DNA from: a virus
Direction: 5' to 3' (one strand)
IMG/VR virus record: IMGVR_UViG_3300005805_000044
DNA: 64,000 bases
In this document: piece after piece, positions 1-64,000 of the stretch
Numbering within the stretch: position 1 is the first letter of the stretch
How the letters are laid out: the number at the start of each line of letters is the position of its first letter
Notes under the pieces: model-generated
Told to the model about the DNA's origin: nothing
Databases searched by the model: none
Seen by the model: only the letters and a program-made list of their open reading frames with translations
Position numbers and translations under genes: made by a program

Positions 1-250
1 TCATACCTTTAACATCGAATGCTTTGGCACTACCACGATCCATTACAAACTGACCATTCACCAAACGAATACTTGCGTTTACGCCGTCAATCTTTACACT
101 ACCAGATCCCTTTTCTAAAGATTTTATTGTCTTGTTAAACACATCAACAAGTTGTTTACCATTAGAAGCAAAATCAAATGGATGATCCATATGACCACCA
201 GCACCACCTTCATTGATCACTTCAAACAAAATTCTACTAAGTTTAATCAT
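1..250 (-). CDS. Conserved large-phage protein, 5' part only (runs off window)
   Basis: ATG at 250; translates MIKLSRILFEVINEGGAGGHMDHPFDF...SVKIDG; EGGxxGHMxHPFD motif recalled from large myophage proteins; not in the ORF track because it is truncated. Confidence 0.75.
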   Translation of the reverse strand, partial: MIKLSRILFEVINEGGAGGHMDHPFDFASNGKQLVDVFNKTIKSLEKGSGSVKIDGVNASIRLVNGQFVMDRGSAKAFDVKGM

Positions 251-251
251 A

Positions 252-1007
252 TTATTTAATAAATGTTTTTTCAAATATAGGAATTGCTTTTTTGTAAGAA
301 CTTTTAGTTTCATCCAGACTATTATTAGTAAATTGCCAATTCCAAAATAATTGGTCTGGTGTCTTAAATCCATAAAATTCTAATACACTTTTTTGTGTAG
401 TGGTCACATCGGATCCATTCCAATTTTGTCCAACTGCAATAAATCCTGCATCAATATCTTTGACGATATTACTTTCTCCTAGTGTTGAATGTCTGTTCTC
501 AATCCAAGTCAATCGTTCAATTAATTTCTGATAGTAACTATTTGCTTGGCCCCATCTTATACTTGCAAAAAATAATACACAATCACTTTCAAATAGTTCT
601 TTACTTATTTTCCATAATTCATCATTTTTGTTATTTATACTAGCCCAACAACGATGTTGACCTGTAGGATTTTTTTCTTTATCTTTTAATGATGAATCTT
701 TGGTGCCACAATGATTTCCCCATTTAGACGATACGTTACCCTCACACGGAAATATGTTTAACTTGGTTACATCAATTAACGTTACTTTATCTTTACCAAG
801 TAATTCTTGTATCTTAATTGCTAATTGAGTGCTTTTTGGAACATCGTCTTTATGACCACTCCATCTATTACTAGTAGTCAACAATAAAACTTTTTTCTTA
901 TCACGTAAATAATCAATTGTCTTTTTGTATTTACGTGCATACAAATCCATATCCTGTTCACTCACAGGCAATTTAGCTTCTAATAAAAGGTCTGAAAGAC
1001 TAATCAT
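252..1007 (-). CDS. Flavodoxin-like / NADPH-dependent FMN reductase family protein
   Basis: LLLTTSNR, LNIFPCEG..C..CWAS, ESDCVLFFASIRWG..KLIERL motifs of the FMN_red/iron-sulfur flavoprotein fold; start moved to 1007 (MISLSDLLLE), 4 nt downstream of TATTTATA. Confidence 0.75.
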   Translation of the reverse strand: MISLSDLLLEAKLPVSEQDMDLYARKYKKTIDYLRDKKKVLLLTTSNRWSGHKDDVPKSTQLAIKIQELLGKDKVTLIDVTKLNIFPCEGNVSSKWGNHCGTKDSSLKDKEKNPTGQHRCWASINNKNDELWKISKELFESDCVLFFASIRWGQANSYYQKLIERLTWIENRHSTLGESNIVKDIDAGFIAVGQNWNGSDVTTTQKSVLEFYGFKTPDQLFWNWQFTNNSLDETKSSYKKAIPIFEKTFIK

Positions 1008-1031
1008 CACATATAAATATCTATACAAATG

Positions 1032-1063
1032 AAAAAACCCCGCCTTTTTACGGGCGGGGTTTT
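1032..1063 (-). terminator. Intrinsic terminator after tail sheath gene
   Basis: AAAACCCCGCC/GGCGGGGTTTT inverted repeat with T-runs on both strands. Confidence 0.85.
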
Positions 1064-1081
1064 GATTTATTCTATTTCAGA

Positions 1082-4000
1082 TTATTCACTGAAACTTGCA
1101 CCAGTTGGTAGAATGTTGAAGTCAAGCAAGATGAATTCAGCAGTTCTAGTTGGTTGAATGTAGATTTGACCATATAGGATATTTCTATCAATTAGGTCAG
1201 GTGTATTGTTTTCAGCATCCATCTTAACTTGGTAAGCATAGATACCATTACGTTGTTGAACACTCTCCAAGTATGGATTGACGATACTCAAGAAACGGTT
1301 ACGAGTTGAAGCAACATTTTGTTCAAACACCAAGTAGTTGCTTGAACTTGCGATAAACTTCTTCAAGTTGATCAACAAACGACGAACATTGATACGATCC
1401 AAGGCACTTGGAGCAATTTGTAGAGTCTTTTGACCCCAAACTACGATACCTTGACCTGGGAATGCTGCGATTGGGTTCACACGATTCTCATATAGAGTGT
1501 CACGTTCAGCATGTGTCAATCTGTCTAGGACTTGAACAGCTTGTGGGATACCACCACGATTTAGACCGGCTGGAGCATACCATTCTGCAGCAGCATTGTC
1601 GTTAGCAGCATAAACTGCTGGCAACACTACTGAAGGAGGAACACTGATAATCTTATTCAAGTTTGTATCCAAAATCTTGACCCATGGATAGTAAGTTCCA
1701 ACATAGTTACTATCAATTGTAGCAACAGTATTAATTGCTGCATCAATCAATCCTACGCTTTGATTACTTGCTGGGAAGACCACGTTGTCCATAATGTAGA
1801 AACAATCACCACGAGCTTCACACATTGTGATTGTAATTTCTGTTACATAACTGTGTTGTTCACGGAAAATACCAGGCAACACAATCAAGTTGATATCAAA
1901 CTCATCAGCATTGCCTAGAGCAGCAATACATTGTTTGTAAGCAATACTACCTGGACTCTTGATAGTAGCACAATCCAAACCTTGAGTATTACCAGCAGTG
2001 ATGTCAGATCCAACATTAATTGGAATTGCTGGCCATTGTCCATCAAATCCACCTTGGAATCCTACAACAAATTTACGTAGTTTTACATAAATTGGTTCGT
2101 TGACTGGATCGTATACACTTGGAATACTACCACTCAAACTTGGAGCCAAGATCGAACCAGTGCTTTCTGATACGCCTTGAGCATAGTATGAACTATCTGT
2201 AGTTCCATACACTTTTGCTTCAAGATCGAAATCGATATTATCACCGTTTGAATCAGCACTACCAAAATATGGAAGTGGTTTGAAGTATTGTTTAGTATTA
2301 TTTTCAACACCAACTGCGAACGAAGATGTTGGATATAGATAAGCTAGTTCTTCACTTGCTTCTGGAACTTCACCAAACACCGTTCCAGATGGATACTTAC
2401 CTGGGGCAAGACCATAAATACTTGCCTTACTATAACGAACTGCTGGCAACAAGTTGCTCAAAGTTCCGTCAACAGGGGCGGAGTATGCTTGGAATCCATA
2501 TGGAATTACAACCTCAGGGTAAGCAACATCAGTCATTTCAATTCTGATATACTTACTCAAGTTGACATATGTTCCATATTCAACAATCTTACCGGCGAAT
2601 GTAATGTAAGCATAACGATCACCAATACGACGTGCAACGAAGTTAGGACTATCTGGATCAAGATTCAAGTTTTGGAAAATTTCCAAATACTTTGGACGTT
2701 TATCGGTGTCACTGTAAGCACGAACTGCGAGGGTGAATGAACCCCAAGCACTACCTGGAACAGTGCCAGCCAATTTAACGTTGTTAATTTCAATCTTATA
2801 CTTCTTGTTGCTCAATGTGCCATCACTTAAAGTGTGAACCTTGAACAATTGGAATTTAGTTGGAGTAGCAGCTTCATCAGCACTACCCTTGAATGGAGCA
2901 ATTTGTTGACTATAGATCCATGGTGTTTTTGCATTTGTAATAGCAAATTGTGAATCACCAGTATTTGGATCTAGTGAATATTGATCCAAAAACTTCATTG
3001 ATTCACCAACACTGAATGAAGCGGATGGAGCTGTAGTTACACGTAGTCTCCAACCACCACCCTCAGCATTTGGACGGGTCTTTTGAGCAACAACTTGTTT
3101 TATTGTATCTTCAAAGAGAACATAATTGTATGCTGCTTCAACTTTTTGACCTTGAACTTGTTTTGCTGGATTACCAACAGTTGGGTCAATACCGAACACA
3201 TCCTTGATGTAGTTATTATCATCTTCATTCAAACTGAAGTCATAATAACCATATGTTCCAGCAAATACATTACTATCAGCATCTGTGAAACTATAGTTCA
3301 AGATCAACTGATAGATGTTTTCGTTAGGATTGATATTACCTTCATATGGATATACTGAACTTGTCAATTGACTGACAGTTGAGGTATCAAATCCATATAC
3401 TTCATAATCACTACTGAATTGAGTAGAAGCATTTTGAGTATTTGCCAAAACAGCCATTACCACTGACTTACGACCAGTAGTAGATGGATTACATGGATCT
3501 GAACCACCTGCACCGTCAGCTTCGAAATTACCAGTGAATGCGCCATAAGATCCAGAGATTAGACCCAAGAATCTCAAAGCAGCACCACAAGTAGCAGCAC
3601 TACGAACTGTGGCAAAACTTGCGCTTTGAACATACAATGTGCTGGTAGCATCAAATGTGGCTTGATCGTAAGCAAGACTAATGTTACTCAAAGTTGAACT
3701 AATGTTCAAAATACTTGAAGTCAATTTGAAATCAGTCTCTGTGCTTTCTTGAATTGCTTGTGCAATTTGATCATTAGGAGTTGCATCAGAACCTTGAATA
3801 CTAGAAGTCAACTTAAAGTAACCAACTGCACCTGATGGTAGAGATTCACCGGTAAAATATCTGGCAAGATATCCAGATTCTACAGTTCCAAGAGTAACTT
3901 GTTTACCTGCATATAATTTACTACCACTCAATTGACCGGTTCCGTCATAATCTGATGGATAATCACTAGTCAAAGCAGCACTACCAAATCTTGCATTGAT

Positions 4001-5053
4001 ACTACCACTAAATTTTAGACGTGAGTTATCATATGATACAACAGAATCAAATCCGTTTTCATTAGATTCGTCTGGATCATATGCACTTACAGTGACGTTG
4101 GTTCCAGCTGGAATTGCTGTTGCAAGAACAACAAATGGCCATTTGACTTGTGCTCCACTCTTGATGATAGAAGCAGTCAAATAAGATGCGGAAGCATTTG
4201 ATGAGAATGTTTTTGAAGTTCCATCCCAAGTTCCGTGAATATTTTCATCAATTGCTCTTGTTGTCAAACCTGCACTGCTTGTGACATACAAACTACCTGA
4301 TGGAATCCATTGTGTTACATCAAACCAAGCAAGAGTATAATCTATACTACTATTAGTTGGTTGAACTGGATAACCACCAGCAACAGCTGATGCACTGAAT
4401 GCTGTGTAAGCATTTGTAGAAGTAATTGTTACAAGCTTTCTGGCACCCAATAGTGATGCCAAAGATGCTGACAAATCACTAATGTATGTTAAATTTTGAT
4501 TGCTACTCAAGAAACTTGTAATTTCAGCTGCGGTAGTTAATGTTCCAGTTACTTGCAAACCACCATCTGGTGTTGCTTGATATGTAGAAGAACCACTAAG
4601 TAGATAACCAGAAGCGGTATGTTCGTATTGAATATTAGCAGTATAATCTCCGCTGTCCAAATACATGAATGATGCGGTGGTTAATGCTCCAATATCATCA
4701 GTTCTGGTCCATTGACCAGGCTCAGCATATACAATCAATGGATTCTTTTGCCAATAACCAGTCAATCCACCTACGCGGACGACTGTCACAATACCTTGCT
4801 GTATAAGATATTCTTTGGCTGTATATGGTCCGTAGTAAACACCGTCGGCGAGACCGAAACGTTGTTCTAGTGTTGCTACGTCTGTGATAATATTTGGGAA
4901 AAACGCAGGTCCGTCAGCAAACGGAGCCACGATTGCACCACCTATGTTGGCTACGCCTTGGGCTAGCCCCGATAAGTCATTTTCTCTGGTGAATACACCA
5001 GGACTTACTATTTGTTGTGTTGGACTCCATCGTCCACCTTCTTGAATTGGCAT
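1082..5053 (-). CDS. Contractile tail sheath protein (gp18-like) with large internal insertion
   Basis: N-terminal SPGVFTRENDLS; C-terminal WYAPAGLNRG, LYENRVNPI, VWGQKTLQ, DRINVRRLL, PTRTAEFILLDF sheath motifs. Confidence 0.97.
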   Translation of the reverse strand: MPIQEGGRWSPTQQIVSPGVFTRENDLSGLAQGVANIGGAIVAPFADGPAFFPNIITDVATLEQRFGLADGVYYGPYTAKEYLIQQGIVTVVRVGGLTGYWQKNPLIVYAEPGQWTRTDDIGALTTASFMYLDSGDYTANIQYEHTASGYLLSGSSTYQATPDGGLQVTGTLTTAAEITSFLSSNQNLTYISDLSASLASLLGARKLVTITSTNAYTAFSASAVAGGYPVQPTNSSIDYTLAWFDVTQWIPSGSLYVTSSAGLTTRAIDENIHGTWDGTSKTFSSNASASYLTASIIKSGAQVKWPFVVLATAIPAGTNVTVSAYDPDESNENGFDSVVSYDNSRLKFSGSINARFGSAALTSDYPSDYDGTGQLSGSKLYAGKQVTLGTVESGYLARYFTGESLPSGAVGYFKLTSSIQGSDATPNDQIAQAIQESTETDFKLTSSILNISSTLSNISLAYDQATFDATSTLYVQSASFATVRSAATCGAALRFLGLISGSYGAFTGNFEADGAGGSDPCNPSTTGRKSVVMAVLANTQNASTQFSSDYEVYGFDTSTVSQLTSSVYPYEGNINPNENIYQLILNYSFTDADSNVFAGTYGYYDFSLNEDDNNYIKDVFGIDPTVGNPAKQVQGQKVEAAYNYVLFEDTIKQVVAQKTRPNAEGGGWRLRVTTAPSASFSVGESMKFLDQYSLDPNTGDSQFAITNAKTPWIYSQQIAPFKGSADEAATPTKFQLFKVHTLSDGTLSNKKYKIEINNVKLAGTVPGSAWGSFTLAVRAYSDTDKRPKYLEIFQNLNLDPDSPNFVARRIGDRYAYITFAGKIVEYGTYVNLSKYIRIEMTDVAYPEVVIPYGFQAYSAPVDGTLSNLLPAVRYSKASIYGLAPGKYPSGTVFGEVPEASEELAYLYPTSSFAVGVENNTKQYFKPLPYFGSADSNGDNIDFDLEAKVYGTTDSSYYAQGVSESTGSILAPSLSGSIPSVYDPVNEPIYVKLRKFVVGFQGGFDGQWPAIPINVGSDITAGNTQGLDCATIKSPGSIAYKQCIAALGNADEFDINLIVLPGIFREQHSYVTEITITMCEARGDCFYIMDNVVFPASNQSVGLIDAAINTVATIDSNYVGTYYPWVKILDTNLNKIISVPPSVVLPAVYAANDNAAAEWYAPAGLNRGGIPQAVQVLDRLTHAERDTLYENRVNPIAAFPGQGIVVWGQKTLQIAPSALDRINVRRLLINLKKFIASSSNYLVFEQNVASTRNRFLSIVNPYLESVQQRNGIYAYQVKMDAENNTPDLIDRNILYGQIYIQPTRTAEFILLDFNILPTGASFSE

Positions 5054-5168
5054 AATTTATGTTCCTTTCAGAGTGTCAACTTAACTTTTCCAAAAGTTAT
5101 GTTTACTTTATAAATATTACCAAAAAAGTGGAACACCTAACTATTTATAATATCTTAATTTTTTTTTA

Positions 5169-8100
5169 TTAAAAATCGATTTTGCTATACCCATTTTCTT
5201 TTTTAATCTCCAGATGCATATCTACCATGTCTCTCATTTGATCTAAATGACTAATAATCCATATAAATTCAAATTGGTGTTTCAAATAAGTAAACAAAGC
5301 GCCCATCTGTCCCAAATGATCACTGTCAGCACAACCGAACCCTTCATCAATACAAATAATATTGGGTCTTGGTAGATTACTAATATTGATCAATGCCACT
5401 CGTATAGCTAATCCACTAATAAACTTTTCCATACCACTTGCCATTTCCAAAGGCCAACGTTTATCATCATAAATAATGTTAGTCATGATATTTTTACCGT
5501 CTGTATTGAGAGATATGGTAAATTCTACAATTTGATGAAGAATATTATTAACTTCTTTCTCAATTTCAGGCAAAGTCTTGGTAATCACATCATAAGGAAT
5601 ACCATCACGACTAATAACCGCAGTATATAACTTATATGATTCGTAACTTTCTTCAAGTTCTTTAACTTTATTTAATTGATCGGTAGTGTTCTTATACTGA
5701 AGTGCCAACTTACCTTTTTCAGTAGAAGCATTCATCAAGTTATAATTAATAGACTTAATCACACCTTCTACAGATTTGAGATTGGTCTTGACTTCTTCAA
5801 TTTGTTCCAACAACTTTGAATTGTTTTCAATAATATCTTTATTTTTATAGAAAGACTCAATATCTTTAATAATTTGTTTGTATTCAGACTTTAGTGTGAC
5901 CAAATACTTTTCATCTCTAAGCATTGCGGTTGTAATAACTTCACGTTTCTTTTCCAAGACAACTTTTTGATTATTGGTAGTCTTACATTCTTGATATTCA
6001 GCTTCTATATCACCATATGAATCAACTTGTTGTTTGATATTATTATACTCACCAACAATCTTGGAAGCATTTAATTTCTCAACTTCCAAATCTTTCTTTG
6101 TAGCAATAGCATCTTTTACGAACACGTTGTTGACACAAAAATCACAGTTTGGATCATACTTGTGTTCTTCAAGTTTCTTTAACTTTTCGACCTTGTTCTT
6201 GATAACCAATTTAAGCTTATCAATTTCAGACTCTTTGGAATCTTGAAGTTTCTTGGCCTTCTTATACTCTTCATACTTTGAATCAATATCCTCACATGCC
6301 TTCAAAGAAGAACTCAACTGTTGAAGAGAACTTTCAACATCGGTTAGTTTATTTTTATATTCAACAATACCATTTTCAAAAGTCTGGATCTTATTATCAT
6401 ATTCAATCTTCTTGGATTCCAAAGATTCAATATCATCCGATTTGATATCATCCAATCTAACAATATTCTTACTCAACTGAAGAAGATTATTGTTATGTTG
6501 TTCTTTAATCTGTTCTTGTTCACTTAAATCTTGATTAAACTGCTCAATATTTTTAATGTTTAAATCAATACTACCAGATATAGTTTGGAGTTCATTTTCC
6601 AATGTATCCTTACTAACATTCTTTAATAGAGTGTTTGTCTCTTTGAAGTTTTCGTTGGCAATATTGAACAACTGATCAAAAACATTCAGACCCATAAACT
6701 GACACAACAAGTCCTTACGTTCAGTCTGACCCAAATCGATGAAAGATCCAGCCTTACTGTTTTGAACACTCAATACAGTCAAAATAAAATCATCATATGT
6801 TCCCACATAATCTCTGATAATGTCGTTGGTGCTTCTACGAGCTTCACCATTTAGTGGCACTTCGTTGCCGTCCTTGTCAATCTTGTAGAATTTAACATCG
6901 ACCTTGACGCTGCCTTTCTTATCAGCTTTACCTTCACGTTCAATATAATAATCAACGCCGCTCACCTCAAAATTGAACTTACATTTGAAGCTCATTTTTT
7001 GTGTATTGAGAACATGACTTGCCTTATATCCTTTACTAAATTTATCAAATACACAAAACGCCAAAGCATCCATGATACTAGACTTACCACTTGCATTTGG
7101 AGCAAACAAACCAATAGTTCCCTTTAGTTTGGTAAAATCGATGTAATTACCTTCACCGTAACTAAACATATTATCAAATTCAAAGATCTTTGGTTTCCAT
7201 CGAATATTCTTTGGAGTTTTATCTCTCGGAATTTGTGTATTGATTGTTTTGTTAAGTTCTTTAACTTTCTCAATCAATGATGGTTGAACTTTCTTTGACT
7301 TGAGACTATCCTCAATCAATTTGTTTTGATAATCTACATTAAAAATGTTATGAATATCAAGAACGTGAGTAGACTTGTTTGTATTATAATCAAACTCATC
7401 AATTCTAATAAATGTAGACTCAAGAATCTCACATTTGTCTTTGATATCATTCATCACTTCTTTTACTTGAGAAGGAATAGACTCAAAACACTTGGTTCTG
7501 ATACGTGCCTTCTTGGGCAAATCAGAAAGATCAGTAGTCAACTGACCCTTATTGATTTCAACAGTATAAAATCCATAATCATTTGGAAGTTCATAGTGTT
7601 TATACAACTTACGTTTCAAATCCCACAACAAAAATCCATGACCCCTGAGTTCCTCACCATGATTTTGTTGAATCATTGAACCAGCATACACAATAACAGG
7701 CTTGGAAGTATCTTCATCATACTCTTGAAGAATTTGATGTTTATGAATATCTCCCAACATAACCATATGATGACCGTCAAATAAGTCATTCATGATAGTT
7801 CTGTTACTGACCGTATAACCAACGTCGGTTACAGCATCATTAACTGGACCGTGGAATAGTGCGATGTGATGATCAGTTTCCACCTTATACCTTGAAGGAA
7901 TGGTGTAATAGTTGATATACTTATCTGGTTCATCAAACACGCTGAAATGATTGAACAAAATATTTTCATATCTAAACGTATCACTTGGTTTTAAATAAAA
8001 TAGATTGGTATGTTGAAGCGCATCAACAATAGGAGTCAAACAATCCAATCGTGACTTATTTGCAAGTGTAGCATCATGGTTACCCGCAATCAGTATTGTG

Positions 8101-8357
8101 GGAACACGGTCTGCGCAATTCTTGAGAAAGTCACTACCAATCTTGACACACTCTGGACTCAAATCGGATTTGTTGTGAAATACGTCGCCAGTAATCACAC
8201 AAATCAAATTGGTGTTTTTCTTCAACTTGTCCAATACAGTGTAAAATCTCTCAAACACTGAGAGATATTCGTCGTGACGTTTTGTGAGCCTAATATGAAT
8301 ATCAGACACTTGAACAACATTGTCAATTTTACCGCCTGTATTTTTTAATACTATCAT
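5169..8357 (-). CDS. Mre11/SbcD nuclease-Rad50/SbcC ATPase fusion (T4 gp47+gp46-like)
   Basis: DIH, GD, GNHD, GDIH phosphoesterase motifs; Walker A APNASGKSS; coiled coil with CDFC zinc hook; ASGMEK signature; IDEGFG Walker B. Confidence 0.93.
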   Translation of the reverse strand: MIVLKNTGGKIDNVVQVSDIHIRLTKRHDEYLSVFERFYTVLDKLKKNTNLICVITGDVFHNKSDLSPECVKIGSDFLKNCADRVPTILIAGNHDATLANKSRLDCLTPIVDALQHTNLFYLKPSDTFRYENILFNHFSVFDEPDKYINYYTIPSRYKVETDHHIALFHGPVNDAVTDVGYTVSNRTIMNDLFDGHHMVMLGDIHKHQILQEYDEDTSKPVIVYAGSMIQQNHGEELRGHGFLLWDLKRKLYKHYELPNDYGFYTVEINKGQLTTDLSDLPKKARIRTKCFESIPSQVKEVMNDIKDKCEILESTFIRIDEFDYNTNKSTHVLDIHNIFNVDYQNKLIEDSLKSKKVQPSLIEKVKELNKTINTQIPRDKTPKNIRWKPKIFEFDNMFSYGEGNYIDFTKLKGTIGLFAPNASGKSSIMDALAFCVFDKFSKGYKASHVLNTQKMSFKCKFNFEVSGVDYYIEREGKADKKGSVKVDVKFYKIDKDGNEVPLNGEARRSTNDIIRDYVGTYDDFILTVLSVQNSKAGSFIDLGQTERKDLLCQFMGLNVFDQLFNIANENFKETNTLLKNVSKDTLENELQTISGSIDLNIKNIEQFNQDLSEQEQIKEQHNNNLLQLSKNIVRLDDIKSDDIESLESKKIEYDNKIQTFENGIVEYKNKLTDVESSLQQLSSSLKACEDIDSKYEEYKKAKKLQDSKESEIDKLKLVIKNKVEKLKKLEEHKYDPNCDFCVNNVFVKDAIATKKDLEVEKLNASKIVGEYNNIKQQVDSYGDIEAEYQECKTTNNQKVVLEKKREVITTAMLRDEKYLVTLKSEYKQIIKDIESFYKNKDIIENNSKLLEQIEEVKTNLKSVEGVIKSINYNLMNASTEKGKLALQYKNTTDQLNKVKELEESYESYKLYTAVISRDGIPYDVITKTLPEIEKEVNNILHQIVEFTISLNTDGKNIMTNIIYDDKRWPLEMASGMEKFISGLAIRVALINISNLPRPNIICIDEGFGCADSDHLGQMGALFTYLKHQFEFIWIISHLDQMRDMVDMHLEIKKENGYSKIDF

Positions 8358-9268
8358 ATTTTATTTTTAATTTTCAATTTGAATAAATCTCCGTCTGTTA
8401 TCTTACCACTGGCATCTATGGCTTTCCAAGTATTTATATGTCCGAGTTCATTTGGATCTTTGCCATTCAACATAACAAGATGTGCATCAATACCATTATG
8501 AATGAGAAATTCACAGATATCCAAACTACTCTTCAAAGCATCATTATCCAACAAAACATTCACTCTAGGTGGTTTCTGGTGAATCAATTTTATCTTTAAC
8601 TTGTCTGATAAAGTTTTTCCAAACAGTGGAATAACATTATATTTTACAGAAAAAGCGTCAAATACACCCTCAACCAAAGTCACTGGTTTGCTGAAATCTG
8701 TAAACAATTCAAAACCAATAATATCTTTAGTAGAGTCACACAATCTATATTTCATTTTACTATCATATACATCTCTACCACAGTAAAAGTTCAATTCTCC
8801 GGTAGCAGAATACGATGGAATCACTACTCTATTTTTAAAAGTTCCATCAGTGCAATATCCAATATTATAACGAACAATATCATACACTGTTAGACCCCGT
8901 TTAAAACAATAACTTAATGCGTGTTTATGAAATACTTCTGTAGATGCTTTGTATAAAGGTTTAAATTCAGAAGGTAACAACAACTTCTTATTATCTGTTT
9001 TGTTCTTGGTTTTTGGAGCCTTGATCTTACATAGAATTTGATAATATTCTGATGGTGCCTTTATTTTATTTAGAAGACTCTTGAATCCTTTACCACCAAA
9101 ATTACAAACCCAACAATGATAATATCCAGTTGTGGTATTTACGTTTAGTTTTCTTTTATAATGATTACAGTTAGGACAGAAAAACATCAACTCCGTTCCA
9201 CCTTTTTGAATGGACGGTTTGTGTTTGAATAATCTGGTAAGTGTATCAATTATAGAAATTTCTACCAT
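8354..9268 (-). CDS. DNA primase (DnaG/gp61-like)
   Basis: CPNCNH...CWVC zinc domain; RVVIP; TOPRIM EGVFD and DND; KDPNE. Confidence 0.93.
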   Translation of the reverse strand: MVEISIIDTLTRLFKHKPSIQKGGTELMFFCPNCNHYKRKLNVNTTTGYYHCWVCNFGGKGFKSLLNKIKAPSEYYQILCKIKAPKTKNKTDNKKLLLPSEFKPLYKASTEVFHKHALSYCFKRGLTVYDIVRYNIGYCTDGTFKNRVVIPSYSATGELNFYCGRDVYDSKMKYRLCDSTKDIIGFELFTDFSKPVTLVEGVFDAFSVKYNVIPLFGKTLSDKLKIKLIHQKPPRVNVLLDNDALKSSLDICEFLIHNGIDAHLVMLNGKDPNELGHINTWKAIDASGKITDGDLFKLKIKNKI

Positions 9269-9312
9269 AAGTCTTAGTTTATATTACACGACAATCTGGT
9301 AGAATCAACTTT

Positions 9313-9825
9313 TTATTTTTCCGTATACATCGCACATACGATTCCATCATACATGTCACTGTTTCGTTCGTCCCAATTACCTTTTTTATTTTTTATGGTG
9401 AACTTGGTAACGTTCGGCATCATTTTTTCCAATTCGGCTTTTACAAAATCTTTTGGTTTAATGCCCTTAACTCTACATTTTCCAAATAAATGTTTACGCA
9501 TTGTGGTGACACTTAATAAGTTAACTTTCTTTTTGAAGTGTTCTTCCAAAATATAAGCAAATACAGCGTTATGTCTTGCTAATGTTATAATAACTTGTTG
9601 TGATGTAAATCCACCAGCAAATCCACTCAATGCAGCTTCAAGATTGATGTAATCAATTTTTTTGATGAGAGGAATTTTTTCTAATTCAGATATAACACGA
9701 AATGTCTTTTCTTTTGTAGTCTCTAATTTTTTAGTGTCAATGAAACCAGCATGTTCGATTTTTCCATCGACATTAAACGCCCATCCAGTAACTGATGTAG
9801 AAGAGTCTAAACCCAATATAACCAT
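9313..9825 (-). CDS. RuvC-like Holliday junction resolvase
   Basis: ILGLDSSTSVTGW, central E, C-terminal DxxD (DMYDG) of the RNase H/RuvC fold. Confidence 0.8.
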   Translation of the reverse strand: MVILGLDSSTSVTGWAFNVDGKIEHAGFIDTKKLETTKEKTFRVISELEKIPLIKKIDYINLEAALSGFAGGFTSQQVIITLARHNAVFAYILEEHFKKKVNLLSVTTMRKHLFGKCRVKGIKPKDFVKAELEKMMPNVTKFTIKNKKGNWDERNSDMYDGIVCAMYTEK

Positions 9826-9839
9826 TAATAATAGATATA

Positions 9840-10325
9840 TTAACGAGTAAAAGAACCATTAATATATTTGTTGGAATTAAATCCTTTTAAATATAAAGAT
9901 AGTTGTCTTGATTGATTGCCAATAGCATCTTTGAATTGGGTAGAACCAACTGTTGTTTTCAATCTAAAACCGGGATCCACCGTATATAATGCATCTTTTA
10001 CAGACGATTGTCCATTCCAATTAGTAGAAATTTTATTCACACCATCAGTTTTAACGCCGCCGTTAATAGTGTCACTATAATTTAATGACTTCTGATTGAA
10101 ATTTTCTGTGCCAGGAGTTACACCCAAAACAAATCCCTTAGATACAGTATATGATGTATCATATGTGCTTCCACCTAACGACAACTCATTGGCTCCAGTA
10201 GTCTTGACGTTCTTTTGAACTGGTTGATATGCACCACCAGCAGGTTGACCAGCTTTATATCTATCGGCTAAACTGGTTTTACTTGATTCACGATCAATTA
10301 TTTTTGCATCGGTTGAAGTTGCCAT
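9840..10325 (-). CDS. Hypothetical protein (possible virion protein, weak internal repeat)
   Basis: 161-aa ORF; two YTVxxGF..(P/V)G.. segments; late-type motif upstream. Confidence 0.7.
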   Translation of the reverse strand: MATSTDAKIIDRESSKTSLADRYKAGQPAGGAYQPVQKNVKTTGANELSLGGSTYDTSYTVSKGFVLGVTPGTENFNQKSLNYSDTINGGVKTDGVNKISTNWNGQSSVKDALYTVDPGFRLKTTVGSTQFKDAIGNQSRQLSLYLKGFNSNKYINGSFTR

Positions 10326-10358
10326 ATATTTTTTGTGTTATCTTTATAATAAATAGGT

Positions 10359-13016
10359 TTAAGTATCCCATTTCACAACAATATTGATTGGAATTTGACC
10401 ATTATTTTTTATAGGACTTGCTAATTTGGCTATTGCTACCAAATCAGCACCTGAATATAAACCTACCTCAGTGATGTATGGAGCCAAGTAAGATCCGGTA
10501 GGATCCACAGACGCACTAAAATTGTAATTGAAAAACTCAGACTTAATTCTATTGAATCCACCCTTTAAAGTTTTTTCATCCAAAAATTGAATAATACTAT
10601 CGTAATTTTTTCGTTTTGAATTGGTAGTAATATATTGTTTATAATTTTCTATTGTTAAATTAGCTATAAAATAGTTCCATATCATGTAGGCATCTGCGTA
10701 ATTAACAACGCCGTCTTTGTTTACATCAAAGTCTTTGGATCCAAGTATACATTTTAGTTCTGGAGTCAATCTATTATCAGTAAAGTTTGTGACCGACGAT
10801 GTATAAAAATTAAACATACTCTCTTGAACATCGCCAGTAACCAATACATCCCACCAAGATTCAACGTGCGTAGATGTCAATTTATAGTTAATATATCGTA
10901 AAACAATATCCAAATTACTAAAATCAAATACTTCTTTATTTACTACACAATATGAATTGACAATAGATGATCCGGTAAATGATGATGTTATTGCCGTAGG
11001 ATTGGTTGAAATATTAAACTCGTCAGGTTCAACAGTGCAAATAAATTGTTTTTCATTCAACGTAATTTGACTTTGATAATCACCATATACATAATCATCC
11101 AATGGATTCAATGGGTTTTTCAAAAGATCCGACAATATACTACCTGTATTATTTATTACAATTTTGTTATAGTTGTAAAATACATTTCCCACAGTATAAT
11201 TCTTTTGTAGATCAGCAAAATCATATATAAATGATTTTCCATGAAGATAATCAATTGCGGGATTGTCATCATCCATTATATAAATTATAGATGAATTTGA
11301 CGAAGTGACGGGGCCTACTGAAGCACTAATACTAGATGGTGATCCACTATTTAAATTATTTCCGTTACAATCACAAATGTCATCTTCCATCATGAAGAAA
11401 ATACTGCTCGTCAAACTCGAAAATGAACATGAAAACAACCCACTACCAGATGATTGTTCTAAGGCAAATGGAACTTTAAGATAAAAATCATCCATCAATG
11501 GTGTAGGAGATCCAACTGCCATATTGATATCGGATAAAGCCACTGATGATCCAAATGCACTAAAAGGTTCTCCAATCTTTTTTCTATAACCGATAGGTGT
11601 TGTAGTTGCAAGTCTTAATTCATCAGCATCACCACATAAATTTCTAACAATGTTATACAAAAGAACTTGACCGTTAAATGTGCTAGATCCAAAATCATTT
11701 GGTTCAAGGTTAGTATTGTATCTATCAATTGAAGCTGACAGATATAAACTTGAAAATGGAAAATATGGTTTTGGCGAACCAACCACTGCATATTTGTCGG
11801 TAATATCTACACTATATCCCAACATATTATCTTTAAAAACATTTACATCACCATACGATTTGTTGACCAATATAAATTCATTTGATGTCGATCCAGACAA
11901 TATACTATAGTGATAAAAAGCTCCACGATATCTGATAGGTTGTGAATTTAATAACTGAAGCGAGCTACTGTATTCGTAGTATATTAAATCATTTGGTGCG
12001 CCAACAATCAGATTGTCTTTTGCTATTGCCAACGAATAACCATAACGAGTATTGTATGGCGAAGATCTGGTTGGATCTGCATACCAATCCAAATCACGAT
12101 TACCTTGAACTTTATACCATTTATCTGATAAATCTTGTATTAGAGTTTGATTCAATTTCCAAGATTCACCATCAGATCCAGATTGATAGAAATAGATAAA
12201 AACTTTACTATTTGCAGTTGGAGCACTTGAAATTGCTATTTTATTTTGATCATACTTATCAATATAAACGGCTGACCCAAAATATAAATCACTACTGTTT
12301 GATGATGTTAATTCTTGCATGAAAAAATACTCATCACAAGAACCAGAAATTTTATAAATGTAAACTGACCCACTTCCATCATTAGTATATGGTGCCCCAA
12401 TTGCCAAATATTTATCAGATACTGCTATCGCGTTTCCAAATCCATTGGTTTGAGAACCAGTGAATATACAAACTGGTGCGTCAGGCAAAGTAAAAGTGGT
12501 TAATTCTTCACTTTTACATTCATCAACAGAAGTTTCATAAAGTTTATAAACATGAACGGCGGCATTATTAATATCAATAGATGCTACACTTTGACTGGAT
12601 GCTATATCTGATATCACCAAATATTTGTCACATATTGCCAACGCAGAGCCAAAAAAACTTTGTTTAACCGTTACAGTATCATCCTCCAATACAATAAAAT
12701 CACATGATGTAGATGTATCGATGTTAGACCCACTATCTTGTGACAAAGAAGCAGTATATAAATTACTAGCACTTTGTTCAGTGTAATATGATAAAACTTC
12801 TTTACCCGCAGCTCCCGTTGGATCTCTATAAACTTTAGCAAAAGAATAATTTGAAGTAAATTGATTTTTTTGATAAATTAAAACTTCACTTATTCTTGAA
12901 AAACCCTCTGCGCAAGTGTATGGTTTCGAATTAATATTAGAAACTGCGATAAAATTACCATTTGTAACTACCGTTTTACCATAGTTCTCATTATGTATGT
13001 TTATAAAATTCGACAT
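10359..13016 (-). CDS. Baseplate/tail-associated protein with FG-GAP beta-propeller repeats and EF-hand/dockerin-like loop
   Basis: Repeated FGxAxA..IGAP motifs; DFDVNKDGVVNYAD; C-terminal YITEVGLY..LVAIAKL shared with 21484..22593. Confidence 0.75.
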   Translation of the reverse strand: MSNFINIHNENYGKTVVTNGNFIAVSNINSKPYTCAEGFSRISEVLIYQKNQFTSNYSFAKVYRDPTGAAGKEVLSYYTEQSASNLYTASLSQDSGSNIDTSTSCDFIVLEDDTVTVKQSFFGSALAICDKYLVISDIASSQSVASIDINNAAVHVYKLYETSVDECKSEELTTFTLPDAPVCIFTGSQTNGFGNAIAVSDKYLAIGAPYTNDGSGSVYIYKISGSCDEYFFMQELTSSNSSDLYFGSAVYIDKYDQNKIAISSAPTANSKVFIYFYQSGSDGESWKLNQTLIQDLSDKWYKVQGNRDLDWYADPTRSSPYNTRYGYSLAIAKDNLIVGAPNDLIYYEYSSSLQLLNSQPIRYRGAFYHYSILSGSTSNEFILVNKSYGDVNVFKDNMLGYSVDITDKYAVVGSPKPYFPFSSLYLSASIDRYNTNLEPNDFGSSTFNGQVLLYNIVRNLCGDADELRLATTTPIGYRKKIGEPFSAFGSSVALSDINMAVGSPTPLMDDFYLKVPFALEQSSGSGLFSCSFSSLTSSIFFMMEDDICDCNGNNLNSGSPSSISASVGPVTSSNSSIIYIMDDDNPAIDYLHGKSFIYDFADLQKNYTVGNVFYNYNKIVINNTGSILSDLLKNPLNPLDDYVYGDYQSQITLNEKQFICTVEPDEFNISTNPTAITSSFTGSSIVNSYCVVNKEVFDFSNLDIVLRYINYKLTSTHVESWWDVLVTGDVQESMFNFYTSSVTNFTDNRLTPELKCILGSKDFDVNKDGVVNYADAYMIWNYFIANLTIENYKQYITTNSKRKNYDSIIQFLDEKTLKGGFNRIKSEFFNYNFSASVDPTGSYLAPYITEVGLYSGADLVAIAKLASPIKNNGQIPINIVVKWDT

Positions 13017-13084
13017 TGCCTATAAATATTGAAATAAACAAAAAATCTATCTTTAGACTCCAAATATTATTATCAATATATATA

Positions 13085-13930
13085 TTATTTCTTAAATTCA
13101 AGAATTCCATCTTTCCAATACGTGGGTATTTTGATCCATCCGTCACAATAAATATCTTTGGTATCTTCTCTCAAATCCGGTCCAAACCAAGTATCTGGAG
13201 CTATAACCACTTTATCATCGGTTCTTGATAACCAAGCTCCCCACCAACTAAAAGTGGAGTTAGATATGATAAAATGATCACACAAAGATAATAACCAAAG
13301 GCCCTCATAATCACGATAAACATTGTCTTCAATAAAAACACTATTTGGTAGTTTTATATTTTCTTTACACCATTTTATATCATCACTCATAATAATCAAG
13401 TGATTGTGTTTAGGCAATTGTTTATATGCTTCTTGTATATATTCCAAACTTACAACGGGGTGTCTTGTTGGTTGTGTTAAATAATCACCACGTCTTACAT
13501 TAATAGCAGCTACAATTGAACTTTCTAAAAATGGAAAGTCTTTTTTAGCTTTTTCAACAAATTCCTTGGTGGGTGAAAACAAATCTCTAATTGCTTCAGT
13601 AAATTTGCCAAAATACTTTTCAGACTGAAACCAACCCACATAAACAGTTGGTTTATCATTAGAAGGAGGTAAATTTGAGTAATAAAATGTCCCCCCAATA
13701 AACTGTGCATCATTTATACCCTCGGACTTTTTAATATCAAAGTCTAACTTTCTAAATAAATTTTTTTCAAATATGTTAGACGAACTATCTTGAGATGGTG
13801 CAACAAATTGTCTATTATATTCCAACGCTTTAGCATATCCATGTGCTAGTTGAAACATCATGTTGCCTGTTCTTCCTTGCAATCTACTACAAATGAAATT
13901 TTTAGAAAACGTGGTTGATTTTTTTCTCAT
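13085..13930 (-). CDS. Alpha-1,2-fucosyltransferase-like glycosyltransferase (GT11)
   Basis: GRTGNMMFQ, GWFQSEKYF, NVRRGDY, CDHFIISNSTFSWWGAWL motifs. Confidence 0.92.
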   Translation of the reverse strand: MRKKSTTFSKNFICSRLQGRTGNMMFQLAHGYAKALEYNRQFVAPSQDSSSNIFEKNLFRKLDFDIKKSEGINDAQFIGGTFYYSNLPPSNDKPTVYVGWFQSEKYFGKFTEAIRDLFSPTKEFVEKAKKDFPFLESSIVAAINVRRGDYLTQPTRHPVVSLEYIQEAYKQLPKHNHLIIMSDDIKWCKENIKLPNSVFIEDNVYRDYEGLWLLSLCDHFIISNSTFSWWGAWLSRTDDKVVIAPDTWFGPDLREDTKDIYCDGWIKIPTYWKDGILEFKK

Positions 13931-14601
13931 TGGTCATCCTTTTCATTCAACTTAATTAAATTTCCTTGTATATAATTTTTTTTAAAATGTGACAATGCTG
14001 GTGTATTGCCCCACGCGTCTAAATCACTAGAAATTTCTCTTTGATAACAACTTAAAGGATATATGATATATTTATTAATTTCATAACGTTGTCCCATCCA
14101 ACCATCAATTGCGGAATCTATAAATGGTCTAAAATTCAATAATTGTTTTATTGCACTTCTTGTAAATCCAATTCCGTGTGTAGTTAGAACTGTGTTAGCT
14201 TTTAACAAATTAGGTGACACTTGATGAATTTCTTTATCAAACACATATCCACCAAAATAGATAATATCCCAATCTGGAAAGTTAGCCAACTGATCCAAAC
14301 CTTTTTCAATATTATCAATTCCCTGTGATTCTTCATTTAAAAATACAAAGTCGTCTTCGAATATAACAATTTTTTCATATCCTTTTTCATAAGCATCTTG
14401 AAATATTTTATAAAATGAATAACTACAAAAAAAATGTTTATAGGTTATGTCAGGTCGTAATAGACAATCTTCAGCTGATCTACGTTCTAAAAAATTAAGC
14501 AAACCATATGGCCTAACTTCATCCTCAAACAAAGTTCGTCTGTCAGTTCGTCTGTCTAAATTTAAGTAATACCCTTTGTCAAAAAAATCTTGTATTTTCA
14601 T
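13927..14601 (-). CDS. GT25-family glycosyltransferase
   Basis: YLNLDRRTDRR, IFEDD, WDIIYFG, ID.W motifs; ATGA overlap with neighbours. Confidence 0.85.
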   Translation of the reverse strand: MKIQDFFDKGYYLNLDRRTDRRTLFEDEVRPYGLLNFLERRSAEDCLLRPDITYKHFFCSYSFYKIFQDAYEKGYEKIVIFEDDFVFLNEESQGIDNIEKGLDQLANFPDWDIIYFGGYVFDKEIHQVSPNLLKANTVLTTHGIGFTRSAIKQLLNFRPFIDSAIDGWMGQRYEINKYIIYPLSCYQREISSDLDAWGNTPALSHFKKNYIQGNLIKLNEKDDQ

Positions 14602-15311
14602 GTTAAAATATGTTTAAATTCCTCCACATTATATTTTTCGCCCAAAATGTCTTTAGCACGTTTTAAGAAATGTTTTCGTTTATCTGGAATTCGTATTTGA
14701 AAATTATGAAATGTGTCACTATCGTAATCTGTTCCGTTTCCATAAGCAAATGCTGGATATCCAAATCCGCCAGTATACTTCCATGTAAGATCTTCAGCAC
14801 AGTGTATTGGGTAGGACAACACTATTCTTCGTCCTTGTTTTTCTAATTCTCTAGTTAATGCTTCATAACCATCCGCTTCAGCCAAATTACCATCTGGATT
14901 TGGATACATTTGAGCATTAATTGATTGAAATGGAGAGTTAGACCAAACTGTATATGACATGTTAAATACGCCGCCATTTACAAATGGTGGTGTTCTATAT
15001 GGATTAATACCTGGAAAAACATTTGACGCTTGAGCATTTCCATACACTGTGTTTTGATCAGATATAAAACCCAATGTCTTTTTTACCCAATCTTTACTAG
15101 TCGGAAAACAATCTACATCAAATAATGATATAAAATCATAATCGGAATGTGTATCTAAATAATCTTGAATTGCGCCGGTGTGTGTATTTGTTTCAACGTC
15201 CCAACTAATTTGTTCAACATTCAAATCCAAATGATTGAATACTCGTTTTTGAAGAACAATAATTTCTTTGGGCAAATCTGTTTGATAAAATGAAAGTATT
15301 CTGTGTATCAT
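14598..15311 (-). CDS. GT-A fold glycosyltransferase-like protein
   Basis: FDVDCFP DxD motif; position within the coupled GT operon. Confidence 0.65.
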   Translation of the reverse strand: MIHRILSFYQTDLPKEIIVLQKRVFNHLDLNVEQISWDVETNTHTGAIQDYLDTHSDYDFISLFDVDCFPTSKDWVKKTLGFISDQNTVYGNAQASNVFPGINPYRTPPFVNGGVFNMSYTVWSNSPFQSINAQMYPNPDGNLAEADGYEALTRELEKQGRRIVLSYPIHCAEDLTWKYTGGFGYPAFAYGNGTDYDSDTFHNFQIRIPDKRKHFLKRAKDILGEKYNVEEFKHILT

Positions 15312-16486
15312 AACAACGTATTGATAAAATCAACCCACATAGCACCAACCTTAGCAGAATTAAAATTGTCAAGAATATATTGTTTTCCTTTTGCTCTTAA
15401 TTCTTCTTTTACTTGAGGATTGTTTTCTAGATATTTTATTTTCTCTACAATCTTGGGAATATTATATTTAAAAATTCCATCTTCGTCTTTAGATAAAGCT
15501 TCTGATTGCATTTTAACTGGATCGACATTTTCTGGAAAATCAATCCAAACACAATGACCATCAAAAATTTCAGGTAATGCTCCTAATGGATAAGTTATTG
15601 GTATAACACCAAGTGCTATTGCTTCAGCAACAACACATGAGAAAGTGTCCTTATGAACATCTTTGTAAGGAGTATACAATGGATACACAAAATATTCACT
15701 TTCTGCTAGATGAGTAAATAATGTCTTTTTATCTACACCATTGTGTCTAGTAAAAAATGGATCTTTATGATCGTGTGTTGCTAACAAATAATCAAAAGCA
15801 TGAAATTCAACATCTGGAAAATTTAAATGTCTAACTGCTTCTATAGCCACATTTCCACCTCTTGCCCAAGCTGCATGAAATATAAATTTGTGATTCTTTC
15901 GAGTCAAATTCATTTCACACACTTCATTGACAATATCATCCATTATAGGATTTGGTATCAATGCTTGTTTAAGATCTGGTATTTGAGACTTAATATTATC
16001 AACTGTAGATTGATTCATTCCCTTTTCCCAGTTAGATATATTAACTATTCCCAGTTGTAAATTATTCTCTTTGGTATAATTAATAATTTCACTGAGACCA
16101 TACAACCACTGCATATGGTTCCAATAAATCAATGCTTTGGTAACCTTGATAGGTAACTCTTTATATTTGGCAAACCATAAACTATTAATCAAGATATCAA
16201 ATTCTTTATTATCAATACCATCAAAATTCAAGTTGGTATAAATAACACCTCTAACTTTCATGCCTGGAACATAAACTCGCCCAGCTTTTTTATATGCCTG
16301 TTCCAACTGTGGTTCCAAAGCCTCTGTCACAAATACAACTTCGTGTCCTTGCGAAGCCAAATATTCAGCCACAACTATAGAACTACTATCTGTTCCACTA
16401 CCTCCACCGCCACCATAACGAAGTGTGTCACCATTTAGATAGTTACTACGTCTGCTATTACCTATTACTGTAAATACAATTCTCAT
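15308..16486 (-). CDS. GT-B fold glycosyltransferase (GT4-like)
   Basis: GGGGSGTD N-terminal loop; DTFSCVVAEAIALGVIPI..GALPE donor-binding motif. Confidence 0.85.
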   Translation of the reverse strand: MRIVFTVIGNSRRSNYLNGDTLRYGGGGGSGTDSSSIVVAEYLASQGHEVVFVTEALEPQLEQAYKKAGRVYVPGMKVRGVIYTNLNFDGIDNKEFDILINSLWFAKYKELPIKVTKALIYWNHMQWLYGLSEIINYTKENNLQLGIVNISNWEKGMNQSTVDNIKSQIPDLKQALIPNPIMDDIVNEVCEMNLTRKNHKFIFHAAWARGGNVAIEAVRHLNFPDVEFHAFDYLLATHDHKDPFFTRHNGVDKKTLFTHLAESEYFVYPLYTPYKDVHKDTFSCVVAEAIALGVIPITYPLGALPEIFDGHCVWIDFPENVDPVKMQSEALSKDEDGIFKYNIPKIVEKIKYLENNPQVKEELRAKGKQYILDNFNSAKVGAMWVDFINTLL

Positions 16487-17733
16487 ATATTCTTTTCATA
16501 TCGTGGTGTCCAACCAGATACCTTGTTATAACCATACATAACTAATTTACTTGGTTTATTATCGCTGCTATATCTACATACATGACTATCGTAAGTATAG
16601 TTAAATACAGATGGGTTGGTTTCTGGTTTAAAATCTACACGATATAAATTGTTTGAGAATTTATCTACTACACCTAATGTGATAAATTCATAACCCTCTT
16701 TGAGATTATCTTTAAAGAACTGAGTATCCCAAGTAACTCTAGTTTCATAGTTCTCGGTTTTAAATTCTTCATCCCATACACCTGGATTTGGTGGTTCATT
16801 TACTTTGAGTGTATAACCTTGTATTCTACATTTTTTAAAATCAAATCCAAAACTGACTTCATAATCATGTAACGTTCGTTCACTACCAAGTCCATAAATA
16901 CCAAATGGAATTTTATGATCTTCTTGACCAAACAACTGTCTTACCAAATTTCTTGATAAAATGTCTCGTTCGCCACTAGTAACTTTGATCTTTTCATTTT
17001 TGTGACCATGATCATCCCAGTGTTTTACACGATAATTTCTGGTGTATTCATGCCACATAACCATTCTATATGGAGAGTAAAAATCATAACCATGTGTATA
17101 TGCTCTTACAGACATAGAAGTCTCTTCTGTATAACCACCAAAATAAACCCGAGGATCATATTGAACTTCTTCACAGAACTTACCTTGTGTAAAAATAAAA
17201 TGTCCAGATAATGTCCTAGCTCTAATCACTTTGGTTCTAGTCTTATAATCTTGTATAAACCATGGCATGCTCATCAACAACTTATCACTTGAAAATTCAT
17301 ATTGACTCATTAAACATGGAATTGGATTCCAAGTAGAAGGATCATCTTGTGGATTAAACGGCGTGCAATATGTTGTAATAATTGGTTTTTTACAAAACTG
17401 CCGGGCCTGATTATAATCTTCAATGCAAATAGCATCCCAATCTTGAACAAATCTATGATGTGAGTCAATTTGTAAAGTATAATCTTCACCTTTCCATAAC
17501 TTTTGAGTCAAATTTCTAGCCCATCCAAGACCTTCGCTTTCGTGATATTTTACGTCAACAACACTGAATCTAGGATCATTAGTATATTCTTCTAATGACT
17601 CAGTATCATCACGCTGCCAACATATACCAAACGTAAGATTTTCTGGATATTTGGCTTTTGCAATTAAATCTCGGATTGTAGGAACCAACTCTGGGTCTCT
17701 ATAACTAGCAATTTGAACGAATATTTTAGACAT
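16483..17733 (-). CDS. Polypeptide N-acetylglucosaminyltransferase-like (GT60, Skp1 GlcNAcT-like)
   Basis: IFVQIASYRDPEL, GLGWAR, YTLQIDSHHRF..WD, SGHFIF, EE..MSVRAYTHGYD motifs. Confidence 0.85.
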   Translation of the reverse strand: MSKIFVQIASYRDPELVPTIRDLIAKAKYPENLTFGICWQRDDTESLEEYTNDPRFSVVDVKYHESEGLGWARNLTQKLWKGEDYTLQIDSHHRFVQDWDAICIEDYNQARQFCKKPIITTYCTPFNPQDDPSTWNPIPCLMSQYEFSSDKLLMSMPWFIQDYKTRTKVIRARTLSGHFIFTQGKFCEEVQYDPRVYFGGYTEETSMSVRAYTHGYDFYSPYRMVMWHEYTRNYRVKHWDDHGHKNEKIKVTSGERDILSRNLVRQLFGQEDHKIPFGIYGLGSERTLHDYEVSFGFDFKKCRIQGYTLKVNEPPNPGVWDEEFKTENYETRVTWDTQFFKDNLKEGYEFITLGVVDKFSNNLYRVDFKPETNPSVFNYTYDSHVCRYSSDNKPSKLVMYGYNKVSGWTPRYEKNI

Positions 17734-17790
17734 AACTATTGTTTATATAGATATCGTAACACTTAAAACTTTTATTATAAATTGATGACA

Positions 17791-19677
17791 TTAAACTACA
17801 GTATCCCACCTTACAGTTCCAGAATATGTTTTCATACCATCACCCCATCCACGGCCGTTGACCTCAGCATTAGTATTTCTGCTAGTAATGTATATGAATA
17901 GTATTTTATATGGGGTAGCAGTTATTATTGAATAGTTGAAGAAATTGACATTACCATTTCCCGTATATGTTACGACTGGAGTAGACCATGTGTTTGGATA
18001 TATATAGGCAATAAATCCGTCTCCACCAAATCCGCTTGTATAAGGGCCGAATCCAGCACCGCCACCATTACCAGCACCCCAGTTTTGACCAGCAGATGTA
18101 GGCATTCCACCGTCTCTTCCTCTTCCATCAGGTCCATAGAAATCAGAGGCACCACGACCTTGGCCGGGTGCTGGTGCGGTGGTTGATCCAACAACACCGG
18201 TCTTTTTTATAGAATTGCCGCCGCCGCTTCCTGCGATAGCATTGGCTATAAGCGTGTCAACATAGATATCAAACCAAGTTGGAATTTCTCCAGCAGTCAT
18301 AACAGCTGTTCCAAGACCGCCCTGTGCTGTTGGACCGGCTAAGAGTTGTCCACTAACGCCACTGGAATTATATCCACCACCAGATCCACCAACTCTATAA
18401 TCAACAGCTTCAACGCCAACACCGCCAGATCCGCCAGATCCATCACCGCTACCTGCTGCTATAAGAGTTCCATCGGGTGCGACACCGCCGCCACCGCCAC
18501 CACCACCATATACACCATCACCAGCAGCAAGAGCTACGCCGTTGATATAACTTGCGCCACCACCGCCACCACCGGCATAATAGGTATCAGCAAACATAGT
18601 GGTTTGACCATTTCTATTGGCCATTACTGAACCAGAAATTGAGTCGCCGCCACTACCAACAACAAAGTTATATGTTACACCAGCAACAGGTATAAAGGTA
18701 TTTGTTAATACATAAGCACCCGATCCACCGCCACCCATTGCTGGTTCACTAGCAACGACGCTGTTTATTTTGTCACCACCCGCACCACCGCCACCTACCA
18801 TAAATAGTTGAATGCCAGGATCAGGTGTAGGTGTTGGAGTTGGGGTCGCAGTAGGAGATGGTGTAGGTGTATTTGTTATTGTTGGGGTAGGAGTAGGTGT
18901 AGCTGTAGGAGCAGGCGTGTTTGTTGGAGTTGGCGTAGGTGTGGGTTCTACTGGAGCTGGCGTTGGAGTTGGAGTTGGAGTATCTGTGGGTGCAGGTGTT
19001 GGTGTAGGTGTAGGTGTGTCTGTTGGAGCTGGAGTGTTTGTAGGTGTAGGTGTTGGAGTAGGTTCTACTGGGCCAGGCGTTGGAGTTGGTGTTGGAGTAT
19101 CTGTTGGACCAGGCGTTGGAGTTGGTGTTGGAGTATCTGTTGGACCAGGCGTTGGAGTTGGCGTAGGAGTATCTGTTGGACCCGGAGTAGGTGTAGGCGT
19201 AGGAGTATCTGTTGGACCAGGTGTTGGGGTTGGCGTTGGAGTATCTGTTGGACCAGGTGTTGGGGTTGGAGTAGGTGTGGAAGTTGATGTAGGTGTTGGT
19301 GTTGGTGTGGAAGTTGATGTAGGTGTTGGTGTTGGTGTAGGAGAAGGTGTAGGAGTTGGCAAATCTTCTGAATTACATGCACAGACGGTTACATTTTTTA
19401 TTACGCCGACAAAAGTAAAACTATTCTTACTAGGATTATACTGATATAATACAAAACTTAAAGTTTGACCATTACCTACACTTTGTAATGACACTTTAAA
19501 TTTATATTTTTTAAACAACAAATCATAAGCAGGCGTGGTCGATAAAATATTATTATTTAAGTCTGATATCAATTTTAGCGCTGTGGTTGAAAGAAACTTG
19601 TCACTCTCAGATATACTATATAGCCAATGTATTAAATTAGATTTGTATAAAATATAAGAATATAAGTCTGTTATCAT
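17791..19677 (-). CDS. Pro/Thr-repeat (mucin-like) protein with glycine-rich C-terminal domain; probable tail-fibre/virion decoration protein
   Basis: ~180-aa PT tract followed by [14 protein letters not shown] glycine-rich domain typical of tail-fibre tips. Confidence 0.75.
18820..19360 (-). repeat. Coding tandem repeats, ([12 protein letters not shown])n and (TP)n
   Basis: 36-nt units such as GGAGTATCTGTTGGACCAGGCGTTGGAGTTGGTGTT repeated about 19075-19260; synonymous variation between units. Confidence 0.9.
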
Positions 19678-19698
19678 AATATTTGTTTATTCACTATT

Positions 19699-21462
19699 TT
19701 AACTTAATACTACCAACCATGGATCAGCTTGAGTTCCCGATCCACTTACTACACCAGATACAAATGGACTGACCTCCGCATATCTACTTAACGCGGTAGT
19801 TAAAGATGTATAATCAAATGGTGATGAAAATTGCATTAAATTACCACAACACAAATCTACACCCAGTCTATTATATGTGCCGGTAAATGATATAGCGATA
19901 TCACTACCAGATTCATAGTCTGGGAACGATGATGGAGTTCCACCACCCCAAGATATGGTGCATAAATATTGACGGTTTGTAAAACCTGTAGGACCACCAT
20001 GTGGATCATTCACGGCACATTCAAATGTAGTTCCGAGACCTTCTTCATTAAATGTATTGCCATTTGCATCGGCAGGAATTTCATTAACAACTACATCTGG
20101 GCTTGCGATTCCACTTCCGCCACAGTAATCACAAGTGCCAGCTTCTTGTTGAGCTTGAGTGCAACAGTCTGGACAACTCTCACAACCCGGATCTGTTATT
20201 GGATCACAACAAGGTGGTTCAAACGAACAAGAACTTGGTGGAACAAAGTAAATCTTAGCATAAAATAAATTTTCTGGAGTTGTTGGTGTAGGGGTAATTG
20301 TAGGTGTTGGAGTTGGGGTATCTGTAGCTGTAGGAGTAGGTGTTGGAGTGTCCGTTGGAGTCGGGCTTGGAGTTGGTGTTGGAGTGTCCGTTGGAGTCGG
20401 GCTTGGAGTTGGTGTTGGCGTTGGGGTTGCCGTTGCAGTTGGCGTAGGCGTTGGAGTAGGCTCACCCGGTGCAGTTGTAGGTGTAGGTGTTGGAGTGTCG
20501 GTTGGCGTAGGAGTTGGTGTTACCGTTGGGGTAGGAGTAGGCGTAGGTGTGATTGTAGGAGTAGGAGTTGGGGTTACTGTAGGCGTTGGCGTTGGAGTAG
20601 GCGTTGGACCAATTGGTGTGTTGGTTGGAGTTGGGCTTGGTGTAGGTGTAGGAGTTACCGTAGGAGTAGGCGTCGGTGTTAATGTTGGAGTAGGTGTTGG
20701 AGTTGGAGTAGATGTAGGTGTTGGAGTTGGAGTAGATGTAGGTGTAGGTTCGATATCACAACATTTTCCATCTTCATTAGGATTTATAAAATATGAACCA
20801 AGACCACAAATATCAATTGGAATAGTCAAATCTGTGGTTGAAGCTTCAAAAGAATATTTGTTTATAAAATATGTTCCTGACAATATTAAATTATAATTTC
20901 CATCATCAATTAGATCCGCAACAATGTCTCCACTTTGATTGGTAAACACGACACTATTTGGTCTAATTTGATCACCTGCTTGTGGTATGGTAAAATTTAA
21001 TACAGATATATCATTAGTCAAACTACTGGTCATCATCGATGCATCATAACCATTTATACCAAACATGTTATATGCATTGTTGTAGTTATTATAATACATG
21101 TTTTTAATTGTATTATAAACTTGACGTTGATATGTTCCATCTAGATTTAATGGATTTGTAACTGGATTATAATCACTACTTCCAGAAGGATAAAACACTA
21201 CACTTGATGTAACAAAAACACCAAGTTGAAAATTTATAGGAGAATCAAATTCACTAGTAGAAAGATATCCATCTACAGTTTGAACTGGCAAACAACTACC
21301 TGACAAATTATCACTACATTGGTTAGTTGGAAGTAATAATGGATATTCTTCTTCACCAATATTTGCTATAATCAAATCTGGAAAAATACTATTTGCTACT
21401 TGAGGTTTAGCAATAGTAAATGGAGTTACGATTATATCTTGATTTCTAAAAAATTTAATCAT
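19699..21462 (-). CDS. Virion structural protein with long Pro/Thr tract and Cys-rich C-terminal domain
   Basis: N-terminal domain resembles neighbouring baseplate proteins ([15 protein letters not shown]); ~155-aa PT tract; C-terminal CC/CxxC cluster. Confidence 0.75.
20275..20750 (-). repeat. Coding (TP)n low-complexity repeat
   Basis: GGTGTT/GGAGTA-type hexamers; duplicated TGTTGGAGTGTCCGTTGGAGTCGGGCTTGGAGTTGG unit. Confidence 0.9.
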
Positions 21463-21483
21463 CCCTATATAAATAGGATTATT

Positions 21484-22593
21484 TTAGAAATCGATACGGA
21501 CTTTTATTAATAGTTCACTATCAAAACTCTTTTGAACCGGTCTACTAATTTTACCAATTGCCAACAGTTCATTGTTACCATTATATAGACCAACACTAGT
21601 AATATAAGTTCTTGGATTATTGATCAAGTCTTGATAAATAATAGTGCCTTTTGTTTTACCATCGGTTCCATTTGATACAAAAGTAGGATTGTTACTATAA
21701 TTGAACTCTTTGTTCTTTACACGGACGAAGTAATTTGTTGATGGAACAAATTCACTCTTTCTAGCAGCCATTGGAACTCTTCTTACGTTTTTGATTGCGT
21801 TAAAAAAGTCACGTTGCCACAGACGATATGCGTTTTGAACTGAATTAGCTGCTACATAAGTGGATGAATTGGATAATCTTTGATCAATATATGTTCCGTG
21901 AGTAAAGCCAACTTGATTATTTGTCTTATCAGCATTAAATATTACAATACCATTAGATGGATAAAACAATCCAATACCAGCATATACTGGACTATTATTT
22001 TTTAGATAAGGCGTAGGAACACCGTTAATTACTGATCCAGATATCAAATTATAAACGTTTTGTTGTTTGTTGATAACTTGTGAATCATCAATATAAGAAT
22101 ATGATCCAGAAGATCCAGATAAGTTGATTTGAATTTGACCCGGATCCAATTGATCTTTGAATTTATCTGGAGAAAAATTCATTACAAAGATTTGTTCTCC
22201 ATCAATTGGCGTAGATACGCTTCCAGAAGCAAAAGTAAACAATGTATCACCCGGTTGTAATAGTGTATTCTTATATTGAGAATAAATTACTTTGGATTCA
22301 TTTGTTAAAACTGGGGTTGTTGAACCAGTGTAGTCATATTTTGAACTACCACTATTTTCATAATCACCATAAGCAATAGCAAAATAAGTTTCTCCTCCCA
22401 ATAAAACATTTAAATAATATTGTCCATTTTTAACATCAAATGGTGAAGATCCAGTTAAACTATTGGCTTGTGTAGATGATGTTGTAAAATTTGACTGCGT
22501 TACATATAAACTGCCGGTGCCGAATAATCCAGAAGATACTTGGTTTATTCTTCCTGATACAATATCATCGTTTGTAAATTGACTAAATATCAT
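21484..22593 (-). CDS. Conserved baseplate/tail structural protein
   Basis: YFVRVKNKEFNYSNNPTF and YITSVGLYN..ELLAIGKISRP..K motifs; in the baseplate operon. Confidence 0.7.
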   Translation of the reverse strand: MIFSQFTNDDIVSGRINQVSSGLFGTGSLYVTQSNFTTSSTQANSLTGSSPFDVKNGQYYLNVLLGGETYFAIAYGDYENSGSSKYDYTGSTTPVLTNESKVIYSQYKNTLLQPGDTLFTFASGSVSTPIDGEQIFVMNFSPDKFKDQLDPGQIQINLSGSSGSYSYIDDSQVINKQQNVYNLISGSVINGVPTPYLKNNSPVYAGIGLFYPSNGIVIFNADKTNNQVGFTHGTYIDQRLSNSSTYVAANSVQNAYRLWQRDFFNAIKNVRRVPMAARKSEFVPSTNYFVRVKNKEFNYSNNPTFVSNGTDGKTKGTIIYQDLINNPRTYITSVGLYNGNNELLAIGKISRPVQKSFDSELLIKVRIDF

Positions 22594-22602
22594 ATTTCAA
22601 TA

Positions 22603-23247
22603 TTATGTTGTTGTTGTTGGGACTCTTACCGTTACTGTTATAGATGTATTACCGCCACTTTCATTACCAATAATTGTGATGTTGGTGGTTGTTGTTTTTG
22701 CTAACGAAGCATTTGGAACAAATCTAAACTTATTACCAACCACTGCTTGAGAAGTTTGTGAAGTCAAATCTCCAGCAAAAGATGGAACTGTTGCCGTAGT
22801 GGAATTCAAACTATTTGTTTCTGTAACAATCAAAGTTCCAACATTTTTATTTGCTAATATTGCTGTATAACCCAAAGTTACGTTGTAAGTTGGATTGGTG
22901 CTTGGACTAATACTAATATCTCCGGTATAATCACGATCTACAGCAATTACAGACTGTGCAACACTGATTGTTGGAACCGCAGTAACACCTTGATTTAGAG
23001 TTACCAATTTATATTTCATCAATTGCGATTCGTCAGTAATTGGTTCCATGATGGGAGTGTTACGAATAGCAATGTCGTAATAAGCACTTCCCATTGGATG
23101 TGTTGGATTAAACTGTGTATAGTCAATTTCATCATCTGCTAGAGCAAACGCGGTAATGTTCAATCCGCCGGTTTTAGCAAGAATTTCACGGCCTTTTTGG
23201 GTCAAAACCGCGTTGATCGTAATCACGTTGTTGTCTAAGTATGCCAT
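22603..23247 (-). CDS. Conserved virion structural protein
   Basis: MAYLDN..AVLTQKGRE..FALADDEIDY motif of large-myophage baseplate-region proteins. Confidence 0.7.
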   Translation of the reverse strand: MAYLDNNVITINAVLTQKGREILAKTGGLNITAFALADDEIDYTQFNPTHPMGSAYYDIAIRNTPIMEPITDESQLMKYKLVTLNQGVTAVPTISVAQSVIAVDRDYTGDISISPSTNPTYNVTLGYTAILANKNVGTLIVTETNSLNSTTATVPSFAGDLTSQTSQAVVGNKFRFVPNASLAKTTTTNITIIGNESGGNTSITVTVRVPTTTT

Positions 23248-23293
23248 ATATTAATAATTATCAGTCATTTTAAGTTTTATATCAAAATAGATA

Positions 23294-26200
23294 TTATAAA
23301 TTTAGGATATATTCGTCCAGACTTGCACTGGTTTCCATAGAAGCAGTCAATGGAACTTGAACAAATAGAAGATCTGAATTGCCAGATGATCCTGTAAGAG
23401 TGCCATAAACTGGAAAATTACTACTACTAATATCCAAACTCAAATAGCCAGGTATTGTTGTAACTGGACTTGATCCATTTGGTATACCCTTTCTGTTAAC
23501 TGTGGTAGTTGAATCATTTTTACCCTTGATATATTCGTAATATTTTATTTTTGCAGGTGCAAATACCTTTACGCCATTATTTACAACATAATTTGATCCA
23601 GTAATTGCAATGTATTTTTCTCTTGAACATGGTAAATTTAACTTACTCAAATGTCTTGAAGAATAACCTGAGTTTGATTCACCTTCATATGGATTAGTAA
23701 GCGTTGAAGAACCAGTAACTGATCCAGAACCTACTATTTGAACCAAATTATAACTTGAAGTAAATGTTACTATCTCACCGTTATTATTTCTCATTTCATA
23801 ATAATCGTTGGATGGAATATTATATGTATTTTTTATACTAAACCCAGTTGAGTCTACATTAATATATTTTCCGTATTTAGCAAATATAAAATCTCTATCG
23901 TCAATTGATGCTGGTATCTCAAATCTTGAAAAATTGTATTGATCGTGATCAGTCTGATAAGTGTTTAGTTTATCATCTGATACATTCATATCACTGCCCG
24001 TAGTAAACGTAGGTAGTAATGTTGCGGAATTATCAAAATATATGCTTGATGTATATAGTCCACTTACATTATAGGTAATATCTTTATAATTAAACTTCTT
24101 TCTTTCTAGAATTGACGGTTCAATTAATAATCCGGTTTTTACAACAGCTCTATTTGGAGCTAAATTTTTTACATAATTAAAGACTGAAAAGTCAATGTAA
24201 AGTTTGTAAGTGGTGTAAAATTCTTGTGGATAAATATATTTGGTGTCAGTAGATGCAAAATCTCTTAGTCTAGCATCTAACTCTGGATAATTTTGGGATG
24301 TTAAATATTTTGGATCACCAATTACATCTGTGATACCTTCCTTACCAATGAAGTTTTCAATTTTGTTTTCAAGGTATGTGTAAGGACTTATATAGAATCC
24401 AACTACGTTACTATCACTTCCAACAATATCATTTGTTTTTGTTGAGTAATCATATGGAACCAAATTGGATGTGGCTATTTCATCAATTTTGTTAATTTTT
24501 ACGTTGTTTTTATAATTTGGTCCAAAATTATTTGAATTGATTGCTTGTGGTAAAACAACTTTTTCAAATTGATATGGAAACTCCGATACCCACGCCGGCG
24601 CACACGATGGATATGGTTGATCAACATAATCACCCGTAAAATTAACTGCTAAGAACGATGAAGTATAATAAATATTTTGGTTTGGTATTACAGATGAAGT
24701 TATAGATGATGTAAGAGACGCACTTAATGGCCACAATTGAACTGGCGTATCAAAACTCCATAAATATATTAGATTTCTATATACATCTTCTTTGACTGGA
24801 ATAGAGATAGAATCAATATTGTAACTGTGTTCATCAAAGTCCGACAAATCCAGAGGATCAGTCATAACTTTTATTTTATCAATGTTACCGTCAAATTTAA
24901 TATTAGTGTTGTAATTTCCGATATAATAACTACCACTTGAAAAATATTGATTTTTATCAAATTGTATTAATTTGGTGGTAACACTTCTAAAGTTTCTTAG
25001 TGAACCCTCATACTGATTTACTGCTAATGTATAAGTGTTTGGAACATATTTTTCAGCATTTGATGATGTTATTGATGAAGTTAACACCGTAACAATTATT
25101 GATGCTGATAGATATTGATTCGTTGTTAGGTTTGTGGTCGGAGTCAAACTATCATACTGATATGTATCAGAAATATCTCTGGATACCATAAATGTATAAA
25201 CATCTCCATTAAAATATGGAAGTTCAATACTTTCAATACTAGATGTATATGATTGTTCTGGTGGATGAATATCAAACACTAAAACTCCAGACTCAATTTG
25301 TGTTGATTTTCTAAGATATACTTGCCAATCAATTTTTCCATTTCTTACTTTTTTAACAAGTGGAACTCTATCTTTAAAATTATAGTTTGTTGACTTTAGT
25401 CTGAATGAAGTTTCAAATGTATCATATCCAGTAAACAATTCTGAAGTTGAACGTGATGCTGACCACGATGTATTTGATGGTTTTGTAACAATTACTGATT
25501 GATCTGTAAAAGAATATTCATCTTTGTAATAGTCAAATTTGATATACCTGTCATCTTTGATTCTGGTTAAATAAATAATATCTTCAAAATCGTAATAGTT
25601 TTGACGATTTACAGTAACATCTGTGCTACCATATTCTCTTAATTGAATAAGTTCTGCTGGAATACCAAATATTGATCTGATCAAATCTAATGATGTTGAT
25701 GTTCCTTTTGTTTTGTAAATGTATGGAAGATTATTAGCAAATCTATTTAATATTCTTTTACCATAATCGAAATAAGAACTTGAAAGAGAACTTGATATTT
25801 CACTATTATTAAACAAAAACTGTGACACATTACTATTCTGTAATTTAAAATTGTCAGTGTTCCAACTAAATGAATTTAATAATTCGTCCAAAAAGTTCTT
25901 TGGATAATCACTGGTTTCTGATACACCAAGAGGATATGTTTTTGGAAATTTTTTGATATACACTAAAATATTATCAAAAAAATGACCTACCATTGATGTG
26001 AATTTAAGATAGTCTGCTGATTCATTATCGTCCCTCAAATACTCAGGTAATTGATTGATTAAACTATCAACATTATTTCGATCATAATCAATACCATCTA
26101 ATATTTTCTCATCAATACTTGAAGTGTTAAAGAACAAATATGATTCGTATTCATCAAAAGAATTTAAAATAGCAATTTGTTCTTGTATGTATCGTGATTT

Positions 26201-27760
26201 TTCTACAGAGTATGATGCACTAATAGCTGATGTAACAGATGATACACGACTATCAATTGTATTTTTTGAATCCTCAATTTTATTGTAATCAGATATTTTG
26301 TTTTTAGCAATTTTAGTTCTCAATTCAGCCGAAGAATAAACTATAAAATTATCAAAACTTGTATAATCGATCAACAGATCATTTATTTTTTCTTTCAAAC
26401 GAGATTGGGCAAAAAACAATGTGTCTGAATTATGGTCTGAAAATTTTTGATTTGTTGGGTCCGATGAATTAACGACCACATCAAAATTTACACCACTCAA
26501 TAAAACATTTCTTTTAACAATCTCTGTAAACAAATTGACTTTGAAATACAGCGGTGAGATAGAAATATTAGATACCCAACATGTTGTTTTTACATCGTAT
26601 TCAAGTGGAAGAGGTTCATCCAATTTAACTTGAACATTTACACGACCATCAATTGGATTAAAATAATTTGTATGACTTAAAATTTTAACAAGAACGCCAT
26701 TATCAAAATTCAAAGCATTTTTAAACAAACCAAAATATCTGTTGGCGTATTCTCCCAACAACAATTGCATCTGAGGTTCCAACCAATCGGTATAAATAAT
26801 TTTAATAAATACATCCAAAGCACTTTGTAATTGTATTTGGTTGACTGAGGTTTTTTGAAGAATTCTATCTTGAGAAACTTTGGTTACAATAGTTCTAAAT
26901 GCTAGTATTATTTCATCCTCACTAAACTCTGTTCTATTATAAGTGTATGTGAAATTTTTGAGTTGATCATCAATACCAATAAATTTAGAAGTTTGTTGAA
27001 TTGATTGATCATCTATATTTGATAGTGTGATAATTTTATCAAAACCTATATAAGTTTGAATTATAAATTCTTGTAATTCAGCGGTGCTTTTTAACCCAAG
27101 TATTTCAGCAACACGATAATAATTAAAAGATGTTGAGTTATTAACAAAATTTTGAGAAATTGGATTATTATCAATAATCTGATTTACCAAATCTGAAATT
27201 TGTAAAAACAAATATTTTTTATCGGCAAATGCTGAAGTTTTGATAGCATCTAGTTGATTTACCGGAGTCAACGATGTATTAAAAGCAAACGATAATCTTA
27301 ACTCAGTTCTACTAGGAGATATCTCTTTTATGACCAATTTATTTGTTGGATTACCAGCAACATTTCTAATTGGGTTGAATAAAACGTAATATTGACCCGG
27401 CGATACTTGTGTTCTTAAAAGTATCTCGGATGTATTTAACAAAATATCATTATTGAATTTAGCATAATTCGTAAATGGTTTTGCAAAATCATAAGTTACT
27501 AGTTGATTATTAATATCACGGTATGAACCTTGAGTTACAGAGTAAGATACAGTAGGAACAACACGATTAAATGCTATATCTTCTTGAGAAGAATTATATA
27601 AAGTATATTCAATAATATCACTTTCGGATGTTCCAAAATAACGTTCACGATTTACAAGTTTTTGTTCATACAACTCTTGCAAATTTTCAGTAAAATATGA
27701 CCCACTAGCCACACCAGTGTTTAATGTTGTCTCATCAAATGTTAAATAACTGTAAGGCAT
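23294..27760 (-). CDS. Large baseplate wedge-like protein (gp7-like core plus LamG-like region)
   Basis: LPEY..MVGHFFD..NLPYIYKTKGT..FGIP..REYG segment; FDGNIDKIKV LamG-like strand; 1488 aa. Confidence 0.7.
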   Translation of the reverse strand: MPYSYLTFDETTLNTGVASGSYFTENLQELYEQKLVNRERYFGTSESDIIEYTLYNSSQEDIAFNRVVPTVSYSVTQGSYRDINNQLVTYDFAKPFTNYAKFNNDILLNTSEILLRTQVSPGQYYVLFNPIRNVAGNPTNKLVIKEISPSRTELRLSFAFNTSLTPVNQLDAIKTSAFADKKYLFLQISDLVNQIIDNNPISQNFVNNSTSFNYYRVAEILGLKSTAELQEFIIQTYIGFDKIITLSNIDDQSIQQTSKFIGIDDQLKNFTYTYNRTEFSEDEIILAFRTIVTKVSQDRILQKTSVNQIQLQSALDVFIKIIYTDWLEPQMQLLLGEYANRYFGLFKNALNFDNGVLVKILSHTNYFNPIDGRVNVQVKLDEPLPLEYDVKTTCWVSNISISPLYFKVNLFTEIVKRNVLLSGVNFDVVVNSSDPTNQKFSDHNSDTLFFAQSRLKEKINDLLIDYTSFDNFIVYSSAELRTKIAKNKISDYNKIEDSKNTIDSRVSSVTSAISASYSVEKSRYIQEQIAILNSFDEYESYLFFNTSSIDEKILDGIDYDRNNVDSLINQLPEYLRDDNESADYLKFTSMVGHFFDNILVYIKKFPKTYPLGVSETSDYPKNFLDELLNSFSWNTDNFKLQNSNVSQFLFNNSEISSSLSSSYFDYGKRILNRFANNLPYIYKTKGTSTSLDLIRSIFGIPAELIQLREYGSTDVTVNRQNYYDFEDIIYLTRIKDDRYIKFDYYKDEYSFTDQSVIVTKPSNTSWSASRSTSELFTGYDTFETSFRLKSTNYNFKDRVPLVKKVRNGKIDWQVYLRKSTQIESGVLVFDIHPPEQSYTSSIESIELPYFNGDVYTFMVSRDISDTYQYDSLTPTTNLTTNQYLSASIIVTVLTSSITSSNAEKYVPNTYTLAVNQYEGSLRNFRSVTTKLIQFDKNQYFSSGSYYIGNYNTNIKFDGNIDKIKVMTDPLDLSDFDEHSYNIDSISIPVKEDVYRNLIYLWSFDTPVQLWPLSASLTSSITSSVIPNQNIYYTSSFLAVNFTGDYVDQPYPSCAPAWVSEFPYQFEKVVLPQAINSNNFGPNYKNNVKINKIDEIATSNLVPYDYSTKTNDIVGSDSNVVGFYISPYTYLENKIENFIGKEGITDVIGDPKYLTSQNYPELDARLRDFASTDTKYIYPQEFYTTYKLYIDFSVFNYVKNLAPNRAVVKTGLLIEPSILERKKFNYKDITYNVSGLYTSSIYFDNSATLLPTFTTGSDMNVSDDKLNTYQTDHDQYNFSRFEIPASIDDRDFIFAKYGKYINVDSTGFSIKNTYNIPSNDYYEMRNNNGEIVTFTSSYNLVQIVGSGSVTGSSTLTNPYEGESNSGYSSRHLSKLNLPCSREKYIAITGSNYVVNNGVKVFAPAKIKYYEYIKGKNDSTTTVNRKGIPNGSSPVTTIPGYLSLDISSSNFPVYGTLTGSSGNSDLLFVQVPLTASMETSASLDEYILNL

Positions 27761-27761
27761 A

Positions 27762-28238
27762 TTATGATATTAATGGTAAAAATGGAAAGTCATCACTAAA
27801 ATCTGACGGAACACTACCTTGACCTAGGCGTATTCTTAGATTGATAATTTCTGTCTTCATTGCTGAAATTACTTGTTTATCATCATTATTTTCATATTTT
27901 TCAACCAAAGAATTTACAGTCTCATTCAAAATTCTATTTTCAGCAATTGACTCATTATACTGTTGAAGTAATGTAGCCATATCTTGAGCATTTTCTTGTT
28001 CCACCGTCTGTAATTCATTGAAACTAGTAGAGTTTGTGTCTAAAATTTTATCTGGGTTGTATTCAATAGTTTTCAAAGTAAGATCGGTATAGTAATACTT
28101 ACCATCGTCAACTTTACTTTGATTATAAATGAGTTGAAAGTTTCCGAACGAATCTATGTTGTTCGAAAATTGTCCCAAATCCTTAAACTGTTGTAACTGT
28201 TTAAGACCTACAGTATACTCAACTACAATATCAGCCAT
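27762..28238 (-). CDS. Hypothetical protein with coiled coil
   Basis: 158-aa ORF tightly packed in the structural operon. Confidence 0.7.
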   Translation of the reverse strand: MADIVVEYTVGLKQLQQFKDLGQFSNNIDSFGNFQLIYNQSKVDDGKYYYTDLTLKTIEYNPDKILDTNSTSFNELQTVEQENAQDMATLLQQYNESIAENRILNETVNSLVEKYENNDDKQVISAMKTEIINLRIRLGQGSVPSDFSDDFPFLPLIS

Positions 28239-28239
28239 A

Positions 28240-30102
28240 TTATCTTACAATTTGAAATACCTTGGCGGTGTCCACAATGTCCACCGTTCCGTCTGGATAC
28301 TCAACTCTTATAAATATCGTGAAATATCTTTCTTGAGGCAATCCAGTGGTATCAAATTTAAAATAATTTCCTTGGTTAGGATCACAACTTAACTTAGAAT
28401 ATTGATCAAAATCTATAAAAACTTGACCAGACTCTGCGTCTTTGATCATATAATAAGATGAAGTAGGTAGATATTTTGGTGTCACCATTACTGGTTGTTG
28501 ATATGCTTTTTGGAAATTCTTGAGAGGATATCTATCTCTAGCAAATACAAAAACCTTTGGCATACTACCAGCTTTATAAGTTTCTTTTAGTTGTTGTAGA
28601 GTTATTAAATTTTCAATAGATCCAGTCACAGGTGCTAAACTACCCGTATTGAAATTAGAATCATCCCAAGATATATCGATATATGGACTATAAATTGTGT
28701 TAGTTTCTTTACTGAAGAACTGTAATAATCCATTTGTTTGACCTATTGGAGGAACTGTGGTTTCTAAAGAGGTCATCAATATAATACCATTATTTGGAAT
28801 ACAACCACAAATCCAAGAACGAACAATTTTACTGATATCCATTGTTATATCACCTTGTTGTCCTAGAGTATAAGATTGACTACAAATTAAATCGGATCCA
28901 CTCAATGATGGAAATGCAGATGATGAACAAATCCAAGAAGTCGAATCTGTGTAAGTTGAAGGAACATTATAATACCACGTCGCCCCACCATTTTCAAAAC
29001 TTGCAGTTTGATTTGAAGCGGTCAAGAAATAATCAACTTGTTTATAACTACCAGTAAATGGAACATACCACGGATTACTTCCAGAATATGATCTATAATT
29101 CCAACTAGCCCCCATCTTGGAGCCACCATCTGCCCATCTACCGTCACCATTATCCCAACTTTGACTTACTGGAAACGCGTAAATTGTGTAATTGAGTGGA
29201 AGATTTCTTTGACCACACGCGGTTAAATTGAGAGTAAATTTTATATCAGAACTCGACAATTCATTATTTGCAATAGATGAACTAATATATGATAAATCAA
29301 ACTGAATTAAAGTTCTTGTGATATCTGGTTTGATCAAATAATAAGAATATTTTGGAGGAGTTATTGATCCACTATATTCACCTGTAAATGAACCCTGAAA
29401 ATCAATAACATCTAAATAGTTAGAAATACTAGCGGAGACCTGTGTAGATATTATACCTTTAAAACTCGATCCACTAATACTACCACTAAATGTTCCATCC
29501 AACATACAAAGTGGACCATATCCCGTGCATGAAGTTCCATATATACTGCCTGTAAATCCACCCAAACTGCCACTTCCAATCAAAGATTGTGTAAGTGGAG
29601 AAGATGTATATGTTGTTCCATTTACATCTAAATTAGAAAAACTTGATCCACTATAAATGGTGCCTGTAAAACTAGCCGTAGAAATTATACCATCAATAGT
29701 TATAGGTTTAGAAAAATTATAACTTCCACTAAAAGATCCAGATGCAGATGTAGAAGATCCAGAAACATACAAAGCTGTTGAACCTACAATATTTTCAAAT
29801 CTACCTGTAAATCCCGCTATAGCTATTACATTATCAATTACGGCACTGGCAAGTGGATATGCTCTCCACAAACTTCCAGAGTATACATAAAAACTAGACG
29901 TAGTATAAGCTAACCATCCCTCATTGCCATACGATGAACTGTTCTCTGGAACTGCTCTCCAAATTGGATCGTAGTATACTAATTTACTACCATTGTTGCT
30001 GGCGTATATCTCTAAGATTTCATCAATACCAAAGTTTTGATTTTTATCAGCTTTGGCATTGTTGATATATGTGTCTTGAGATGGATAAATAAATGTATGC
30101 AT
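28240..30102 (-). CDS. Virion structural protein (DNRLRE-like N/C domains with Ser/Gly-rich insert)
   Basis: DTYI..NFGIDEILEI, RTLIQFDL, NNGIIL, FFSKETNTIYSP motifs. Confidence 0.6.
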   Translation of the reverse strand: MHTFIYPSQDTYINNAKADKNQNFGIDEILEIYASNNGSKLVYYDPIWRAVPENSSSYGNEGWLAYTTSSFYVYSGSLWRAYPLASAVIDNVIAIAGFTGRFENIVGSTALYVSGSSTSASGSFSGSYNFSKPITIDGIISTASFTGTIYSGSSFSNLDVNGTTYTSSPLTQSLIGSGSLGGFTGSIYGTSCTGYGPLCMLDGTFSGSISGSSFKGIISTQVSASISNYLDVIDFQGSFTGEYSGSITPPKYSYYLIKPDITRTLIQFDLSYISSSIANNELSSSDIKFTLNLTACGQRNLPLNYTIYAFPVSQSWDNGDGRWADGGSKMGASWNYRSYSGSNPWYVPFTGSYKQVDYFLTASNQTASFENGGATWYYNVPSTYTDSTSWICSSSAFPSLSGSDLICSQSYTLGQQGDITMDISKIVRSWICGCIPNNGIILMTSLETTVPPIGQTNGLLQFFSKETNTIYSPYIDISWDDSNFNTGSLAPVTGSIENLITLQQLKETYKAGSMPKVFVFARDRYPLKNFQKAYQQPVMVTPKYLPTSSYYMIKDAESGQVFIDFDQYSKLSCDPNQGNYFKFDTTGLPQERYFTIFIRVEYPDGTVDIVDTAKVFQIVR

Positions 30103-30103
30103 A

Positions 30104-32101
30104 TTATACCACTAATCCCTTAATATCTTTTTCTGGAAATTTAATTTCAAATATTGATGGATCCTTCGACGGATATACAATATTATTTTGTGTAGCAATA
30201 TCAATATTATATGCTATTTGAGAATAATCAGGTCCGTCTATATCATATGTCAGATTTTTAACTTTTACCTCAATCACTGACTGGACACCTTCATTCTTCA
30301 TTATTTCAAAGGTAAGTTGACTCAAATTGATTGGTTGATTAAAACTCCAGTTTTCAATATTAAAGAATGCTTGAACTGAAGCAATACAATTATTTAGAAC
30401 ATCACGTTTATTAAATCCAGCAAATACACTGATTTTAAAATCTACACCTATATTGACAATATATCCATCAATAATATTAAATTTATCAGTCAAAATTTTA
30501 TACTGACTCAAGTAATTTTTCAGATTCAATAACGTTGCTTCATTACATTGTGTAAGTTTATTATCTTTATTATACCCAAGGATATATAGATTATTAGTAA
30601 ATGGGCTATTTGATTCCAAGAATTTTCTACGATCCAAAGGATTCAATGGACTCAAGTTTAAAAATTCATTCTCAGCAGCAGAACCAGTAATAACTCCGCT
30701 AATCAAACCTGTATATGAAACTTGACGAGTCGCATTAGATTGAACAAATGCTTTTGCTATACTTCCAAATTGTGAGTTCATAGAATAAACTCTCAACAAT
30801 ATGTCTTCTTCAGTTACAATTCGATTTTGTGAAGAAAAATTAGCAATAGCATTTTGTCTAATTTCTTCATCTGTATCAGGGCCATTTCCACCAGTAGCAG
30901 AATTTGGGTTTGTAACACGAAGCGAATTTTTAATACTATTAAACAGAGTCACTTGACTATCTGTCAATCCAGAAGTATCATTTAAATATCCGACAGCCTG
31001 AATTGTGTTTATCTCGCCTGAATTTACATTTGATGTAATTCCGCCACCAACAATATATGTAATCGTAAGAGTAGTATTTGATGGAGATACACCATAAGAG
31101 TTACTCTTGAGAACATTTGTTCCGTCTAAACTTATATTTAGATTGCCTAAATTTGAAAGTGATACGCCCACATTTGAAGGATTTGGAATGATTACAGTGT
31201 TGTCAAAATTTTCAGTATTAGCACCAAATACTAAATAAGTTGAATTATTCTCATCAATTGTTGTTATAAATCTTTTTTCAGTTCTTAAATATTTTAACAA
31301 CTTTGGAGTTTCGCCTCTGTATTTTGATAATGTTTGGTTTGTCAAAGGAACATTATCCACTGCAATTGGTATTGTTTCTTGTGCTAAATATTGAACTTCG
31401 TAATAATTGTTGTTGTTACTATCAACTATACTTACCACTTTGATAATATCAGTTGCGTCCAATTTAATTTGCAAAAATGGCTCAGGTGCACCAACACTCA
31501 CTTGATTAATTACAAGATTGCCAGAAAATGCTTTTGCTATTTTTTTAATTAAATAAAATTGAGGTGCGCCAGTTTCATCACGACTGTATACAGAAATCTC
31601 TCTTGGTGAAAAAATAGTATCTTGACTGAAATCGACACTTTCTTCTACTAAGAAAGTAACACCCGAAACACTTGATAATACTGTAAATGGTTGTAATATT
31701 AAACAATATGTTTCATCTGGAACATATTCACCATCGATTTCACCGGTTCTTTTAGCTGGTAATAGTTGAAATAGTTCTACGTCAGTTGACGAAGCAGTAG
31801 TTACTTTGGGTTTATATCCAAGATATCTAGCTTGATTTATAAGATTGCGTCTATCTGTTGCAAATTGGACAAAGCTTTCTTTGAATTGCTGGTCGGTGTA
31901 ATATGATAATACGTCGCCTACATACGCAGCTTGTTCGATAAAGATTTGACCCGGAGAACTTTCACTAAAATCTCTATAACTTTGTGGGTAATATTGTTTA
32001 GTAAAATCAATCAACTGTTGCTTCAAAGACGTAAAATCTCTATTAACGTAATTTACGTCTTTAGTATCTGTTCTAAAAGTTTTATTAACTATTTGTGCCA
32101 T
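30104..32101 (-). CDS. Baseplate wedge protein (gp6 / baseplate J-like)
   Basis: RDFTSLKQQLI..YRDFSESSPG..AYVGDVLSYY; ATGG..DEEIR..QNRIVT. Confidence 0.9.
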   Translation of the reverse strand: MAQIVNKTFRTDTKDVNYVNRDFTSLKQQLIDFTKQYYPQSYRDFSESSPGQIFIEQAAYVGDVLSYYTDQQFKESFVQFATDRRNLINQARYLGYKPKVTTASSTDVELFQLLPAKRTGEIDGEYVPDETYCLILQPFTVLSSVSGVTFLVEESVDFSQDTIFSPREISVYSRDETGAPQFYLIKKIAKAFSGNLVINQVSVGAPEPFLQIKLDATDIIKVVSIVDSNNNNYYEVQYLAQETIPIAVDNVPLTNQTLSKYRGETPKLLKYLRTEKRFITTIDENNSTYLVFGANTENFDNTVIIPNPSNVGVSLSNLGNLNISLDGTNVLKSNSYGVSPSNTTLTITYIVGGGITSNVNSGEINTIQAVGYLNDTSGLTDSQVTLFNSIKNSLRVTNPNSATGGNGPDTDEEIRQNAIANFSSQNRIVTEEDILLRVYSMNSQFGSIAKAFVQSNATRQVSYTGLISGVITGSAAENEFLNLSPLNPLDRRKFLESNSPFTNNLYILGYNKDNKLTQCNEATLLNLKNYLSQYKILTDKFNIIDGYIVNIGVDFKISVFAGFNKRDVLNNCIASVQAFFNIENWSFNQPINLSQLTFEIMKNEGVQSVIEVKVKNLTYDIDGPDYSQIAYNIDIATQNNIVYPSKDPSIFEIKFPEKDIKGLVV

Positions 32102-32502
32102 TAGATTGTATTGGTAGAGATTTCAACGTCCGTGTTCGATGTAATTTTATTATATGTGAATGTTACACTTATAAATATCTTATTTGGATCACTATTCTCT
32201 GGTTGAGTTTTAGACAATCCAACTTTTACATCATTTACAATTACGCCATTTAAAAATTTATTGATGTCTCTTTGAACTACATCAACTATAATGCCTGGAT
32301 TTACCTCCAATTCATTTTGTTGAAATAATAGTTCATATAGACTAGATCCAAACTCGTTATTAAATCTACGTTCACCTGGTTTGGTCATCAATAAATTTCT
32401 GATGTTTGCTGATACTTGTCCAATAGTGGTAGTATTGGTATCAAAATATCCATCTTGACCAAGTTTAATAGGTAGTTTTAATCCTAGAGCTTGTTTTGCC
32501 AT
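32101..32502 (-). CDS. Baseplate wedge subunit gp25-like
   Basis: NIRNLLMTKPGERRFNNEFGSSLYELLF. Confidence 0.92.
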   Translation of the reverse strand: MAKQALGLKLPIKLGQDGYFDTNTTTIGQVSANIRNLLMTKPGERRFNNEFGSSLYELLFQQNELEVNPGIIVDVVQRDINKFLNGVIVNDVKVGLSKTQPENSDPNKIFISVTFTYNKITSNTDVEISTNTI

Positions 32503-32509
32503 ATATTAA

Positions 32510-32947
32510 TTATTTCTTATTAGCAACCTTCTTATCGACCGCTTTTAATAGTGCTCTGTAGTCTCTAGTAATTGCCTGAGACACAACCTTAACTGGTTCT
32601 GGCGCATTTGATACAACAGACTCAGTAAGATGATCTTGTATAGATGGTTGTGACGCACCCATCATACTAGCCAATCCACCTTCTTGGGGAACACCACCTG
32701 TAGTTTCATTTAAAATTTGATTCAATACTGGATTATTTGTGTATTTAACAAACTTTTTGGTTGATTGTGATTGGACAGGCTCTTCTTCAACAGTTTCCAT
32801 TACTGCTGATTTATACGAAGAATGTGAATCTGTCACCATTTTTTGGTTTGGATTAGAAAATGCTTCAAATAGACAATTTCTTACTTCCTCTTTGACAATC
32901 GACCTAACTTCTTGTCTGATGAGTTCTTTTAGCGCTTCTATTTTCAT
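32510..32947 (-). CDS. Conserved hypothetical phage protein
   Basis: LKELIRQEV N-terminus; YTNNPVLNQILNET; RDYRALLKA. Confidence 0.7.
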   Translation of the reverse strand: MKIEALKELIRQEVRSIVKEEVRNCLFEAFSNPNQKMVTDSHSSYKSAVMETVEEEPVQSQSTKKFVKYTNNPVLNQILNETTGGVPQEGGLASMMGASQPSIQDHLTESVVSNAPEPVKVVSQAITRDYRALLKAVDKKVANKK

Positions 32948-32992
32948 ATTATATATAATTATTAACTTGTTTGGTATTTTACGAAATTTATA

Positions 32993-35020
32993 TTATGCCA
33001 TTCCACCTAAAGAGTTCAATTGATCCACATTAACATTAGCAGTTATTTGAGAACTAAGTTGTGTTTTTGACGCTTCTAACTTAGATTTTTGTAAATTTAA
33101 TAAATCTTCAGCACCTTTTGTCGTCTTTGTTGGAAGCATTTTCTTTGGTGATTTTATTTTGACTTTTTTGACTCTGGGTGCTGATGGTGGTTTTGGTATT
33201 TTTGGCTTTGGCATACCATTTTTTACCAAAGCTAATTTAGCAGCCGCAGCACCCAATGTTCCTCCCGCAGCTGCACCAATTAAAGCACCTTGGCCACCCC
33301 CAGCAATTGCACCAATACCTCCACCTAATCCAGCTCCAGCTAAAAGTCCACCTCCAATACCACCAACGGCTAATCCACCTCCTACAGCGGCTCCAGATAA
33401 CCCTCCAATTAAAGCACCTTGTCCTCCTCCCGCAATAGCACCAATTCCAGCACCCAATCCTCCTCCCAATAAACCACCAGTAGCAGCTTGGACCAATGCA
33501 CTTGGAGGTTTTACGACTGACGCTGGATTTATTGAATCAATATTGCCACCAGATAGTTTTGTTAATGCTGCGTCGGCATTTGTTATATTTTCTGGTATAG
33601 GATTTTTTGGTAGGTCAGGTAGATTTGGTTTAGGAATCTCGGGCAATGAACTTTTTAACTTATCTACTGCTGCTATTTTTTCAGTTGATCCAATGTTACC
33701 CGTGACTGGATCAACAAATTTGGTATTACCAGCAATTGTTTCTGGTTTAAATTTATCTGGACTCCATTTGTCTCCAAGACCATCTTTGACAAATTTAGGT
33801 GTTTCAACTTTTGGAGTTTCAATTTTAGGAACAGTTTTAATGTCCGTAGAAGCTTGTAACTTGGATACAACTTCAGTTCCAGAAGCATTTGATACAGAAC
33901 TAACCGATGAATTCAACGATTCAACCGTAGTCGTTGTTTCATTTTTACCAGGAACTTTAAATTCGGTTTGACCAGCACCGTTTGGAAGAGCAGCCAACTC
34001 AGCTTGAGTCATTTTTGATCTTGGATCATCTGAAGCAAAACTTGTTCTTACTGTATAACCACCACCACTTACAGTTTCAGATTTTTGAACCGTTTCTGAT
34101 ACTGTAGTTGTCGAAGTTACTGTCGCACCTTCTGATGGGGTAGTAGATGAAGTAGAAGATTCTGCAAAGATGTCTTTAGATTCGGACATTTGTTTATCAA
34201 AATCTTTGGAAGAGTCTGACATTTGTTTGTCAAAATCAGCGCTGCTTTTTTCTAATTGTTTTTCTAAATCATCGTCTTTTTTATCTATTTCCGTCAAACC
34301 TTTTTCTGGGTCCAATTGTTTTGGTGTTTGAGATGGAAGCTTAATGTTCGGATTATCTACTGTGGCAGGCTTGTTTAATGTTCCATATATTGTTTGTGAT
34401 GGAGGACCAGCCAACGCCGGATCTGGGTCTGGAAGAAAACAAGATGGAATTTTATTCTTGTCCCACTTACCTGATTTAACATTTTCCATCGCATCATCAA
34501 TTACAGCTTGAAGATGTGCCTTCTGTCTTTCTTTGCTTTTATCTACGGATGAAACATCTCCGCTTAACAACGCAGTCTCATAACGTTGTATATAATCATG
34601 AACTGTTAATAAAAATGTGTCTAGTTTTGATGTTTCCAAATCTTTCAAACATGGCCATTTTGAATAATATATCTCTCTAAAAATTGGACGTTGGTTTATA
34701 TTAACGATAATATTTTGATGCGGAGTTCTAGGACCAGCATAACCAACAATTACTGGCGGCAGATTGTTTTTATCTGGAACATCTGGTAAAACTCCTCTTT
34801 CGTCTAGATATTTGTATAGTTCTGGATATGTATAACCTTTGTCTGATGTGCCAAAATCATTATCACCAACAAAATATCCAAATCCGCCACCTATAAACGG
34901 AACAATATCTTCAAATGCATAAATAATTTTAGCATTACCATTGAGGTATAGACCTTTACTGTAATTGTTTCCACTATCAGGTTGTAAGAATCCAAGAATG
35001 TCTACTAATTTTTGTTCCAT
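32993..35020 (-). CDS. Hypothetical protein with C-terminal glycine-zipper region
   Basis: Two copies of GLGxGIGAIAGGGQGALIG followed by a Lys/Pro-rich tail. Confidence 0.7.
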   Translation of the reverse strand: MEQKLVDILGFLQPDSGNNYSKGLYLNGNAKIIYAFEDIVPFIGGGFGYFVGDNDFGTSDKGYTYPELYKYLDERGVLPDVPDKNNLPPVIVGYAGPRTPHQNIIVNINQRPIFREIYYSKWPCLKDLETSKLDTFLLTVHDYIQRYETALLSGDVSSVDKSKERQKAHLQAVIDDAMENVKSGKWDKNKIPSCFLPDPDPALAGPPSQTIYGTLNKPATVDNPNIKLPSQTPKQLDPEKGLTEIDKKDDDLEKQLEKSSADFDKQMSDSSKDFDKQMSESKDIFAESSTSSTTPSEGATVTSTTTVSETVQKSETVSGGGYTVRTSFASDDPRSKMTQAELAALPNGAGQTEFKVPGKNETTTTVESLNSSVSSVSNASGTEVVSKLQASTDIKTVPKIETPKVETPKFVKDGLGDKWSPDKFKPETIAGNTKFVDPVTGNIGSTEKIAAVDKLKSSLPEIPKPNLPDLPKNPIPENITNADAALTKLSGGNIDSINPASVVKPPSALVQAATGGLLGGGLGAGIGAIAGGGQGALIGGLSGAAVGGGLAVGGIGGGLLAGAGLGGGIGAIAGGGQGALIGAAAGGTLGAAAAKLALVKNGMPKPKIPKPPSAPRVKKVKIKSPKKMLPTKTTKGAEDLLNLQKSKLEASKTQLSSQITANVNVDQLNSLGGMA

Positions 35021-35026
35021 AATAAA

Positions 35027-36733
35027 TTAACTTTCAAATTCAAACTCAATCTGAACTGGACCTTCTCTACGATTTCTACCCTTGAAGTCGCCAACAACGC
35101 CAGCACCAGTGACCGTGTTTATAATTACAGGTGCAGCACATTCAGCCCCACTACCAGCTGGTTTAACACCATTTGATCCAGGTGCATATCCACCACCAGT
35201 CACGAATACACGACGACTTAGTGTTTTATGTAAATTGTCACGTAACAACTTTAATTTGATTTGTTGAACTGGTATTTGTGTTTGATCTGGAACAGCGTCG
35301 TTTGTATTTTCTTGAGTGATTTGACCAGCATCATCGTGACCGTGAGGGTGAGGATGAACGTGGTGATACCAATGAACATGATCAAGTATCCAGTTACAAA
35401 GATCATAGAGCCAATCAACAGTTGTTTGTCCAAGAAGAGCAGGTTCGTTTGTTTCTCCATATTGTCCTAAAAATATCTGTGGTGCATTAATACAAGCCAA
35501 TCTATTTGTGGTCAATACAACTTGATCATTTGCATCCACAGTGTATTCATTATCTGTAGCAATACCATATCGTTTTTTACTAAAATGAAATGTTTCGGCA
35601 AATCTACTACTCAACACTATTCTATCTGTATTAACAATCAATTGATCTCCATTTAATACCGGAAACTCAAAATTAGTAGAACCTGCTGGATTAAACTTGA
35701 CTTGTTCTTCTGTTGGTTTTCTATCATTCTTAGTAACCCCAAACATGCTTTTATAAACTGTAGTTTTCCAATTGCTCGTTGGCGGTCCACTGTTTATTTC
35801 AATTGTGGTTCCATCATTATTAATATCTTCTTCTATTTGTCCACCATAGTTTTTTTCTCTAGGTTTGATTGGCAAAATAGGAGGAAGTTTTGGATGTAAT
35901 TGTTGTGGTTTATCCAGTGCAATGTTTCTCTGTCTATTTCTAATTATGAGACGAGGATTACCGTAACCACCGGCAACAGAGTCTCTAAATAGACCAGAAT
36001 TAATTGCATATGATGGATAAATCGACTTATCAGAGGATCTATTAAAGTCATAGGCAGTGAATCTTATTGATTGACCAAAACGACTTTCAATTACAGTGTC
36101 ACCTTCAAATTTTCTAACACTGCGAATGAAAGGATTTAAAATAAAATAATCGCCCAAATATCCAACTTTGGTAACTGCTTTGAACAGTGGGTGAGAAATA
36201 TATGTTTTTCTAAACGGATCGGGGTTCGCGGGAGTAGCACTACTATTATCATTACTAAAGCCAATCTCCGTAACAAAGTCTGCATTGGTTCCTACAAAGT
36301 TAAATCTATTAAACGGTTTTGTATAATAAAAATTACCACCAACTTTTATTACCAATACTTGTTCATTCAAAAGAGGATACTGTGTAATAGTATTATCCAA
36401 TGGTATAGCCCACGGCAATTTTTCTAGAGGAGTTTTCTTCTCTATATCTAATATTCTAACTTTAGCACGCCCAATAAAACTGTAGTCAACATCTGAACTT
36501 GATGGAACATCATTCTTATAGTTAACTGGTATTTGTTGTGGGTTTACAGTGATTGGTATTTGTGTATTTTCCGCATCTAAATCTTTTCCAAAAAATGGAT
36601 GTTCGTCATTTAAAATAATATCAACTACAACTGCCAACTGAAAATTTGGATTATCTCCAACCAAATTTTTAGAGTTAACACCAGTTGGAGTTTGTTTTAT
36701 GTATCTAGAAATATCTGTAGATGAATCAGCCAT
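35027..36733 (-). CDS. Baseplate hub/central spike protein (gp5/gpV-like) with His-rich tip
   Basis: OB-fold-like IGRAKVR..WAIPL..YPLLNEQV; EGDTVIESRFGQSIRF; EPALLG; HVHWYHHVHPHPHGH. Confidence 0.75.
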   Translation of the reverse strand: MADSSTDISRYIKQTPTGVNSKNLVGDNPNFQLAVVVDIILNDEHPFFGKDLDAENTQIPITVNPQQIPVNYKNDVPSSSDVDYSFIGRAKVRILDIEKKTPLEKLPWAIPLDNTITQYPLLNEQVLVIKVGGNFYYTKPFNRFNFVGTNADFVTEIGFSNDNSSATPANPDPFRKTYISHPLFKAVTKVGYLGDYFILNPFIRSVRKFEGDTVIESRFGQSIRFTAYDFNRSSDKSIYPSYAINSGLFRDSVAGGYGNPRLIIRNRQRNIALDKPQQLHPKLPPILPIKPREKNYGGQIEEDINNDGTTIEINSGPPTSNWKTTVYKSMFGVTKNDRKPTEEQVKFNPAGSTNFEFPVLNGDQLIVNTDRIVLSSRFAETFHFSKKRYGIATDNEYTVDANDQVVLTTNRLACINAPQIFLGQYGETNEPALLGQTTVDWLYDLCNWILDHVHWYHHVHPHPHGHDDAGQITQENTNDAVPDQTQIPVQQIKLKLLRDNLHKTLSRRVFVTGGGYAPGSNGVKPAGSGAECAAPVIINTVTGAGVVGDFKGRNRREGPVQIEFEFES

Positions 36734-36735
36734 AA

Positions 36736-37080
36736 TTATTTAGATACTTTAGCGATAGATACCACGTCATCCATCAATTGTTTGCGTTCTTCGTCAGACA
36801 AAATCATGTTATTTCCTTCACCACTTGCTTCACCTTTAGCAACCAACTTTTGAACTATAGATGCTAATTTAACCAACTGTTCATCGTTTTTAATACCAAC
36901 ATCATAGTAGTCTTTTATGAGAGGAACTATAATAACAGCATCATTTACAGTTTTAATAAGAGTTCTAAGTTCAGAAATAAGAATATCTATTTGATCTTTC
37001 TTACTTTCTGAATTTTTTACAATATCTTTGCACAAGCTGGCAAAATTCTTACCCTTGTATATTTCAAAGTCTGTGTCCAT
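36736..37080 (-). CDS. Conserved hypothetical phage protein
   Basis: IVPLIKDYYDVGIKNDEQLVKLA; ATG at 37080 lies 4 nt from the TATTTATT motif. Confidence 0.7.
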   Translation of the reverse strand: MDTDFEIYKGKNFASLCKDIVKNSESKKDQIDILISELRTLIKTVNDAVIIVPLIKDYYDVGIKNDEQLVKLASIVQKLVAKGEASGEGNNMILSDEERKQLMDDVVSIAKVSK

Positions 37081-37093
37081 ATTCAATAAATAG

Positions 37094-37123
37094 AAAAAAC
37101 CAACCGTTTTGTCGATTGGTTTT
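37094..37123 (-). terminator. Intrinsic terminator after sigma-like gene
   Basis: AAAACCAA(C)CG/CG(A)TTGGTTTT hairpin with T-run. Confidence 0.65.
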
Positions 37124-37154
37124 GTTTTTATACACAGAAATATAGTTTGTTTAA

Positions 37155-38117
37155 TTATACTGTTCCACGGTTTATATAGCTTTTCATAACTGTGGATTGA
37201 TAACTTTTCATTTTATTAAGCACTTTTGTTATTTGTTGTGTTTTACAATTGCTTATTTCACGGATGTATAAATACAATGTCTTTTTATTAAAACTTTCAA
37301 TTCTATCACAATTTCTAAACAATTCGATTACTGCATATGCAATGTTGAGATCTTTTGCTTTTGAGAAAATTTTAGTAATATTTTTTTCCCAATAGTCAAT
37401 CAACAATTTCATTAATTCTTGAGTTTGAACATCACGGTGATGAGCATCTTCGGTTTGTAAACATACTGAATCTTCACTAGGTGTGTCACTAATATCTACA
37501 TGTTGATTAAATCTTTTATAATTGTTATTATTATGAAATATTAAATAGTTCTTAGCAACAATACTAAAATAACTGAACGCTTTTCCCTTACCCGATTGAA
37601 ACTTGTGTATGTTAGCTACAAGATGTGCGACAGTTTCACGTTGAATTTCCAACGGACCAGTATCAAAGTAAGTAAATTTAAAAGTATTGTATATGTTTTC
37701 GACCAACTTTTCAAAACTAAACTTTATACGTTCATTATAGATCGTGTTGCGTATATCATTATTTTCTTGAGCATTATATTCGACAATAGCATCTTCTGTA
37801 GCCTTACTAAAATATATTTTTTCTTTTTTGTTTCTACCACGGCGTCTTACACGTTTTGGTTCATCATCAAACGTTATATCTTCTACGTTGTTAGTATTGT
37901 CATTTGTAGAAGGTTGTGCCAAATTTACATCACTGTCACGTTTAATTACAATTTCGGGTATAAATTTTTTTTGTGGTTCAACAACTTTTTTAGTTTTTTG
38001 TTTTGCTTTGATCTTTACATCATAAACAACCTTGATTTTTTGTTTCGTTGGTTGCTTTGAAACACGCAAGGTTGTCTTCTTTTTTGAAGATTTCTTACTT
38101 TTTGTTTTGTTCTTCAT
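37155..38117 (-). CDS. Phage sigma-70-family factor (gp55-like late sigma) with basic N-terminal extension
   Basis: Region-2-like KFQSGKGKAFSYFSIVAKNYLI and YFSKATEDAI; start uncertain (38117 or 38165). Confidence 0.75.
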   Translation of the reverse strand: MKNKTKSKKSSKKKTTLRVSKQPTKQKIKVVYDVKIKAKQKTKKVVEPQKKFIPEIVIKRDSDVNLAQPSTNDNTNNVEDITFDDEPKRVRRRGRNKKEKIYFSKATEDAIVEYNAQENNDIRNTIYNERIKFSFEKLVENIYNTFKFTYFDTGPLEIQRETVAHLVANIHKFQSGKGKAFSYFSIVAKNYLIFHNNNNYKRFNQHVDISDTPSEDSVCLQTEDAHHRDVQTQELMKLLIDYWEKNITKIFSKAKDLNIAYAVIELFRNCDRIESFNKKTLYLYIREISNCKTQQITKVLNKMKSYQSTVMKSYINRGTV

Positions 38118-38442
38118 TAGAGGTATTGTTGTCATCATTATCATTAATCCTTTTGTTGCATTCATTGATAATGCTCAAAATGTCAGTAAAAACAAATCCA
38201 ACATCATCATCTTTTTCAAATATACCACGTTCATCAACTTGTTTCAACTTTTTGTATACATTAGTTACAAGTTTTCTAAAATCATTGACCCACTGAACTA
38301 GGTCATTATTCATTGATTCAATGGTATTGAGTTGAGATTCCAACAAATCTATACGAGACAGTGCCTTGTTAAGCAAAATATAAATGAAAATGCCAATCGA
38401 AATGGAAATAATCAAAGATATAACTAATATTGTAACAATCAT
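38095..38442 (-). CDS. Small membrane-anchored coiled-coil protein
   Basis: N-terminal hydrophobic helix; DERGIFEKDDDVGFVF motif. Confidence 0.7.
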   Translation of the reverse strand: MIVTILVISLIISISIGIFIYILLNKALSRIDLLESQLNTIESMNNDLVQWVNDFRKLVTNVYKKLKQVDERGIFEKDDDVGFVFTDILSIINECNKRINDNDDNNTSNEEQNKK

Positions 38443-38576
38443 ATTTCGTCGGATTCTTCATCAAGTTCAACATATTCACCAATATAATCTATAGCTTCTT
38501 CTACTAAAGACCAATCATTATTTTCACTGGCATCCAGTAGAATACGACGCAATTCTATAAGTTCTTCGTTATTCAT
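38439..38576 (-). CDS. Small acidic hypothetical protein (45 aa)
   Basis: MNNEELIELRRILLDASENNDWSLVEEAIDYIGEYVELDEESDEI; ATGA overlap with next gene. Confidence 0.6.
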   Translation of the reverse strand: MNNEELIELRRILLDASENNDWSLVEEAIDYIGEYVELDEESDEI

Positions 38577-38624
38577 AGTTTAACAGTAATATATAGTTAA
38601 ACTTCTATAAAACAATTTTTTATT

Positions 38625-39761
38625 TTAGAAGCTGAATAATCCTCTGATACCTTGCCCTCTACTTTTCTTAATTTTAGTTATAATTTTTTCAATTGGTTTT
38701 TCAACAATTTTCTCAATTTCCACTGGTTTTTCTACTTCTTTAATTACTTCAACTGGCTTTTCAATAATTTTTTCTACTTCTTTAATTACCTCAACAGGCT
38801 TTTCCACCTCAACAATTTTTTCGATGATAGTAGGAGATGCCGGAATACCAGGTCCATGAGCACCTTTGATTGGCGAAACTAAATCCGATGTATTTTCTGT
38901 TACAGACTCCGTTTCATTATTTTCAAATAGATCCTCTTTTTTATTTTTTTGTTTATAAAGTTCGTAGTCACGATCTTCAGTATCAAGTCTATAATTTGAT
39001 GACATGTTATAGGCCAATAACAATACTACTGCCAATGGATCAAATACAGTAATCAAAACAATAATAAACCATTTAACTACCGTATCAATACTTTGACCAA
39101 ATTCCTTTGCTACAAATTTAAATGTAGTAATATCTTTCTTTTGACTATTTTCAATCTTTAATTTGAAAATTTCTTCATCAATTTTTGTAACCTTTTCCGA
39201 TCCATCTTTTAATTTGGTATTTTCTGTTTCTAATTGAGAATTTATACCAGTGATTTGTTCATTAATTTGATTTTGAATGTTCTGAAACTGAATTGGATTT
39301 CTGGCAATCAATGCATTAGTAAGTGTTTCACTCAAACGAGATTCTTGATTAGCTCTCAATGCCAATAATTTATCAATATTAGATTTAACAGCATCTAGTT
39401 TTTTTGATTCGTCTGTTTTTTGAGTTTCTAACGTTGTTATTTTTGTATTGGCCAGTTCAGTTTCCAATGCAGATTTTTGATAAGCAGCTGTAAGATATCC
39501 GAAAATACCCAACGAAGTAATACACATTAATACCAAAACTGCTGTTACCATGTATGTTTTCATCAATACATTAGCAATATTCCAATATCTAAATAACCAA
39601 GATGTAGTTACCAATTTACCCAATTCTAAAGCACTAGCCATTATCATCGCAGCCAAAATAGCACCGGAAAATAATAGTCCAATACCATACACACTAAAGA
39701 ATGCAGCACAACCTGCAATCAACATGGATGTGAAAATTACGAGATGTTTAAATTTGATCAT
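38625..39761 (-). CDS. Multi-pass membrane protein with coiled coil and VEK/IEK repeats
   Basis: Three N-terminal TM helices, coiled coil, VFDPLAV TM helix, (EKPVEVIKEV)n; start moved to 39761. Confidence 0.8.
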   Translation of the reverse strand: MIKFKHLVIFTSMLIAGCAAFFSVYGIGLLFSGAILAAMIMASALELGKLVTTSWLFRYWNIANVLMKTYMVTAVLVLMCITSLGIFGYLTAAYQKSALETELANTKITTLETQKTDESKKLDAVKSNIDKLLALRANQESRLSETLTNALIARNPIQFQNIQNQINEQITGINSQLETENTKLKDGSEKVTKIDEEIFKLKIENSQKKDITTFKFVAKEFGQSIDTVVKWFIIVLITVFDPLAVVLLLAYNMSSNYRLDTEDRDYELYKQKNKKEDLFENNETESVTENTSDLVSPIKGAHGPGIPASPTIIEKIVEVEKPVEVIKEVEKIIEKPVEVIKEVEKPVEIEKIVEKPIEKIITKIKKSRGQGIRGLFSF

Positions 39762-39783
39762 ATATATAAATATCTTTAAAAAT

Positions 39784-39810
39784 AAAAAACCCTCCACTTA
39801 AGGAGGGCTT
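39784..39810 (-). terminator. Intrinsic terminator after hsp20
   Basis: CCCTCC/GGAGGG hairpin followed by a T-run on the minus strand. Confidence 0.8.
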
Positions 39811-39833
39811 GAACATAACAATTTTTAAAGATA

Positions 39834-40310
39834 TTAATTAATTTTAACCTTTTTTGTTGTAGGAGGTGTTGGTTTGATCTTGTTAACCGTCACTGTAAGC
39901 AAACCATTTTCAAACCTTGCTTCAGGATCATCCTTATCAAATAAATCACTCAAAACAAAAGCACGTTTAAAACTACTGTGTTTTAGTTCTCTACGAATAT
40001 AGGTTTTATTGTTGTTTTCCTTGACATCCTTAGTCTTTTGTCCACTAATAATCAAGAGATTTTCCTCAATTTCAACTGAAACTTCCTCCTTGGCAAGGCC
40101 TGGAATTTCGGCAACAATCTCAATGTGATCATCATAATCCACAACATCTACACGGGGATAACTTTGTTTTTCAAAAAACCCAACACCAAAATCTTTGGTC
40201 AATTCTGGGAATGTATTTGTGAAAACCTCATCGAAAATTTTATCGAATGGCGTAATAAAATCGTCACGATTGATGTGACGCAATGCTGGCACTTTATATC
40301 TAACTGACAT
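39834..40310 (-). CDS. hsp20: Small heat-shock protein (Hsp20/alpha-crystallin)
   Basis: YPRVDV, AEIPG, RRE..SFKRAF, ARFENGLLTV; SD AAAGGA upstream. Confidence 0.95.
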   Translation of the reverse strand: MSVRYKVPALRHINRDDFITPFDKIFDEVFTNTFPELTKDFGVGFFEKQSYPRVDVVDYDDHIEIVAEIPGLAKEEVSVEIEENLLIISGQKTKDVKENNNKTYIRRELKHSSFKRAFVLSDLFDKDDPEARFENGLLTVTVNKIKPTPPTTKKVKIN

Positions 40311-40427
40311 ATATTTCCTTTCTTTTTATAATAATTCTATTGAACTTATTATCATAGCAACCTCACTCGAGCGTTGCCGTGACGGTAATTTACCATCAAG
40401 AATATATATTTGTCAAGATACAAAAAA

Positions 40428-42344
40428 TCAATTTTTTCGTATAGGAACCTTGAGTGGGAAATTGTGACCTATGACATTAGTTCCCATGACAAATCTCTGG
40501 TTTTCACAATTCAAGTGCATGTATTCTTCTTCTCCAAACAACAAGATATTGTCATCTACAGTTAATACTTCACCCTCGGTGCCTTCAAGTTTGTCACCCT
40601 TCTTAACTTCAGTCACAACCTTCCATACATCGTTGCCGACATACCATTGATGACTGTCGTCTACATCAAAATCATTACCATTGATTGTAGTTCTGTAGAT
40701 TGGTGCCTTAGCAATGTAAGCAACTGTGACTTTGTTCCACAAACCATCTTGTATGTCACGTAGATGCATACCGACTTGGATTTCTCTAGCAGGTATAAAT
40801 CCACGTTCAAGAGTTTCCATCAATTGCCAAGCAGCTGGACATCCACCGCCGCCGGCCGAGCCGCCGCCACTTGGAGGAGCAGCAGCTACATAACATACTG
40901 ATTTGTCCAAAGTTGCAGATACTTGACCTTGCAAAACGGTTGGGCTTGGAGATGTTGCAAAAGATGCCGTAAATGTAGCACGCGCTGAAAAACTTGAACT
41001 TTGATATGATTGATTGTAATATGGTAAACCGAACCCATATTGAACAATTTGTGTCGCACCAGGTGCTAAAGTAAACGTAGATGGAGTGAATGTTGGCAAC
41101 AATTGTGCAATACCAGCTGGTGCGGCATACAAAGATTGATTGTTTGCCAAATTTATCCAATCAGCATTTAGTGTGTAGGTAGAACTATAAGCATTTGTAG
41201 ATGGATTTGTGAAAATTGCACTACCACTAAACCTCACCTGTAGTGCAGTGGTTGGGCTGTCTGTTACTTGTGCAGGTGTGCCACATCGTTGAGTAACCGA
41301 TGTATTTGAAATAGTAATTGATGGGGCTGATCCACAAGAAGACGCACTTGGATCTGAAATAGTAGAAACCGCAAGACTAGCATTTCCAGTGGTTGTCGTA
41401 GCATCAGAAATAGCATATGAATATGGTATTGTTCCAGTTCCTCCAGAAGCAGAAACATATCCGGCAAAATATCTTCCTCCATTTACAACATTTGCTATAA
41501 ATCCTTCTACTGTAAAAGTTCTGGTGCCACCAGATGACCATGATGTAGATATTATTCTTGAAAATCCACTGAGTGTATATGTCTCAGGGGTGTTGATCAA
41601 TGTTGATAAAAAATTACATACAAAATTCAAATCTTGACGTTGAAGACTTGATATAGCACTACTAACATTGATTGATGCTTTGGTCGAATCAATTGCTGTT
41701 TGAAAGTTTGTTGTATTGTTGGATTGAAACAATGTTGTTGGACTTGTTGTAGATGTTGATGCGCAAGTTCCAGTGAATATACTAGATGTAAATGCGTTAG
41801 AAACTACATCTTTCAATACAATTTTATAGATGTTGTTACTGGTGAGATTTGTAATATATTCATCCGAATCATTTGGTCTTACATATGAATATTGTAGTCT
41901 AAAATCTGACCCTGGAGAAGCTGCTGGTTTTGAATAAACAGCATATCTGTATACTCTACTAGACGTTTCTCTGGTTAAGAAATTCGCGTTTGACACAACA
42001 CTATCTGGATAAAAATTTGTATACCAAACTCCTTGATTAACTCCATATTCTTGTATAGATGCACTTAAAAAATTGCCTCCATAAAACTCACTCATTCTGG
42101 CATCAGCCAAATTATTGAGGGTCACCAATCCTATACCAATTCCCAAATCATTTTGAGTGTCTGTTACTGGATCACCCGTGTTTCTCATCAACAACCCCAA
42201 CGACGAAGACAAAGAAATATTTTGAGTCGGAGGTGTTCCAACAACATTGTCTATCAAATTGTTAATAGAACCATATGGTGTTCCCGTTGTTAGTTGGGAA
42301 AATGCAATCGGACCTGATCTATTTAGTCTTATTATAGCAGACAT
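40428..42344 (-). CDS. Ser/Thr-rich virion/tail-fibre protein with C-terminal Hint (intein-like) domain
   Basis: GGG-C start, SHQW block-B His, terminal GHN followed by a 10-aa tail. Confidence 0.75.
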   Translation of the reverse strand: MSAIIRLNRSGPIAFSQLTTGTPYGSINNLIDNVVGTPPTQNISLSSSLGLLMRNTGDPVTDTQNDLGIGIGLVTLNNLADARMSEFYGGNFLSASIQEYGVNQGVWYTNFYPDSVVSNANFLTRETSSRVYRYAVYSKPAASPGSDFRLQYSYVRPNDSDEYITNLTSNNIYKIVLKDVVSNAFTSSIFTGTCASTSTTSPTTLFQSNNTTNFQTAIDSTKASINVSSAISSLQRQDLNFVCNFLSTLINTPETYTLSGFSRIISTSWSSGGTRTFTVEGFIANVVNGGRYFAGYVSASGGTGTIPYSYAISDATTTTGNASLAVSTISDPSASSCGSAPSITISNTSVTQRCGTPAQVTDSPTTALQVRFSGSAIFTNPSTNAYSSTYTLNADWINLANNQSLYAAPAGIAQLLPTFTPSTFTLAPGATQIVQYGFGLPYYNQSYQSSSFSARATFTASFATSPSPTVLQGQVSATLDKSVCYVAAAPPSGGGSAGGGGCPAAWQLMETLERGFIPAREIQVGMHLRDIQDGLWNKVTVAYIAKAPIYRTTINGNDFDVDDSHQWYVGNDVWKVVTEVKKGDKLEGTEGEVLTVDDNILLFGEEEYMHLNCENQRFVMGTNVIGHNFPLKVPIRKN

Positions 42345-42347
42345 AAA

Positions 42348-43688
42348 TTATTTGTATTCCAAGGCAGATACGCGTTCTTGTAGATCTTCTATCAATGCTT
42401 GTTGTTCTTGAACAGTTTTGATCAACAATGATACAAACGAATTGTATTTAACTGCTTTAAATCCGTTCATATCTTCTTTGACAAACTCTGGGAACACATC
42501 TTCAACTTCTTGAGCAATCAAACCAAAATCTGATAGTTCAGTATTGTTCCAAACAAATGAAACTGGATTCAAATGTGACATTTTTCCAATTGCGTCTTCG
42601 ATTGGTTCAATATCATCCTTCAATCGTGCGTCTGATGAAGCAAATGTTGAATATGCAACGATGTCACCACGAACGTCGAGTTGACCACTACCGCTAACTC
42701 GCATCAACTTTGTATAAGAGCTACCAGATGTGACCAAGAATACGTTACGATGTGGAATGTAAGTGTTAGTTTGACTTAGATTATCAGCATAATATTGAGG
42801 CCAACCAAATGAACTACTCAAATGAACGTGTAATTGAGCCTGAACATTGTTGGTTTGTGGGAAGTGTCCAACACCTACAAGACGACCACGAACACCAAAT
42901 GATGTCCATCCATATATACCTTTCTTAGCAGCAGTATTTGGATTCCAGTATCCGTCTTTTTCACTTGCAGAAACAAAACTGGTATTTCCATCATACGAAC
43001 CAGAATAATATATTGCAAAATTTGCACCGGTTCTTATGTAGTTGGAACCAGGTTGCAACCCAATATCATACATATAATTAATTCCAGCAGCAGATGCTGA
43101 GAACTGAATAAACTGTTGACCAATGTAGTTATTTACTGCCAATGGTCTATACAACGTAACTCTACCAGTTGCGGCTGGATATGCTCCTGACAATCCAAAC
43201 CCGGCGACGGTTCCAGTGGTATTACGACGTAACCAATCAGAACCGGCTACTTCAGCTGAATTTTTCCAATATGCGTAGTAATCTGTAGTGCCTGAACCAG
43301 ATGCGTAACCCTCAAGATATGAAGCAGTCTCGGTAGTTACGGCATTTGTAGCCCAACTTGATGTTCCATAAAGACTTCCAGTATGTTTACCTGTAAATTT
43401 TCCTGCAAAACTGCCTGTGTAACTACCAGAAAAACTGCCAGAAAAATCACCAATGTAACTACCCGTTGTAGAACTAAAAAATGTAAGAAAATCATCCATA
43501 GTAACTTTTCTTGAATACAAGTTACCTGGAGATGCTGTAGATCCACTTTGAATCAATAGAAAAATATCATCGGGGTAAATTACGTTACCGTTTGGAAAAG
43601 CACCTGAGCCACTGCTTCTTCCAGATATACCATAAAGTGAACTTACCTTGATTGTCTGAACGTTTAAACTATTACATGGACTTGACAT
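42348..43688 (-). CDS. Tail fibre with C-terminal intramolecular chaperone (Peptidase S74)
   Basis: SSDARLKDDI, LNPVSFVW, GLIAQEVEDVFPEFV; FSGSF repeats. Confidence 0.9.
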   Translation of the reverse strand: MSSPCNSLNVQTIKVSSLYGISGRSSGSGAFPNGNVIYPDDIFLLIQSGSTASPGNLYSRKVTMDDFLTFFSSTTGSYIGDFSGSFSGSYTGSFAGKFTGKHTGSLYGTSSWATNAVTTETASYLEGYASGSGTTDYYAYWKNSAEVAGSDWLRRNTTGTVAGFGLSGAYPAATGRVTLYRPLAVNNYIGQQFIQFSASAAGINYMYDIGLQPGSNYIRTGANFAIYYSGSYDGNTSFVSASEKDGYWNPNTAAKKGIYGWTSFGVRGRLVGVGHFPQTNNVQAQLHVHLSSSFGWPQYYADNLSQTNTYIPHRNVFLVTSGSSYTKLMRVSGSGQLDVRGDIVAYSTFASSDARLKDDIEPIEDAIGKMSHLNPVSFVWNNTELSDFGLIAQEVEDVFPEFVKEDMNGFKAVKYNSFVSLLIKTVQEQQALIEDLQERVSALEYK

Positions 43689-43728
43689 ATGTTAATAAAT
43701 ATCTTGTTATTTCTTTTATACTTTAAAT

Positions 43729-46302
43729 TTAGCTACCGTAGTATGGCGATTTACCAACAATACCAGTCAATAAACTGTTGTTGACACGGTTCCATGTCCA
43801 GAACTTTTCTTGACCCGTGGTTGTGTCATACTCCAAACCATATGATTCCCAGTTAGAATCAGTCCAGTAATTAGAACCCTGTTGTGGAATTACAATAGTC
43901 TTTACATATTGCAATTGTGGATCTCTAGTTGCTGCTGCCTGGGCCCACCATGCTCCAATATCATCAGAACTATACGCACTGATATCGAATATATCACACA
44001 TACCACTGTTGTTATTAATACAATACCATCTACGTTTAACTGGATTATATATGTTGGTTATTGTATTGTAGTTAATGGTGCCATTTATACTCACCAAATT
44101 CGAATTACGCAATACAAGAGAATTATTCAATATATCCAATGCTGTTCCTACTGTAGCATAGGTATATGCAGATCCATTCCAGTAAACCTTATACATCGTT
44201 ATAGCTTCAGCCGAATTACCTCCAGCTTGATACGAGTCGGGTAACAAGTAGAAAGTAGGGTGTGTTGGCGTTCCTGCACCGGTTCCAGGTAGACCAGAAG
44301 ACGCATCTACATACGCACATTTAAATTGATAAAAATTACCTCCGCCAGTTGAAAAGTCTGTGATTGTTGGAGTTCCAGAAGTCAAAGCTCCGATTGCATA
44401 TATGTATGAACTATCGGCAACCACTATATAATCGTCAGTGACACCATTGTTGTCAAATTTATGAAGTGCCATGTGACCAGCATAAAATTGTCTTGCTGGA
44501 GAAAAACTATTATTTCCGTCAAAAATTTTAGTTACTTCATTTGTAACCTGATTTAGTCTAAAAAAGTATCCTTTGTTTGTGAAATTGGATTGACAATAGA
44601 AGATGTAATCTCCGTAAGTTATCGCACCAAGTGGATATCTTACTGCAAATGCATTTGCAGTTTGAGTTCCATAACCAAGTGTAGCATTTAATGTTCCTGC
44701 CACGGTCATGTCACCACTAACATAAACGTCACCAGCATTTGAACCAGAAGCACCCACACTGAAAATTGGATTATAACTACTAGAACCATAATCCACATAA
44801 ATAGCATACTCAGGCAACTTTACAGTGCCAGTCAAACTTTGTCCAGTTACTTTTCCTACATGTGCCTTACTTGAACTAAAACATCTCAAATGTAACTTAC
44901 CAAGAAGATTAGGATCAGAAGCAGCAGTTCCAGGCGGTTGAACACCAATTCCCAAAGAACCTTCTCTGGATGGTGTATTAGAAGACATGTATGGCCAAAA
45001 GTAATACCCAGATCGTCTACTTACAAGTCCATAAGTCTCGGTAGCATCTCCTACAGCGACTCTTGTTGAAGAAGAAAATTCAGCGCTTCCAAGTGGTGCT
45101 ATGATATTTAAACTACCACTACCATATGAACCAATTGTGTATCCAGAAATATTAGGATACGTCTTTGCATTATTTAGATTTAAAAACTGTATTAGTGCTT
45201 GATTACCATACGTAGCATCTCCTCTGGATTGAATAGTTAGACCATTCAAATATCTTGACGAAGAAAGTTTTAATAATTGAAAATTTGTTGAACCATTACC
45301 GTTAACTACCCTAGAGAGTCCAGTATTTGATGATACTCTGGATTGAGAGAAAAATGCCAAGTTGAAACTTCCACTGCCTACTCCTGATGCATCATTAGCA
45401 ACTCCATCAGTGGTAGAAGAGTTCAAAGCATAACTTGCACTCACAGCTGTTGTAGGAGTGTTGATCACGTTCAATGCACTTCCAGCAAAAACCGCATACG
45501 ATGCCGAACCATTATTTATACTGTATTCTAAATATGATGCGGTTTTCGCCACTTGTGTAAAACTACCACTCAAAGAATATGATGCTGATGTCGCGGTATC
45601 CGCACTGGTTACTGTTGCAACACAAACGTATGAAGTATCTGCCACTTTTGCATGAGATGATGATTTAGCTCTTGACGCATAACTTGAAGTTCCAGTAAAC
45701 GTTGCATCTTTTACTGGTCCAGCACCGTTTTCTAGAATTTTAAGACCAGTAGCGGAATATACATCACCATACAGTCCACCAAAAAAGTTACCAGTTACAG
45801 TTGATGTCAAATTGGTAATAACAGCACTATTGGCAGTTATAGTTTGATCAAAATAAGAAGGTCCAAATATATTTATCTGTTCTGCTTCTATAAAAACTTC
45901 GGCATTAGTTATACCCGCGGCTGATAAAGCAATAGATTCGGCACTGAAATCAATTGTTTTAGCTCGTCCACGTATTACTTGTCCTTGAGTTAAAGAAGAA
46001 GATACAAATAAGGCAGCAGATTCAATGTTTCCATTTACGTTTATACCAAGTGCTGTAGTTCCGAATACTTTTAAGTTTTTCGTATTTGGAACGTAGAAAG
46101 ATCCAGTAAATTTATTATTTTGACTGGTAAGGTTGACATCACCCGAAACATTATTTAAAGCACCCGCTATAAAGTCGGATACTGTTATTTTTTTTGTTTG
46201 GTTGTTAGTAACATCTTGAATAACAAGAAGGTCACTTACGCTTGGGTTAGAATAAGCGTTTAATGCCGAAATCAATATACCTCTATTAGTCAATACTGCC
46301 AT
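43729..46302 (-). CDS. Tail fibre/spike protein
   Basis: N-terminal ISAL..DLLVIQD..TKKITVSD anchor; (T/S)ASYA repeats. Confidence 0.75.
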   Translation of the reverse strand: MAVLTNRGILISALNAYSNPSVSDLLVIQDVTNNQTKKITVSDFIAGALNNVSGDVNLTSQNNKFTGSFYVPNTKNLKVFGTTALGINVNGNIESAALFVSSSLTQGQVIRGRAKTIDFSAESIALSAAGITNAEVFIEAEQINIFGPSYFDQTITANSAVITNLTSTVTGNFFGGLYGDVYSATGLKILENGAGPVKDATFTGTSSYASRAKSSSHAKVADTSYVCVATVTSADTATSASYSLSGSFTQVAKTASYLEYSINNGSASYAVFAGSALNVINTPTTAVSASYALNSSTTDGVANDASGVGSGSFNLAFFSQSRVSSNTGLSRVVNGNGSTNFQLLKLSSSRYLNGLTIQSRGDATYGNQALIQFLNLNNAKTYPNISGYTIGSYGSGSLNIIAPLGSAEFSSSTRVAVGDATETYGLVSRRSGYYFWPYMSSNTPSREGSLGIGVQPPGTAASDPNLLGKLHLRCFSSSKAHVGKVTGQSLTGTVKLPEYAIYVDYGSSSYNPIFSVGASGSNAGDVYVSGDMTVAGTLNATLGYGTQTANAFAVRYPLGAITYGDYIFYCQSNFTNKGYFFRLNQVTNEVTKIFDGNNSFSPARQFYAGHMALHKFDNNGVTDDYIVVADSSYIYAIGALTSGTPTITDFSTGGGNFYQFKCAYVDASSGLPGTGAGTPTHPTFYLLPDSYQAGGNSAEAITMYKVYWNGSAYTYATVGTALDILNNSLVLRNSNLVSINGTINYNTITNIYNPVKRRWYCINNNSGMCDIFDISAYSSDDIGAWWAQAAATRDPQLQYVKTIVIPQQGSNYWTDSNWESYGLEYDTTTGQEKFWTWNRVNNSLLTGIVGKSPYYGS

Positions 46303-46324
46303 ATGTTATAAATATAATTATCAA

Positions 46325-47035
46325 TCAATTTAACTTTTTAAGTTTTTTTAATATAAATTTGACTAATCCGCTTCTTACTACATCATCATCATCAAATCTA
46401 AATATATGAATACCATTTTGTTTACTTTCTTCATCGTCAAACAAGTTCATAATAGGAGTTAGACCACTTTTACCATTAATATCACTTTGATCTGGATCAC
46501 CACAAACATATAATTTACTAAATTCTCCTACACGGGTTATTAATGTTATCAATTCTTTTTTGGTCATATTTTGAGCTTCATCAGCGACAATACATTTGGC
46601 ATTCCAGTTTAGACCACGTAAAAAGTTAACTGGTGCTCCATGAATTCGTTCTTCTTTTTTTAATTTATCAATGTCATGTTTTTGAAGTAACTCTTCCAAT
46701 TTGTCTACTAACGGTTGAATATATGGACTCATTTTATCATCCATTTCGCCTGGTAAAAATCCCAATTTACTATCACTACTTTCTACAGCAGTTCTAATAT
46801 AAATCAATTCACTGACTCTTTTATCGTTAATCAAATGTAATCCCGCAAGTATGGCAGTGTATGTTTTTGATGTCCCTGCTGGACCTGATACAAATACTAA
46901 TTTTGTGTTTTTATCTCGTAATACTTCTATGAGCTGTTTTTGTTTTTCGGTTAAGTCTATACTTTTAATTTGAATTGAATCCCTTATTTTTGGATTTTGA
47001 GGGACTTTTGGACTTGTGTCTTTTTTCTTGCTCAT
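46325..47035 (-). CDS. phoH: PhoH-like ATPase
   Basis: GPAGTSKT, LGFLPG, RG, DEAQN, TRVG, GDPDQSD, VVRS. Confidence 0.95.
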   Translation of the reverse strand: MSKKKDTSPKVPQNPKIRDSIQIKSIDLTEKQKQLIEVLRDKNTKLVFVSGPAGTSKTYTAILAGLHLINDKRVSELIYIRTAVESSDSKLGFLPGEMDDKMSPYIQPLVDKLEELLQKHDIDKLKKEERIHGAPVNFLRGLNWNAKCIVADEAQNMTKKELITLITRVGEFSKLYVCGDPDQSDINGKSGLTPIMNLFDDEESKQNGIHIFRFDDDDVVRSGLVKFILKKLKKLN

Positions 47036-47339
47036 TAGGTTTTTGTTGGTTAATTATTTTTTGAAGTTTTGAAACACGTTCACAGAACTCATATTGTTCT
47101 GTATTAATATAATAATTGTATATGTTTTCTAAGTTTTCTTTAAACGTAGACACATTCAAAACCACTATAAAATCCGTATTTCGAAAACTGAACACTTCAA
47201 CGTTAGACAAATTGTTCTTCAAGGCAAATTCAATTGATGATACAACTTGCTCAGTCAATTTAAATTTATTCTTTATAACAAATTCCTCCATCGTTTTGAA
47301 TTCCGATGGCAATACTTTTGATTGAAACTTTTTTGCCAT
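46965..47339 (-). CDS. Hypothetical protein
   Basis: MAKKFQSK start 3 nt from the TATTTATT motif; EQYEFC motif. Confidence 0.65.
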   Translation of the reverse strand: MAKKFQSKVLPSEFKTMEEFVIKNKFKLTEQVVSSIEFALKNNLSNVEVFSFRNTDFIVVLNVSTFKENLENIYNYYINTEQYEFCERVSKLQKIINQQKPNEQEKRHKSKSPSKSKNKGFNSN

Positions 47340-47358
47340 GTTAATAAATATCACGAAT

Positions 47359-47394
47359 AAAAACAATAAGGGCGCCAAATAATGGCGCCCTTTT
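47359..47394 (-). terminator. Intrinsic terminator
   Basis: AAGGGCGCCA/TGGCGCCCTT perfect hairpin. Confidence 0.85.
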
Positions 47395-47420
47395 CAACTA
47401 AACAACTTATTAAATACTAT

Positions 47421-47636
47421 TTACTTTTTAACCTTCTTTGTTTTCTTCGTGACAACAGATTTATCTGGTGTTTGTGAAGGAACTGAATTTGTAAGTTCAG
47501 CAATTCTAAACCTCGCAGTTGACTTCCAAGAACGTTTGGTTTGATCAGAAGCCCATTCATAGGATTTACCTTTGGAGACTAACTCAGTAACTTCTGTTTC
47601 TGTCTTGGCTTGTTTGATTTGTTCTCTTAGACCCAT
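47421..47636 (-). CDS. Hypothetical protein (71 aa)
   Basis: ORF with SD-like AAAGG upstream. Confidence 0.65.
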   Translation of the reverse strand: MGLREQIKQAKTETEVTELVSKGKSYEWASDQTKRSWKSTARFRIAELTNSVPSQTPDKSVVTKKTKKVKK

Positions 47637-47639
47637 ATA

Positions 47640-47846
47640 TTACTTACCTTTCTTTGAAAGATTTACGATTTCCAACTTACTACCATCTGGCCATCTGGTA
47701 ATAACCTTGTTCCAATGTTCATACTCCGGCTGAGCCGCTTCCTTAACACTATACTCTTCATCAGAAACCCTAGCACCATTTCTCAATACAACAAAACGGT
47801 CTACTGATTCATTAGTATTTTCGATCTTCTTGTTTTTAGTTTGCAT
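47640..47846 (-). CDS. Hypothetical protein (68 aa)
   Basis: ORF; VVLRNGARVSD..WPDGSKLEI. Confidence 0.65.
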   Translation of the reverse strand: MQTKNKKIENTNESVDRFVVLRNGARVSDEEYSVKEAAQPEYEHWNKVITRWPDGSKLEIVNLSKKGK

Positions 47847-47951
47847 TTACTTATTATATGTTTGCTGTTTTTTTACTTGATATGTTTTATATAAAATATA
47901 AGAATTATCAGCTCCTATACTCACTATACAATATCACGTTAATTATATGTG

Positions 47952-48350
47952 TCAACCAACTTCAATAGATTTAGTGTAATATTCAACATCTTTGTGTTTG
48001 ACCACAGATTCGGGATAAACATATTTTAGTTCTCCCAACGTTTTATTGTAAATTTTAATACCTCCATGTGGAAATGAAGGTTCACCGGGTTTATGATATT
48101 CAACCAAATATATTTCGTGACTATCTGGATAAATTGAAGATAGTAACTTTCTACCTTTTTCAGTAGTATGATCAACGATCAATTCGTTTGGAATTTGATT
48201 GAACACATTATATGTGGATCCGTTCAGTGTATATATTTTTCTTATAATTTCCAAACCTTTCGTAAGCTTAGAAATCTCACGATCCACTTCGATGTTTTTA
48301 ACTACCTTTTTCTTTCTTTTGACTTTTGTATCTGTCTTTTGCTTTGGCAT
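47952..48350 (-). CDS. Hypothetical protein (132 aa)
   Basis: ORF preceded by a sigma70-like promoter. Confidence 0.65.
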   Translation of the reverse strand: MPKQKTDTKVKRKKKVVKNIEVDREISKLTKGLEIIRKIYTLNGSTYNVFNQIPNELIVDHTTEKGRKLLSSIYPDSHEIYLVEYHKPGEPSFPHGGIKIYNKTLGELKYVYPESVVKHKDVEYYTKSIEVG

Positions 48351-48358
48351 GATAGTTA

Positions 48359-48386
48359 ATTATATGAAGAAAAAATTAAAAGTCAA
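48359..48386 (-). promoter_or_regulatory. Sigma70-like promoter TTGACT-N16-TATAAT
   Basis: Near-consensus hexamers 8 nt upstream of ATG 48350. Confidence 0.6.
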
Positions 48387-48434
48387 TGTTGAAAAATTTA
48401 TAAATAGCATCAAGCTAGAAGATAAAAAATCAAC

Positions 48435-48463
48435 AAAAAAACCACGTCGTAAAAAACGTGGTT
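48435..48463 (-). terminator. Intrinsic terminator
   Basis: AACCACGT/ACGTGGTT hairpin with T-run. Confidence 0.75.
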
Positions 48464-48470
48464 GATATTA

Positions 48471-48650
48471 TTATGGAGTTGTAGTGGTAGCTTCTTCTAC
48501 AACAGCTTTGATCTCGTTTTCAATTTCCTTGATCTTTTCTTTATAACCAGCTGCTACATCCTTAAAGTCTTTTTTTACATACAACAACTTTTCGGTAAGT
48601 TCATATACTTTCTTTTGTGCGTCTGCTTTATTTAATTTAATTTGACTCAT
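48471..48650 (-). CDS. Small coiled-coil protein (59 aa)
   Basis: MSQIKLNKADAQKKVYELTEKLL...; ATGA overlap with upstream gene. Confidence 0.65.
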   Translation of the reverse strand: MSQIKLNKADAQKKVYELTEKLLYVKKDFKDVAAGYKEKIKEIENEIKAVVEEATTTTP

Positions 48651-49060
48651 AACTTTGATAAATCTATAATTTTTTTGACTGATTCTATCGGTATATAAGT
48701 AGTAACAAAATTGCCTGGATCAACACTTTTTAAGTCTGGCAATTTATTTTTATCTACTACAATTATTACCCCTTCACCTTTATCACGATAATTCACCAAA
48801 GCAAATCTAGCACTCAATTTAAAATCACTAGCTAGATAACTTCCATAAATTTGACGTGTATTACCTTTGCCTTTGGATGTCACTTTACCATGTTTTTGTA
48901 ACACATCCAATTCCTTTTTGCTCATACCTCTGAACAAATCATCCGAACCAAAATTATTCATTTGATCTAATTCATCCGCAATAATTTTGAGTTTACCTTG
49001 AGGTTCCCAAATCAAATAGTCATAGATGCTTCGTTCGTATAGCAAACTGTAGGATTTCAT
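48647..49060 (-). CDS. Hypothetical protein, possible ADP-ribosyltransferase-like fold
   Basis: LFRGMS, YLASDFKLSARFA and GVIIVV spacing resembles an ART core. Confidence 0.5.
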   Translation of the reverse strand: MKSYSLLYERSIYDYLIWEPQGKLKIIADELDQMNNFGSDDLFRGMSKKELDVLQKHGKVTSKGKGNTRQIYGSYLASDFKLSARFALVNYRDKGEGVIIVVDKNKLPDLKSVDPGNFVTTYIPIESVKKIIDLSKL

Positions 49061-49083
49061 TGAATATAAATATACTTATAGAT

Positions 49084-49302
49084 ATGGACACCGTTAATTT
49101 TCATGATATCAAAATCAACAATCACGAAATAACCATATGGGATGATCGTTTTGTTGTATTGAGACACCCAGAAAAGTGTGATTTGTATGAAGACGATCAT
49201 TGTAGAGAACACATGGTAAAGTATTTGACCGATGAAGGTTATATAGATCCCATCAATAAAAATTGTCTCATATTTGATAGTTATATTGACTTTGAACCAT
49301 AA
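49084..49302 (+). CDS. Hypothetical protein (only convincing plus-strand gene)
   Basis: MDTVNFHDIKIN..YLTDEGYI; divergent from 48647..49060; TACTTATA 3 nt upstream. Confidence 0.6.
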   Translation: MDTVNFHDIKINNHEITIWDDRFVVLRHPEKCDLYEDDHCREHMVKYLTDEGYIDPINKNCLIFDSYIDFEP

Positions 49303-49329
49303 AAAAAGCCCCACGCAGAGCGACGGGGC
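49301..49329 (-). terminator. Intrinsic terminator after tmRNA
   Basis: GCCCC/GGGGC hairpin plus T7 on the minus strand. Confidence 0.7.
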
Positions 49330-49362
49330 CAACTACATAACCCATTGGGTTATAAGATAAAA

Positions 49363-49747
49363 TGGTGGACGTGGCGAGAATCGAACTCGCGTCTTTAAGA
49401 ATTGAACCATACCAGACTACACGCTTTTACAATTTGAATTTGTTAGAAAGTAAAATCAAAATTGTCAAAAATTTACTTCTTAAGATTTACATAAATTTCG
49501 ATTGGAAGAGCAAATCAATCAACCAACCATAGTCCGATGATGACGTTTGTTTAACTATCGAACAATCATTAAACAAACGAACAACCTTTTATTAGGCTGC
49601 AATTGCTACGACATCATCATAAGAAAAGTCATAGCTAACTACGTTTTCTTCAGCAGTTATGTTTTGATAGACATTTAAAGAGGCCAACTATCATCCTCTG
49701 CGTGACTGACATGGACACATTTCTTAAATCGAAACCTGAACACGCCC
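49363..49747 (-). ncRNA. ssrA: tmRNA; tag reading frame 49654-49592 encodes AEENVVSYDFSYDDVVAIAA*
   Basis: 5' GGGCGUG pairs with 3' CACGUCC-A-CCA with G3:U Ala identity pair; GGUUUCGA D-like loop; GUUCGAUUC T-loop; resume codon GCU after AUAACU; tag ends in AA. Confidence 0.93.
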
Positions 49748-49753
49748 ATAAAA

Positions 49754-49852
49754 TTATTTCTTCTTACGTTTTTTAACACTGCAACTTTTGACGTTACAAT
49801 AACCTTTTTTGGTTTTACGCAAGTGTTGTCGTTTCATTCCTTTGGTTGCCAT
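49754..49852 (-). CDS. Small basic peptide (32 aa)
   Basis: MATKGMKRQHLRKTKKGYCNVKSCSVKKRKKK; paralogous to 50413..50529. Confidence 0.55.
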   Translation of the reverse strand: MATKGMKRQHLRKTKKGYCNVKSCSVKKRKKK

Positions 49853-49863
49853 AATACTTAAAT

Positions 49864-49937
49864 TGGAGCGGGTAGTGAGAATCGAACTCACACGTAGGCT
49901 TTGGAAGAGCCTCAGGCTACCATTACATCATACCCGC
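49864..49937 (-). tRNA. tRNA-Gly(TCC)
   Basis: Cloverleaf, loop CTTCCAA, encoded CCA. Confidence 0.93.
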
Positions 49938-50119
49938 GTATTGTTTATAGTCTACAATAATAAATAGAATGGTCAAGACTAATATATCAATGATCAAAAT
50001 TTATTTAAATACTCATAAAATCAACCCTATCCTATCTGGAACAGATTCGTCCGGGTCAGACATACAGGGGTGTATCGTGTCCCTCACGCCGTGGCTAAAC
50101 CACCACAAGATTTATAAAT

Positions 50120-50243
50120 TGGATGACCGTGACTTGCGAATATACGAGGATTTCACTAAGCGTTCCAAATGTCTCTCTCGTCAACTTCAGTCTCCTATAC
50201 CCTCCTACGGGTATCGTGCTATAATTCTATACACTAACAATCA
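50120..50243 (-). ncRNA. Expanded tRNA-like RNA (T-loop replaced by ~50-nt stem-loop)
   Basis: 7-bp acceptor TGATTGT/ACGGTCA, T-CCA end, TA linker, D-arm GTGT/GCAC, ATACC/GGTAT arm. Confidence 0.6.
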
Positions 50244-50246
50244 AAA

Positions 50247-50322
50247 TGGTCGGGATGGAGAATTTCGCAATCTCAACCTCCTGTCTCCAAAACAGGCCGT
50301 CTACTTTTGACATTACATCCCG
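50247..50322 (-). tRNA. tRNA-Pro(TGG), atypical T-arm
   Basis: CGGGATG acceptor, loop TTTGGAG, T-arm lacks TTC, CCA. Confidence 0.8.
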
Positions 50323-50329
50323 AATAAAT

Positions 50330-50403
50330 TGGCAGGGGATAAGGGAATCGAACCCCTACAAGAAGATTCAAAGTCTTCCGCACTACCATTATGCAAATCC
50401 CCA
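50330..50403 (-). tRNA. tRNA-Gln(TTG)
   Basis: Loop CTTTGAA, GGTTCGATTCC, CCA. Confidence 0.92.
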
Positions 50404-50412
50404 GTTCTGAAA

Positions 50413-50529
50413 TTATTTCTTACGTTTGGAACCTTTTACATGAGTAGAATTAACTCTAACAGTTTTACCACTCTTGGTTTTCCTAGTATGCGTCTTTCTA
50501 TAGTGAGACGTTTTATATGATTTCGCCAT
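50413..50529 (-). CDS. Small basic peptide (38 aa)
   Basis: MAKSYKTSHYRKTHTRKTKSGKTVRVNSTHVKGSKRKK. Confidence 0.6.
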   Translation of the reverse strand: MAKSYKTSHYRKTHTRKTKSGKTVRVNSTHVKGSKRKK

Positions 50530-50549
50530 AGTTTTATTTTTTTTTAAAT

Positions 50550-50623
50550 TGGAGCGGGTGGAGGGAATCGAACCCTCTCATCGTCCTTGGCAAGGATGTA
50601 GGCTACCGTTACATCACACCCGC
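50550..50623 (-). tRNA. tRNA-Gly(GCC)
   Basis: Loop TTGCCAA, CCA. Confidence 0.92.
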
Positions 50624-50631
50624 GTTAAAAT

Positions 50632-50707
<76 letters not shown>

Positions 50708-50715
50708 ATATAAAA

Positions 50716-50807
50716 TGGCGGAAAGGGAGGGATTCGAACCCTCGGTGGGTGTTTAAGCCCACAACAGTTTAGCAAACTGTCTCTTTAGACCACTCAGACA
50801 CCTTTCC
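50716..50807 (-). tRNA. tRNA-Ser(GCT)
   Basis: Long variable arm, loop TTGCTAA, CCA. Confidence 0.95.
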
Positions 50808-50814
50808 GTAAAAT

Positions 50815-50904
50815 TGGAGGAAGGAGAGGGATTCGAACCCCCGGAGGCTTTTACACCCCTGCGGTTTTCAAGACCACCGCCTTAGACCACTCAGCCACCC
50901 TTCC
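50815..50904 (-). tRNA. tRNA-Ser(TGA)
   Basis: Long variable arm, loop CTTGAAA, CCA. Confidence 0.95.
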
Positions 50905-51003
50905 ATAAGGAATTAAAAACTGGGTATGTGTGACTACACCCGAAAGGTCAATTACACTCAATGATCATACGACCAAATATGATTTTAAAGTCACTTTTTA
51001 ATT

Positions 51004-51087
51004 TGGTGGGCATAGAGGGACTTGAACCCCCACGGATTTCTCCACGAGCTTCTAAGACTCGCGTGTCTGCCATTTCACCATACGCCC
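51004..51087 (-). tRNA. tRNA-Leu(TAG)
   Basis: Long variable arm, loop CTTAGAA, CCA. Confidence 0.93.
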
Positions 51088-51092
51088 GAAAT

Positions 51093-51170
51093 TGGTCGGA
51101 GTGATAGGATTTGAACCTACGACATCTTGCTCCCAAAGCAAGCGCTCTAGCCAAGCTGAGCTACACTCCG
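51093..51170 (-). tRNA. tRNA-Pro(TGG)
   Basis: Loop TTTGGGA, canonical arms, CCA. Confidence 0.95.
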
Positions 51171-51179
51171 ATATTAAAA

Positions 51180-51254
51180 TGGTAGGCGGGAAAGGGATCG
51201 AACCTCCGACAATCACGGTGTAAACGTGGTGCTCTACCACTGAGCTACCCGCCC
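51180..51254 (-). tRNA. tRNA-Val(TAC)
   Basis: Loop TTTACAC, CCA. Confidence 0.93.
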
Positions 51255-51293
51255 ATTTAAAAATTATTATTTTCTTAATCCAATTATCGCCAG

Positions 51294-60837: not shown

Positions 60838-61565
60838 ACAGATATCCAATTCATATCTTTTGTGCGTGGCCATCTGTTTTCCATTCCAAATTTTACTTTT
60901 TCATTTTCAAAACAACTAGATATATCTTTTATCTCAAGATCATCATATGATACACATAATTTGTTGACAAAAAATCCATTAAATCCGCTTGGTTCACATC
61001 CAACAAATACGTATTGATGTTTTAGTAAATTAATGTATGCTTTTAATGAAGCCCCACAATAATTTGGTCCTTCATAACAATCATAATTCCACGCACAAAA
61101 ATTTTTGATATTGGGAATTGTTATGGATAAGTCTGGACCAATAATATCTTGATACTCCAATACAATAATTGAAGCGGTAAATAAACTTTTATCTATTATT
61201 TCTTTCAATATCCAATAATCAATGCCATCTATATCCAGAGAAAATACATCATAATGATCAACTAAATTGTTTTCTACAAATAAATTAGCAATATTATCAG
61301 TTTCTAATTGTTTTTGAATAAATCTGTATGTGCAATTGTTATAAAATTCATGATTAAAAGAATGATGATTGTCTATCATTACTCCTTTAAAATTTTTGTT
61401 TTTTATTAAATTGGCTGTATTACACTCTGTTCCATCATATACCCCAATTTCAATGCAATTTTTATTTATAGTATTACATCTCGACAGTAAATATTCTATG
61501 ATACCATCCTCCCCATTTTGAGAATATATTTTGTTATAACATTTATTTAACATAATATTATTCAC
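60834..61565 (-). CDS. FkbM-like methyltransferase
   Basis: YSQNGEDGII, IEIGVYDG.ECNT, SLDIDGIDYWI, GASL, GFNGFFV. Confidence 0.8.
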   Translation of the reverse strand: MNNIMLNKCYNKIYSQNGEDGIIEYLLSRCNTINKNCIEIGVYDGTECNTANLIKNKNFKGVMIDNHHSFNHEFYNNCTYRFIQKQLETDNIANLFVENNLVDHYDVFSLDIDGIDYWILKEIIDKSLFTASIIVLEYQDIIGPDLSITIPNIKNFCAWNYDCYEGPNYCGASLKAYINLLKHQYVFVGCEPSGFNGFFVNKLCVSYDDLEIKDISSCFENEKVKFGMENRWPRTKDMNWISV

Positions 61566-61989
61566 CAGCCATTTTGAGTCTTACACATCTTATAACTTTT
61601 CTTGCTCTTTTAGATGCCTTTTGGGTCATAAATGCACGACCAGTTCCTTTTTTATAAGGCGGGGTTTTTCCTTTAGAAGTGTATTGAGCAGAAGTTACAT
61701 CAAGAATTTTGTTATCTTCGTTTTGAAGCCACCAATGTGATATGCCTCTATCGTCTTCCGCTTGGTGAGGTTTGAAAGTTCCTCTGAGTTTGGTAGACTT
61801 TAATAGATGATATAAAGCCTCTGTTGCTACATAACAATGACCAAACATTGGATTAGTAGCATTTTCTTCCCTATACTTTGGTTCCAATAATTCTGGTTCT
61901 AAACAACTTTTTATCTTGGATATAAGCATAGAAACTGTTGGACTTTTTATTTCCAACAGCATATCAACTAAACTAATAGATCTAATCAT
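61558..61989 (-). CDS. Conserved phage protein with Cys-His-Asp (transglutaminase/papain-like) triad
   Basis: GHCYVATEA, SHWWL, ILDVT..QY. Confidence 0.6.
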   Translation of the reverse strand: MIRSISLVDMLLEIKSPTVSMLISKIKSCLEPELLEPKYREENATNPMFGHCYVATEALYHLLKSTKLRGTFKPHQAEDDRGISHWWLQNEDNKILDVTSAQYTSKGKTPPYKKGTGRAFMTQKASKRARKVIRCVRLKMAGE

Positions 61990-62020
61990 ATTAATAAATA
62001 GATCATATATTTTGTTTTAA

Positions 62021-62865
62021 GCGTGAGATTACCGCCTAAATTGTTGACCTTTAGTTGTATTATACCTATCTTGCGGACAGGCTTCCCAACTTATCCACGA
62101 TTACGACTTGCGCCTATAATCGTATCCAACATGACTGCCTTTTTAGGGTTGTGGCTTATCAACCTTAACCTAGAACTATTCAACCTTCATCCATCCGTCT
62201 GCCTTCGACAGCAGTTAAGTCTTGCGGACACCGTTCAGACTCCGATTAACAACTAGTGTCTTGCGGACATTTCGTTGTCTGTGTTATCTTTCGACCACAG
62301 AGTTAAGTCACTTTCATCCTAGACAAACAACGACTTTGCGTTTTTGTATATATGAACTGGATTTGAACCAGCAACACATAGCTTTACATAGCTATTACTC
62401 TACCATTGAGTTATCATGCACCTAACAATGACGTGCGTTGTTTGTCGTTTCATATCCTTTTGGGATACAATATGCGACACGCCATTTGTGTTTCTCTTGC
62501 GGATACTTCACCGATTTTCAAGATTAAGTCCCTTGGTTGGCCTTTGGTCCTCTTTCTATCAATCTACATACGAGCATTTGATTGCGGTCTCACACCCGTA
62601 TCTTTGGCTTAAATCTTAATCTTGGATGTTTTGCTGTGAGCAGTGGTCGGCGGCGCCGTTACCGAATGTATGCCAGTGTTACCCACACACACTCTTTTTC
62701 TCACCATCGTCAGACATACCTCCACCTTTTGGATGAAGGTCACAGACTTTGCCATTTGCTTGAGTGTCCTAGTTGCCCAGGCGAGGATCCGTTAGGGGAT
62801 TACCTCTTTCATGAATATTACTACTCACTATCTTATATGGAGTTCAAGCACCCCAAATCTTTTTA
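62021..62865 (-). ncRNA. Large ornate ncRNA, GOLLD-like (~850 nt)
   Basis: No minus-strand ORF; GC-richer than flanks; recurrent GUCC-GCAA-GAC and other GNRA hairpins; next to a tRNA cluster; embedded tRNA-like domain; ends are approximate. Confidence 0.75.
62348..62420 (-). tRNA. Degenerate tRNA-like domain embedded in the large ncRNA (8-nt loop TATGTAAA, no CCA)
   Basis: Canonical D-arm ACTC-AATGGTA-GAGT and T-arm GCTGG-TTCAAAT-CCAGT; imperfect acceptor stem. Confidence 0.7.
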
Positions 62866-62878
62866 CTTACAAAGAACG
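62866..62878 (-). promoter_or_regulatory. boxA-like antitermination element CGTTCTTTGTAAG
   Basis: Matches the rrn boxA core (Y)GYTCTTT; lies between a hairpin leader and the ncRNA. Confidence 0.5.
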
Positions 62879-62955
62879 TTTGATGGATTCGGTTCCTAGT
62901 CACTCTTTTAAGTTGAGCTACAGTCTCAACTCCATCTAAATCTTATTGTTCATAC

Positions 62956-62984
62956 ATCTTATGACCGTCTTTCGGTTTTGTCAA
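62956..62984 (-). promoter_or_regulatory. Sigma70 promoter P2, TTGACA-N17-TAAGAT
   Basis: Consensus -35, 17-nt spacer. Confidence 0.85.
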
Positions 62985-63045
62985 CAACTTTTTGAATCTT
63001 TTTTCGATTCGTTCGTTGTTGAAATACGAACTTGATTGTCTTTAT

Positions 63046-63074
63046 ACTCTACATCAACAATCACTTTGTGTCAA
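63046..63074 (-). promoter_or_regulatory. Sigma70 promoter P1, TTGACA-N17-TAGAGT
   Basis: Consensus -35, 17-nt spacer. Confidence 0.75.
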
Positions 63075-63088
63075 CTACTTTCTTAAAG

Positions 63089-63166
63089 TGGCACACCCGG
63101 CAGGATTCGAACCTGCAATCTTCTCGTTAGAATCGAGTTGCTTTAGTCCAGTTTAGCTACGAGTGC
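63089..63166 (-). tRNA. tRNA-Arg(TCT)
   Basis: Loop ATTCTAA, CCA. Confidence 0.9.
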
Positions 63167-63173
63167 ATTAAAA

Positions 63174-63250
63174 TGGTAGGGTAGAGGAGATTCGAACTCC
63201 TGACCTTCTGTGTGTAAAACAGACGCTCTCCCGAATTGAGCTACCACCCC
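63174..63250 (-). tRNA. tRNA-Val(TAC)
   Basis: Loop TTTACAC, CCA. Confidence 0.92.
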
Positions 63251-63261
63251 GTTATATAAAA

Positions 63262-63335
63262 TGGTAGGCAATCACGGTTCCGCCCCGTGGTCTTTCGATT
63301 ATCAGTCGAATGCTCTACTATTGAGCTAAATGCCT
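63262..63335 (-). tRNA. tRNA-Ile(GAT), atypical T-loop
   Basis: Loop CTGATAA, T-loop GGCGGAA, CCA. Confidence 0.85.
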
Positions 63336-63342
63336 ATTGAAA

Positions 63343-63419
63343 TGGCGGGACTGGTGGGATTTGAACCCAACTTTCTTACCGTGACAGGGTAAGCGATGAT
63401 GCCATTCTCTTACAATCCC
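63343..63419 (-). tRNA. tRNA-Asp(GTC)
   Basis: Loop CTGTCAC, G73, CCA; weak D-stem. Confidence 0.87.
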
Positions 63420-63510
63420 AAAAAATTGGTGCTGTGCTCTCCACGCCGTCTCTGTGTTTTACCAAATCTACCGGTCGGCAGTCACTTATGGGGTCAGTTA
63501 CCCATTAAAT

Positions 63511-63585
63511 TGGTAGGGCTCTACGGTAACGATCCGTATTCTACTGGTTAAAAGCCAGTTGCTTCACCGTTAAAGCTTGAACCCC
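63511..63585 (-). tRNA. tRNA-Lys(TTT), atypical T-loop
   Basis: Loop CTTTTAA, T-loop ATCGTTA, CCA. Confidence 0.85.
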
Positions 63586-63593
63586 ATTGAAAT

Positions 63594-63709
63594 TGGTGAT
63601 CTAGGTATGGACTTTAACCATACATTCACTGCTTTCGTTTCGGATTGATTACCGTATCCAGCAGCCCTGCGTTTAAATTTCGCCCGATCTTGCGTTGATC
63701 TACTAGATC
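63594..63709 (-). ncRNA. Expanded tRNA-like RNA (extra hairpin plus enlarged anticodon arm)
   Basis: GATCTAG/CTAGATC-A-CCA; T-arm GTATGG-TTAAAGT-CCATAC; CTGCT/AGCAG arm enclosing about 26 nt. Confidence 0.6.
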
Positions 63710-63718
63710 ATCATAAAT

Positions 63719-63796
63719 TGGTGGACCGGGTGGGATTTGAACCCACAACCTTTCGGGTAAGAGCCGAATACTCTAATCCAGTTGAGTTACCGATCC
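63719..63796 (-). tRNA. tRNA-Lys(CTT)
   Basis: Loop CTCTTAC, canonical T-loop, CCA. Confidence 0.92.
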
Positions 63797-63923
63797 ATAA
63801 ATTAACTTGAGCGGGATATCTCGTAGTTATGAGACCATTACGGATTTTTTATACCCGGAAAAAAAGAATATCTTCTTTAGATCCTTATGGAACCGATTGA
63901 ATCTTTCATACGCCACTCAAAAT

Positions 63924-64000
63924 TGGTGGAAGTGGTGGGTACTGCCCCCACACGAATATTCTGATTAAGAGTCAGATGCCCGTCTATTGTAGCTTCACTT
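63924..64000 (-). tRNA. tRNA-Lys(CTT), atypical, 5' end cut by window edge
   Basis: Loop CTCTTAA, T-loop GGCAGTA, CCA. Confidence 0.78.

Follow-up and report, generated by a model that had tools for sequence, protein, structure and literature searches.

Five adjacent enzyme genes of a giant (jumbo) freshwater phage of the T4 type are, in our judgement rather likely, a cassette for protein O-glycosylation in the cytoplasm, with the Pro/Thr stalks of the neighbouring proteins PT587 and PT628, and probably those of a third protein, PT645, as substrates. Among relatives, stalks and enzymes were gained and lost together, which makes it probable that the phage puts a sugar coat on its own fibres. 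The genes lie at positions 13,085-21,462 of a 64,000-nt window (the whole stretch of DNA that was analysed) of IMG/VR virus record IMGVR_UViG_3300005805_000044. The analysis itself establishes which genes are present and to which families they belong, together with fold, solubility, the DxH motif and the co-variation of tracts with the GT60 gene; the acceptor, the sugar and the order in which the enzymes would act are inferred.

All cassette and Pro/Thr-tract (PT) genes are located on the minus strand, where PT587 and PT628 are followed by the genes for the GT60-like, GT4-like, DxD, GT25 and GT11 proteins (Table 1). The cassette is co-directional with the fibre genes and starts 58 nt after PT628, and all four junctions between its enzyme genes are ATGA overlaps (13927-30, 14598-601, 15308-11 and 16483-86), as a sequence-only reading of this DNA had claimed. 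No terminator-like site was found in the gaps of the cassette and fibre genes, the terminator scan being at chance level, as was a sigma-70 promoter scan of the locus, and no T4-type late promoter TATAAATA precedes the cassette on the coding strand. The surrounding baseplate/fibre module includes gp25-like and gp6-like genes. The synteny anchor fib369 has a C-terminal motif in common with the 885-aa FG-GAP protein, and its matches in isolated phages (of Microcystis, Rhodothermus and Flavobacterium) are named only “hypothetical protein”; the FG-GAP fibre gene directly follows the anchor protein in relatives without the cassette. Neither the enzymes nor the PT proteins have membrane-spanning segments. 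An NCBIfam search with ten proteins gave no useful names.

Table 1. Features of the window discussed in the text.
Feature	Position	Strand	Description
FG-GAP repeat fibre-like protein	10359..13016	-	PF14312, E 1.6e-17; closes the downstream side of the cassette
GT11 (alpha-1,2-fucosyltransferase family)	13085..13930	-	PF01531, 101 bits (cut-off 23.9), residues 16-268; variable part of cassette
GT25-family glycosyltransferase	13927..14601	-	PF01755, 28.1 bits (cut-off 24), weak; variable part of cassette
Putative DxD glycosyltransferase	14598..15311	-	Invariant FDVDCFP; variable part of cassette
GT4-like GT-B glycosyltransferase	15308..16486	-	Pfam GT1/GT4 models, 20.5 bits, below cut-off of 26.4
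GT60-like enzyme	16483..17733	-	PF11397 (GlcNAc), 202.2 bits, E 2e-59
PT628	17791..19677	-	Short N-terminal part, Pro/Thr stalk, Gly-rich C-terminal domain
PT587	19699..21462	-	Putative anchor-stalk-tip fibre protein; 587 residues
fib369	21484..22593	-	Fibre/baseplate protein of the conserved backbone, encoded upstream of PT587; synteny anchor
gp6-like	30104..32101		Baseplate/fibre module
gp25-like	32101..32502		Baseplate/fibre module
PT645	57015..58952	-	Two PT linkers and Laminin_G_3 (LamG), E 8e-17; 35 kb from cassette

PT587 consists of an N-terminal anchor that is kept in all backbone relatives (residues 1-232, window 20767-21462), a stalk of 169 aa with 73 Thr and 61 Pro (residues 233-401, window 20260-20766) and a Cys-rich tip (residues 402-587), while the stalk of PT628 extends over 192 aa with 74 Thr and 73 Pro (residues 100-291, window 18805-19380). 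The two tracts of 155-180 aa described earlier are thus real, at slightly different lengths; the “virion operon” to which they had been assigned holds in part, as a baseplate/fibre module in which the PT proteins carry no direct virion annotation, and we would place them in the virion from gene position alone. An AlphaFold model of the PT587 anchor domain, built from a 12-sequence alignment, was too poor (pLDDT 35) for the domain to be linked by structure to any baseplate protein of T4, and tblastn with this domain against isolated phages gave no match. PT628 matches phrog_15511 and phrog_2295, both families of unknown function; homologues of its C-terminal domain came down to two near-identical unnamed proteins, in a candidate list swamped by low-complexity words. 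The third PT-linked protein with a LamG domain, PT645, was confirmed, and is a likely further substrate of the cassette enzymes.

The match of the lead enzyme to PF11397 (cut-off 21 bits) falls into two stretches, the best of which spans profile positions 100-351 of 352, and the protein also matches phrog_24687 (E 6e-96). Its DxH motif (D90-S-H92) lies inside a QxDSHHRF stretch that does not vary among 13 homologues, which are 42-85% identical. A DxH in place of the DxD of GT-A enzymes is specific to GT27 and GT60 (PMC7185993), and these two families have polypeptide Ser/Thr O-glycosylation as their common activity (PMC7185993; PMC8724618). When an AF2 model (pLDDT 70) was compared with PDB structures, the 29 best matches were all GT27 polypeptide GalNAc-transferases (Z 17.1-20.4, 249-276 aa aligned, 10-16% identity), whereas generic GT-A enzymes reached Z values of at most 16.5 (SpsA, 16.5). 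Searching PDB by sequence with the protein and its 13-sequence profile gave no match. At the C-terminus, about 90 aa (residues 327-415) form a confidently modelled beta-rich domain to which none of the PDB alignments extends; a ricin-type C-terminal lectin domain is found in GT27 and not in GT60 (PMC8724618). The modelled fold and the motif fit a polypeptide O-glycosyltransferase, and we propose that the enzyme is an initiating polypeptide HexNAc-transferase. We found no characterised prokaryotic or viral member of PF11397 in the literature.

Among the remaining enzymes, the GT4-like protein matches phrog_2170 over its whole length (E 4e-6), and its nearest language-model clusters (score 0.99) are Glycos_transf_1 (PF00534) or Glyco_transf_4 (PF13439); its gene directly follows that of the GT60 enzyme in loci L003-L031 and is the constant GT60 partner in type-1 cassettes. 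The label GT-A is plausible for the DxD protein, which has no Pfam match but does carry the invariant FDVDCFP; it has no PDB match by sequence and a weak one to phrog_2456, and its language-model neighbours are viral hypothetical proteins, one cluster having GT2 on 13% of its members. The GT25 assignment is weak because only residues 56-108 (53 residues) align, and the gene is present in only some relatives. GT11 matches phrog_2644 (E 3e-57) and contains VRRGDY, which fits RRGD(Y/F). The family order given in the sequence-only reading stands for GT60 and GT11, weakly for GT25, below the Pfam cut-off for GT4, and as a plausible label for GT-A. Its further claims, that the pathway is complete and that gene order is the order of enzyme action, found no support. 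Close relatives conserve a core of GT60 and GT4 only, with none to three other enzymes, which may be Galf-related, methyl- or carbamoyl-transferases; nor were supply genes for GDP-fucose or UDP-galactose seen within the window, and an H-antigen-like Fuc-Gal-GlcNAc product is not supported. A glycan acting as shield or bait is speculation, and the sole hint of a Verrucomicrobiota host is a DUF1559 pilin-like gene, whereas the backbone relatives suggest phages that infect Bacteroidota, Rhodothermus and cyanobacteria.

Comparison of relatives supports a tie between PT tracts and enzymes that goes beyond their adjacency. Along the backbone conserved in IMG/VR relatives (p214 - fib369 - anchor protein - FG-GAP fibre - RuvC), the same fibre gene bears a PT tract wherever GT60 is encoded (10 of 10 non-identical backbones) and never where it is not (0 of 27); the PT587 stalk is accordingly confined to backbones with GT60. 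On the fib369 tree, the GT60/PT state must have changed three times or more. There are two unrelated types of cassette, one being GT60-GT4-... and the other tandem GT60 with a carbamoyltransferase; their GT60 genes are only 37-46% identical, yet each stands behind a tract-bearing version of this gene, and the pairing recurs on unrelated backbones (L011, L027, L032 and L035). Across whole records, a (PT)5 match occurred in 8 of 11 GT60-positive and 0 of 15 GT60-negative ones (Fisher p 1e-4), two further GT60-positive records having SVTP or TPSLTA tracts instead. A close GT60-free relative, G005 (303 kb, 89% complete), has a P/T/S tract in none of its 394 ORFs and lacks PT628, any homologue of PT645 and every glycosyltransferase, so that of these genes the PT587 anchor alone is kept. 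Approached from the side of the tracts, 45 viral records picked only by an exact (PT)7 tract included 9 with PF11397 (20%), against only 4 among 50,697 isolated phages, and in 6 of these 9 a (PT)6 tract lay no more than 3 kb from the GT60 gene. The other 36 of the 45 have no PF11397 gene, and PT linkers therefore also occur independently of it. The co-occurrence of GT60 and PT tracts that had been proposed as a check was thus seen at the level of the locus, the whole genome and the PT-side sample, and co-variation, fold and DxH motif together support the claim of a functional tie between the GT60-led cassette and the PT-tract fibre proteins.

Alternatively, the cassette might remodel a surface glycan of the host (LPS/LOS, capsule or S-layer glycan), for instance to block superinfection or alter recognition, with the PT proteins being ordinary fibres with unmodified flexible linkers. 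GT4, GT25 and GT11 are typical LPS/LOS and O-antigen families, and lipid-linked intermediates on the inner side of the membrane are also among the acceptors that soluble glycosyltransferases use. Glycosyltransferase clusters of cyanophages are usually so interpreted (PMC12801897). However, this leaves unexplained the joint gain and loss of PT tracts and GT60 across backbones and genomes, as well as the presence of PF11397 in a fifth of the PT-selected viral records; the known members of the lead enzyme's family all act on polypeptides, its fold is nearest to GT27, and the cassette sits within a fibre module rather than in a moron-like island. We therefore regard remodelling of the host surface as unlikely.

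Stalks, tips and glycosyltransferases could also travel as one exchangeable accessory-fibre block without shared function, the enzymes acting on another phage or host protein or on a small molecule. The window differs from its closest cassette-free relative, L057, by one contiguous block reaching from the PT587 stalk to GT11. On the window's backbone all three could have been inherited together, and linkage may account for some of the co-variation; the backbone tree, moreover, needs only about three state changes. Linkage accounts poorly, however, for the fact that two cassette types with such divergent GT60 genes are both paired with a tract-bearing form of one and the same gene, for the recurrence of the pairing on unrelated backbones and in independently sampled records, and for the loss of PT645, 35 kb away, from the cassette-free relative. 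In one clade (L021, L024, L030 and L031; genome G002) the cassette lies at least 70 kb from the PT genes; this distance weighs against the main reading, but G002 retains both though they are unlinked, which weighs against linkage. Mere linkage seems to us improbable. That the enzymes glycosylate a hypermodified base of the phage DNA is most improbable: glycans on 5hmC are indeed built by several phage glycosyltransferases (bioRxiv 10.1101/2023.12.21.572611), and homologues of the lead enzyme in the Xanthomonas phages XacN1 and Xoo-sp13 have DNA polymerase and RNase H genes in their vicinity, but PF00303 (thymidylate-synthase-like, hydroxymethylase) has no match in G002 (complete, GT60-positive), G001 or G004, none of the loci examined has a base-modification gene beside the cassette, no DNA glucosyltransferase is among the lead enzyme's best 50 fold matches, and the co-variation with PT tracts would be unexplained.

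If the cassette glycosylates the phage's own fibres, the soluble GT60-like enzyme would, late in infection, place a HexNAc on Thr (or Ser) of the (T/S)P repeats, as enzymes of GT60 and GT27 do in mucin domains; the sugar would most likely be alpha-GlcNAc, with UDP-GlcNAc of the host as donor. Hydroxyproline seems a less likely acceptor because one complete GT60-positive genome, G003, has no prolyl hydroxylase PF13640; G001 and G004 lack it as well, and G002 has it. The GT4-like enzyme, always paired with GT60, would add a second sugar to give a conserved core, on which the DxD protein, GT25 and GT11 could build a strain-specific outer glycan. The resulting bottle-brush stalk might be stiff, extended and protease-resistant, holding the tip domains off the baseplate and giving the particle a variable glycan surface. 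In a wider sense, we see an even chance that PF11397 enzymes represent a kind of mucin-type O-glycosylation in prokaryotes and phages that has yet to be described, in which a soluble GT60-like initiator modifies (T/S)P stalks within the cytoplasm of the bacterium; jumbo phages would swap GT60-led cassettes, with a GT60 and GT4 core and variable outer enzymes, for a strain-variable coat of their baseplate fibres, analogous to O-antigen variation, and the same pairing of initiator and substrate would extend to many bacterial phyla. We found no prior description of a phage GT60 or of glycosylated PT fibres in the literature.

Virion glycosylation has so far been shown in few phages. The proposed function, if it holds, would extend self-glycosylation to appendages that bind receptors, in T4-type jumbo phages infecting environmental bacteria, and would account for glycosyltransferase genes that freshwater jumbo phages reportedly have in their core without an explanation for them (PMC12619734). 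It would also assign a function, for the first time, to the GT60 branch of prokaryotes and viruses, with eukaryote-like mucin-type initiation working in a bacterial cytoplasm, and could provide compact soluble enzymes for making mucin-like glycoproteins in bacteria. Gain and loss of the cassette among near-identical phages would then amount to a natural experiment on a glycan coat, with respect to adsorption, stability and escape from host recognition.

Giant viruses also glycosylate themselves, as seen in the capsid glycans of chloroviruses and the fibrils of mimivirus. They resemble the system proposed here in that virus-encoded, host-independent machinery decorates surface fibres or capsid, but they infect eukaryotes and use other enzyme families and acceptors. 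In mycobacteriophages, according to the account of Freeman et al. (2023) in PMC12619734, the C-termini of capsid subunits and of tail-tube subunits carry glycans, and glycosyltransferases are likewise encoded beside structural genes; glycosylation of the own virion has been shown there and is proposed here from the genes, with internal PT stalks of baseplate fibres as candidates and a GT60-led cassette in a T4-type jumbo phage. Animal GT27 enzymes match best in structure, with Z values of up to 20.4 over 262-276 residues, and share the DxH motif and, as proposed for the phage, dense Thr/Pro-rich acceptor tracts, whereas the phage enzyme, at 10-16% identity, has no signal anchor and probably no ricin lectin domain. 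Closest are the GT60 alpha-GlcNAc-transferases of protists, the mucin-type initiators of T. cruzi and Dictyostelium and Gnt1 of the Skp1 pathway, with which PF11397, DxH for DxD and a GT-A domain nearest to GT27 are held in common (PMC7185993). The Skp1 pathway is cytoplasmic and is started by GT60, after which a Gal-transferase acts, followed by an alpha-1,2-Fuc-transferase (PMC6939170); like Gnt1, the phage enzyme is soluble, predicted to be cytoplasmic and accompanied by further transferases including one of a fucosyltransferase family. Unlike its protist counterparts, it is encoded by a phage, would work in a bacterial cytoplasm, perhaps without the prolyl hydroxylase of the Skp1 pathway (PF13640 was not found in the complete relative G003), carries the additional C-terminal domain, has GT4, GT25 and GT11 rather than GT2, GT74 and GT77 as partners, and would have (T/S)P fibre stalks of 170-190 aa as its acceptors.

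The window belongs to a T4-type jumbo phage recovered from freshwater metagenomes, and contigs near-identical to it are present in IMG/VR. All of its long ORFs are carried by the minus strand, and 18 tRNA genes and one tmRNA were found. All freshwater jumbo phages of the "moraphage" lineage reportedly have heat-shock genes (PMC12619734), and since the window encodes an HSP20 protein, its phage may belong in or near this lineage.

Features of the window discussed in the text
Feature	Position	Strand	Description
Tail sheath	1082-5053		
SbcCD, primase, RuvC	within window		
FG-GAP fibre-like protein	10359-13016	-	885 aa; closes the cassette on the downstream side
GT11 gene	13085-13930	-	101 bits
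GT25 gene	13927-14601	-	28 bits, short match
DxD gene	14598-15311	-	no family match
GT4-like gene	15308-16486	-	GT1/GT4 match below cut-off
GT60-like gene	16483-17733	-	PF11397 "GlcNAc" (CAZy GT60), 202 bits
PT628	17791-19677	-	192-aa tract, Gly-rich C-terminal domain
PT587	19699-21462	-	conserved 232-aa N-terminal domain, 169-aa Pro/Thr tract, Cys-rich tip
fib369	21484-22593	-	fibre/baseplate protein
gp6-like baseplate wedge protein	30104-32101		
gp25-like baseplate wedge protein	32101-32502		
HSP20/alpha-crystallin gene	39834-40310	-	E 1e-19
S74-chaperone fibre, PhoH	within window		
Pilin-like gene	56149-56820	-	223 aa; type IV pilin N-terminal methylation motif (PF07963), weak DUF1559 match below cut-off
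PT645	57015-58952	-	third PT protein; Laminin_G_3 domain, two PT linkers
TATAAATA (examples)	5109-5116, 13021-13028, 21468-21475, 46307-46314, 56122-56129, 59917-59924	+	

A sequence-only reading had described five glycosyltransferase genes next to two proteins with Pro/Thr tracts, and its coordinates and gene content at this cassette proved correct. A gap of 57 nt separates PT628 from the five genes, which are chained by four ATGA overlaps. All five received a glycosyltransferase call with PHROGs, the GT4-like assignment is backed by the nearest language-model clusters, the DxD motif of the protein without a family match is invariant, and none of the five enzymes has a membrane segment. The FG-GAP protein shares its C-terminal motif with fib369, encoded upstream of PT587. 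This motif of ~35 aa (…VGLY.G..L.A..K…P.K……I.V(K/R).D(F/T)), common to unrelated fibre-module proteins and also borne by L101:11142-12098 and L029:384-773, may represent a common attachment or assembly domain. TATAAATA occurs 21 times in the window vs 9.7 expected, with 16 of the 21 copies on the plus strand, reading TATTTATA on the coding strand, and is often located a few to ~60 nt upstream of gene starts. PT587 has a copy in front of it, and the next one between genes lies ahead of the FG-GAP fibre gene, so the genes from PT587 to GT11 may form one transcription unit. Two Gly/Val-rich plus-strand ORFs of 159-210 aa opposite the PT tracts (18808-19444 and 20348-20896) are not genes but arise from the (CCN ACN)n repeat, which also raises the local GC to 0.45 and reverses the GC skew.

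The GT60-like lead enzyme contains the sequence QxDSHHRF, which is kept in 13 homologues (42-85% identity) and reads as the GT-A metal site in its DxH form, which is specific to GT27 and GT60 (PMC7185993). When its AlphaFold model (pLDDT 70) was searched against known structures, the best 29 PDB entries were polypeptide GalNAc-transferases (Z 17.1-20.4, 249-276 residues aligned), followed by generic GT-A enzymes such as SpsA at Z 16.5, a consistent margin of moderate size. Every GT60 member characterised so far modifies polypeptides, the targets being Thr/Ser of mucin type (T. cruzi, Dictyostelium) or the hydroxyproline of Skp1, the latter in a cytoplasmic pathway where a Gal-transferase acts next, followed by an alpha-1,2-Fuc-transferase (PMC8724618, PMC6939170). 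Hydroxyproline is not favoured as acceptor for the phage enzyme, since PF13640 is missing from a complete GT60-positive genome.

With an alignment of fib369 homologues, 80 IMG/VR loci were retrieved, revealing a conserved backbone (p214 - fib369 - "MIKFF" anchor protein - FG-GAP fibre - p161 - RuvC - primase - SbcCD) in which the anchor protein corresponds to the N-terminal domain of PT587. In backbones without GT60 this protein lacks a P/T/S tract and is 209-376 aa long (1332 aa in one lineage), while in those with GT60 the tract is present in the same gene. Among 37 non-identical backbones having at least 6 kb downstream, the agreement is perfect, with both features in 10 and neither in 27, and the fib369 tree requires three or more changes of state. 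Linkage alone, with no function shared by tracts and enzymes, has to be taken seriously for the backbone of the window itself, which differs from locus L057 by a single block holding stalk, tips and enzymes. It is weakened by a different type of cassette found behind the same fibre gene in two close relatives (L055:12948-21108, L064:12810-19641), with an 870-899-aa protein of two tandem PF11397 domains, a carbamoyltransferase (in L055) and an 801-aa FkbM-methyltransferase/HtrL/GT2 fusion (read in L064; the L055 counterpart has 930 aa). The fibre gene of both loci has SVTP or TPSLTA repeats, so that one and the same gene bears a tract next to each of two unrelated cassettes.

Linkage is further weakened by the pairing of tract and GT60 on unrelated backbones. 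A search with GT60 itself gave 34 loci, in nine of which (L011, L015, L017, L020, L027, L028, L032, L035, L036) the ORF ending immediately ahead of GT60 bears a tract. By a lenient criterion, that any one member locus is enough, 9 of 11 GT60 sequence clusters have a tract no more than 3 kb away; in one clade (L021-type) the cassette lies far from any tract. Whole genomes also argue against linkage. In a 303-kb relative with 95% identical p214 (G005), none of 394 ORFs has a P/T/S tract; PT628, every glycosyltransferase and even the distant PT645 are missing, only the PT587 anchor being kept, and a 335-kb GT60-positive genome (G002) has eight tract ORFs unlinked to its cassette. A (PT)5 match was found in 8 of 11 GT60-positive vs 0 of 15 GT60-negative records. 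Of the three positives left, two bear tracts with a different period, and in the last one GT60 is immediately preceded by fibre genes rich in Ser/Thr. The co-occurrence in relatives, earlier suggested as a check, is borne out both here and on the backbones. In a sample taken from the substrate side, 45 viral records selected solely by an exact (PT)7 tract, PF11397 is present in 9 (6 of 9 among records of at least 90 kb), compared with only 4 of 50,697 isolated phages; six of the nine carriers have a (PT)6 tract within 3 kb of the GT60 gene. The other 36 of the 45 records indicate that PT linkers also exist without a PF11397 enzyme.

GT60 and GT4 are the constant pair, followed by none to three later enzymes among close relatives, and a UDP-galactopyranose mutase or a methyltransferase is added in many cassettes. 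The mutase (PF03275, E 7e-73 at L017:15161-16246) ends many related cassettes of the GT60-GT4 type (also L011, L015, L020, L028, L029), which implies galactofuranose in the glycans of these relatives; in L015, L017, L020 and L028 two more small PT-tract proteins follow it. Xanthomonas phages XacN1 and Xoo-sp13 likewise pair GT60 with a carbamoyltransferase, close to the gene of a giant protein (annotated as spanning ~9.7-9.9 kb); in Xoo-sp13, a 44-aa PT tract lies in an ORF at the beginning of this protein. Stenotrophomonas phage CM1 is another cultured phage with GT60.

Alternatively, the cassette might remodel a host glycan instead of phage fibres, as would fit the families GT4, GT25 and GT11 but not the co-variation with tracts. 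DNA glycosylation is unlikely: although the Xanthomonas phage homologues lie near replication genes, G002 has no ThyA-like gene and no base-modification neighbours were seen at the cassette loci examined.

PF11397 also has relatives in bacteria of many phyla (180 species genomes). Among 80 bacterial loci examined, about a dozen have a long P/T/S-tract protein whose end adjoins the GT60 start (the crude count, 34/80, is unreliable owing to spurious high-GC ORFs). In six Sphingomonas loci (L353:2286-5990, L363, L368, L371, L373, L374) the tract protein, of ~1,200 aa with an Rv2525c-like glycoside-hydrolase-like domain, stops no more than a few bases from the PF11397 start, and in Saprospiraceae (L338:3927-5948) ~50 nt or less from it.

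From gene position and architecture we infer that the PT proteins are in the virion; no annotated virion homologues of the PT587 anchor domain or fib369 were found among isolated phages. The H-antigen-like product proposed earlier is not deducible, because only GT60 and GT4 are conserved. DUF1559 pilin-like proteins are typical of Planctomycetota and Verrucomicrobiota, and the pilin-like gene directly downstream of PT645 is the only hint at such a host. The backbone relatives and the moraphage study (PMC12619734) point to Bacteroidota.

Glycosyltransferases are listed among the core genes of freshwater jumbo phages that lack an explanation (PMC12619734), and our literature searches turned up no publication that connects GT60 with phage fibres. 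Comparative genomics makes the tie between a GT60-led cassette and Pro/Thr fibres well supported, with putative glycan chemistry. The system would extend two known kinds, phage virion glycosylation and mucin-type initiation by GT60/GT27 enzymes.

Follow-up and report, generated by a model that had tools for sequence, protein, structure and literature searches.

The stretch of DNA analyzed here (the window) comprises 64,000 nucleotides of the IMG/VR virus record IMGVR_UViG_3300005805_000044, a contig of a freshwater jumbo phage whose genes within the window all lie on the minus strand. It contains matches to virion proteins and a tRNA island with 19 free-standing tRNAs and one tmRNA, as detected with Rfam models and ARAGORN, and within this island lies the gene of a giant RNA of the GOLLD family, a phage setting that fits this family. 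The nearest records are likewise viral contigs, each of ~60 kb and estimated at 19-20% of a genome; the nearest of all (G001) does not extend over the GOLLD RNA. Metagenome runs that contain the stretch carry the habitat labels of lakes and rivers. The features of the GOLLD locus are as follows:

62020..62877, minus strand: whole GOLLD RNA gene, ~858 nt (block conserved with contig G002, RNA contigs)
62488..62877, minus strand: variable 5' domain of GOLLD (outside the Rfam model, conserved with G002)
62020..62487, minus strand: conserved 3' domain of GOLLD (Rfam RF02032)
62956..62984, minus strand: promoter-like site upstream of the RNA, TTGACA-17-TAAGAT, a consensus match only (10/12 positions), from a scan that yields no more sites than shuffled sequence
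62878..62942, minus strand: 65-nt leader segment, missing in G002 (pairwise alignment)
62436..62446, minus strand: 5' strand of the linker-closing helix, GACAAACAACG (pairing and covariation)
62322..62332, minus strand: 3' strand of the linker-closing helix, CGUUGUUUGUC (pairing and covariation)
62348..62420, minus strand: tRNA-shaped insert in the linker (Rfam tRNA model RF00005, 50.5 bits; ARAGORN 'tRNA-???')
62069-62076, 62220-62227, 62259-62266 and 62495-62502, minus strand: four copies of the hairpin-loop motif CCGCAAGA (sequence)

A sequence-only reading of this DNA had proposed a GOLLD-like giant RNA and a search with the corresponding Rfam model as the way to check it. This search bears the proposal out: RF02032, which represents only the conserved 3' domain of GOLLD, matches 62487..62020 on the minus strand with 208.2 bits (gathering score 150; E 2e-57), and the alignment runs end to end over model positions 1-416 of 416. 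The same reading had placed the element at 62021-62865 and had seen no sense ORF in it. The former is close to the block 62877..62020 that is conserved at 96% identity with the nearest relative, the IMG/VR contig G002 (locus L121); as for the latter, the largest minus-strand ORF inside the element has 48 aa and is the sole one of at least 40 aa. In pairwise alignment identity to G002 collapses on both sides of the block, the two sequences being unrelated immediately beyond 62020, and it is the span of this block that sets the length of the RNA at ~858 nt. Most substitutions relative to G002 fall in the 5' domain, into which RNA contigs extend as far as 62842. Thus, the element has the size (at least ~800 nt) and the organization of GOLLD, with a variable 5' domain, a linker and a conserved 3' domain. 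Its fold is more stable than that of shuffled sequence (z-score -3.5), and 9 of the 10 pairs of the pseudoknot in the GOLLD model form when the window is aligned to the model. A blastn search of GenBank phage records with the element gave no match. Both hexamers of the promoter-like site, TTGACA and TAAGAT, are conserved in G002, and the 65-nt segment between this site and the start of GOLLD carries an AGUUGAG/CUCAACU hairpin. On the minus strand after 62020 we found no intrinsic terminator; as one RNA contig continues at least 42 nt beyond 62021, into the flank of a G002-type variant, the 3' end of the RNA is not fixed.

Several other features of the island deserve mention. All 19 free-standing tRNAs of the window (49867-63796, minus strand) share a uniform 3' context, in which an encoded CCA is directly followed by (A)UUU. 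The tmRNA at 49363-49747 (minus strand; Rfam 131.9 bits) stands at the edge of a ten-tRNA array, and ARAGORN assigns it the tag peptide AEENVVSYDFSYDDVVAIAA. At a lowered threshold ARAGORN also reports a tRNA-Glu(UUC) at 63594-63709 (minus strand) whose anticodon loop is interrupted by an insert of 27 nt; L145, which carries a GOLLD insert identical to that of the window, has a tRNA (L145:6649-6807) that aligns with a 37-nt insert in the anticodon loop. A tRNA-Ile(GAU) at 63265-63335 and a tRNA-Thr(GGU) at 59237-59307 (both minus strand) have T-loops that deviate from UUC and were detected by the Rfam model and missed by ARAGORN at default settings. The inter-tRNA spacers 63420-63510 and 63800-63960 (minus strand) are free of tRNA calls, and at 63845-63951 there is an alpha-tmRNA-like match too weak for the cut-off (E 0.005). 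The ORF at 56149-56820 (minus strand) encodes a protein that carries a prepilin methylation motif at its N terminus and weakly matches DUF1559. Prepilin- and DUF1559-type proteins are frequent in Planctomycetota and Verrucomicrobiota, and the host is hence possibly a bacterium of the PVC group.

The four copies of CCGCAAGA pointed out in the sequence-only reading are all present at the places given there, and the motif is markedly enriched, with 6 copies in the whole window against 0.62 expected (0/100 shuffles reach 6). Those at 62220-62227 and 62259-62266 coincide with GCAA hairpin loops in the GOLLD model; the copy at 62069-62076 sits in an insertion within another hairpin loop of the model. 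The same reading had described a helix flanking the insert. This helix is perfect: GACAAACAACG (62446..62436) and CGTTGTTTGTC (62332..62322) form 11 bp that tie the linker, at its 3' edge, to the bulge in the first Rfam-model hairpin. In 28 distinct relatives 92% of its cells are paired, with changes on both sides in 9 of the 11 pairs. It is not special to the insert, covarying in GOLLDs with or without a tRNA shape: across 98 distinct viral GOLLDs picked by their 3' end alone, the majority of which have no tRNA shape, 95% of the cells are paired, with several pair types per position. Because of this distribution the 11-bp helix is to be regarded as a linker-closing element of GOLLDs in general and not as part of the insertion. 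An inspection by eye for a pairing partner of the conserved UAGGU motif before the insert yielded none.

The insert lies within the stretch that the GOLLD model treats as unpaired variable linker. Its parts are:

62420-62414 / 62355-62349, minus strand: acceptor, UGCAUGA/UCAUAUA
62411-62397, minus strand: D arm, ACUC-AAUGGUA-GAGU
62395-62378, minus strand: anticodon arm, stem AUAGC/GCUAU, loop UAUGUAAA
62383..62390, minus strand: anticodon loop UAUGUAAA, which departs from the standard in having 8 nt and A33
62372-62356, minus strand: T arm, GCUGG-UUCAAAU-CCAGU, with one G·U pair in the stem

An examination of these parts in light of tRNA anatomy showed that: 1) The elbow is intact, with a 4-bp D stem, GG in the D-loop, a 5-bp T stem and a T-loop UUCAAAU that fits UUCRANY; the variable loop is GUGUU. 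2) Six of the 7 acceptor pairs form, including a G2·U71 pair, and C3·A70 is a mismatch. 3) The anticodon arm can be read as 5 bp with an 8-nt loop or, with a sixth U-A pair, as 6 bp with a 6-nt loop, and neither reading provides the standard loop of an elongator tRNA (7 nt, U33, purine 37). 4) There is no encoded CCA, the 3' flank being UACAAAAA, and hence no regular 7-bp acceptor with a 3' CCA; CCA addition by a host enzyme is possible. In a minimum-energy fold, to which we attach little weight, the closing helix is formed, as are the hairpins of the D, anticodon and T arms, and the acceptor strands pair elsewhere. The tRNA-shaped domain at 62348-62420 described in the sequence-only reading is thus recovered by the tRNA model, its D and T stems good save for the G·U pair; the 8-nt loop and the missing CCA noted there are both in the sequence, with the 6-nt loop as the alternative if the stem has 6 bp.

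These features bear first on the view that the insert is a working tRNA that is co-transcribed with GOLLD, excised by RNase P and RNase Z, supplied with CCA by the host and employed in unusual decoding, such as four-base reading or resistance to an anticodon nuclease. The score on the tRNA model, the D-loop GG and the intact UUCAAAU are what such a tRNA would show, and either RNase could act on the insert because its acceptor is still 6/7 paired. Moreover, some GOLLD linkers hold standard CCA-bearing tRNAs (L037, L139), and published work has treated linker tRNAs as tRNAs. On the other hand, the loop has 8 nt with A replacing U33, sister lineages retain the C3·A70 mismatch, and CCA is absent in a phage in which 19/19 other tRNAs encode it. 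Together with the loss of the acceptor end across related GOLLDs and the RNA contigs that bridge both borders of the insert, as detailed below, these observations make a working tRNA improbable.

To place the insert among its relatives we gathered 120 viral GOLLD loci with a pattern for the 3' end and measured linker lengths on a MAFFT alignment. The linkers are mostly 40-70 nt long and AT-rich, and tRNA shapes are confined to a few loci, namely L092 (the relative of the window), L035, L037 and L058, with a half-tRNA in L107. In blastn against these 120 loci the near-identical L092 was the sole match. Just upstream of two other GOLLDs, L025 and L123, ARAGORN reports suppressor-type tRNAs with the anticodons UUA and CUA; that of L025 lies ~730 nt before the GOLLD 3' end and that of L123 ~600 nt before the linker tRNA. 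The window belongs to a branch of lake-phage GOLLDs with a distinct signature, with GCACRUC-N4-5-UAGGU preceding the linker and GCAAAGU-N17-GAAAG following it, and this pattern of flanks alone, which places no requirement on any tRNA feature, was used to sample the branch. A pattern based on the T-loop, which had found 11 embedded tRNAs, was rejected for statistics in favor of the flank-only pattern, because it is biased to standard T-loops and cannot match the lineage of the window. With a tRNA-sized gap the flank pattern recovered 12 viral loci, 33 metagenome loci and 1 genome locus; with a gap of 28-58 nt it recovered a single viral locus, L173, devoid of a tRNA shape, and with a gap of less than 28 nt no viral locus. 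The insert is therefore present in 12/13 viral members of the branch and is close to universal in it, yet not obligatory, as the flank-only search gives tRNA-sized linkers with one exception. The linker of this exception (L173:3395-3491, minus strand) is ~50 nt long, and has either lost the insert by natural deletion or never possessed it.

The branch as a whole shows a sharp division between the parts of the tRNA shape that are kept and those that are lost. In the 28 distinct sequences of the comparison A2, the fraction of paired cells was: 1) 98% in the D stem; 2) 93.5% in the anticodon stem; 3) 95.7% in the T stem; 4) 90% in the four inner acceptor pairs; and 5) merely 44% in the three outer acceptor pairs. 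Both partners have changed in 27 of the 32 pairs overall; 0/500 shuffles attain the observed values. We then compared embedded copies with free tRNAs of the same contigs by re-aligning 33 distinct embedded copies and 68 distinct free tRNAs with the covariance model R1 (linker and insert). A fully paired outer acceptor was seen in 2/33 embedded copies vs 65/68 free tRNAs (p 3e-20), CCA after the acceptor in 4/33 vs 61/68 (p 1e-14) and a 7-nt loop with U33 and purine 37 in 23/33 vs 66/68 (p 2e-4), p-values that overstate independence, the sequences being related to one another, and that refer to a free-tRNA control which, as the top-scoring set of the model search, leans to well-formed tRNAs. 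The D stem (32/33 vs 66/68) and the T stem (30/33 vs 65/68) are fully paired in nearly all members of either set. Anticodon loops of 8 nt occur in five embedded copies, those of the window, L131, L146, L150 and L127, and U33 is missing in four further ones (L147, L149, L161 and L164); L037 and L139 look fully standard, with CCA. Some of the eroded acceptor ends, for instance that of L131, may still pair with a bulge. Hence the statement of the sequence-only reading that the elbow is kept and decoding lost is true of the window copy and, statistically, of the whole lake-phage branch.

Branch-wide covariation could partly reflect replacement of the insert by different tRNAs, which would mimic maintenance, and for this reason a test within one orthologous lineage is to be preferred. 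L138 and L159 are orthologs suited for this purpose: their flanks, anticodon stem and variable loop are those of the window, as is the acceptor sequence with its C·A mismatch, and CCA is absent from all three. Against this shared background there are three compensatory double changes, one in the D stem (pair 10-25, A-U in the window vs G-C) and two in the T stem (pair 50-64, C-G in the window vs U-A, and pair 51-63, U-A in the window vs C-G); L134 and L136 add two double changes in the anticodon stem. The sister anticodon loops have 7 nt with U33 and UGU, namely CUUGUAC in L138/L159 and UUUGUAC in L134/L136, and the loop of the window is therefore derived, by a change of U33 to A plus one added nucleotide. 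In L138:8577-8714 and L159:896-1034 the D loop is AACAGUA (G18 -> A) together with a T loop UGCAAAU (U55 -> G), which may represent a joint change of the elbow contact.

In 8 independent close pairs the substitution rate per site was 0.138 in the anticodon loop, 0.117 in the D loop and 0.125 in the variable loop, as against 0.031 in the stems. The anticodon loop did not evolve significantly faster than the other loops (p 0.06), and we accordingly read it as relaxed rather than diversifying; in its substitution pattern it behaves as an unconstrained loop, the opposite of that of a decoding tRNA. An individual instance of loop change is offered by L125 and L130, whose 125-nt linker regions are one base apart, at the third anticodon position (UGG, Pro, vs UGA, Ser).

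These comparisons also speak to the idea that the insert is a neutral relic, that is, a tRNA gene that was once inserted into a disordered linker able to tolerate it and has since been decaying, without a role of its own. The variability of the linker and its lack of resolution in cryo-EM suit this idea, as does the occurrence of L173 and most other GOLLD clades without a tRNA shape, and erosion is indeed seen in the anticodon loop, at the acceptor end and in the CCA. Neutral decay, however, does not predict stems that remain 93-98% paired, compensatory double changes between degenerate orthologs (the window vs L138 and L134), or an insert in all but one of the viral branch members; furthermore, RNA contigs that differ from the window at 28 positions elsewhere in the element have 0 variants in 62320-62524. 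We therefore regard a neutral relic as unlikely.

The stretch was found in 20 public runs from 11 studies, 7 of these runs being RNA libraries, and contigs of four RNA libraries (from four studies) were placed on 61300-63500. These contigs cover only 62021-62842, with a depth of up to 39 in a library of 43 million letters; the flanks 61300-62020 and 62854-63500, including their ORFs and tRNAs, have no RNA-contig coverage, which is a weak indication in itself. The sequence-only reading had named covariation and a transcript as what separates a non-coding RNA from none, and both are found, in the covarying stems of the insert and in library contigs confined to the element. In each of the 4/4 runs one contig bridges 62348-62420 without a joint. 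Uncut RNA running through the insert thus exists, and as contigs cannot show ends, strand or nicks, a cleaved fraction is possible beside it.

This evidence weighs on the proposal that the insert is a processing signal, at which tRNA-end enzymes nick the RNA while the halves are held together by the flanking helix. tRNA punctuation and mascRNA are examples from other RNAs of tRNA-like structures that act as cleavage signals, the 11-bp linker-closing helix could keep such halves together, and the acceptor of the window is nearly intact. The proposal is weakened by the RNA contigs, which cross both borders of the tRNA shape unbroken in all four libraries, and by the loss in most branch members of the outer acceptor pairs that RNase P needs. 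We hence consider it very unlikely.

Taken together, the most likely reading of the insert, to which we would assign a probability of roughly 0.68, is that it is a built-in tRNA-shaped module inside the GOLLD cage, structural or serving in recognition on the inner face, rather than a tRNA that is released. The gene of ~858 nt, read from the minus strand, lies among the tRNA genes of a large freshwater phage. From the solved GOLLDs, its RNA is predicted to fold into separate 5' and 3' domains and to assemble into an RNA-only cage, with the variable linker between the domains facing the interior; any binding role of the RNA would be putative. In this linker the tRNA-shaped domain would be held in a loop closed by the conserved GOLLD helix. 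It descends from a tRNA, the Thr-like UGU loop being still seen in the nearest sister lineages, and selection has probably preserved its shape and not its decoding. Compensatory changes appear to maintain the inner acceptor pairs along with the stems of the D, anticodon and T arms, whereas decay is free to proceed at the acceptor end, in the CCA and in the anticodon loop. The insert would stay covalently in the giant RNA, such that each chain contributes one tRNA-shaped module to the inner face of the cage. For the cage as such it is dispensable, given that L173 lacks it and most other GOLLD clades have AT-rich linkers.

A module of this kind might serve as a bait or decoy, the many copies per cage holding a factor that recognizes tRNA, such as a host anticodon nuclease, RNase P, a modification enzyme or the ribosome. 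Phage tRNA anticodon-loop changes that defeat host nucleases are an idea from the literature, the elbow and the anticodon stem are the parts retained here, and the RNA lies within a phage tRNA island; ribosome binding of GOLLD has been reported from pull-downs. Yet the linker faces the cage interior in cryo-EM of other GOLLDs, so that a module said to be 'displayed' would need rewording, and the anticodon loop varies like an unconstrained loop, unlike a recognition site. As put here, a decoy is the least probable of the explanations considered. A bolder extension of the built-in module would have the linker tRNA as a permanent fixture throughout the branch, 10 to 14 copies lining each cage and together forming a multivalent mimic that sequesters a tRNA-recognizing host factor (nuclease, RNase P, modification enzyme or ribosome). 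This extension is unlikely as matters stand; if true, it would provide the first concrete and testable function for GOLLD. To our knowledge, GOLLD cages have solved structures and no known function, and the linker tRNA is among the few clues to the latter.

RNA-only cages of 10 to 14 chains are known from cryo-EM of other GOLLD members, and GOLLD was described as a 14-chain cage with the linker unresolved in the interior by Kretsch et al. (bioRxiv 10.1101/2024.12.08.627333); a 2026 review (PMC12990946) lists the env-38 14-mer (PDB 9MEE) and a Streptococcus agalactiae 12-mer (9L0R). The element of the window resembles the GOLLD family of RF02032 in its full model match, its length of ~860 nt, its variable 5' and conserved 3' domains, its location in a tRNA island, its GCAA loops and its closing helix. 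It differs from other viral GOLLDs in being too distant from them for blastn, save for species-level relatives, and in belonging to a lake-phage branch of its own. Two precedents exist for the tRNA shape. The first is provided by GOLLDs with a tRNA in the J13/15 linker, those of Kretsch et al. and of Mycolicibacterium, the latter with a tRNA-Phe for which the same review gives a proposal of 'inhibited storage'. The tRNA shape is at the same place there, in an interior-facing linker; unlike in these cases, the element of the window is not a standard tRNA, having an 8-nt loop, no U33 and no CCA, and such erosion is the rule in its branch. The second is the GOLLD of Mycobacterium aubagnense, in which Behra et al. 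2019 (PMC6582537) predicted a pseudo-tRNA and saw no separate product on Northern blots, a result that agrees with the unbroken RNA contigs found here. In that case the setting is a prophage-like tRNA cluster in an actinobacterium, in contrast to the freshwater jumbo phage of the window, and the family-wide comparison made here is absent from that study. A literature search for 'GOLLD' together with 'tRNA-like' returned nothing that links the two in a relevant way.

Hence, with linker tRNAs and one GOLLD pseudo-tRNA already published, the layout of a GOLLD with a linker pseudo-tRNA is known, and the window is new in detail alone. What is new is comparative: a near-constant insert, retained in library RNA, with a body that is maintained and with decay of the acceptor end, the CCA and the anticodon loop. 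In the lake-phage branch the tRNA shape thus appears to be selected for its body and not for its decoding end, and it stays in the transcripts of lakes and rivers. This pattern narrows the field of hypotheses: it argues against a simple 'tRNA storage and release' in the present branch and points instead to recognition of the shape.

What the first reader, a model, noticed from the sequence alone, without database searches (positions are those of the whole stretch)
62866..63074. rRNA-operon-like leader (tandem P1/P2 promoters, hairpin, boxA) drives the giant RNA
Seen: two TTGACA-N17 promoters 90 bp apart, then a GATGGA/TCCATC-closed structure with an AGTTGAG/CTCAACT hairpin, then CGTTCTTTG immediately before the RNA. 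Known: bacterial rrn operons use P1/P2 and boxB-boxA to recruit Nus factors for antitermination and co-transcriptional folding. Inference: the phage expresses this RNA like an rRNA, early and at high level.
Basis: partly seen in the sequence, partly recalled or inferred. Interest (0 to 1): 0.7.

Follow-up and report, generated by a model that had tools for sequence, protein, structure and literature searches.

The report
Ribosomal-style start signal before GOLLD RNA
A giant phage RNA of unknown function begins with the short signal that bacteria use to stop ribosomal RNA transcription from ending early, and the signal recurs in front of most relatives of this RNA, a first testable clue to how such RNAs are made.

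Summary
They lie upstream of a GOLLD RNA (Rfam 208 bits). Within this one window none of them exceeds chance. The support comes from comparison with other loci.

- **boxA:** Among 54 non-redundant GOLLD loci, G[TC]TCTTT[GA] lies on the sense strand at the 5' edge of the RNA in 25, against about 1.3 expected and 0 antisense. Seven more carry GTTCATTG, and all seven sit in Bacteroidota-labelled genomes, whose own rrn leaders read GTTCATT(G/A)A in 6 of 7.
- **Promoters:** In the window's own family (8 lineages) both promoters keep their hexamers in 7 of 8 while the spacers diverge.
- **Hairpin:** It is an optional module, present in 4 of 8 lineages. boxA is present in 8 of 8.
- **Not universal:** 16 of 54 clusters have no boxA, including the mycobacterial loci. 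Three cultured Xanthomonadales phages also lack it.

My reading is an rrn-like, Nus-factor-loading leader for a phage nanocage RNA (confidence 0.6). Binding, the transcription start and timing are untested. I found no paper linking GOLLD with boxA or antitermination. The scan had already noted this GOLLD on the same window.

The parts
63046..63074 (-). Promoter P1: TTGACA, 17-nt spacer, TAGAGT. The predicted start near 63039 is an inference.
   Evidence: The hexamers are kept and the spacer diverges in WIN, L080, L184, L179, the L049 group, L182 and the L043 group (7 of 8 lineages).
63011..63031 (-). Inverted repeat GTTCGT-N9-ACGAAC between P1 and P2. Its function is unknown; it could be an RNA hairpin in the P1 transcript or an operator.
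   Evidence: Read. It is kept in most lineages of the alignment. Not tested further.
62985..63010 (-). A-rich tract directly upstream of the P2 -35 box, possibly an UP-element-like feature (inference).
   Evidence: The block AAAG(A/T)TTC(A/G)AAAAAG(T/A)TG is kept in 6 lineages. The UP-element consensus is recalled, not tested.
62956..62984 (-). Promoter P2: TTGACA, 17-nt spacer, TAAGAT. The predicted start near 62949 is an inference.
   Evidence: The -10 box TAAGAT is identical in 6 lineages and the -35 box reads TTGAC(A/G/T), with substitutions in the spacer.
62882..62936 (-). Optional hairpin module: GATGGA...TCCATC closes an inner hairpin AGTTGAG / loop / CTCAACT.
   Evidence: Present in 4 of 8 lineages (WIN, L080, L184, L179). 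There is one compensatory change in L080 (GTTGAT/ATCAAC). It is precisely absent in the L049 group and L182. Fold z = 0.06.
62866..62878 (-). boxA-like element CGTTCTTTGTAAG (core GTTCTTTG 62877-62870), the first conserved position of the GOLLD transcript.
   Evidence: nhmmer homology with relatives starts here. Conserved across GOLLD loci. It matches rrn leader boxA cores.
62839..62854 (-). First conserved hairpin of the GOLLD 5' domain (GGGGT / GCTTGA / ACTCC).
   Evidence: RNAalifold finds compensatory changes at 2 of its 5 pairs (columns 41-56).
62488..62865 (-). GOLLD 5' domain, not covered by the Rfam model.
   Evidence: Homologous to L080, L049, L043 and L046/L052. 39 of 113 predicted pairs have compensatory changes. 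Covered by metatranscriptome contigs up to 62842.
62020..62487 (-). GOLLD 3' part matched by Rfam RF02032, with an embedded tRNA-like insert at 62421-62346.
   Evidence: 208.2 bits against a cut-off of 150, model positions 1-416. ARAGORN reports an odd tRNA.
58960..58987 (-). First terminator-like site downstream on the same strand. It may end the unit GOLLD, 5 ORFs, tRNA array (inference).
   Evidence: 10-bp stem followed by a T run, with no other minus-strand terminator-like site between 62020 and here. The ORFs are co-directional and have no Pfam hit above cut-off.

Best explanation
The stretch is the transcription-start leader of the phage's GOLLD RNA, and it is built like a bacterial rrn leader.

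Proposed sequence of events:
1. Host RNA polymerase with its main sigma factor starts at two tandem promoters, P1 and P2. It may also read in from the tRNA array, which ends 14 nt upstream of P1.
2. It transcribes an optional hairpin module and then a boxA element.
3. boxA lies single-stranded at the very first conserved position of the RNA.
4. The host NusB-NusE(S10) pair binds the nascent boxA. Together with NusG and NusA it converts the polymerase into an rrn-type antitermination complex.
5. That complex resists Rho and pausing on this roughly 850-nt untranslated RNA. It keeps the 5' end tethered near the RNA exit and so helps the ornate fold form while the RNA is being made.
6. It probably carries transcription on through five small ORFs and a tRNA array to the terminator-like site at 58987-58960.

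Shown here: the sequence elements, their conservation, their position at the 5' edge of GOLLD, and the match of motif variants to rrn boxA types.

Inferred: the transcription starts, Nus binding, antitermination, the chaperone effect and the extent of the unit.
For: **1. Position.** Homology of the 5' half with relatives begins at query position about 201-212, which is window 62888-62877 and exactly at the motif. Upstream sequence is unalignable in L043 and L046, yet the motif is kept.

**2. Breadth.** 123 sequences matched the GOLLD 3' profile. Of these, 82 had a full match and at least 600 nt upstream, and they form 54 clusters.
- G[TC]TCTTT[GA] occurs on the sense strand 320-560 nt before the Rfam-matched part in 25 of 54 clusters. 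That is 25 hits against 1.29 expected from the rest of the same loci (0.10 per kb) and 0 antisense.
- The consensus is AAA(A/C)GTTCTTT(G/A)AAA. Published boxA consensus sequences are E. coli UGCUCUUUAACA and B. subtilis AUGAUCUUUGAAA (PMC13753749, passages), and GYTCTTTAANA for gammaproteobacteria (PMC5725501, passages).

**3. Host-type variant.**
- rrn leaders read GTTCATT(G/A)A in 6 of 7 Bacteroidota-labelled genomes with enough leader, GGTTCTTTGA in 2 of 2 Verrucomicrobiota, and GTTGTTTGAGAA in M. colombiense.
- The A-at-position-5 form occurs at the GOLLD edge in 7 clusters, all Bacteroidota-labelled, and in 0 of 21 other motif-bearing clusters (Fisher p = 1e-4).
- Those loci are real GOLLD relatives: 104-139 bits, E 1e-26 to 1e-36, full model length, though below Rfam's cut-off of 150.
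- L017 carries GCTCTTTAAGA, the gammaproteobacterial form. Its GOLLD is closest to those of Stenotrophomonas and Xanthomonas phages.

**4. Context.**
- The motif follows either a promoter or a tRNA 3' end. A Bacteroidota-type TAnnTTTG box lies within 200 nt upstream on the sense strand in 11 of 33 leaders, against 2 antisense.
- In the L049 group it starts 13 nt after the P2 -10 box.
- The 45 nt before it are more structured than random places in the same loci: mean z -1.48 (n = 33) against -0.28 (n = 264), p = 2e-7. A hairpin followed by boxA is the order in rrn leaders.

**5. Own family.** P1 and P2 are kept in 7 of 8 lineages and boxA in 8 of 8. L043 again has two tandem promoters, scoring 12/12 and 10/12.

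**6. Not explained by pairing.** The A variant is never compensated in the only candidate partner strand (0 of 7). Duplex energies are no better than controls.

**7. The RNA exists.** Metatranscriptome contigs from 4 studies cover 62021-62842.
Against: **boxA is not universal in GOLLD.**
- 16 of 54 clusters have no recognisable motif. 6 more have only one-off forms, which are barely above background (12 hits against 4 expected, 6 antisense).
- All 3 mycobacterial GOLLDs lack both the generic and the mycobacterial form.
- 3 of 3 cultured Xanthomonadales phage GOLLDs (180-227 bits) have a strong promoter but no boxA in the zone.
- One Verrucomicrobiota-labelled subfamily close to the window's RNA has lost it.

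**Same-genome matches are imperfect.** Among six same-genome comparisons the GOLLD and rrn cores are identical in only 2 (G002, G003). They differ at 1-2 positions in 4 (G008, G007, G004, G014).

**Caveats on the Bacteroidota association.** The seven A-variant loci are related to one another, and the viral contigs have no host label.

**Other weaknesses.**
- In the window the motif departs from rrn forms after the core (GTAAG against GAAAA).
- RNAalifold pairs the motif with CAAGAGAA ahead of the 3' part, with all pairs invariant.
- No transcription start, binding or termination data exist.
- The longest RNA contig ends 28 nt short of the motif.
- The host is not known.
Confidence: 0.6

Rival explanations
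1. The motif is a structural strand of GOLLD itself. UUCUUUG would pair with a purine tract (CAGAGAG or CAAGAGA) just before the 3' part, closing the 5' domain, or it would make a tertiary or inter-chain contact in the cage. Nus factors would play no role.
For: - RNAalifold on 5 family members pairs columns 14-21 with 406-414.
- A purine tract lies at a fixed offset (-8/-9, -12 or -19) before the 3' part in 27 of 33 leaders. It can form 5-7 of 7 pairs.
- Conserved sequence at an RNA's edge can reflect tertiary contacts. The published 5' domains do form many bridges (Kretsch et al., section 5 read).
Against: - All predicted pairs are invariant, so there is no covariation.
- The partner was chosen by a permissive search that favours pairing, yet the Bacteroidota A variant is mismatched in 7 of 7. 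Position 8 = A meets C in 4 of 7.
- Duplex energies equal those with control segments.
- In the window family the partner overlaps a CGCAA-loop hairpin.
- A plain helix would covary rather than keep one sequence across lineages whose 5' domains are otherwise unalignable.
- The variant follows the host rrn boxA type.
- One subfamily lost the motif while keeping the downstream hairpin.
Confidence: 0.15
2. The motif is a processing or 5'-end-defining site, for instance an endonuclease site that frees GOLLD from the upstream tRNA or leader, and not a Nus-loading site.
For: - It often lies a few to about 30 nt after a tRNA 3' end.
- It is A/U-rich and flanked by A runs.
- RNA contigs laid on the window cover GOLLD only, which is a weak hint.
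Against: - No known nuclease consensus was matched.
- This does not explain the identity with boxA, or the Bacteroidota variant shared with rrn leaders.
- In the L049 group the motif lies about 6 nt from the predicted P2 start, where nothing needs removing.
Confidence: 0.08
3. The motif works on the finished RNA as a protein-binding site, not during transcription. Each protomer of the cage would display a NusB-S10 (or S10/ribosome) binding site and so capture host factors.
For: - The motif is the first conserved part of the RNA, not a diverged leader.
- GOLLD forms 14-mers, and ribosome binding in pull-downs is mentioned (Kretsch et al., passages).
- S10 is both NusE and a ribosomal protein (established knowledge).
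Against: - There is no evidence that boxA is retained in the mature RNA. The longest RNA contig stops 28 nt short.
- Many GOLLDs lack the motif.
- This is pure inference.
Confidence: 0.08
4. The whole arrangement in the window is a chance resemblance.
For: Within the window every element is at chance frequency.
Against: Cross-locus enrichment is 25 hits against 1.3 expected, with strict strand and position specificity. The promoter hexamers are conserved.
Confidence: 0.02

Closest known systems
rrn operon leader with boxB-boxA(-boxC), the loading site of the rRNA antitermination complex (NusB, NusE/S10, NusA, NusG and, in E. coli, SuhB and S4)
   Same: - Tandem promoters, then a hairpin, then a boxA core in front of a long, highly structured, untranslated RNA.
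- The core is identical to the rrn leader boxA of Verrucomicrobiota genomes.
- In many GOLLD loci boxA follows a tRNA, as the second rrn boxA follows the spacer tRNAs (the rrn spacer layout is recalled).
   Different: - The product is a phage nanocage RNA, not rRNA.
- No boxC was identified.
- The hairpin is dispensable (4 of 8 lineages).
- The region between the -10 box and the predicted start is A/T-rich, unlike the G+C-rich discriminator of E. coli rrn P1 (recalled).
- No leader-trailer processing helix was found.
- Nus binding is untested.
B. subtilis rrn leader: a small 5' hairpin immediately followed by boxA (AUGAUCUUUGAAA), shown to bind NusB (PMC13753749, passages read)
   Same: The order is the same: hairpin, then boxA close to the transcript's 5' end. 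The GATCTTTG form occurs in L043, L140 and L119.
   Different: Different organisms and a different product. The hairpins share no sequence.
Lambda-type nut sites (boxA plus boxB, used with phage protein N)
   Same: A phage uses the host Nus machinery through a boxA in the nascent RNA.
   Different: In nut sites boxA comes before boxB, and the phage protein N binds boxB. Here the hairpin comes before boxA, it is optional, and no N-like protein was looked for. The order matches rrn, not nut.
boxA upstream of non-rRNA targets: suhB and other genes (PMC5725501, passages) and CRISPR arrays. For CRISPR arrays I saw only a one-line mention in PMC13753749; the primary paper is recalled, not read.
   Same: boxA is placed ahead of a long untranslated transcript that would otherwise be exposed to Rho. 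The 2017 paper states that its survey left non-coding RNAs out.
   Different: Those cases are cellular genes of gammaproteobacteria. Here the element belongs to a phage-borne RNA family spread over several phyla, and it changes with the host's boxA type.

Membership tests
boxA (NusB-NusE loading site of rrn-type antitermination) | Sequence fits the boxA consensus (GYTCTTTAANA in gammaproteobacteria; GUUCUUUGAAA or GAUCUUUGAAA in others) | tested here: met
   The window reads CGTTCTTTGTAAG. The 8-nt core GTTCTTTG equals the rrn leader core of two Verrucomicrobiota genomes. The positions after the core differ (GTAAG against GAAAA or GAGAG). The consensus sequences come from passages.
boxA (NusB-NusE loading site of rrn-type antitermination) | Lies in the transcribed leader, on the sense strand, ahead of a long untranslated RNA | tested here: inconclusive
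   It lies 72 nt downstream of the predicted P2 start and 162 nt downstream of the predicted P1 start (inference). It is sense-only across loci (25 against 0). It starts 13 nt after the P2 -10 box in the L049 group. No transcription start was mapped, and the RNA contigs end at 62842.
boxA (NusB-NusE loading site of rrn-type antitermination) | Conserved as sequence among homologous leaders while the flanks diverge | tested here: met
   25 strict plus 7 A-variant of 54 clusters. 8 of 8 lineages of the window's family. 16 of 54 clusters have none.
boxA (NusB-NusE loading site of rrn-type antitermination) | Matches the boxA type of the host's own rrn operons | tested here: inconclusive
   The Bacteroidota form GTTCATTG is found only in Bacteroidota-labelled GOLLD loci (7 against 0 of 21), and it equals the rrn form in 6 of 7 such genomes. 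However, 4 Bacteroidota-labelled loci keep GTTCTTTG, only 2 of 6 same-genome pairs have identical cores, and mycobacterial GOLLDs have none. The window's host is inferred only.
boxA (NusB-NusE loading site of rrn-type antitermination) | Binds NusB-NusE and confers resistance to Rho-dependent termination | not testable with these tools
   This needs binding assays and terminator read-through assays.
rrn-type tandem promoters (P1/P2) | Two sigma-70-type promoters in tandem, about 100 bp apart, on the same strand ahead of the RNA | tested here: met
   The -35 boxes are 90 bp apart. The hexamers are conserved and the spacers diverge in 7 of 8 lineages. L043 has two unalignable promoters at similar spacing. 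This is not general for GOLLD (4 of 33 leaders).
rrn-type tandem promoters (P1/P2) | UP element and G+C-rich discriminator as in E. coli rrn P1 (features recalled, not taken from a call) | tested here: inconclusive
   An A-rich tract at 62985-63010 is conserved upstream of P2. The bases between the -10 box and the predicted start (GTATGAA) are A/T-rich, so a G+C-rich discriminator is not seen.
boxB-type leader hairpin | A hairpin just upstream of boxA, conserved with the leader | tested here: inconclusive
   The module is present in 4 of 8 lineages, with one compensatory change. It is cleanly absent in the L049 group and L182. Across 33 leaders the upstream 45 nt are more structured than controls, but some of that structure is tRNA arms.
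GOLLD RNA (Rfam RF02032) | Scores above the family's curated cut-off over the whole model | tested here: met
   208.2 bits against 150, model positions 1-416, at 62487-62020 on the minus strand.
Lambda nut site | boxA followed by a boxB hairpin that is bound by a phage N protein | tested here: not met
   The hairpin lies upstream of boxA, not downstream. The next hairpin downstream is a conserved part of the GOLLD fold. N-like proteins were not searched for.

The most novel reading that the evidence does not exclude
GOLLD nanocage RNAs are built by a hijacked host rRNA antitermination and chaperone complex, and they keep the boxA on the finished RNA. A 14-mer cage would then display 14 NusB-S10 binding sites. 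It would act as a sponge or docking platform for S10, NusB or ribosomal particles, tying the orphan RNA's function to host ribosome synthesis during infection.
Probability: 0.08. Interest if true: 0.9.

Novelty: new member of a known kind. Interest (0 to 1): 0.68.

Why it matters
GOLLD has been known for many years and its cage structure is now solved, but neither its function nor how it is made is known.

A boxA at its 5' edge gives a concrete hypothesis that can be tested at once. Under it, these very large phage RNAs are made by the host's rRNA-type antitermination and folding machinery. The hypothesis predicts:
- which host factors bind the leader;
- which point mutations should abolish full-length RNA;
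- that yield should depend on Rho and NusB.

It would extend the list of boxA targets from rRNA, lambdoid phage operons, suhB-type genes and CRISPR arrays to a phage-borne structured RNA family found in several phyla.

It also shows a boxA variant (GTTCATTGA) shared by Bacteroidota rrn leaders and by the GOLLD copies resident in those genomes. For anyone expressing or engineering GOLLD cages in cells, the leader may matter for yield and correct folding.

Tried and rejected
**Genome and database look-ups that gave nothing**
- The window's own assembly is not held. The nearest virus record, G001, is a 61-kb fragment with no GOLLD.
- blastn of the window's GOLLD region against cultured phages found only tRNA matches (24 records). 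The same search with L004 found nothing.
- Rfam GOLLD was sought in 151 genomes of the phylum of a Clostridia MAG, to reach Firmicutes copies, with 0 hits. Lactobacillales and Streptococcus GOLLDs therefore remain unexamined.

**Ideas tested and dropped**
- General sigma-70 promoters ahead of GOLLD boxA: only 4 of 33 leaders have a match of at least 10 of 12 within 250 nt, against 2 antisense. The tandem-promoter idea holds for this lineage only.
- The motif read as a -35 box or as a Bacteroidota -7 box: the sequence does not fit either, so I dropped it. This was not tested beyond inspection.
- Leader fold stability: z = 0.06, so no support from energy alone.
- Pairing of boxA with a purine tract: kept as a rival, but not supported.
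- One-off motif forms: 12 hits in the zone against 4 expected, with 6 antisense. I treat them as unreliable.

**RNA runs**
- No contig of the four laid runs covers 62843-63200 (leader and tRNA).
- The contigs end at different places on the 5' side: 62801, 62573, 62734 and 62842.
- Two contigs run on past 62021 with unlike letters (relatives).

**Papers**
- Weinberg et al. 2009 (PMC4140389) is not held. What I say about it is recalled.
- Supplements are closed. The construct sequences and covariation table of Kretsch et al., which could show whether the 5' nucleotides are included and paired, were not seen.
- Searches 'GOLLD'+'boxA' (4 papers, all on plants) and 'GOLLD'+'antitermination' (4 papers, none linking the two; passages read) found no prior report.
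- This covers only the held library.
- ROOL RNAs were not surveyed.

**Rows dropped before counts**
- Of 123 sequences with a GOLLD 3' match, 41 were left out because the match was cut or less than 600 nt lay upstream. The remaining 82 were merged into 54 clusters by shared 11-mers.
- 7 of the 80 viral pattern hits were not GOLLD.
- 23 of the 77 genome pattern hits gave no nhmmer match.
Full report
**What is in the window.** On the minus strand tRNA-Arg ends at 63089. Fourteen bases later comes TTGACA-N17-TAGAGT (63074-63046, P1), and ninety bases further TTGACA-N17-TAAGAT (62984-62956, P2). After P2 come three elements:
- a 55-nt module in which GATGGA (62936-62931) and TCCATC (62887-62882) enclose the hairpin AGTTGAG/CTCAACT;
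- three A's;
- CGTTCTTTG (62878-62870).

Rfam places a GOLLD RNA at 62487-62020 (208.2 bits, cut-off 150). That model covers only the 3' part, and the 5' domain fills 62865-62488.

**Is it more than chance within this window? No.**
- TTGACA-N17-TANNNT occurs twice in 64 kb, and those two hits are P1 and P2. Shuffles give 2.0 on average.
- 58 sites in the window reach 10 of 12 with a good -35 box.
- GYTCTTTR occurs 11 times against 10.4 expected.
- The leader folds no better than shuffles (z = 0.06).

Only the placement is striking, so the question had to be settled by comparison with other loci.

**Collecting relatives.**
- A three-block pattern from the conserved 3' end of GOLLD found 80 IMG/VR loci, which is the cap. 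73 of them are GOLLD by an iterated nhmmer profile.
- A looser pattern found 77 loci in named bacterial genome contigs. 54 of those match the profile.
- Rfam itself scores GOLLD above its cut-off in 9 of 18 genome loci tested: three Mycobacterium, four Verrucomicrobiota or Opitutales, and two Gammaproteobacteria.
- The eight Bacteroidota loci score 104-139 bits over the full model, with E values of 1e-26 to 1e-36. They are clear relatives that fall below the curated cut-off.

**The boxA-like motif is a conserved part of GOLLD's 5' edge.**
- nhmmer homology between the window's 5' half and L049, L043, L046/L052, L036 and L032 starts at query position 201-212, which is the motif itself.
- In the alignment the motif is kept (TGTTCTTTGTA, GTTCTTTGAA, TGATCTTTGTT) while the upstream sequence of L043 and L046 is unrelated.
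- For the wider count I kept the 82 of 123 matching sequences that had a complete 3' match and at least 600 nt upstream. I merged them into 54 clusters.
- G[TC]TCTTT[GA] occurs on the sense strand, 320-560 nt before the Rfam-matched part, in 25 clusters. There are 25 hits against 1.29 expected from the rest of the same loci (97 hits in 971 kb) and none on the antisense strand.
- The consensus AAA(A/C)GTTCTTT(G/A)AAA fits published boxA consensus sequences. These are UGCUCUUUAACA in E. coli and AUGAUCUUUGAAA in B. subtilis, where NusB binding was shown (PMC13753749, passages). For gammaproteobacteria the consensus is GYTCTTTAANA (PMC5725501, passages).

**Comparison with rrn leaders.** I located 16S genes in genomes that carry a GOLLD and read their leaders.

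| Genome group | rrn leader boxA | Count |
|---|---|---|
| Verrucomicrobiota | GGTTCTTTGA(A/G)A | 2 of 2 |
| M. colombiense | GTTGTTTGAGAA | 1 genome |
| Bacteroidota-labelled, with enough leader | GTTCATT(G/A)A | 6 of 7 |
| MAG labelled Chitinophaga pinensis | GCTCTTTGA | the seventh of those 7 |
| Two further Bacteroidota leaders | cut by contig ends | not readable |

- Exactly the A-at-position-5 form stands at the GOLLD edge in 7 clusters. All 7 are Bacteroidota-labelled, and none of the 21 other motif-bearing clusters has it (Fisher p = 1e-4).
- In two genomes the GOLLD and rrn cores are identical (GTTCATTGA). In four they differ at one or two positions.
- L017 carries the gammaproteobacterial form GCTCTTTAAGA, and its GOLLD is nearest to those of Stenotrophomonas and Xanthomonas phages.
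- The window's own GOLLD is nearest to copies in Verrucomicrobiota-labelled bins (top 10 of the genome loci). That fits its GTTCTTTG core.
- Two caveats apply. The A-variant loci are related to each other, and the viral contigs carry no host label.

**What precedes the motif.**
- In the window's family I gathered 12 sequences in 8 lineages.
- P1 and P2 keep their hexamers while the spacers change in 7 of 8 lineages. The P2 -10 box TAAGAT is identical in six.
- L043 has two promoters (12/12 and 10/12) at similar spacing in otherwise unalignable DNA.
- The hairpin module is present in 4 of 8 lineages, with one compensatory change. It is cleanly missing in the L049 group and L182.
- In the L049 group boxA begins 13 nt after the P2 -10 box, which puts it at the very start of the transcript.
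- Outside this family strong sigma-70 matches are rare (4 of 33 leaders). Many leaders instead show a Bacteroidota-type TAnnTTTG box (11 of 33 on the sense strand, 2 antisense) or a tRNA 3' end just upstream.
- The 45 nt before boxA are more structured than random places in the same loci: mean z -1.48 against -0.28, p = 2e-7. Some of that structure is tRNA arms.
- The general layout is therefore a promoter or tRNA, often a hairpin, an A-rich linker, boxA, and then GOLLD. That is the order found in rrn leaders and spacers.

**Results against the reading.**
- 16 of 54 clusters have no motif, and 6 have only unreliable one-off forms.
- The three mycobacterial GOLLDs have neither the generic nor the mycobacterial form.
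- Three cultured jumbo phages carry good GOLLDs (180-227 bits) behind a near-perfect sigma-70 promoter, but with no boxA in the zone. They are Stenotrophomonas RAS14 and Xanthomonas XacN1 and X1.
- A Verrucomicrobiota-labelled subfamily reads GTCATATATCAAA where the motif should be.
- boxA is therefore frequent in GOLLD but not required.

**The pairing rival.** RNAalifold pairs the motif with CAAGAGAA just ahead of the 3' part, and a purine tract sits there in 27 of 33 leaders. Four results argue against this pairing:
- The pairs never covary.
- The A variant is mismatched in 7 of 7.
- Position 8 = A meets C in 4 of 7.
- Duplex energies match controls.

I keep it as a rival at 0.15. It is also compatible with a Nus-tethered 5' end helping a long-range helix to form.

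**Expression.**
- Contigs of four metatranscriptome runs from four studies cover the GOLLD body. The longest is 865 nt at depth 39 and covers 62021-62842.
- This shows the RNA region in RNA libraries. It says nothing firm about the 5' end, which lies at or upstream of 62842.
- Downstream, five co-directional ORFs without Pfam matches and a tRNA array precede the first terminator-like site on this strand, at 58987-58960.
- The leader may therefore serve a unit of about 4 kb (inference).

**Mechanism, with its status.**
- Shown: the elements, their conservation, their position, and the match of variants to rrn types.
- Inferred from established knowledge of rrn antitermination: NusB-S10 binds the nascent boxA. 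With NusG and NusA it makes the polymerase resistant to Rho and pausing. It tethers the 5' end, which aids co-transcriptional folding. The rrn mechanism is taken from passages and from abstracts of PMC10250234 and PMC8632103 seen in the listing.
- 'Early, high-level' expression remains untested.

**Novelty.** The held library has no paper joining GOLLD with boxA or with antitermination (passages checked). The cryo-EM paper does not use the word antitermination. The 2009 discovery paper and all supplements could not be read, so an earlier mention there cannot be excluded. I class this as a new member of a known kind (a boxA/Nus target) and give it an interest score of 0.68.

Noticed in passing
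L159, L161-L163, L166-L168, L170 (rrn leaders of Bacteroidota genomes): The rrn leader boxA of six Bacteroidota-labelled genomes reads GTTCATT(G/A)A, with A where other phyla have T. It lies 133-223 nt before the 16S gene and often follows a TAnnTTTG promoter box. I did not check whether this variant is described.
   Followed up: partly
L174 1504-1929; L175 1404-1817; L176 1404-1833: The cultured jumbo phages Stenotrophomonas RAS14 and Xanthomonas XacN1 and X1 carry GOLLD RNAs (180-227 bits) in stretches without annotation, among tRNA genes. A near-consensus sigma-70 promoter lies about 480-500 nt upstream, with no boxA.
   Followed up: partly
L175 11-430: Xanthomonas phage XacN1 has a tmRNA (permuted or beta type, 108-123 bits) about 1 kb upstream of its GOLLD. 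This echoes the tmRNA plus tRNA arrays plus GOLLD set of this window.
   Followed up: no
L134 513-933 and 1357-1781: One 2-kb Opitutia contig has two GOLLD copies in tandem, both above the Rfam cut-off (177 and 202 bits).
   Followed up: no
window 62882-62936, compared with L049, L178-L182: The 55-nt hairpin module behaves as a clean insertion or deletion between P2 and boxA. It is nearly identical in four lineages and precisely absent in others. Its origin is unknown; it may be a small mobile or recombined element.
   Followed up: partly
window 51390-51417 and 59328-59356, minus strand: Sigma-70-like sites lie just upstream of the two other tRNA arrays: TTGACA-16-TATAGT (11 of 12) and TTGACG-17-TATACT (10 of 12). 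The phage's RNA genes may all use host-type promoters. No boxA stands near them.
   Followed up: no
L099 3778-3845; L150 4867-4951: YrlA-like (Y RNA-like) matches lie below the Rfam cut-off (44 and 38 bits against 69), close to the GOLLD and tRNA arrays of Flavobacteriaceae chromosomes.
   Followed up: no
L081, L082, L094, L103, L157 (about 20 nt before the first GOLLD hairpin): This GOLLD subfamily in Verrucomicrobiota-labelled bins, plus one bin labelled Chitinophaga, has GTCATATATCAAA where relatives have boxA. It looks like loss of the element with the RNA kept.
   Followed up: partly
window 62021, runs X19 and X20: RNA contigs of two studies continue beyond the GOLLD 3' end with letters unlike the window (10 and 42 nt, same sequence). 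The relatives seen in those rivers and lakes therefore differ immediately downstream of the RNA.
   Followed up: no
window 62956-62984 (P2 spacer): The P2 spacer holds a small inverted repeat (CCG-AAAGA-CGG). It is kept or replaced by another repeat (GCAC...GTGC in L182) in relatives, so it could be a regulator site.
   Followed up: no
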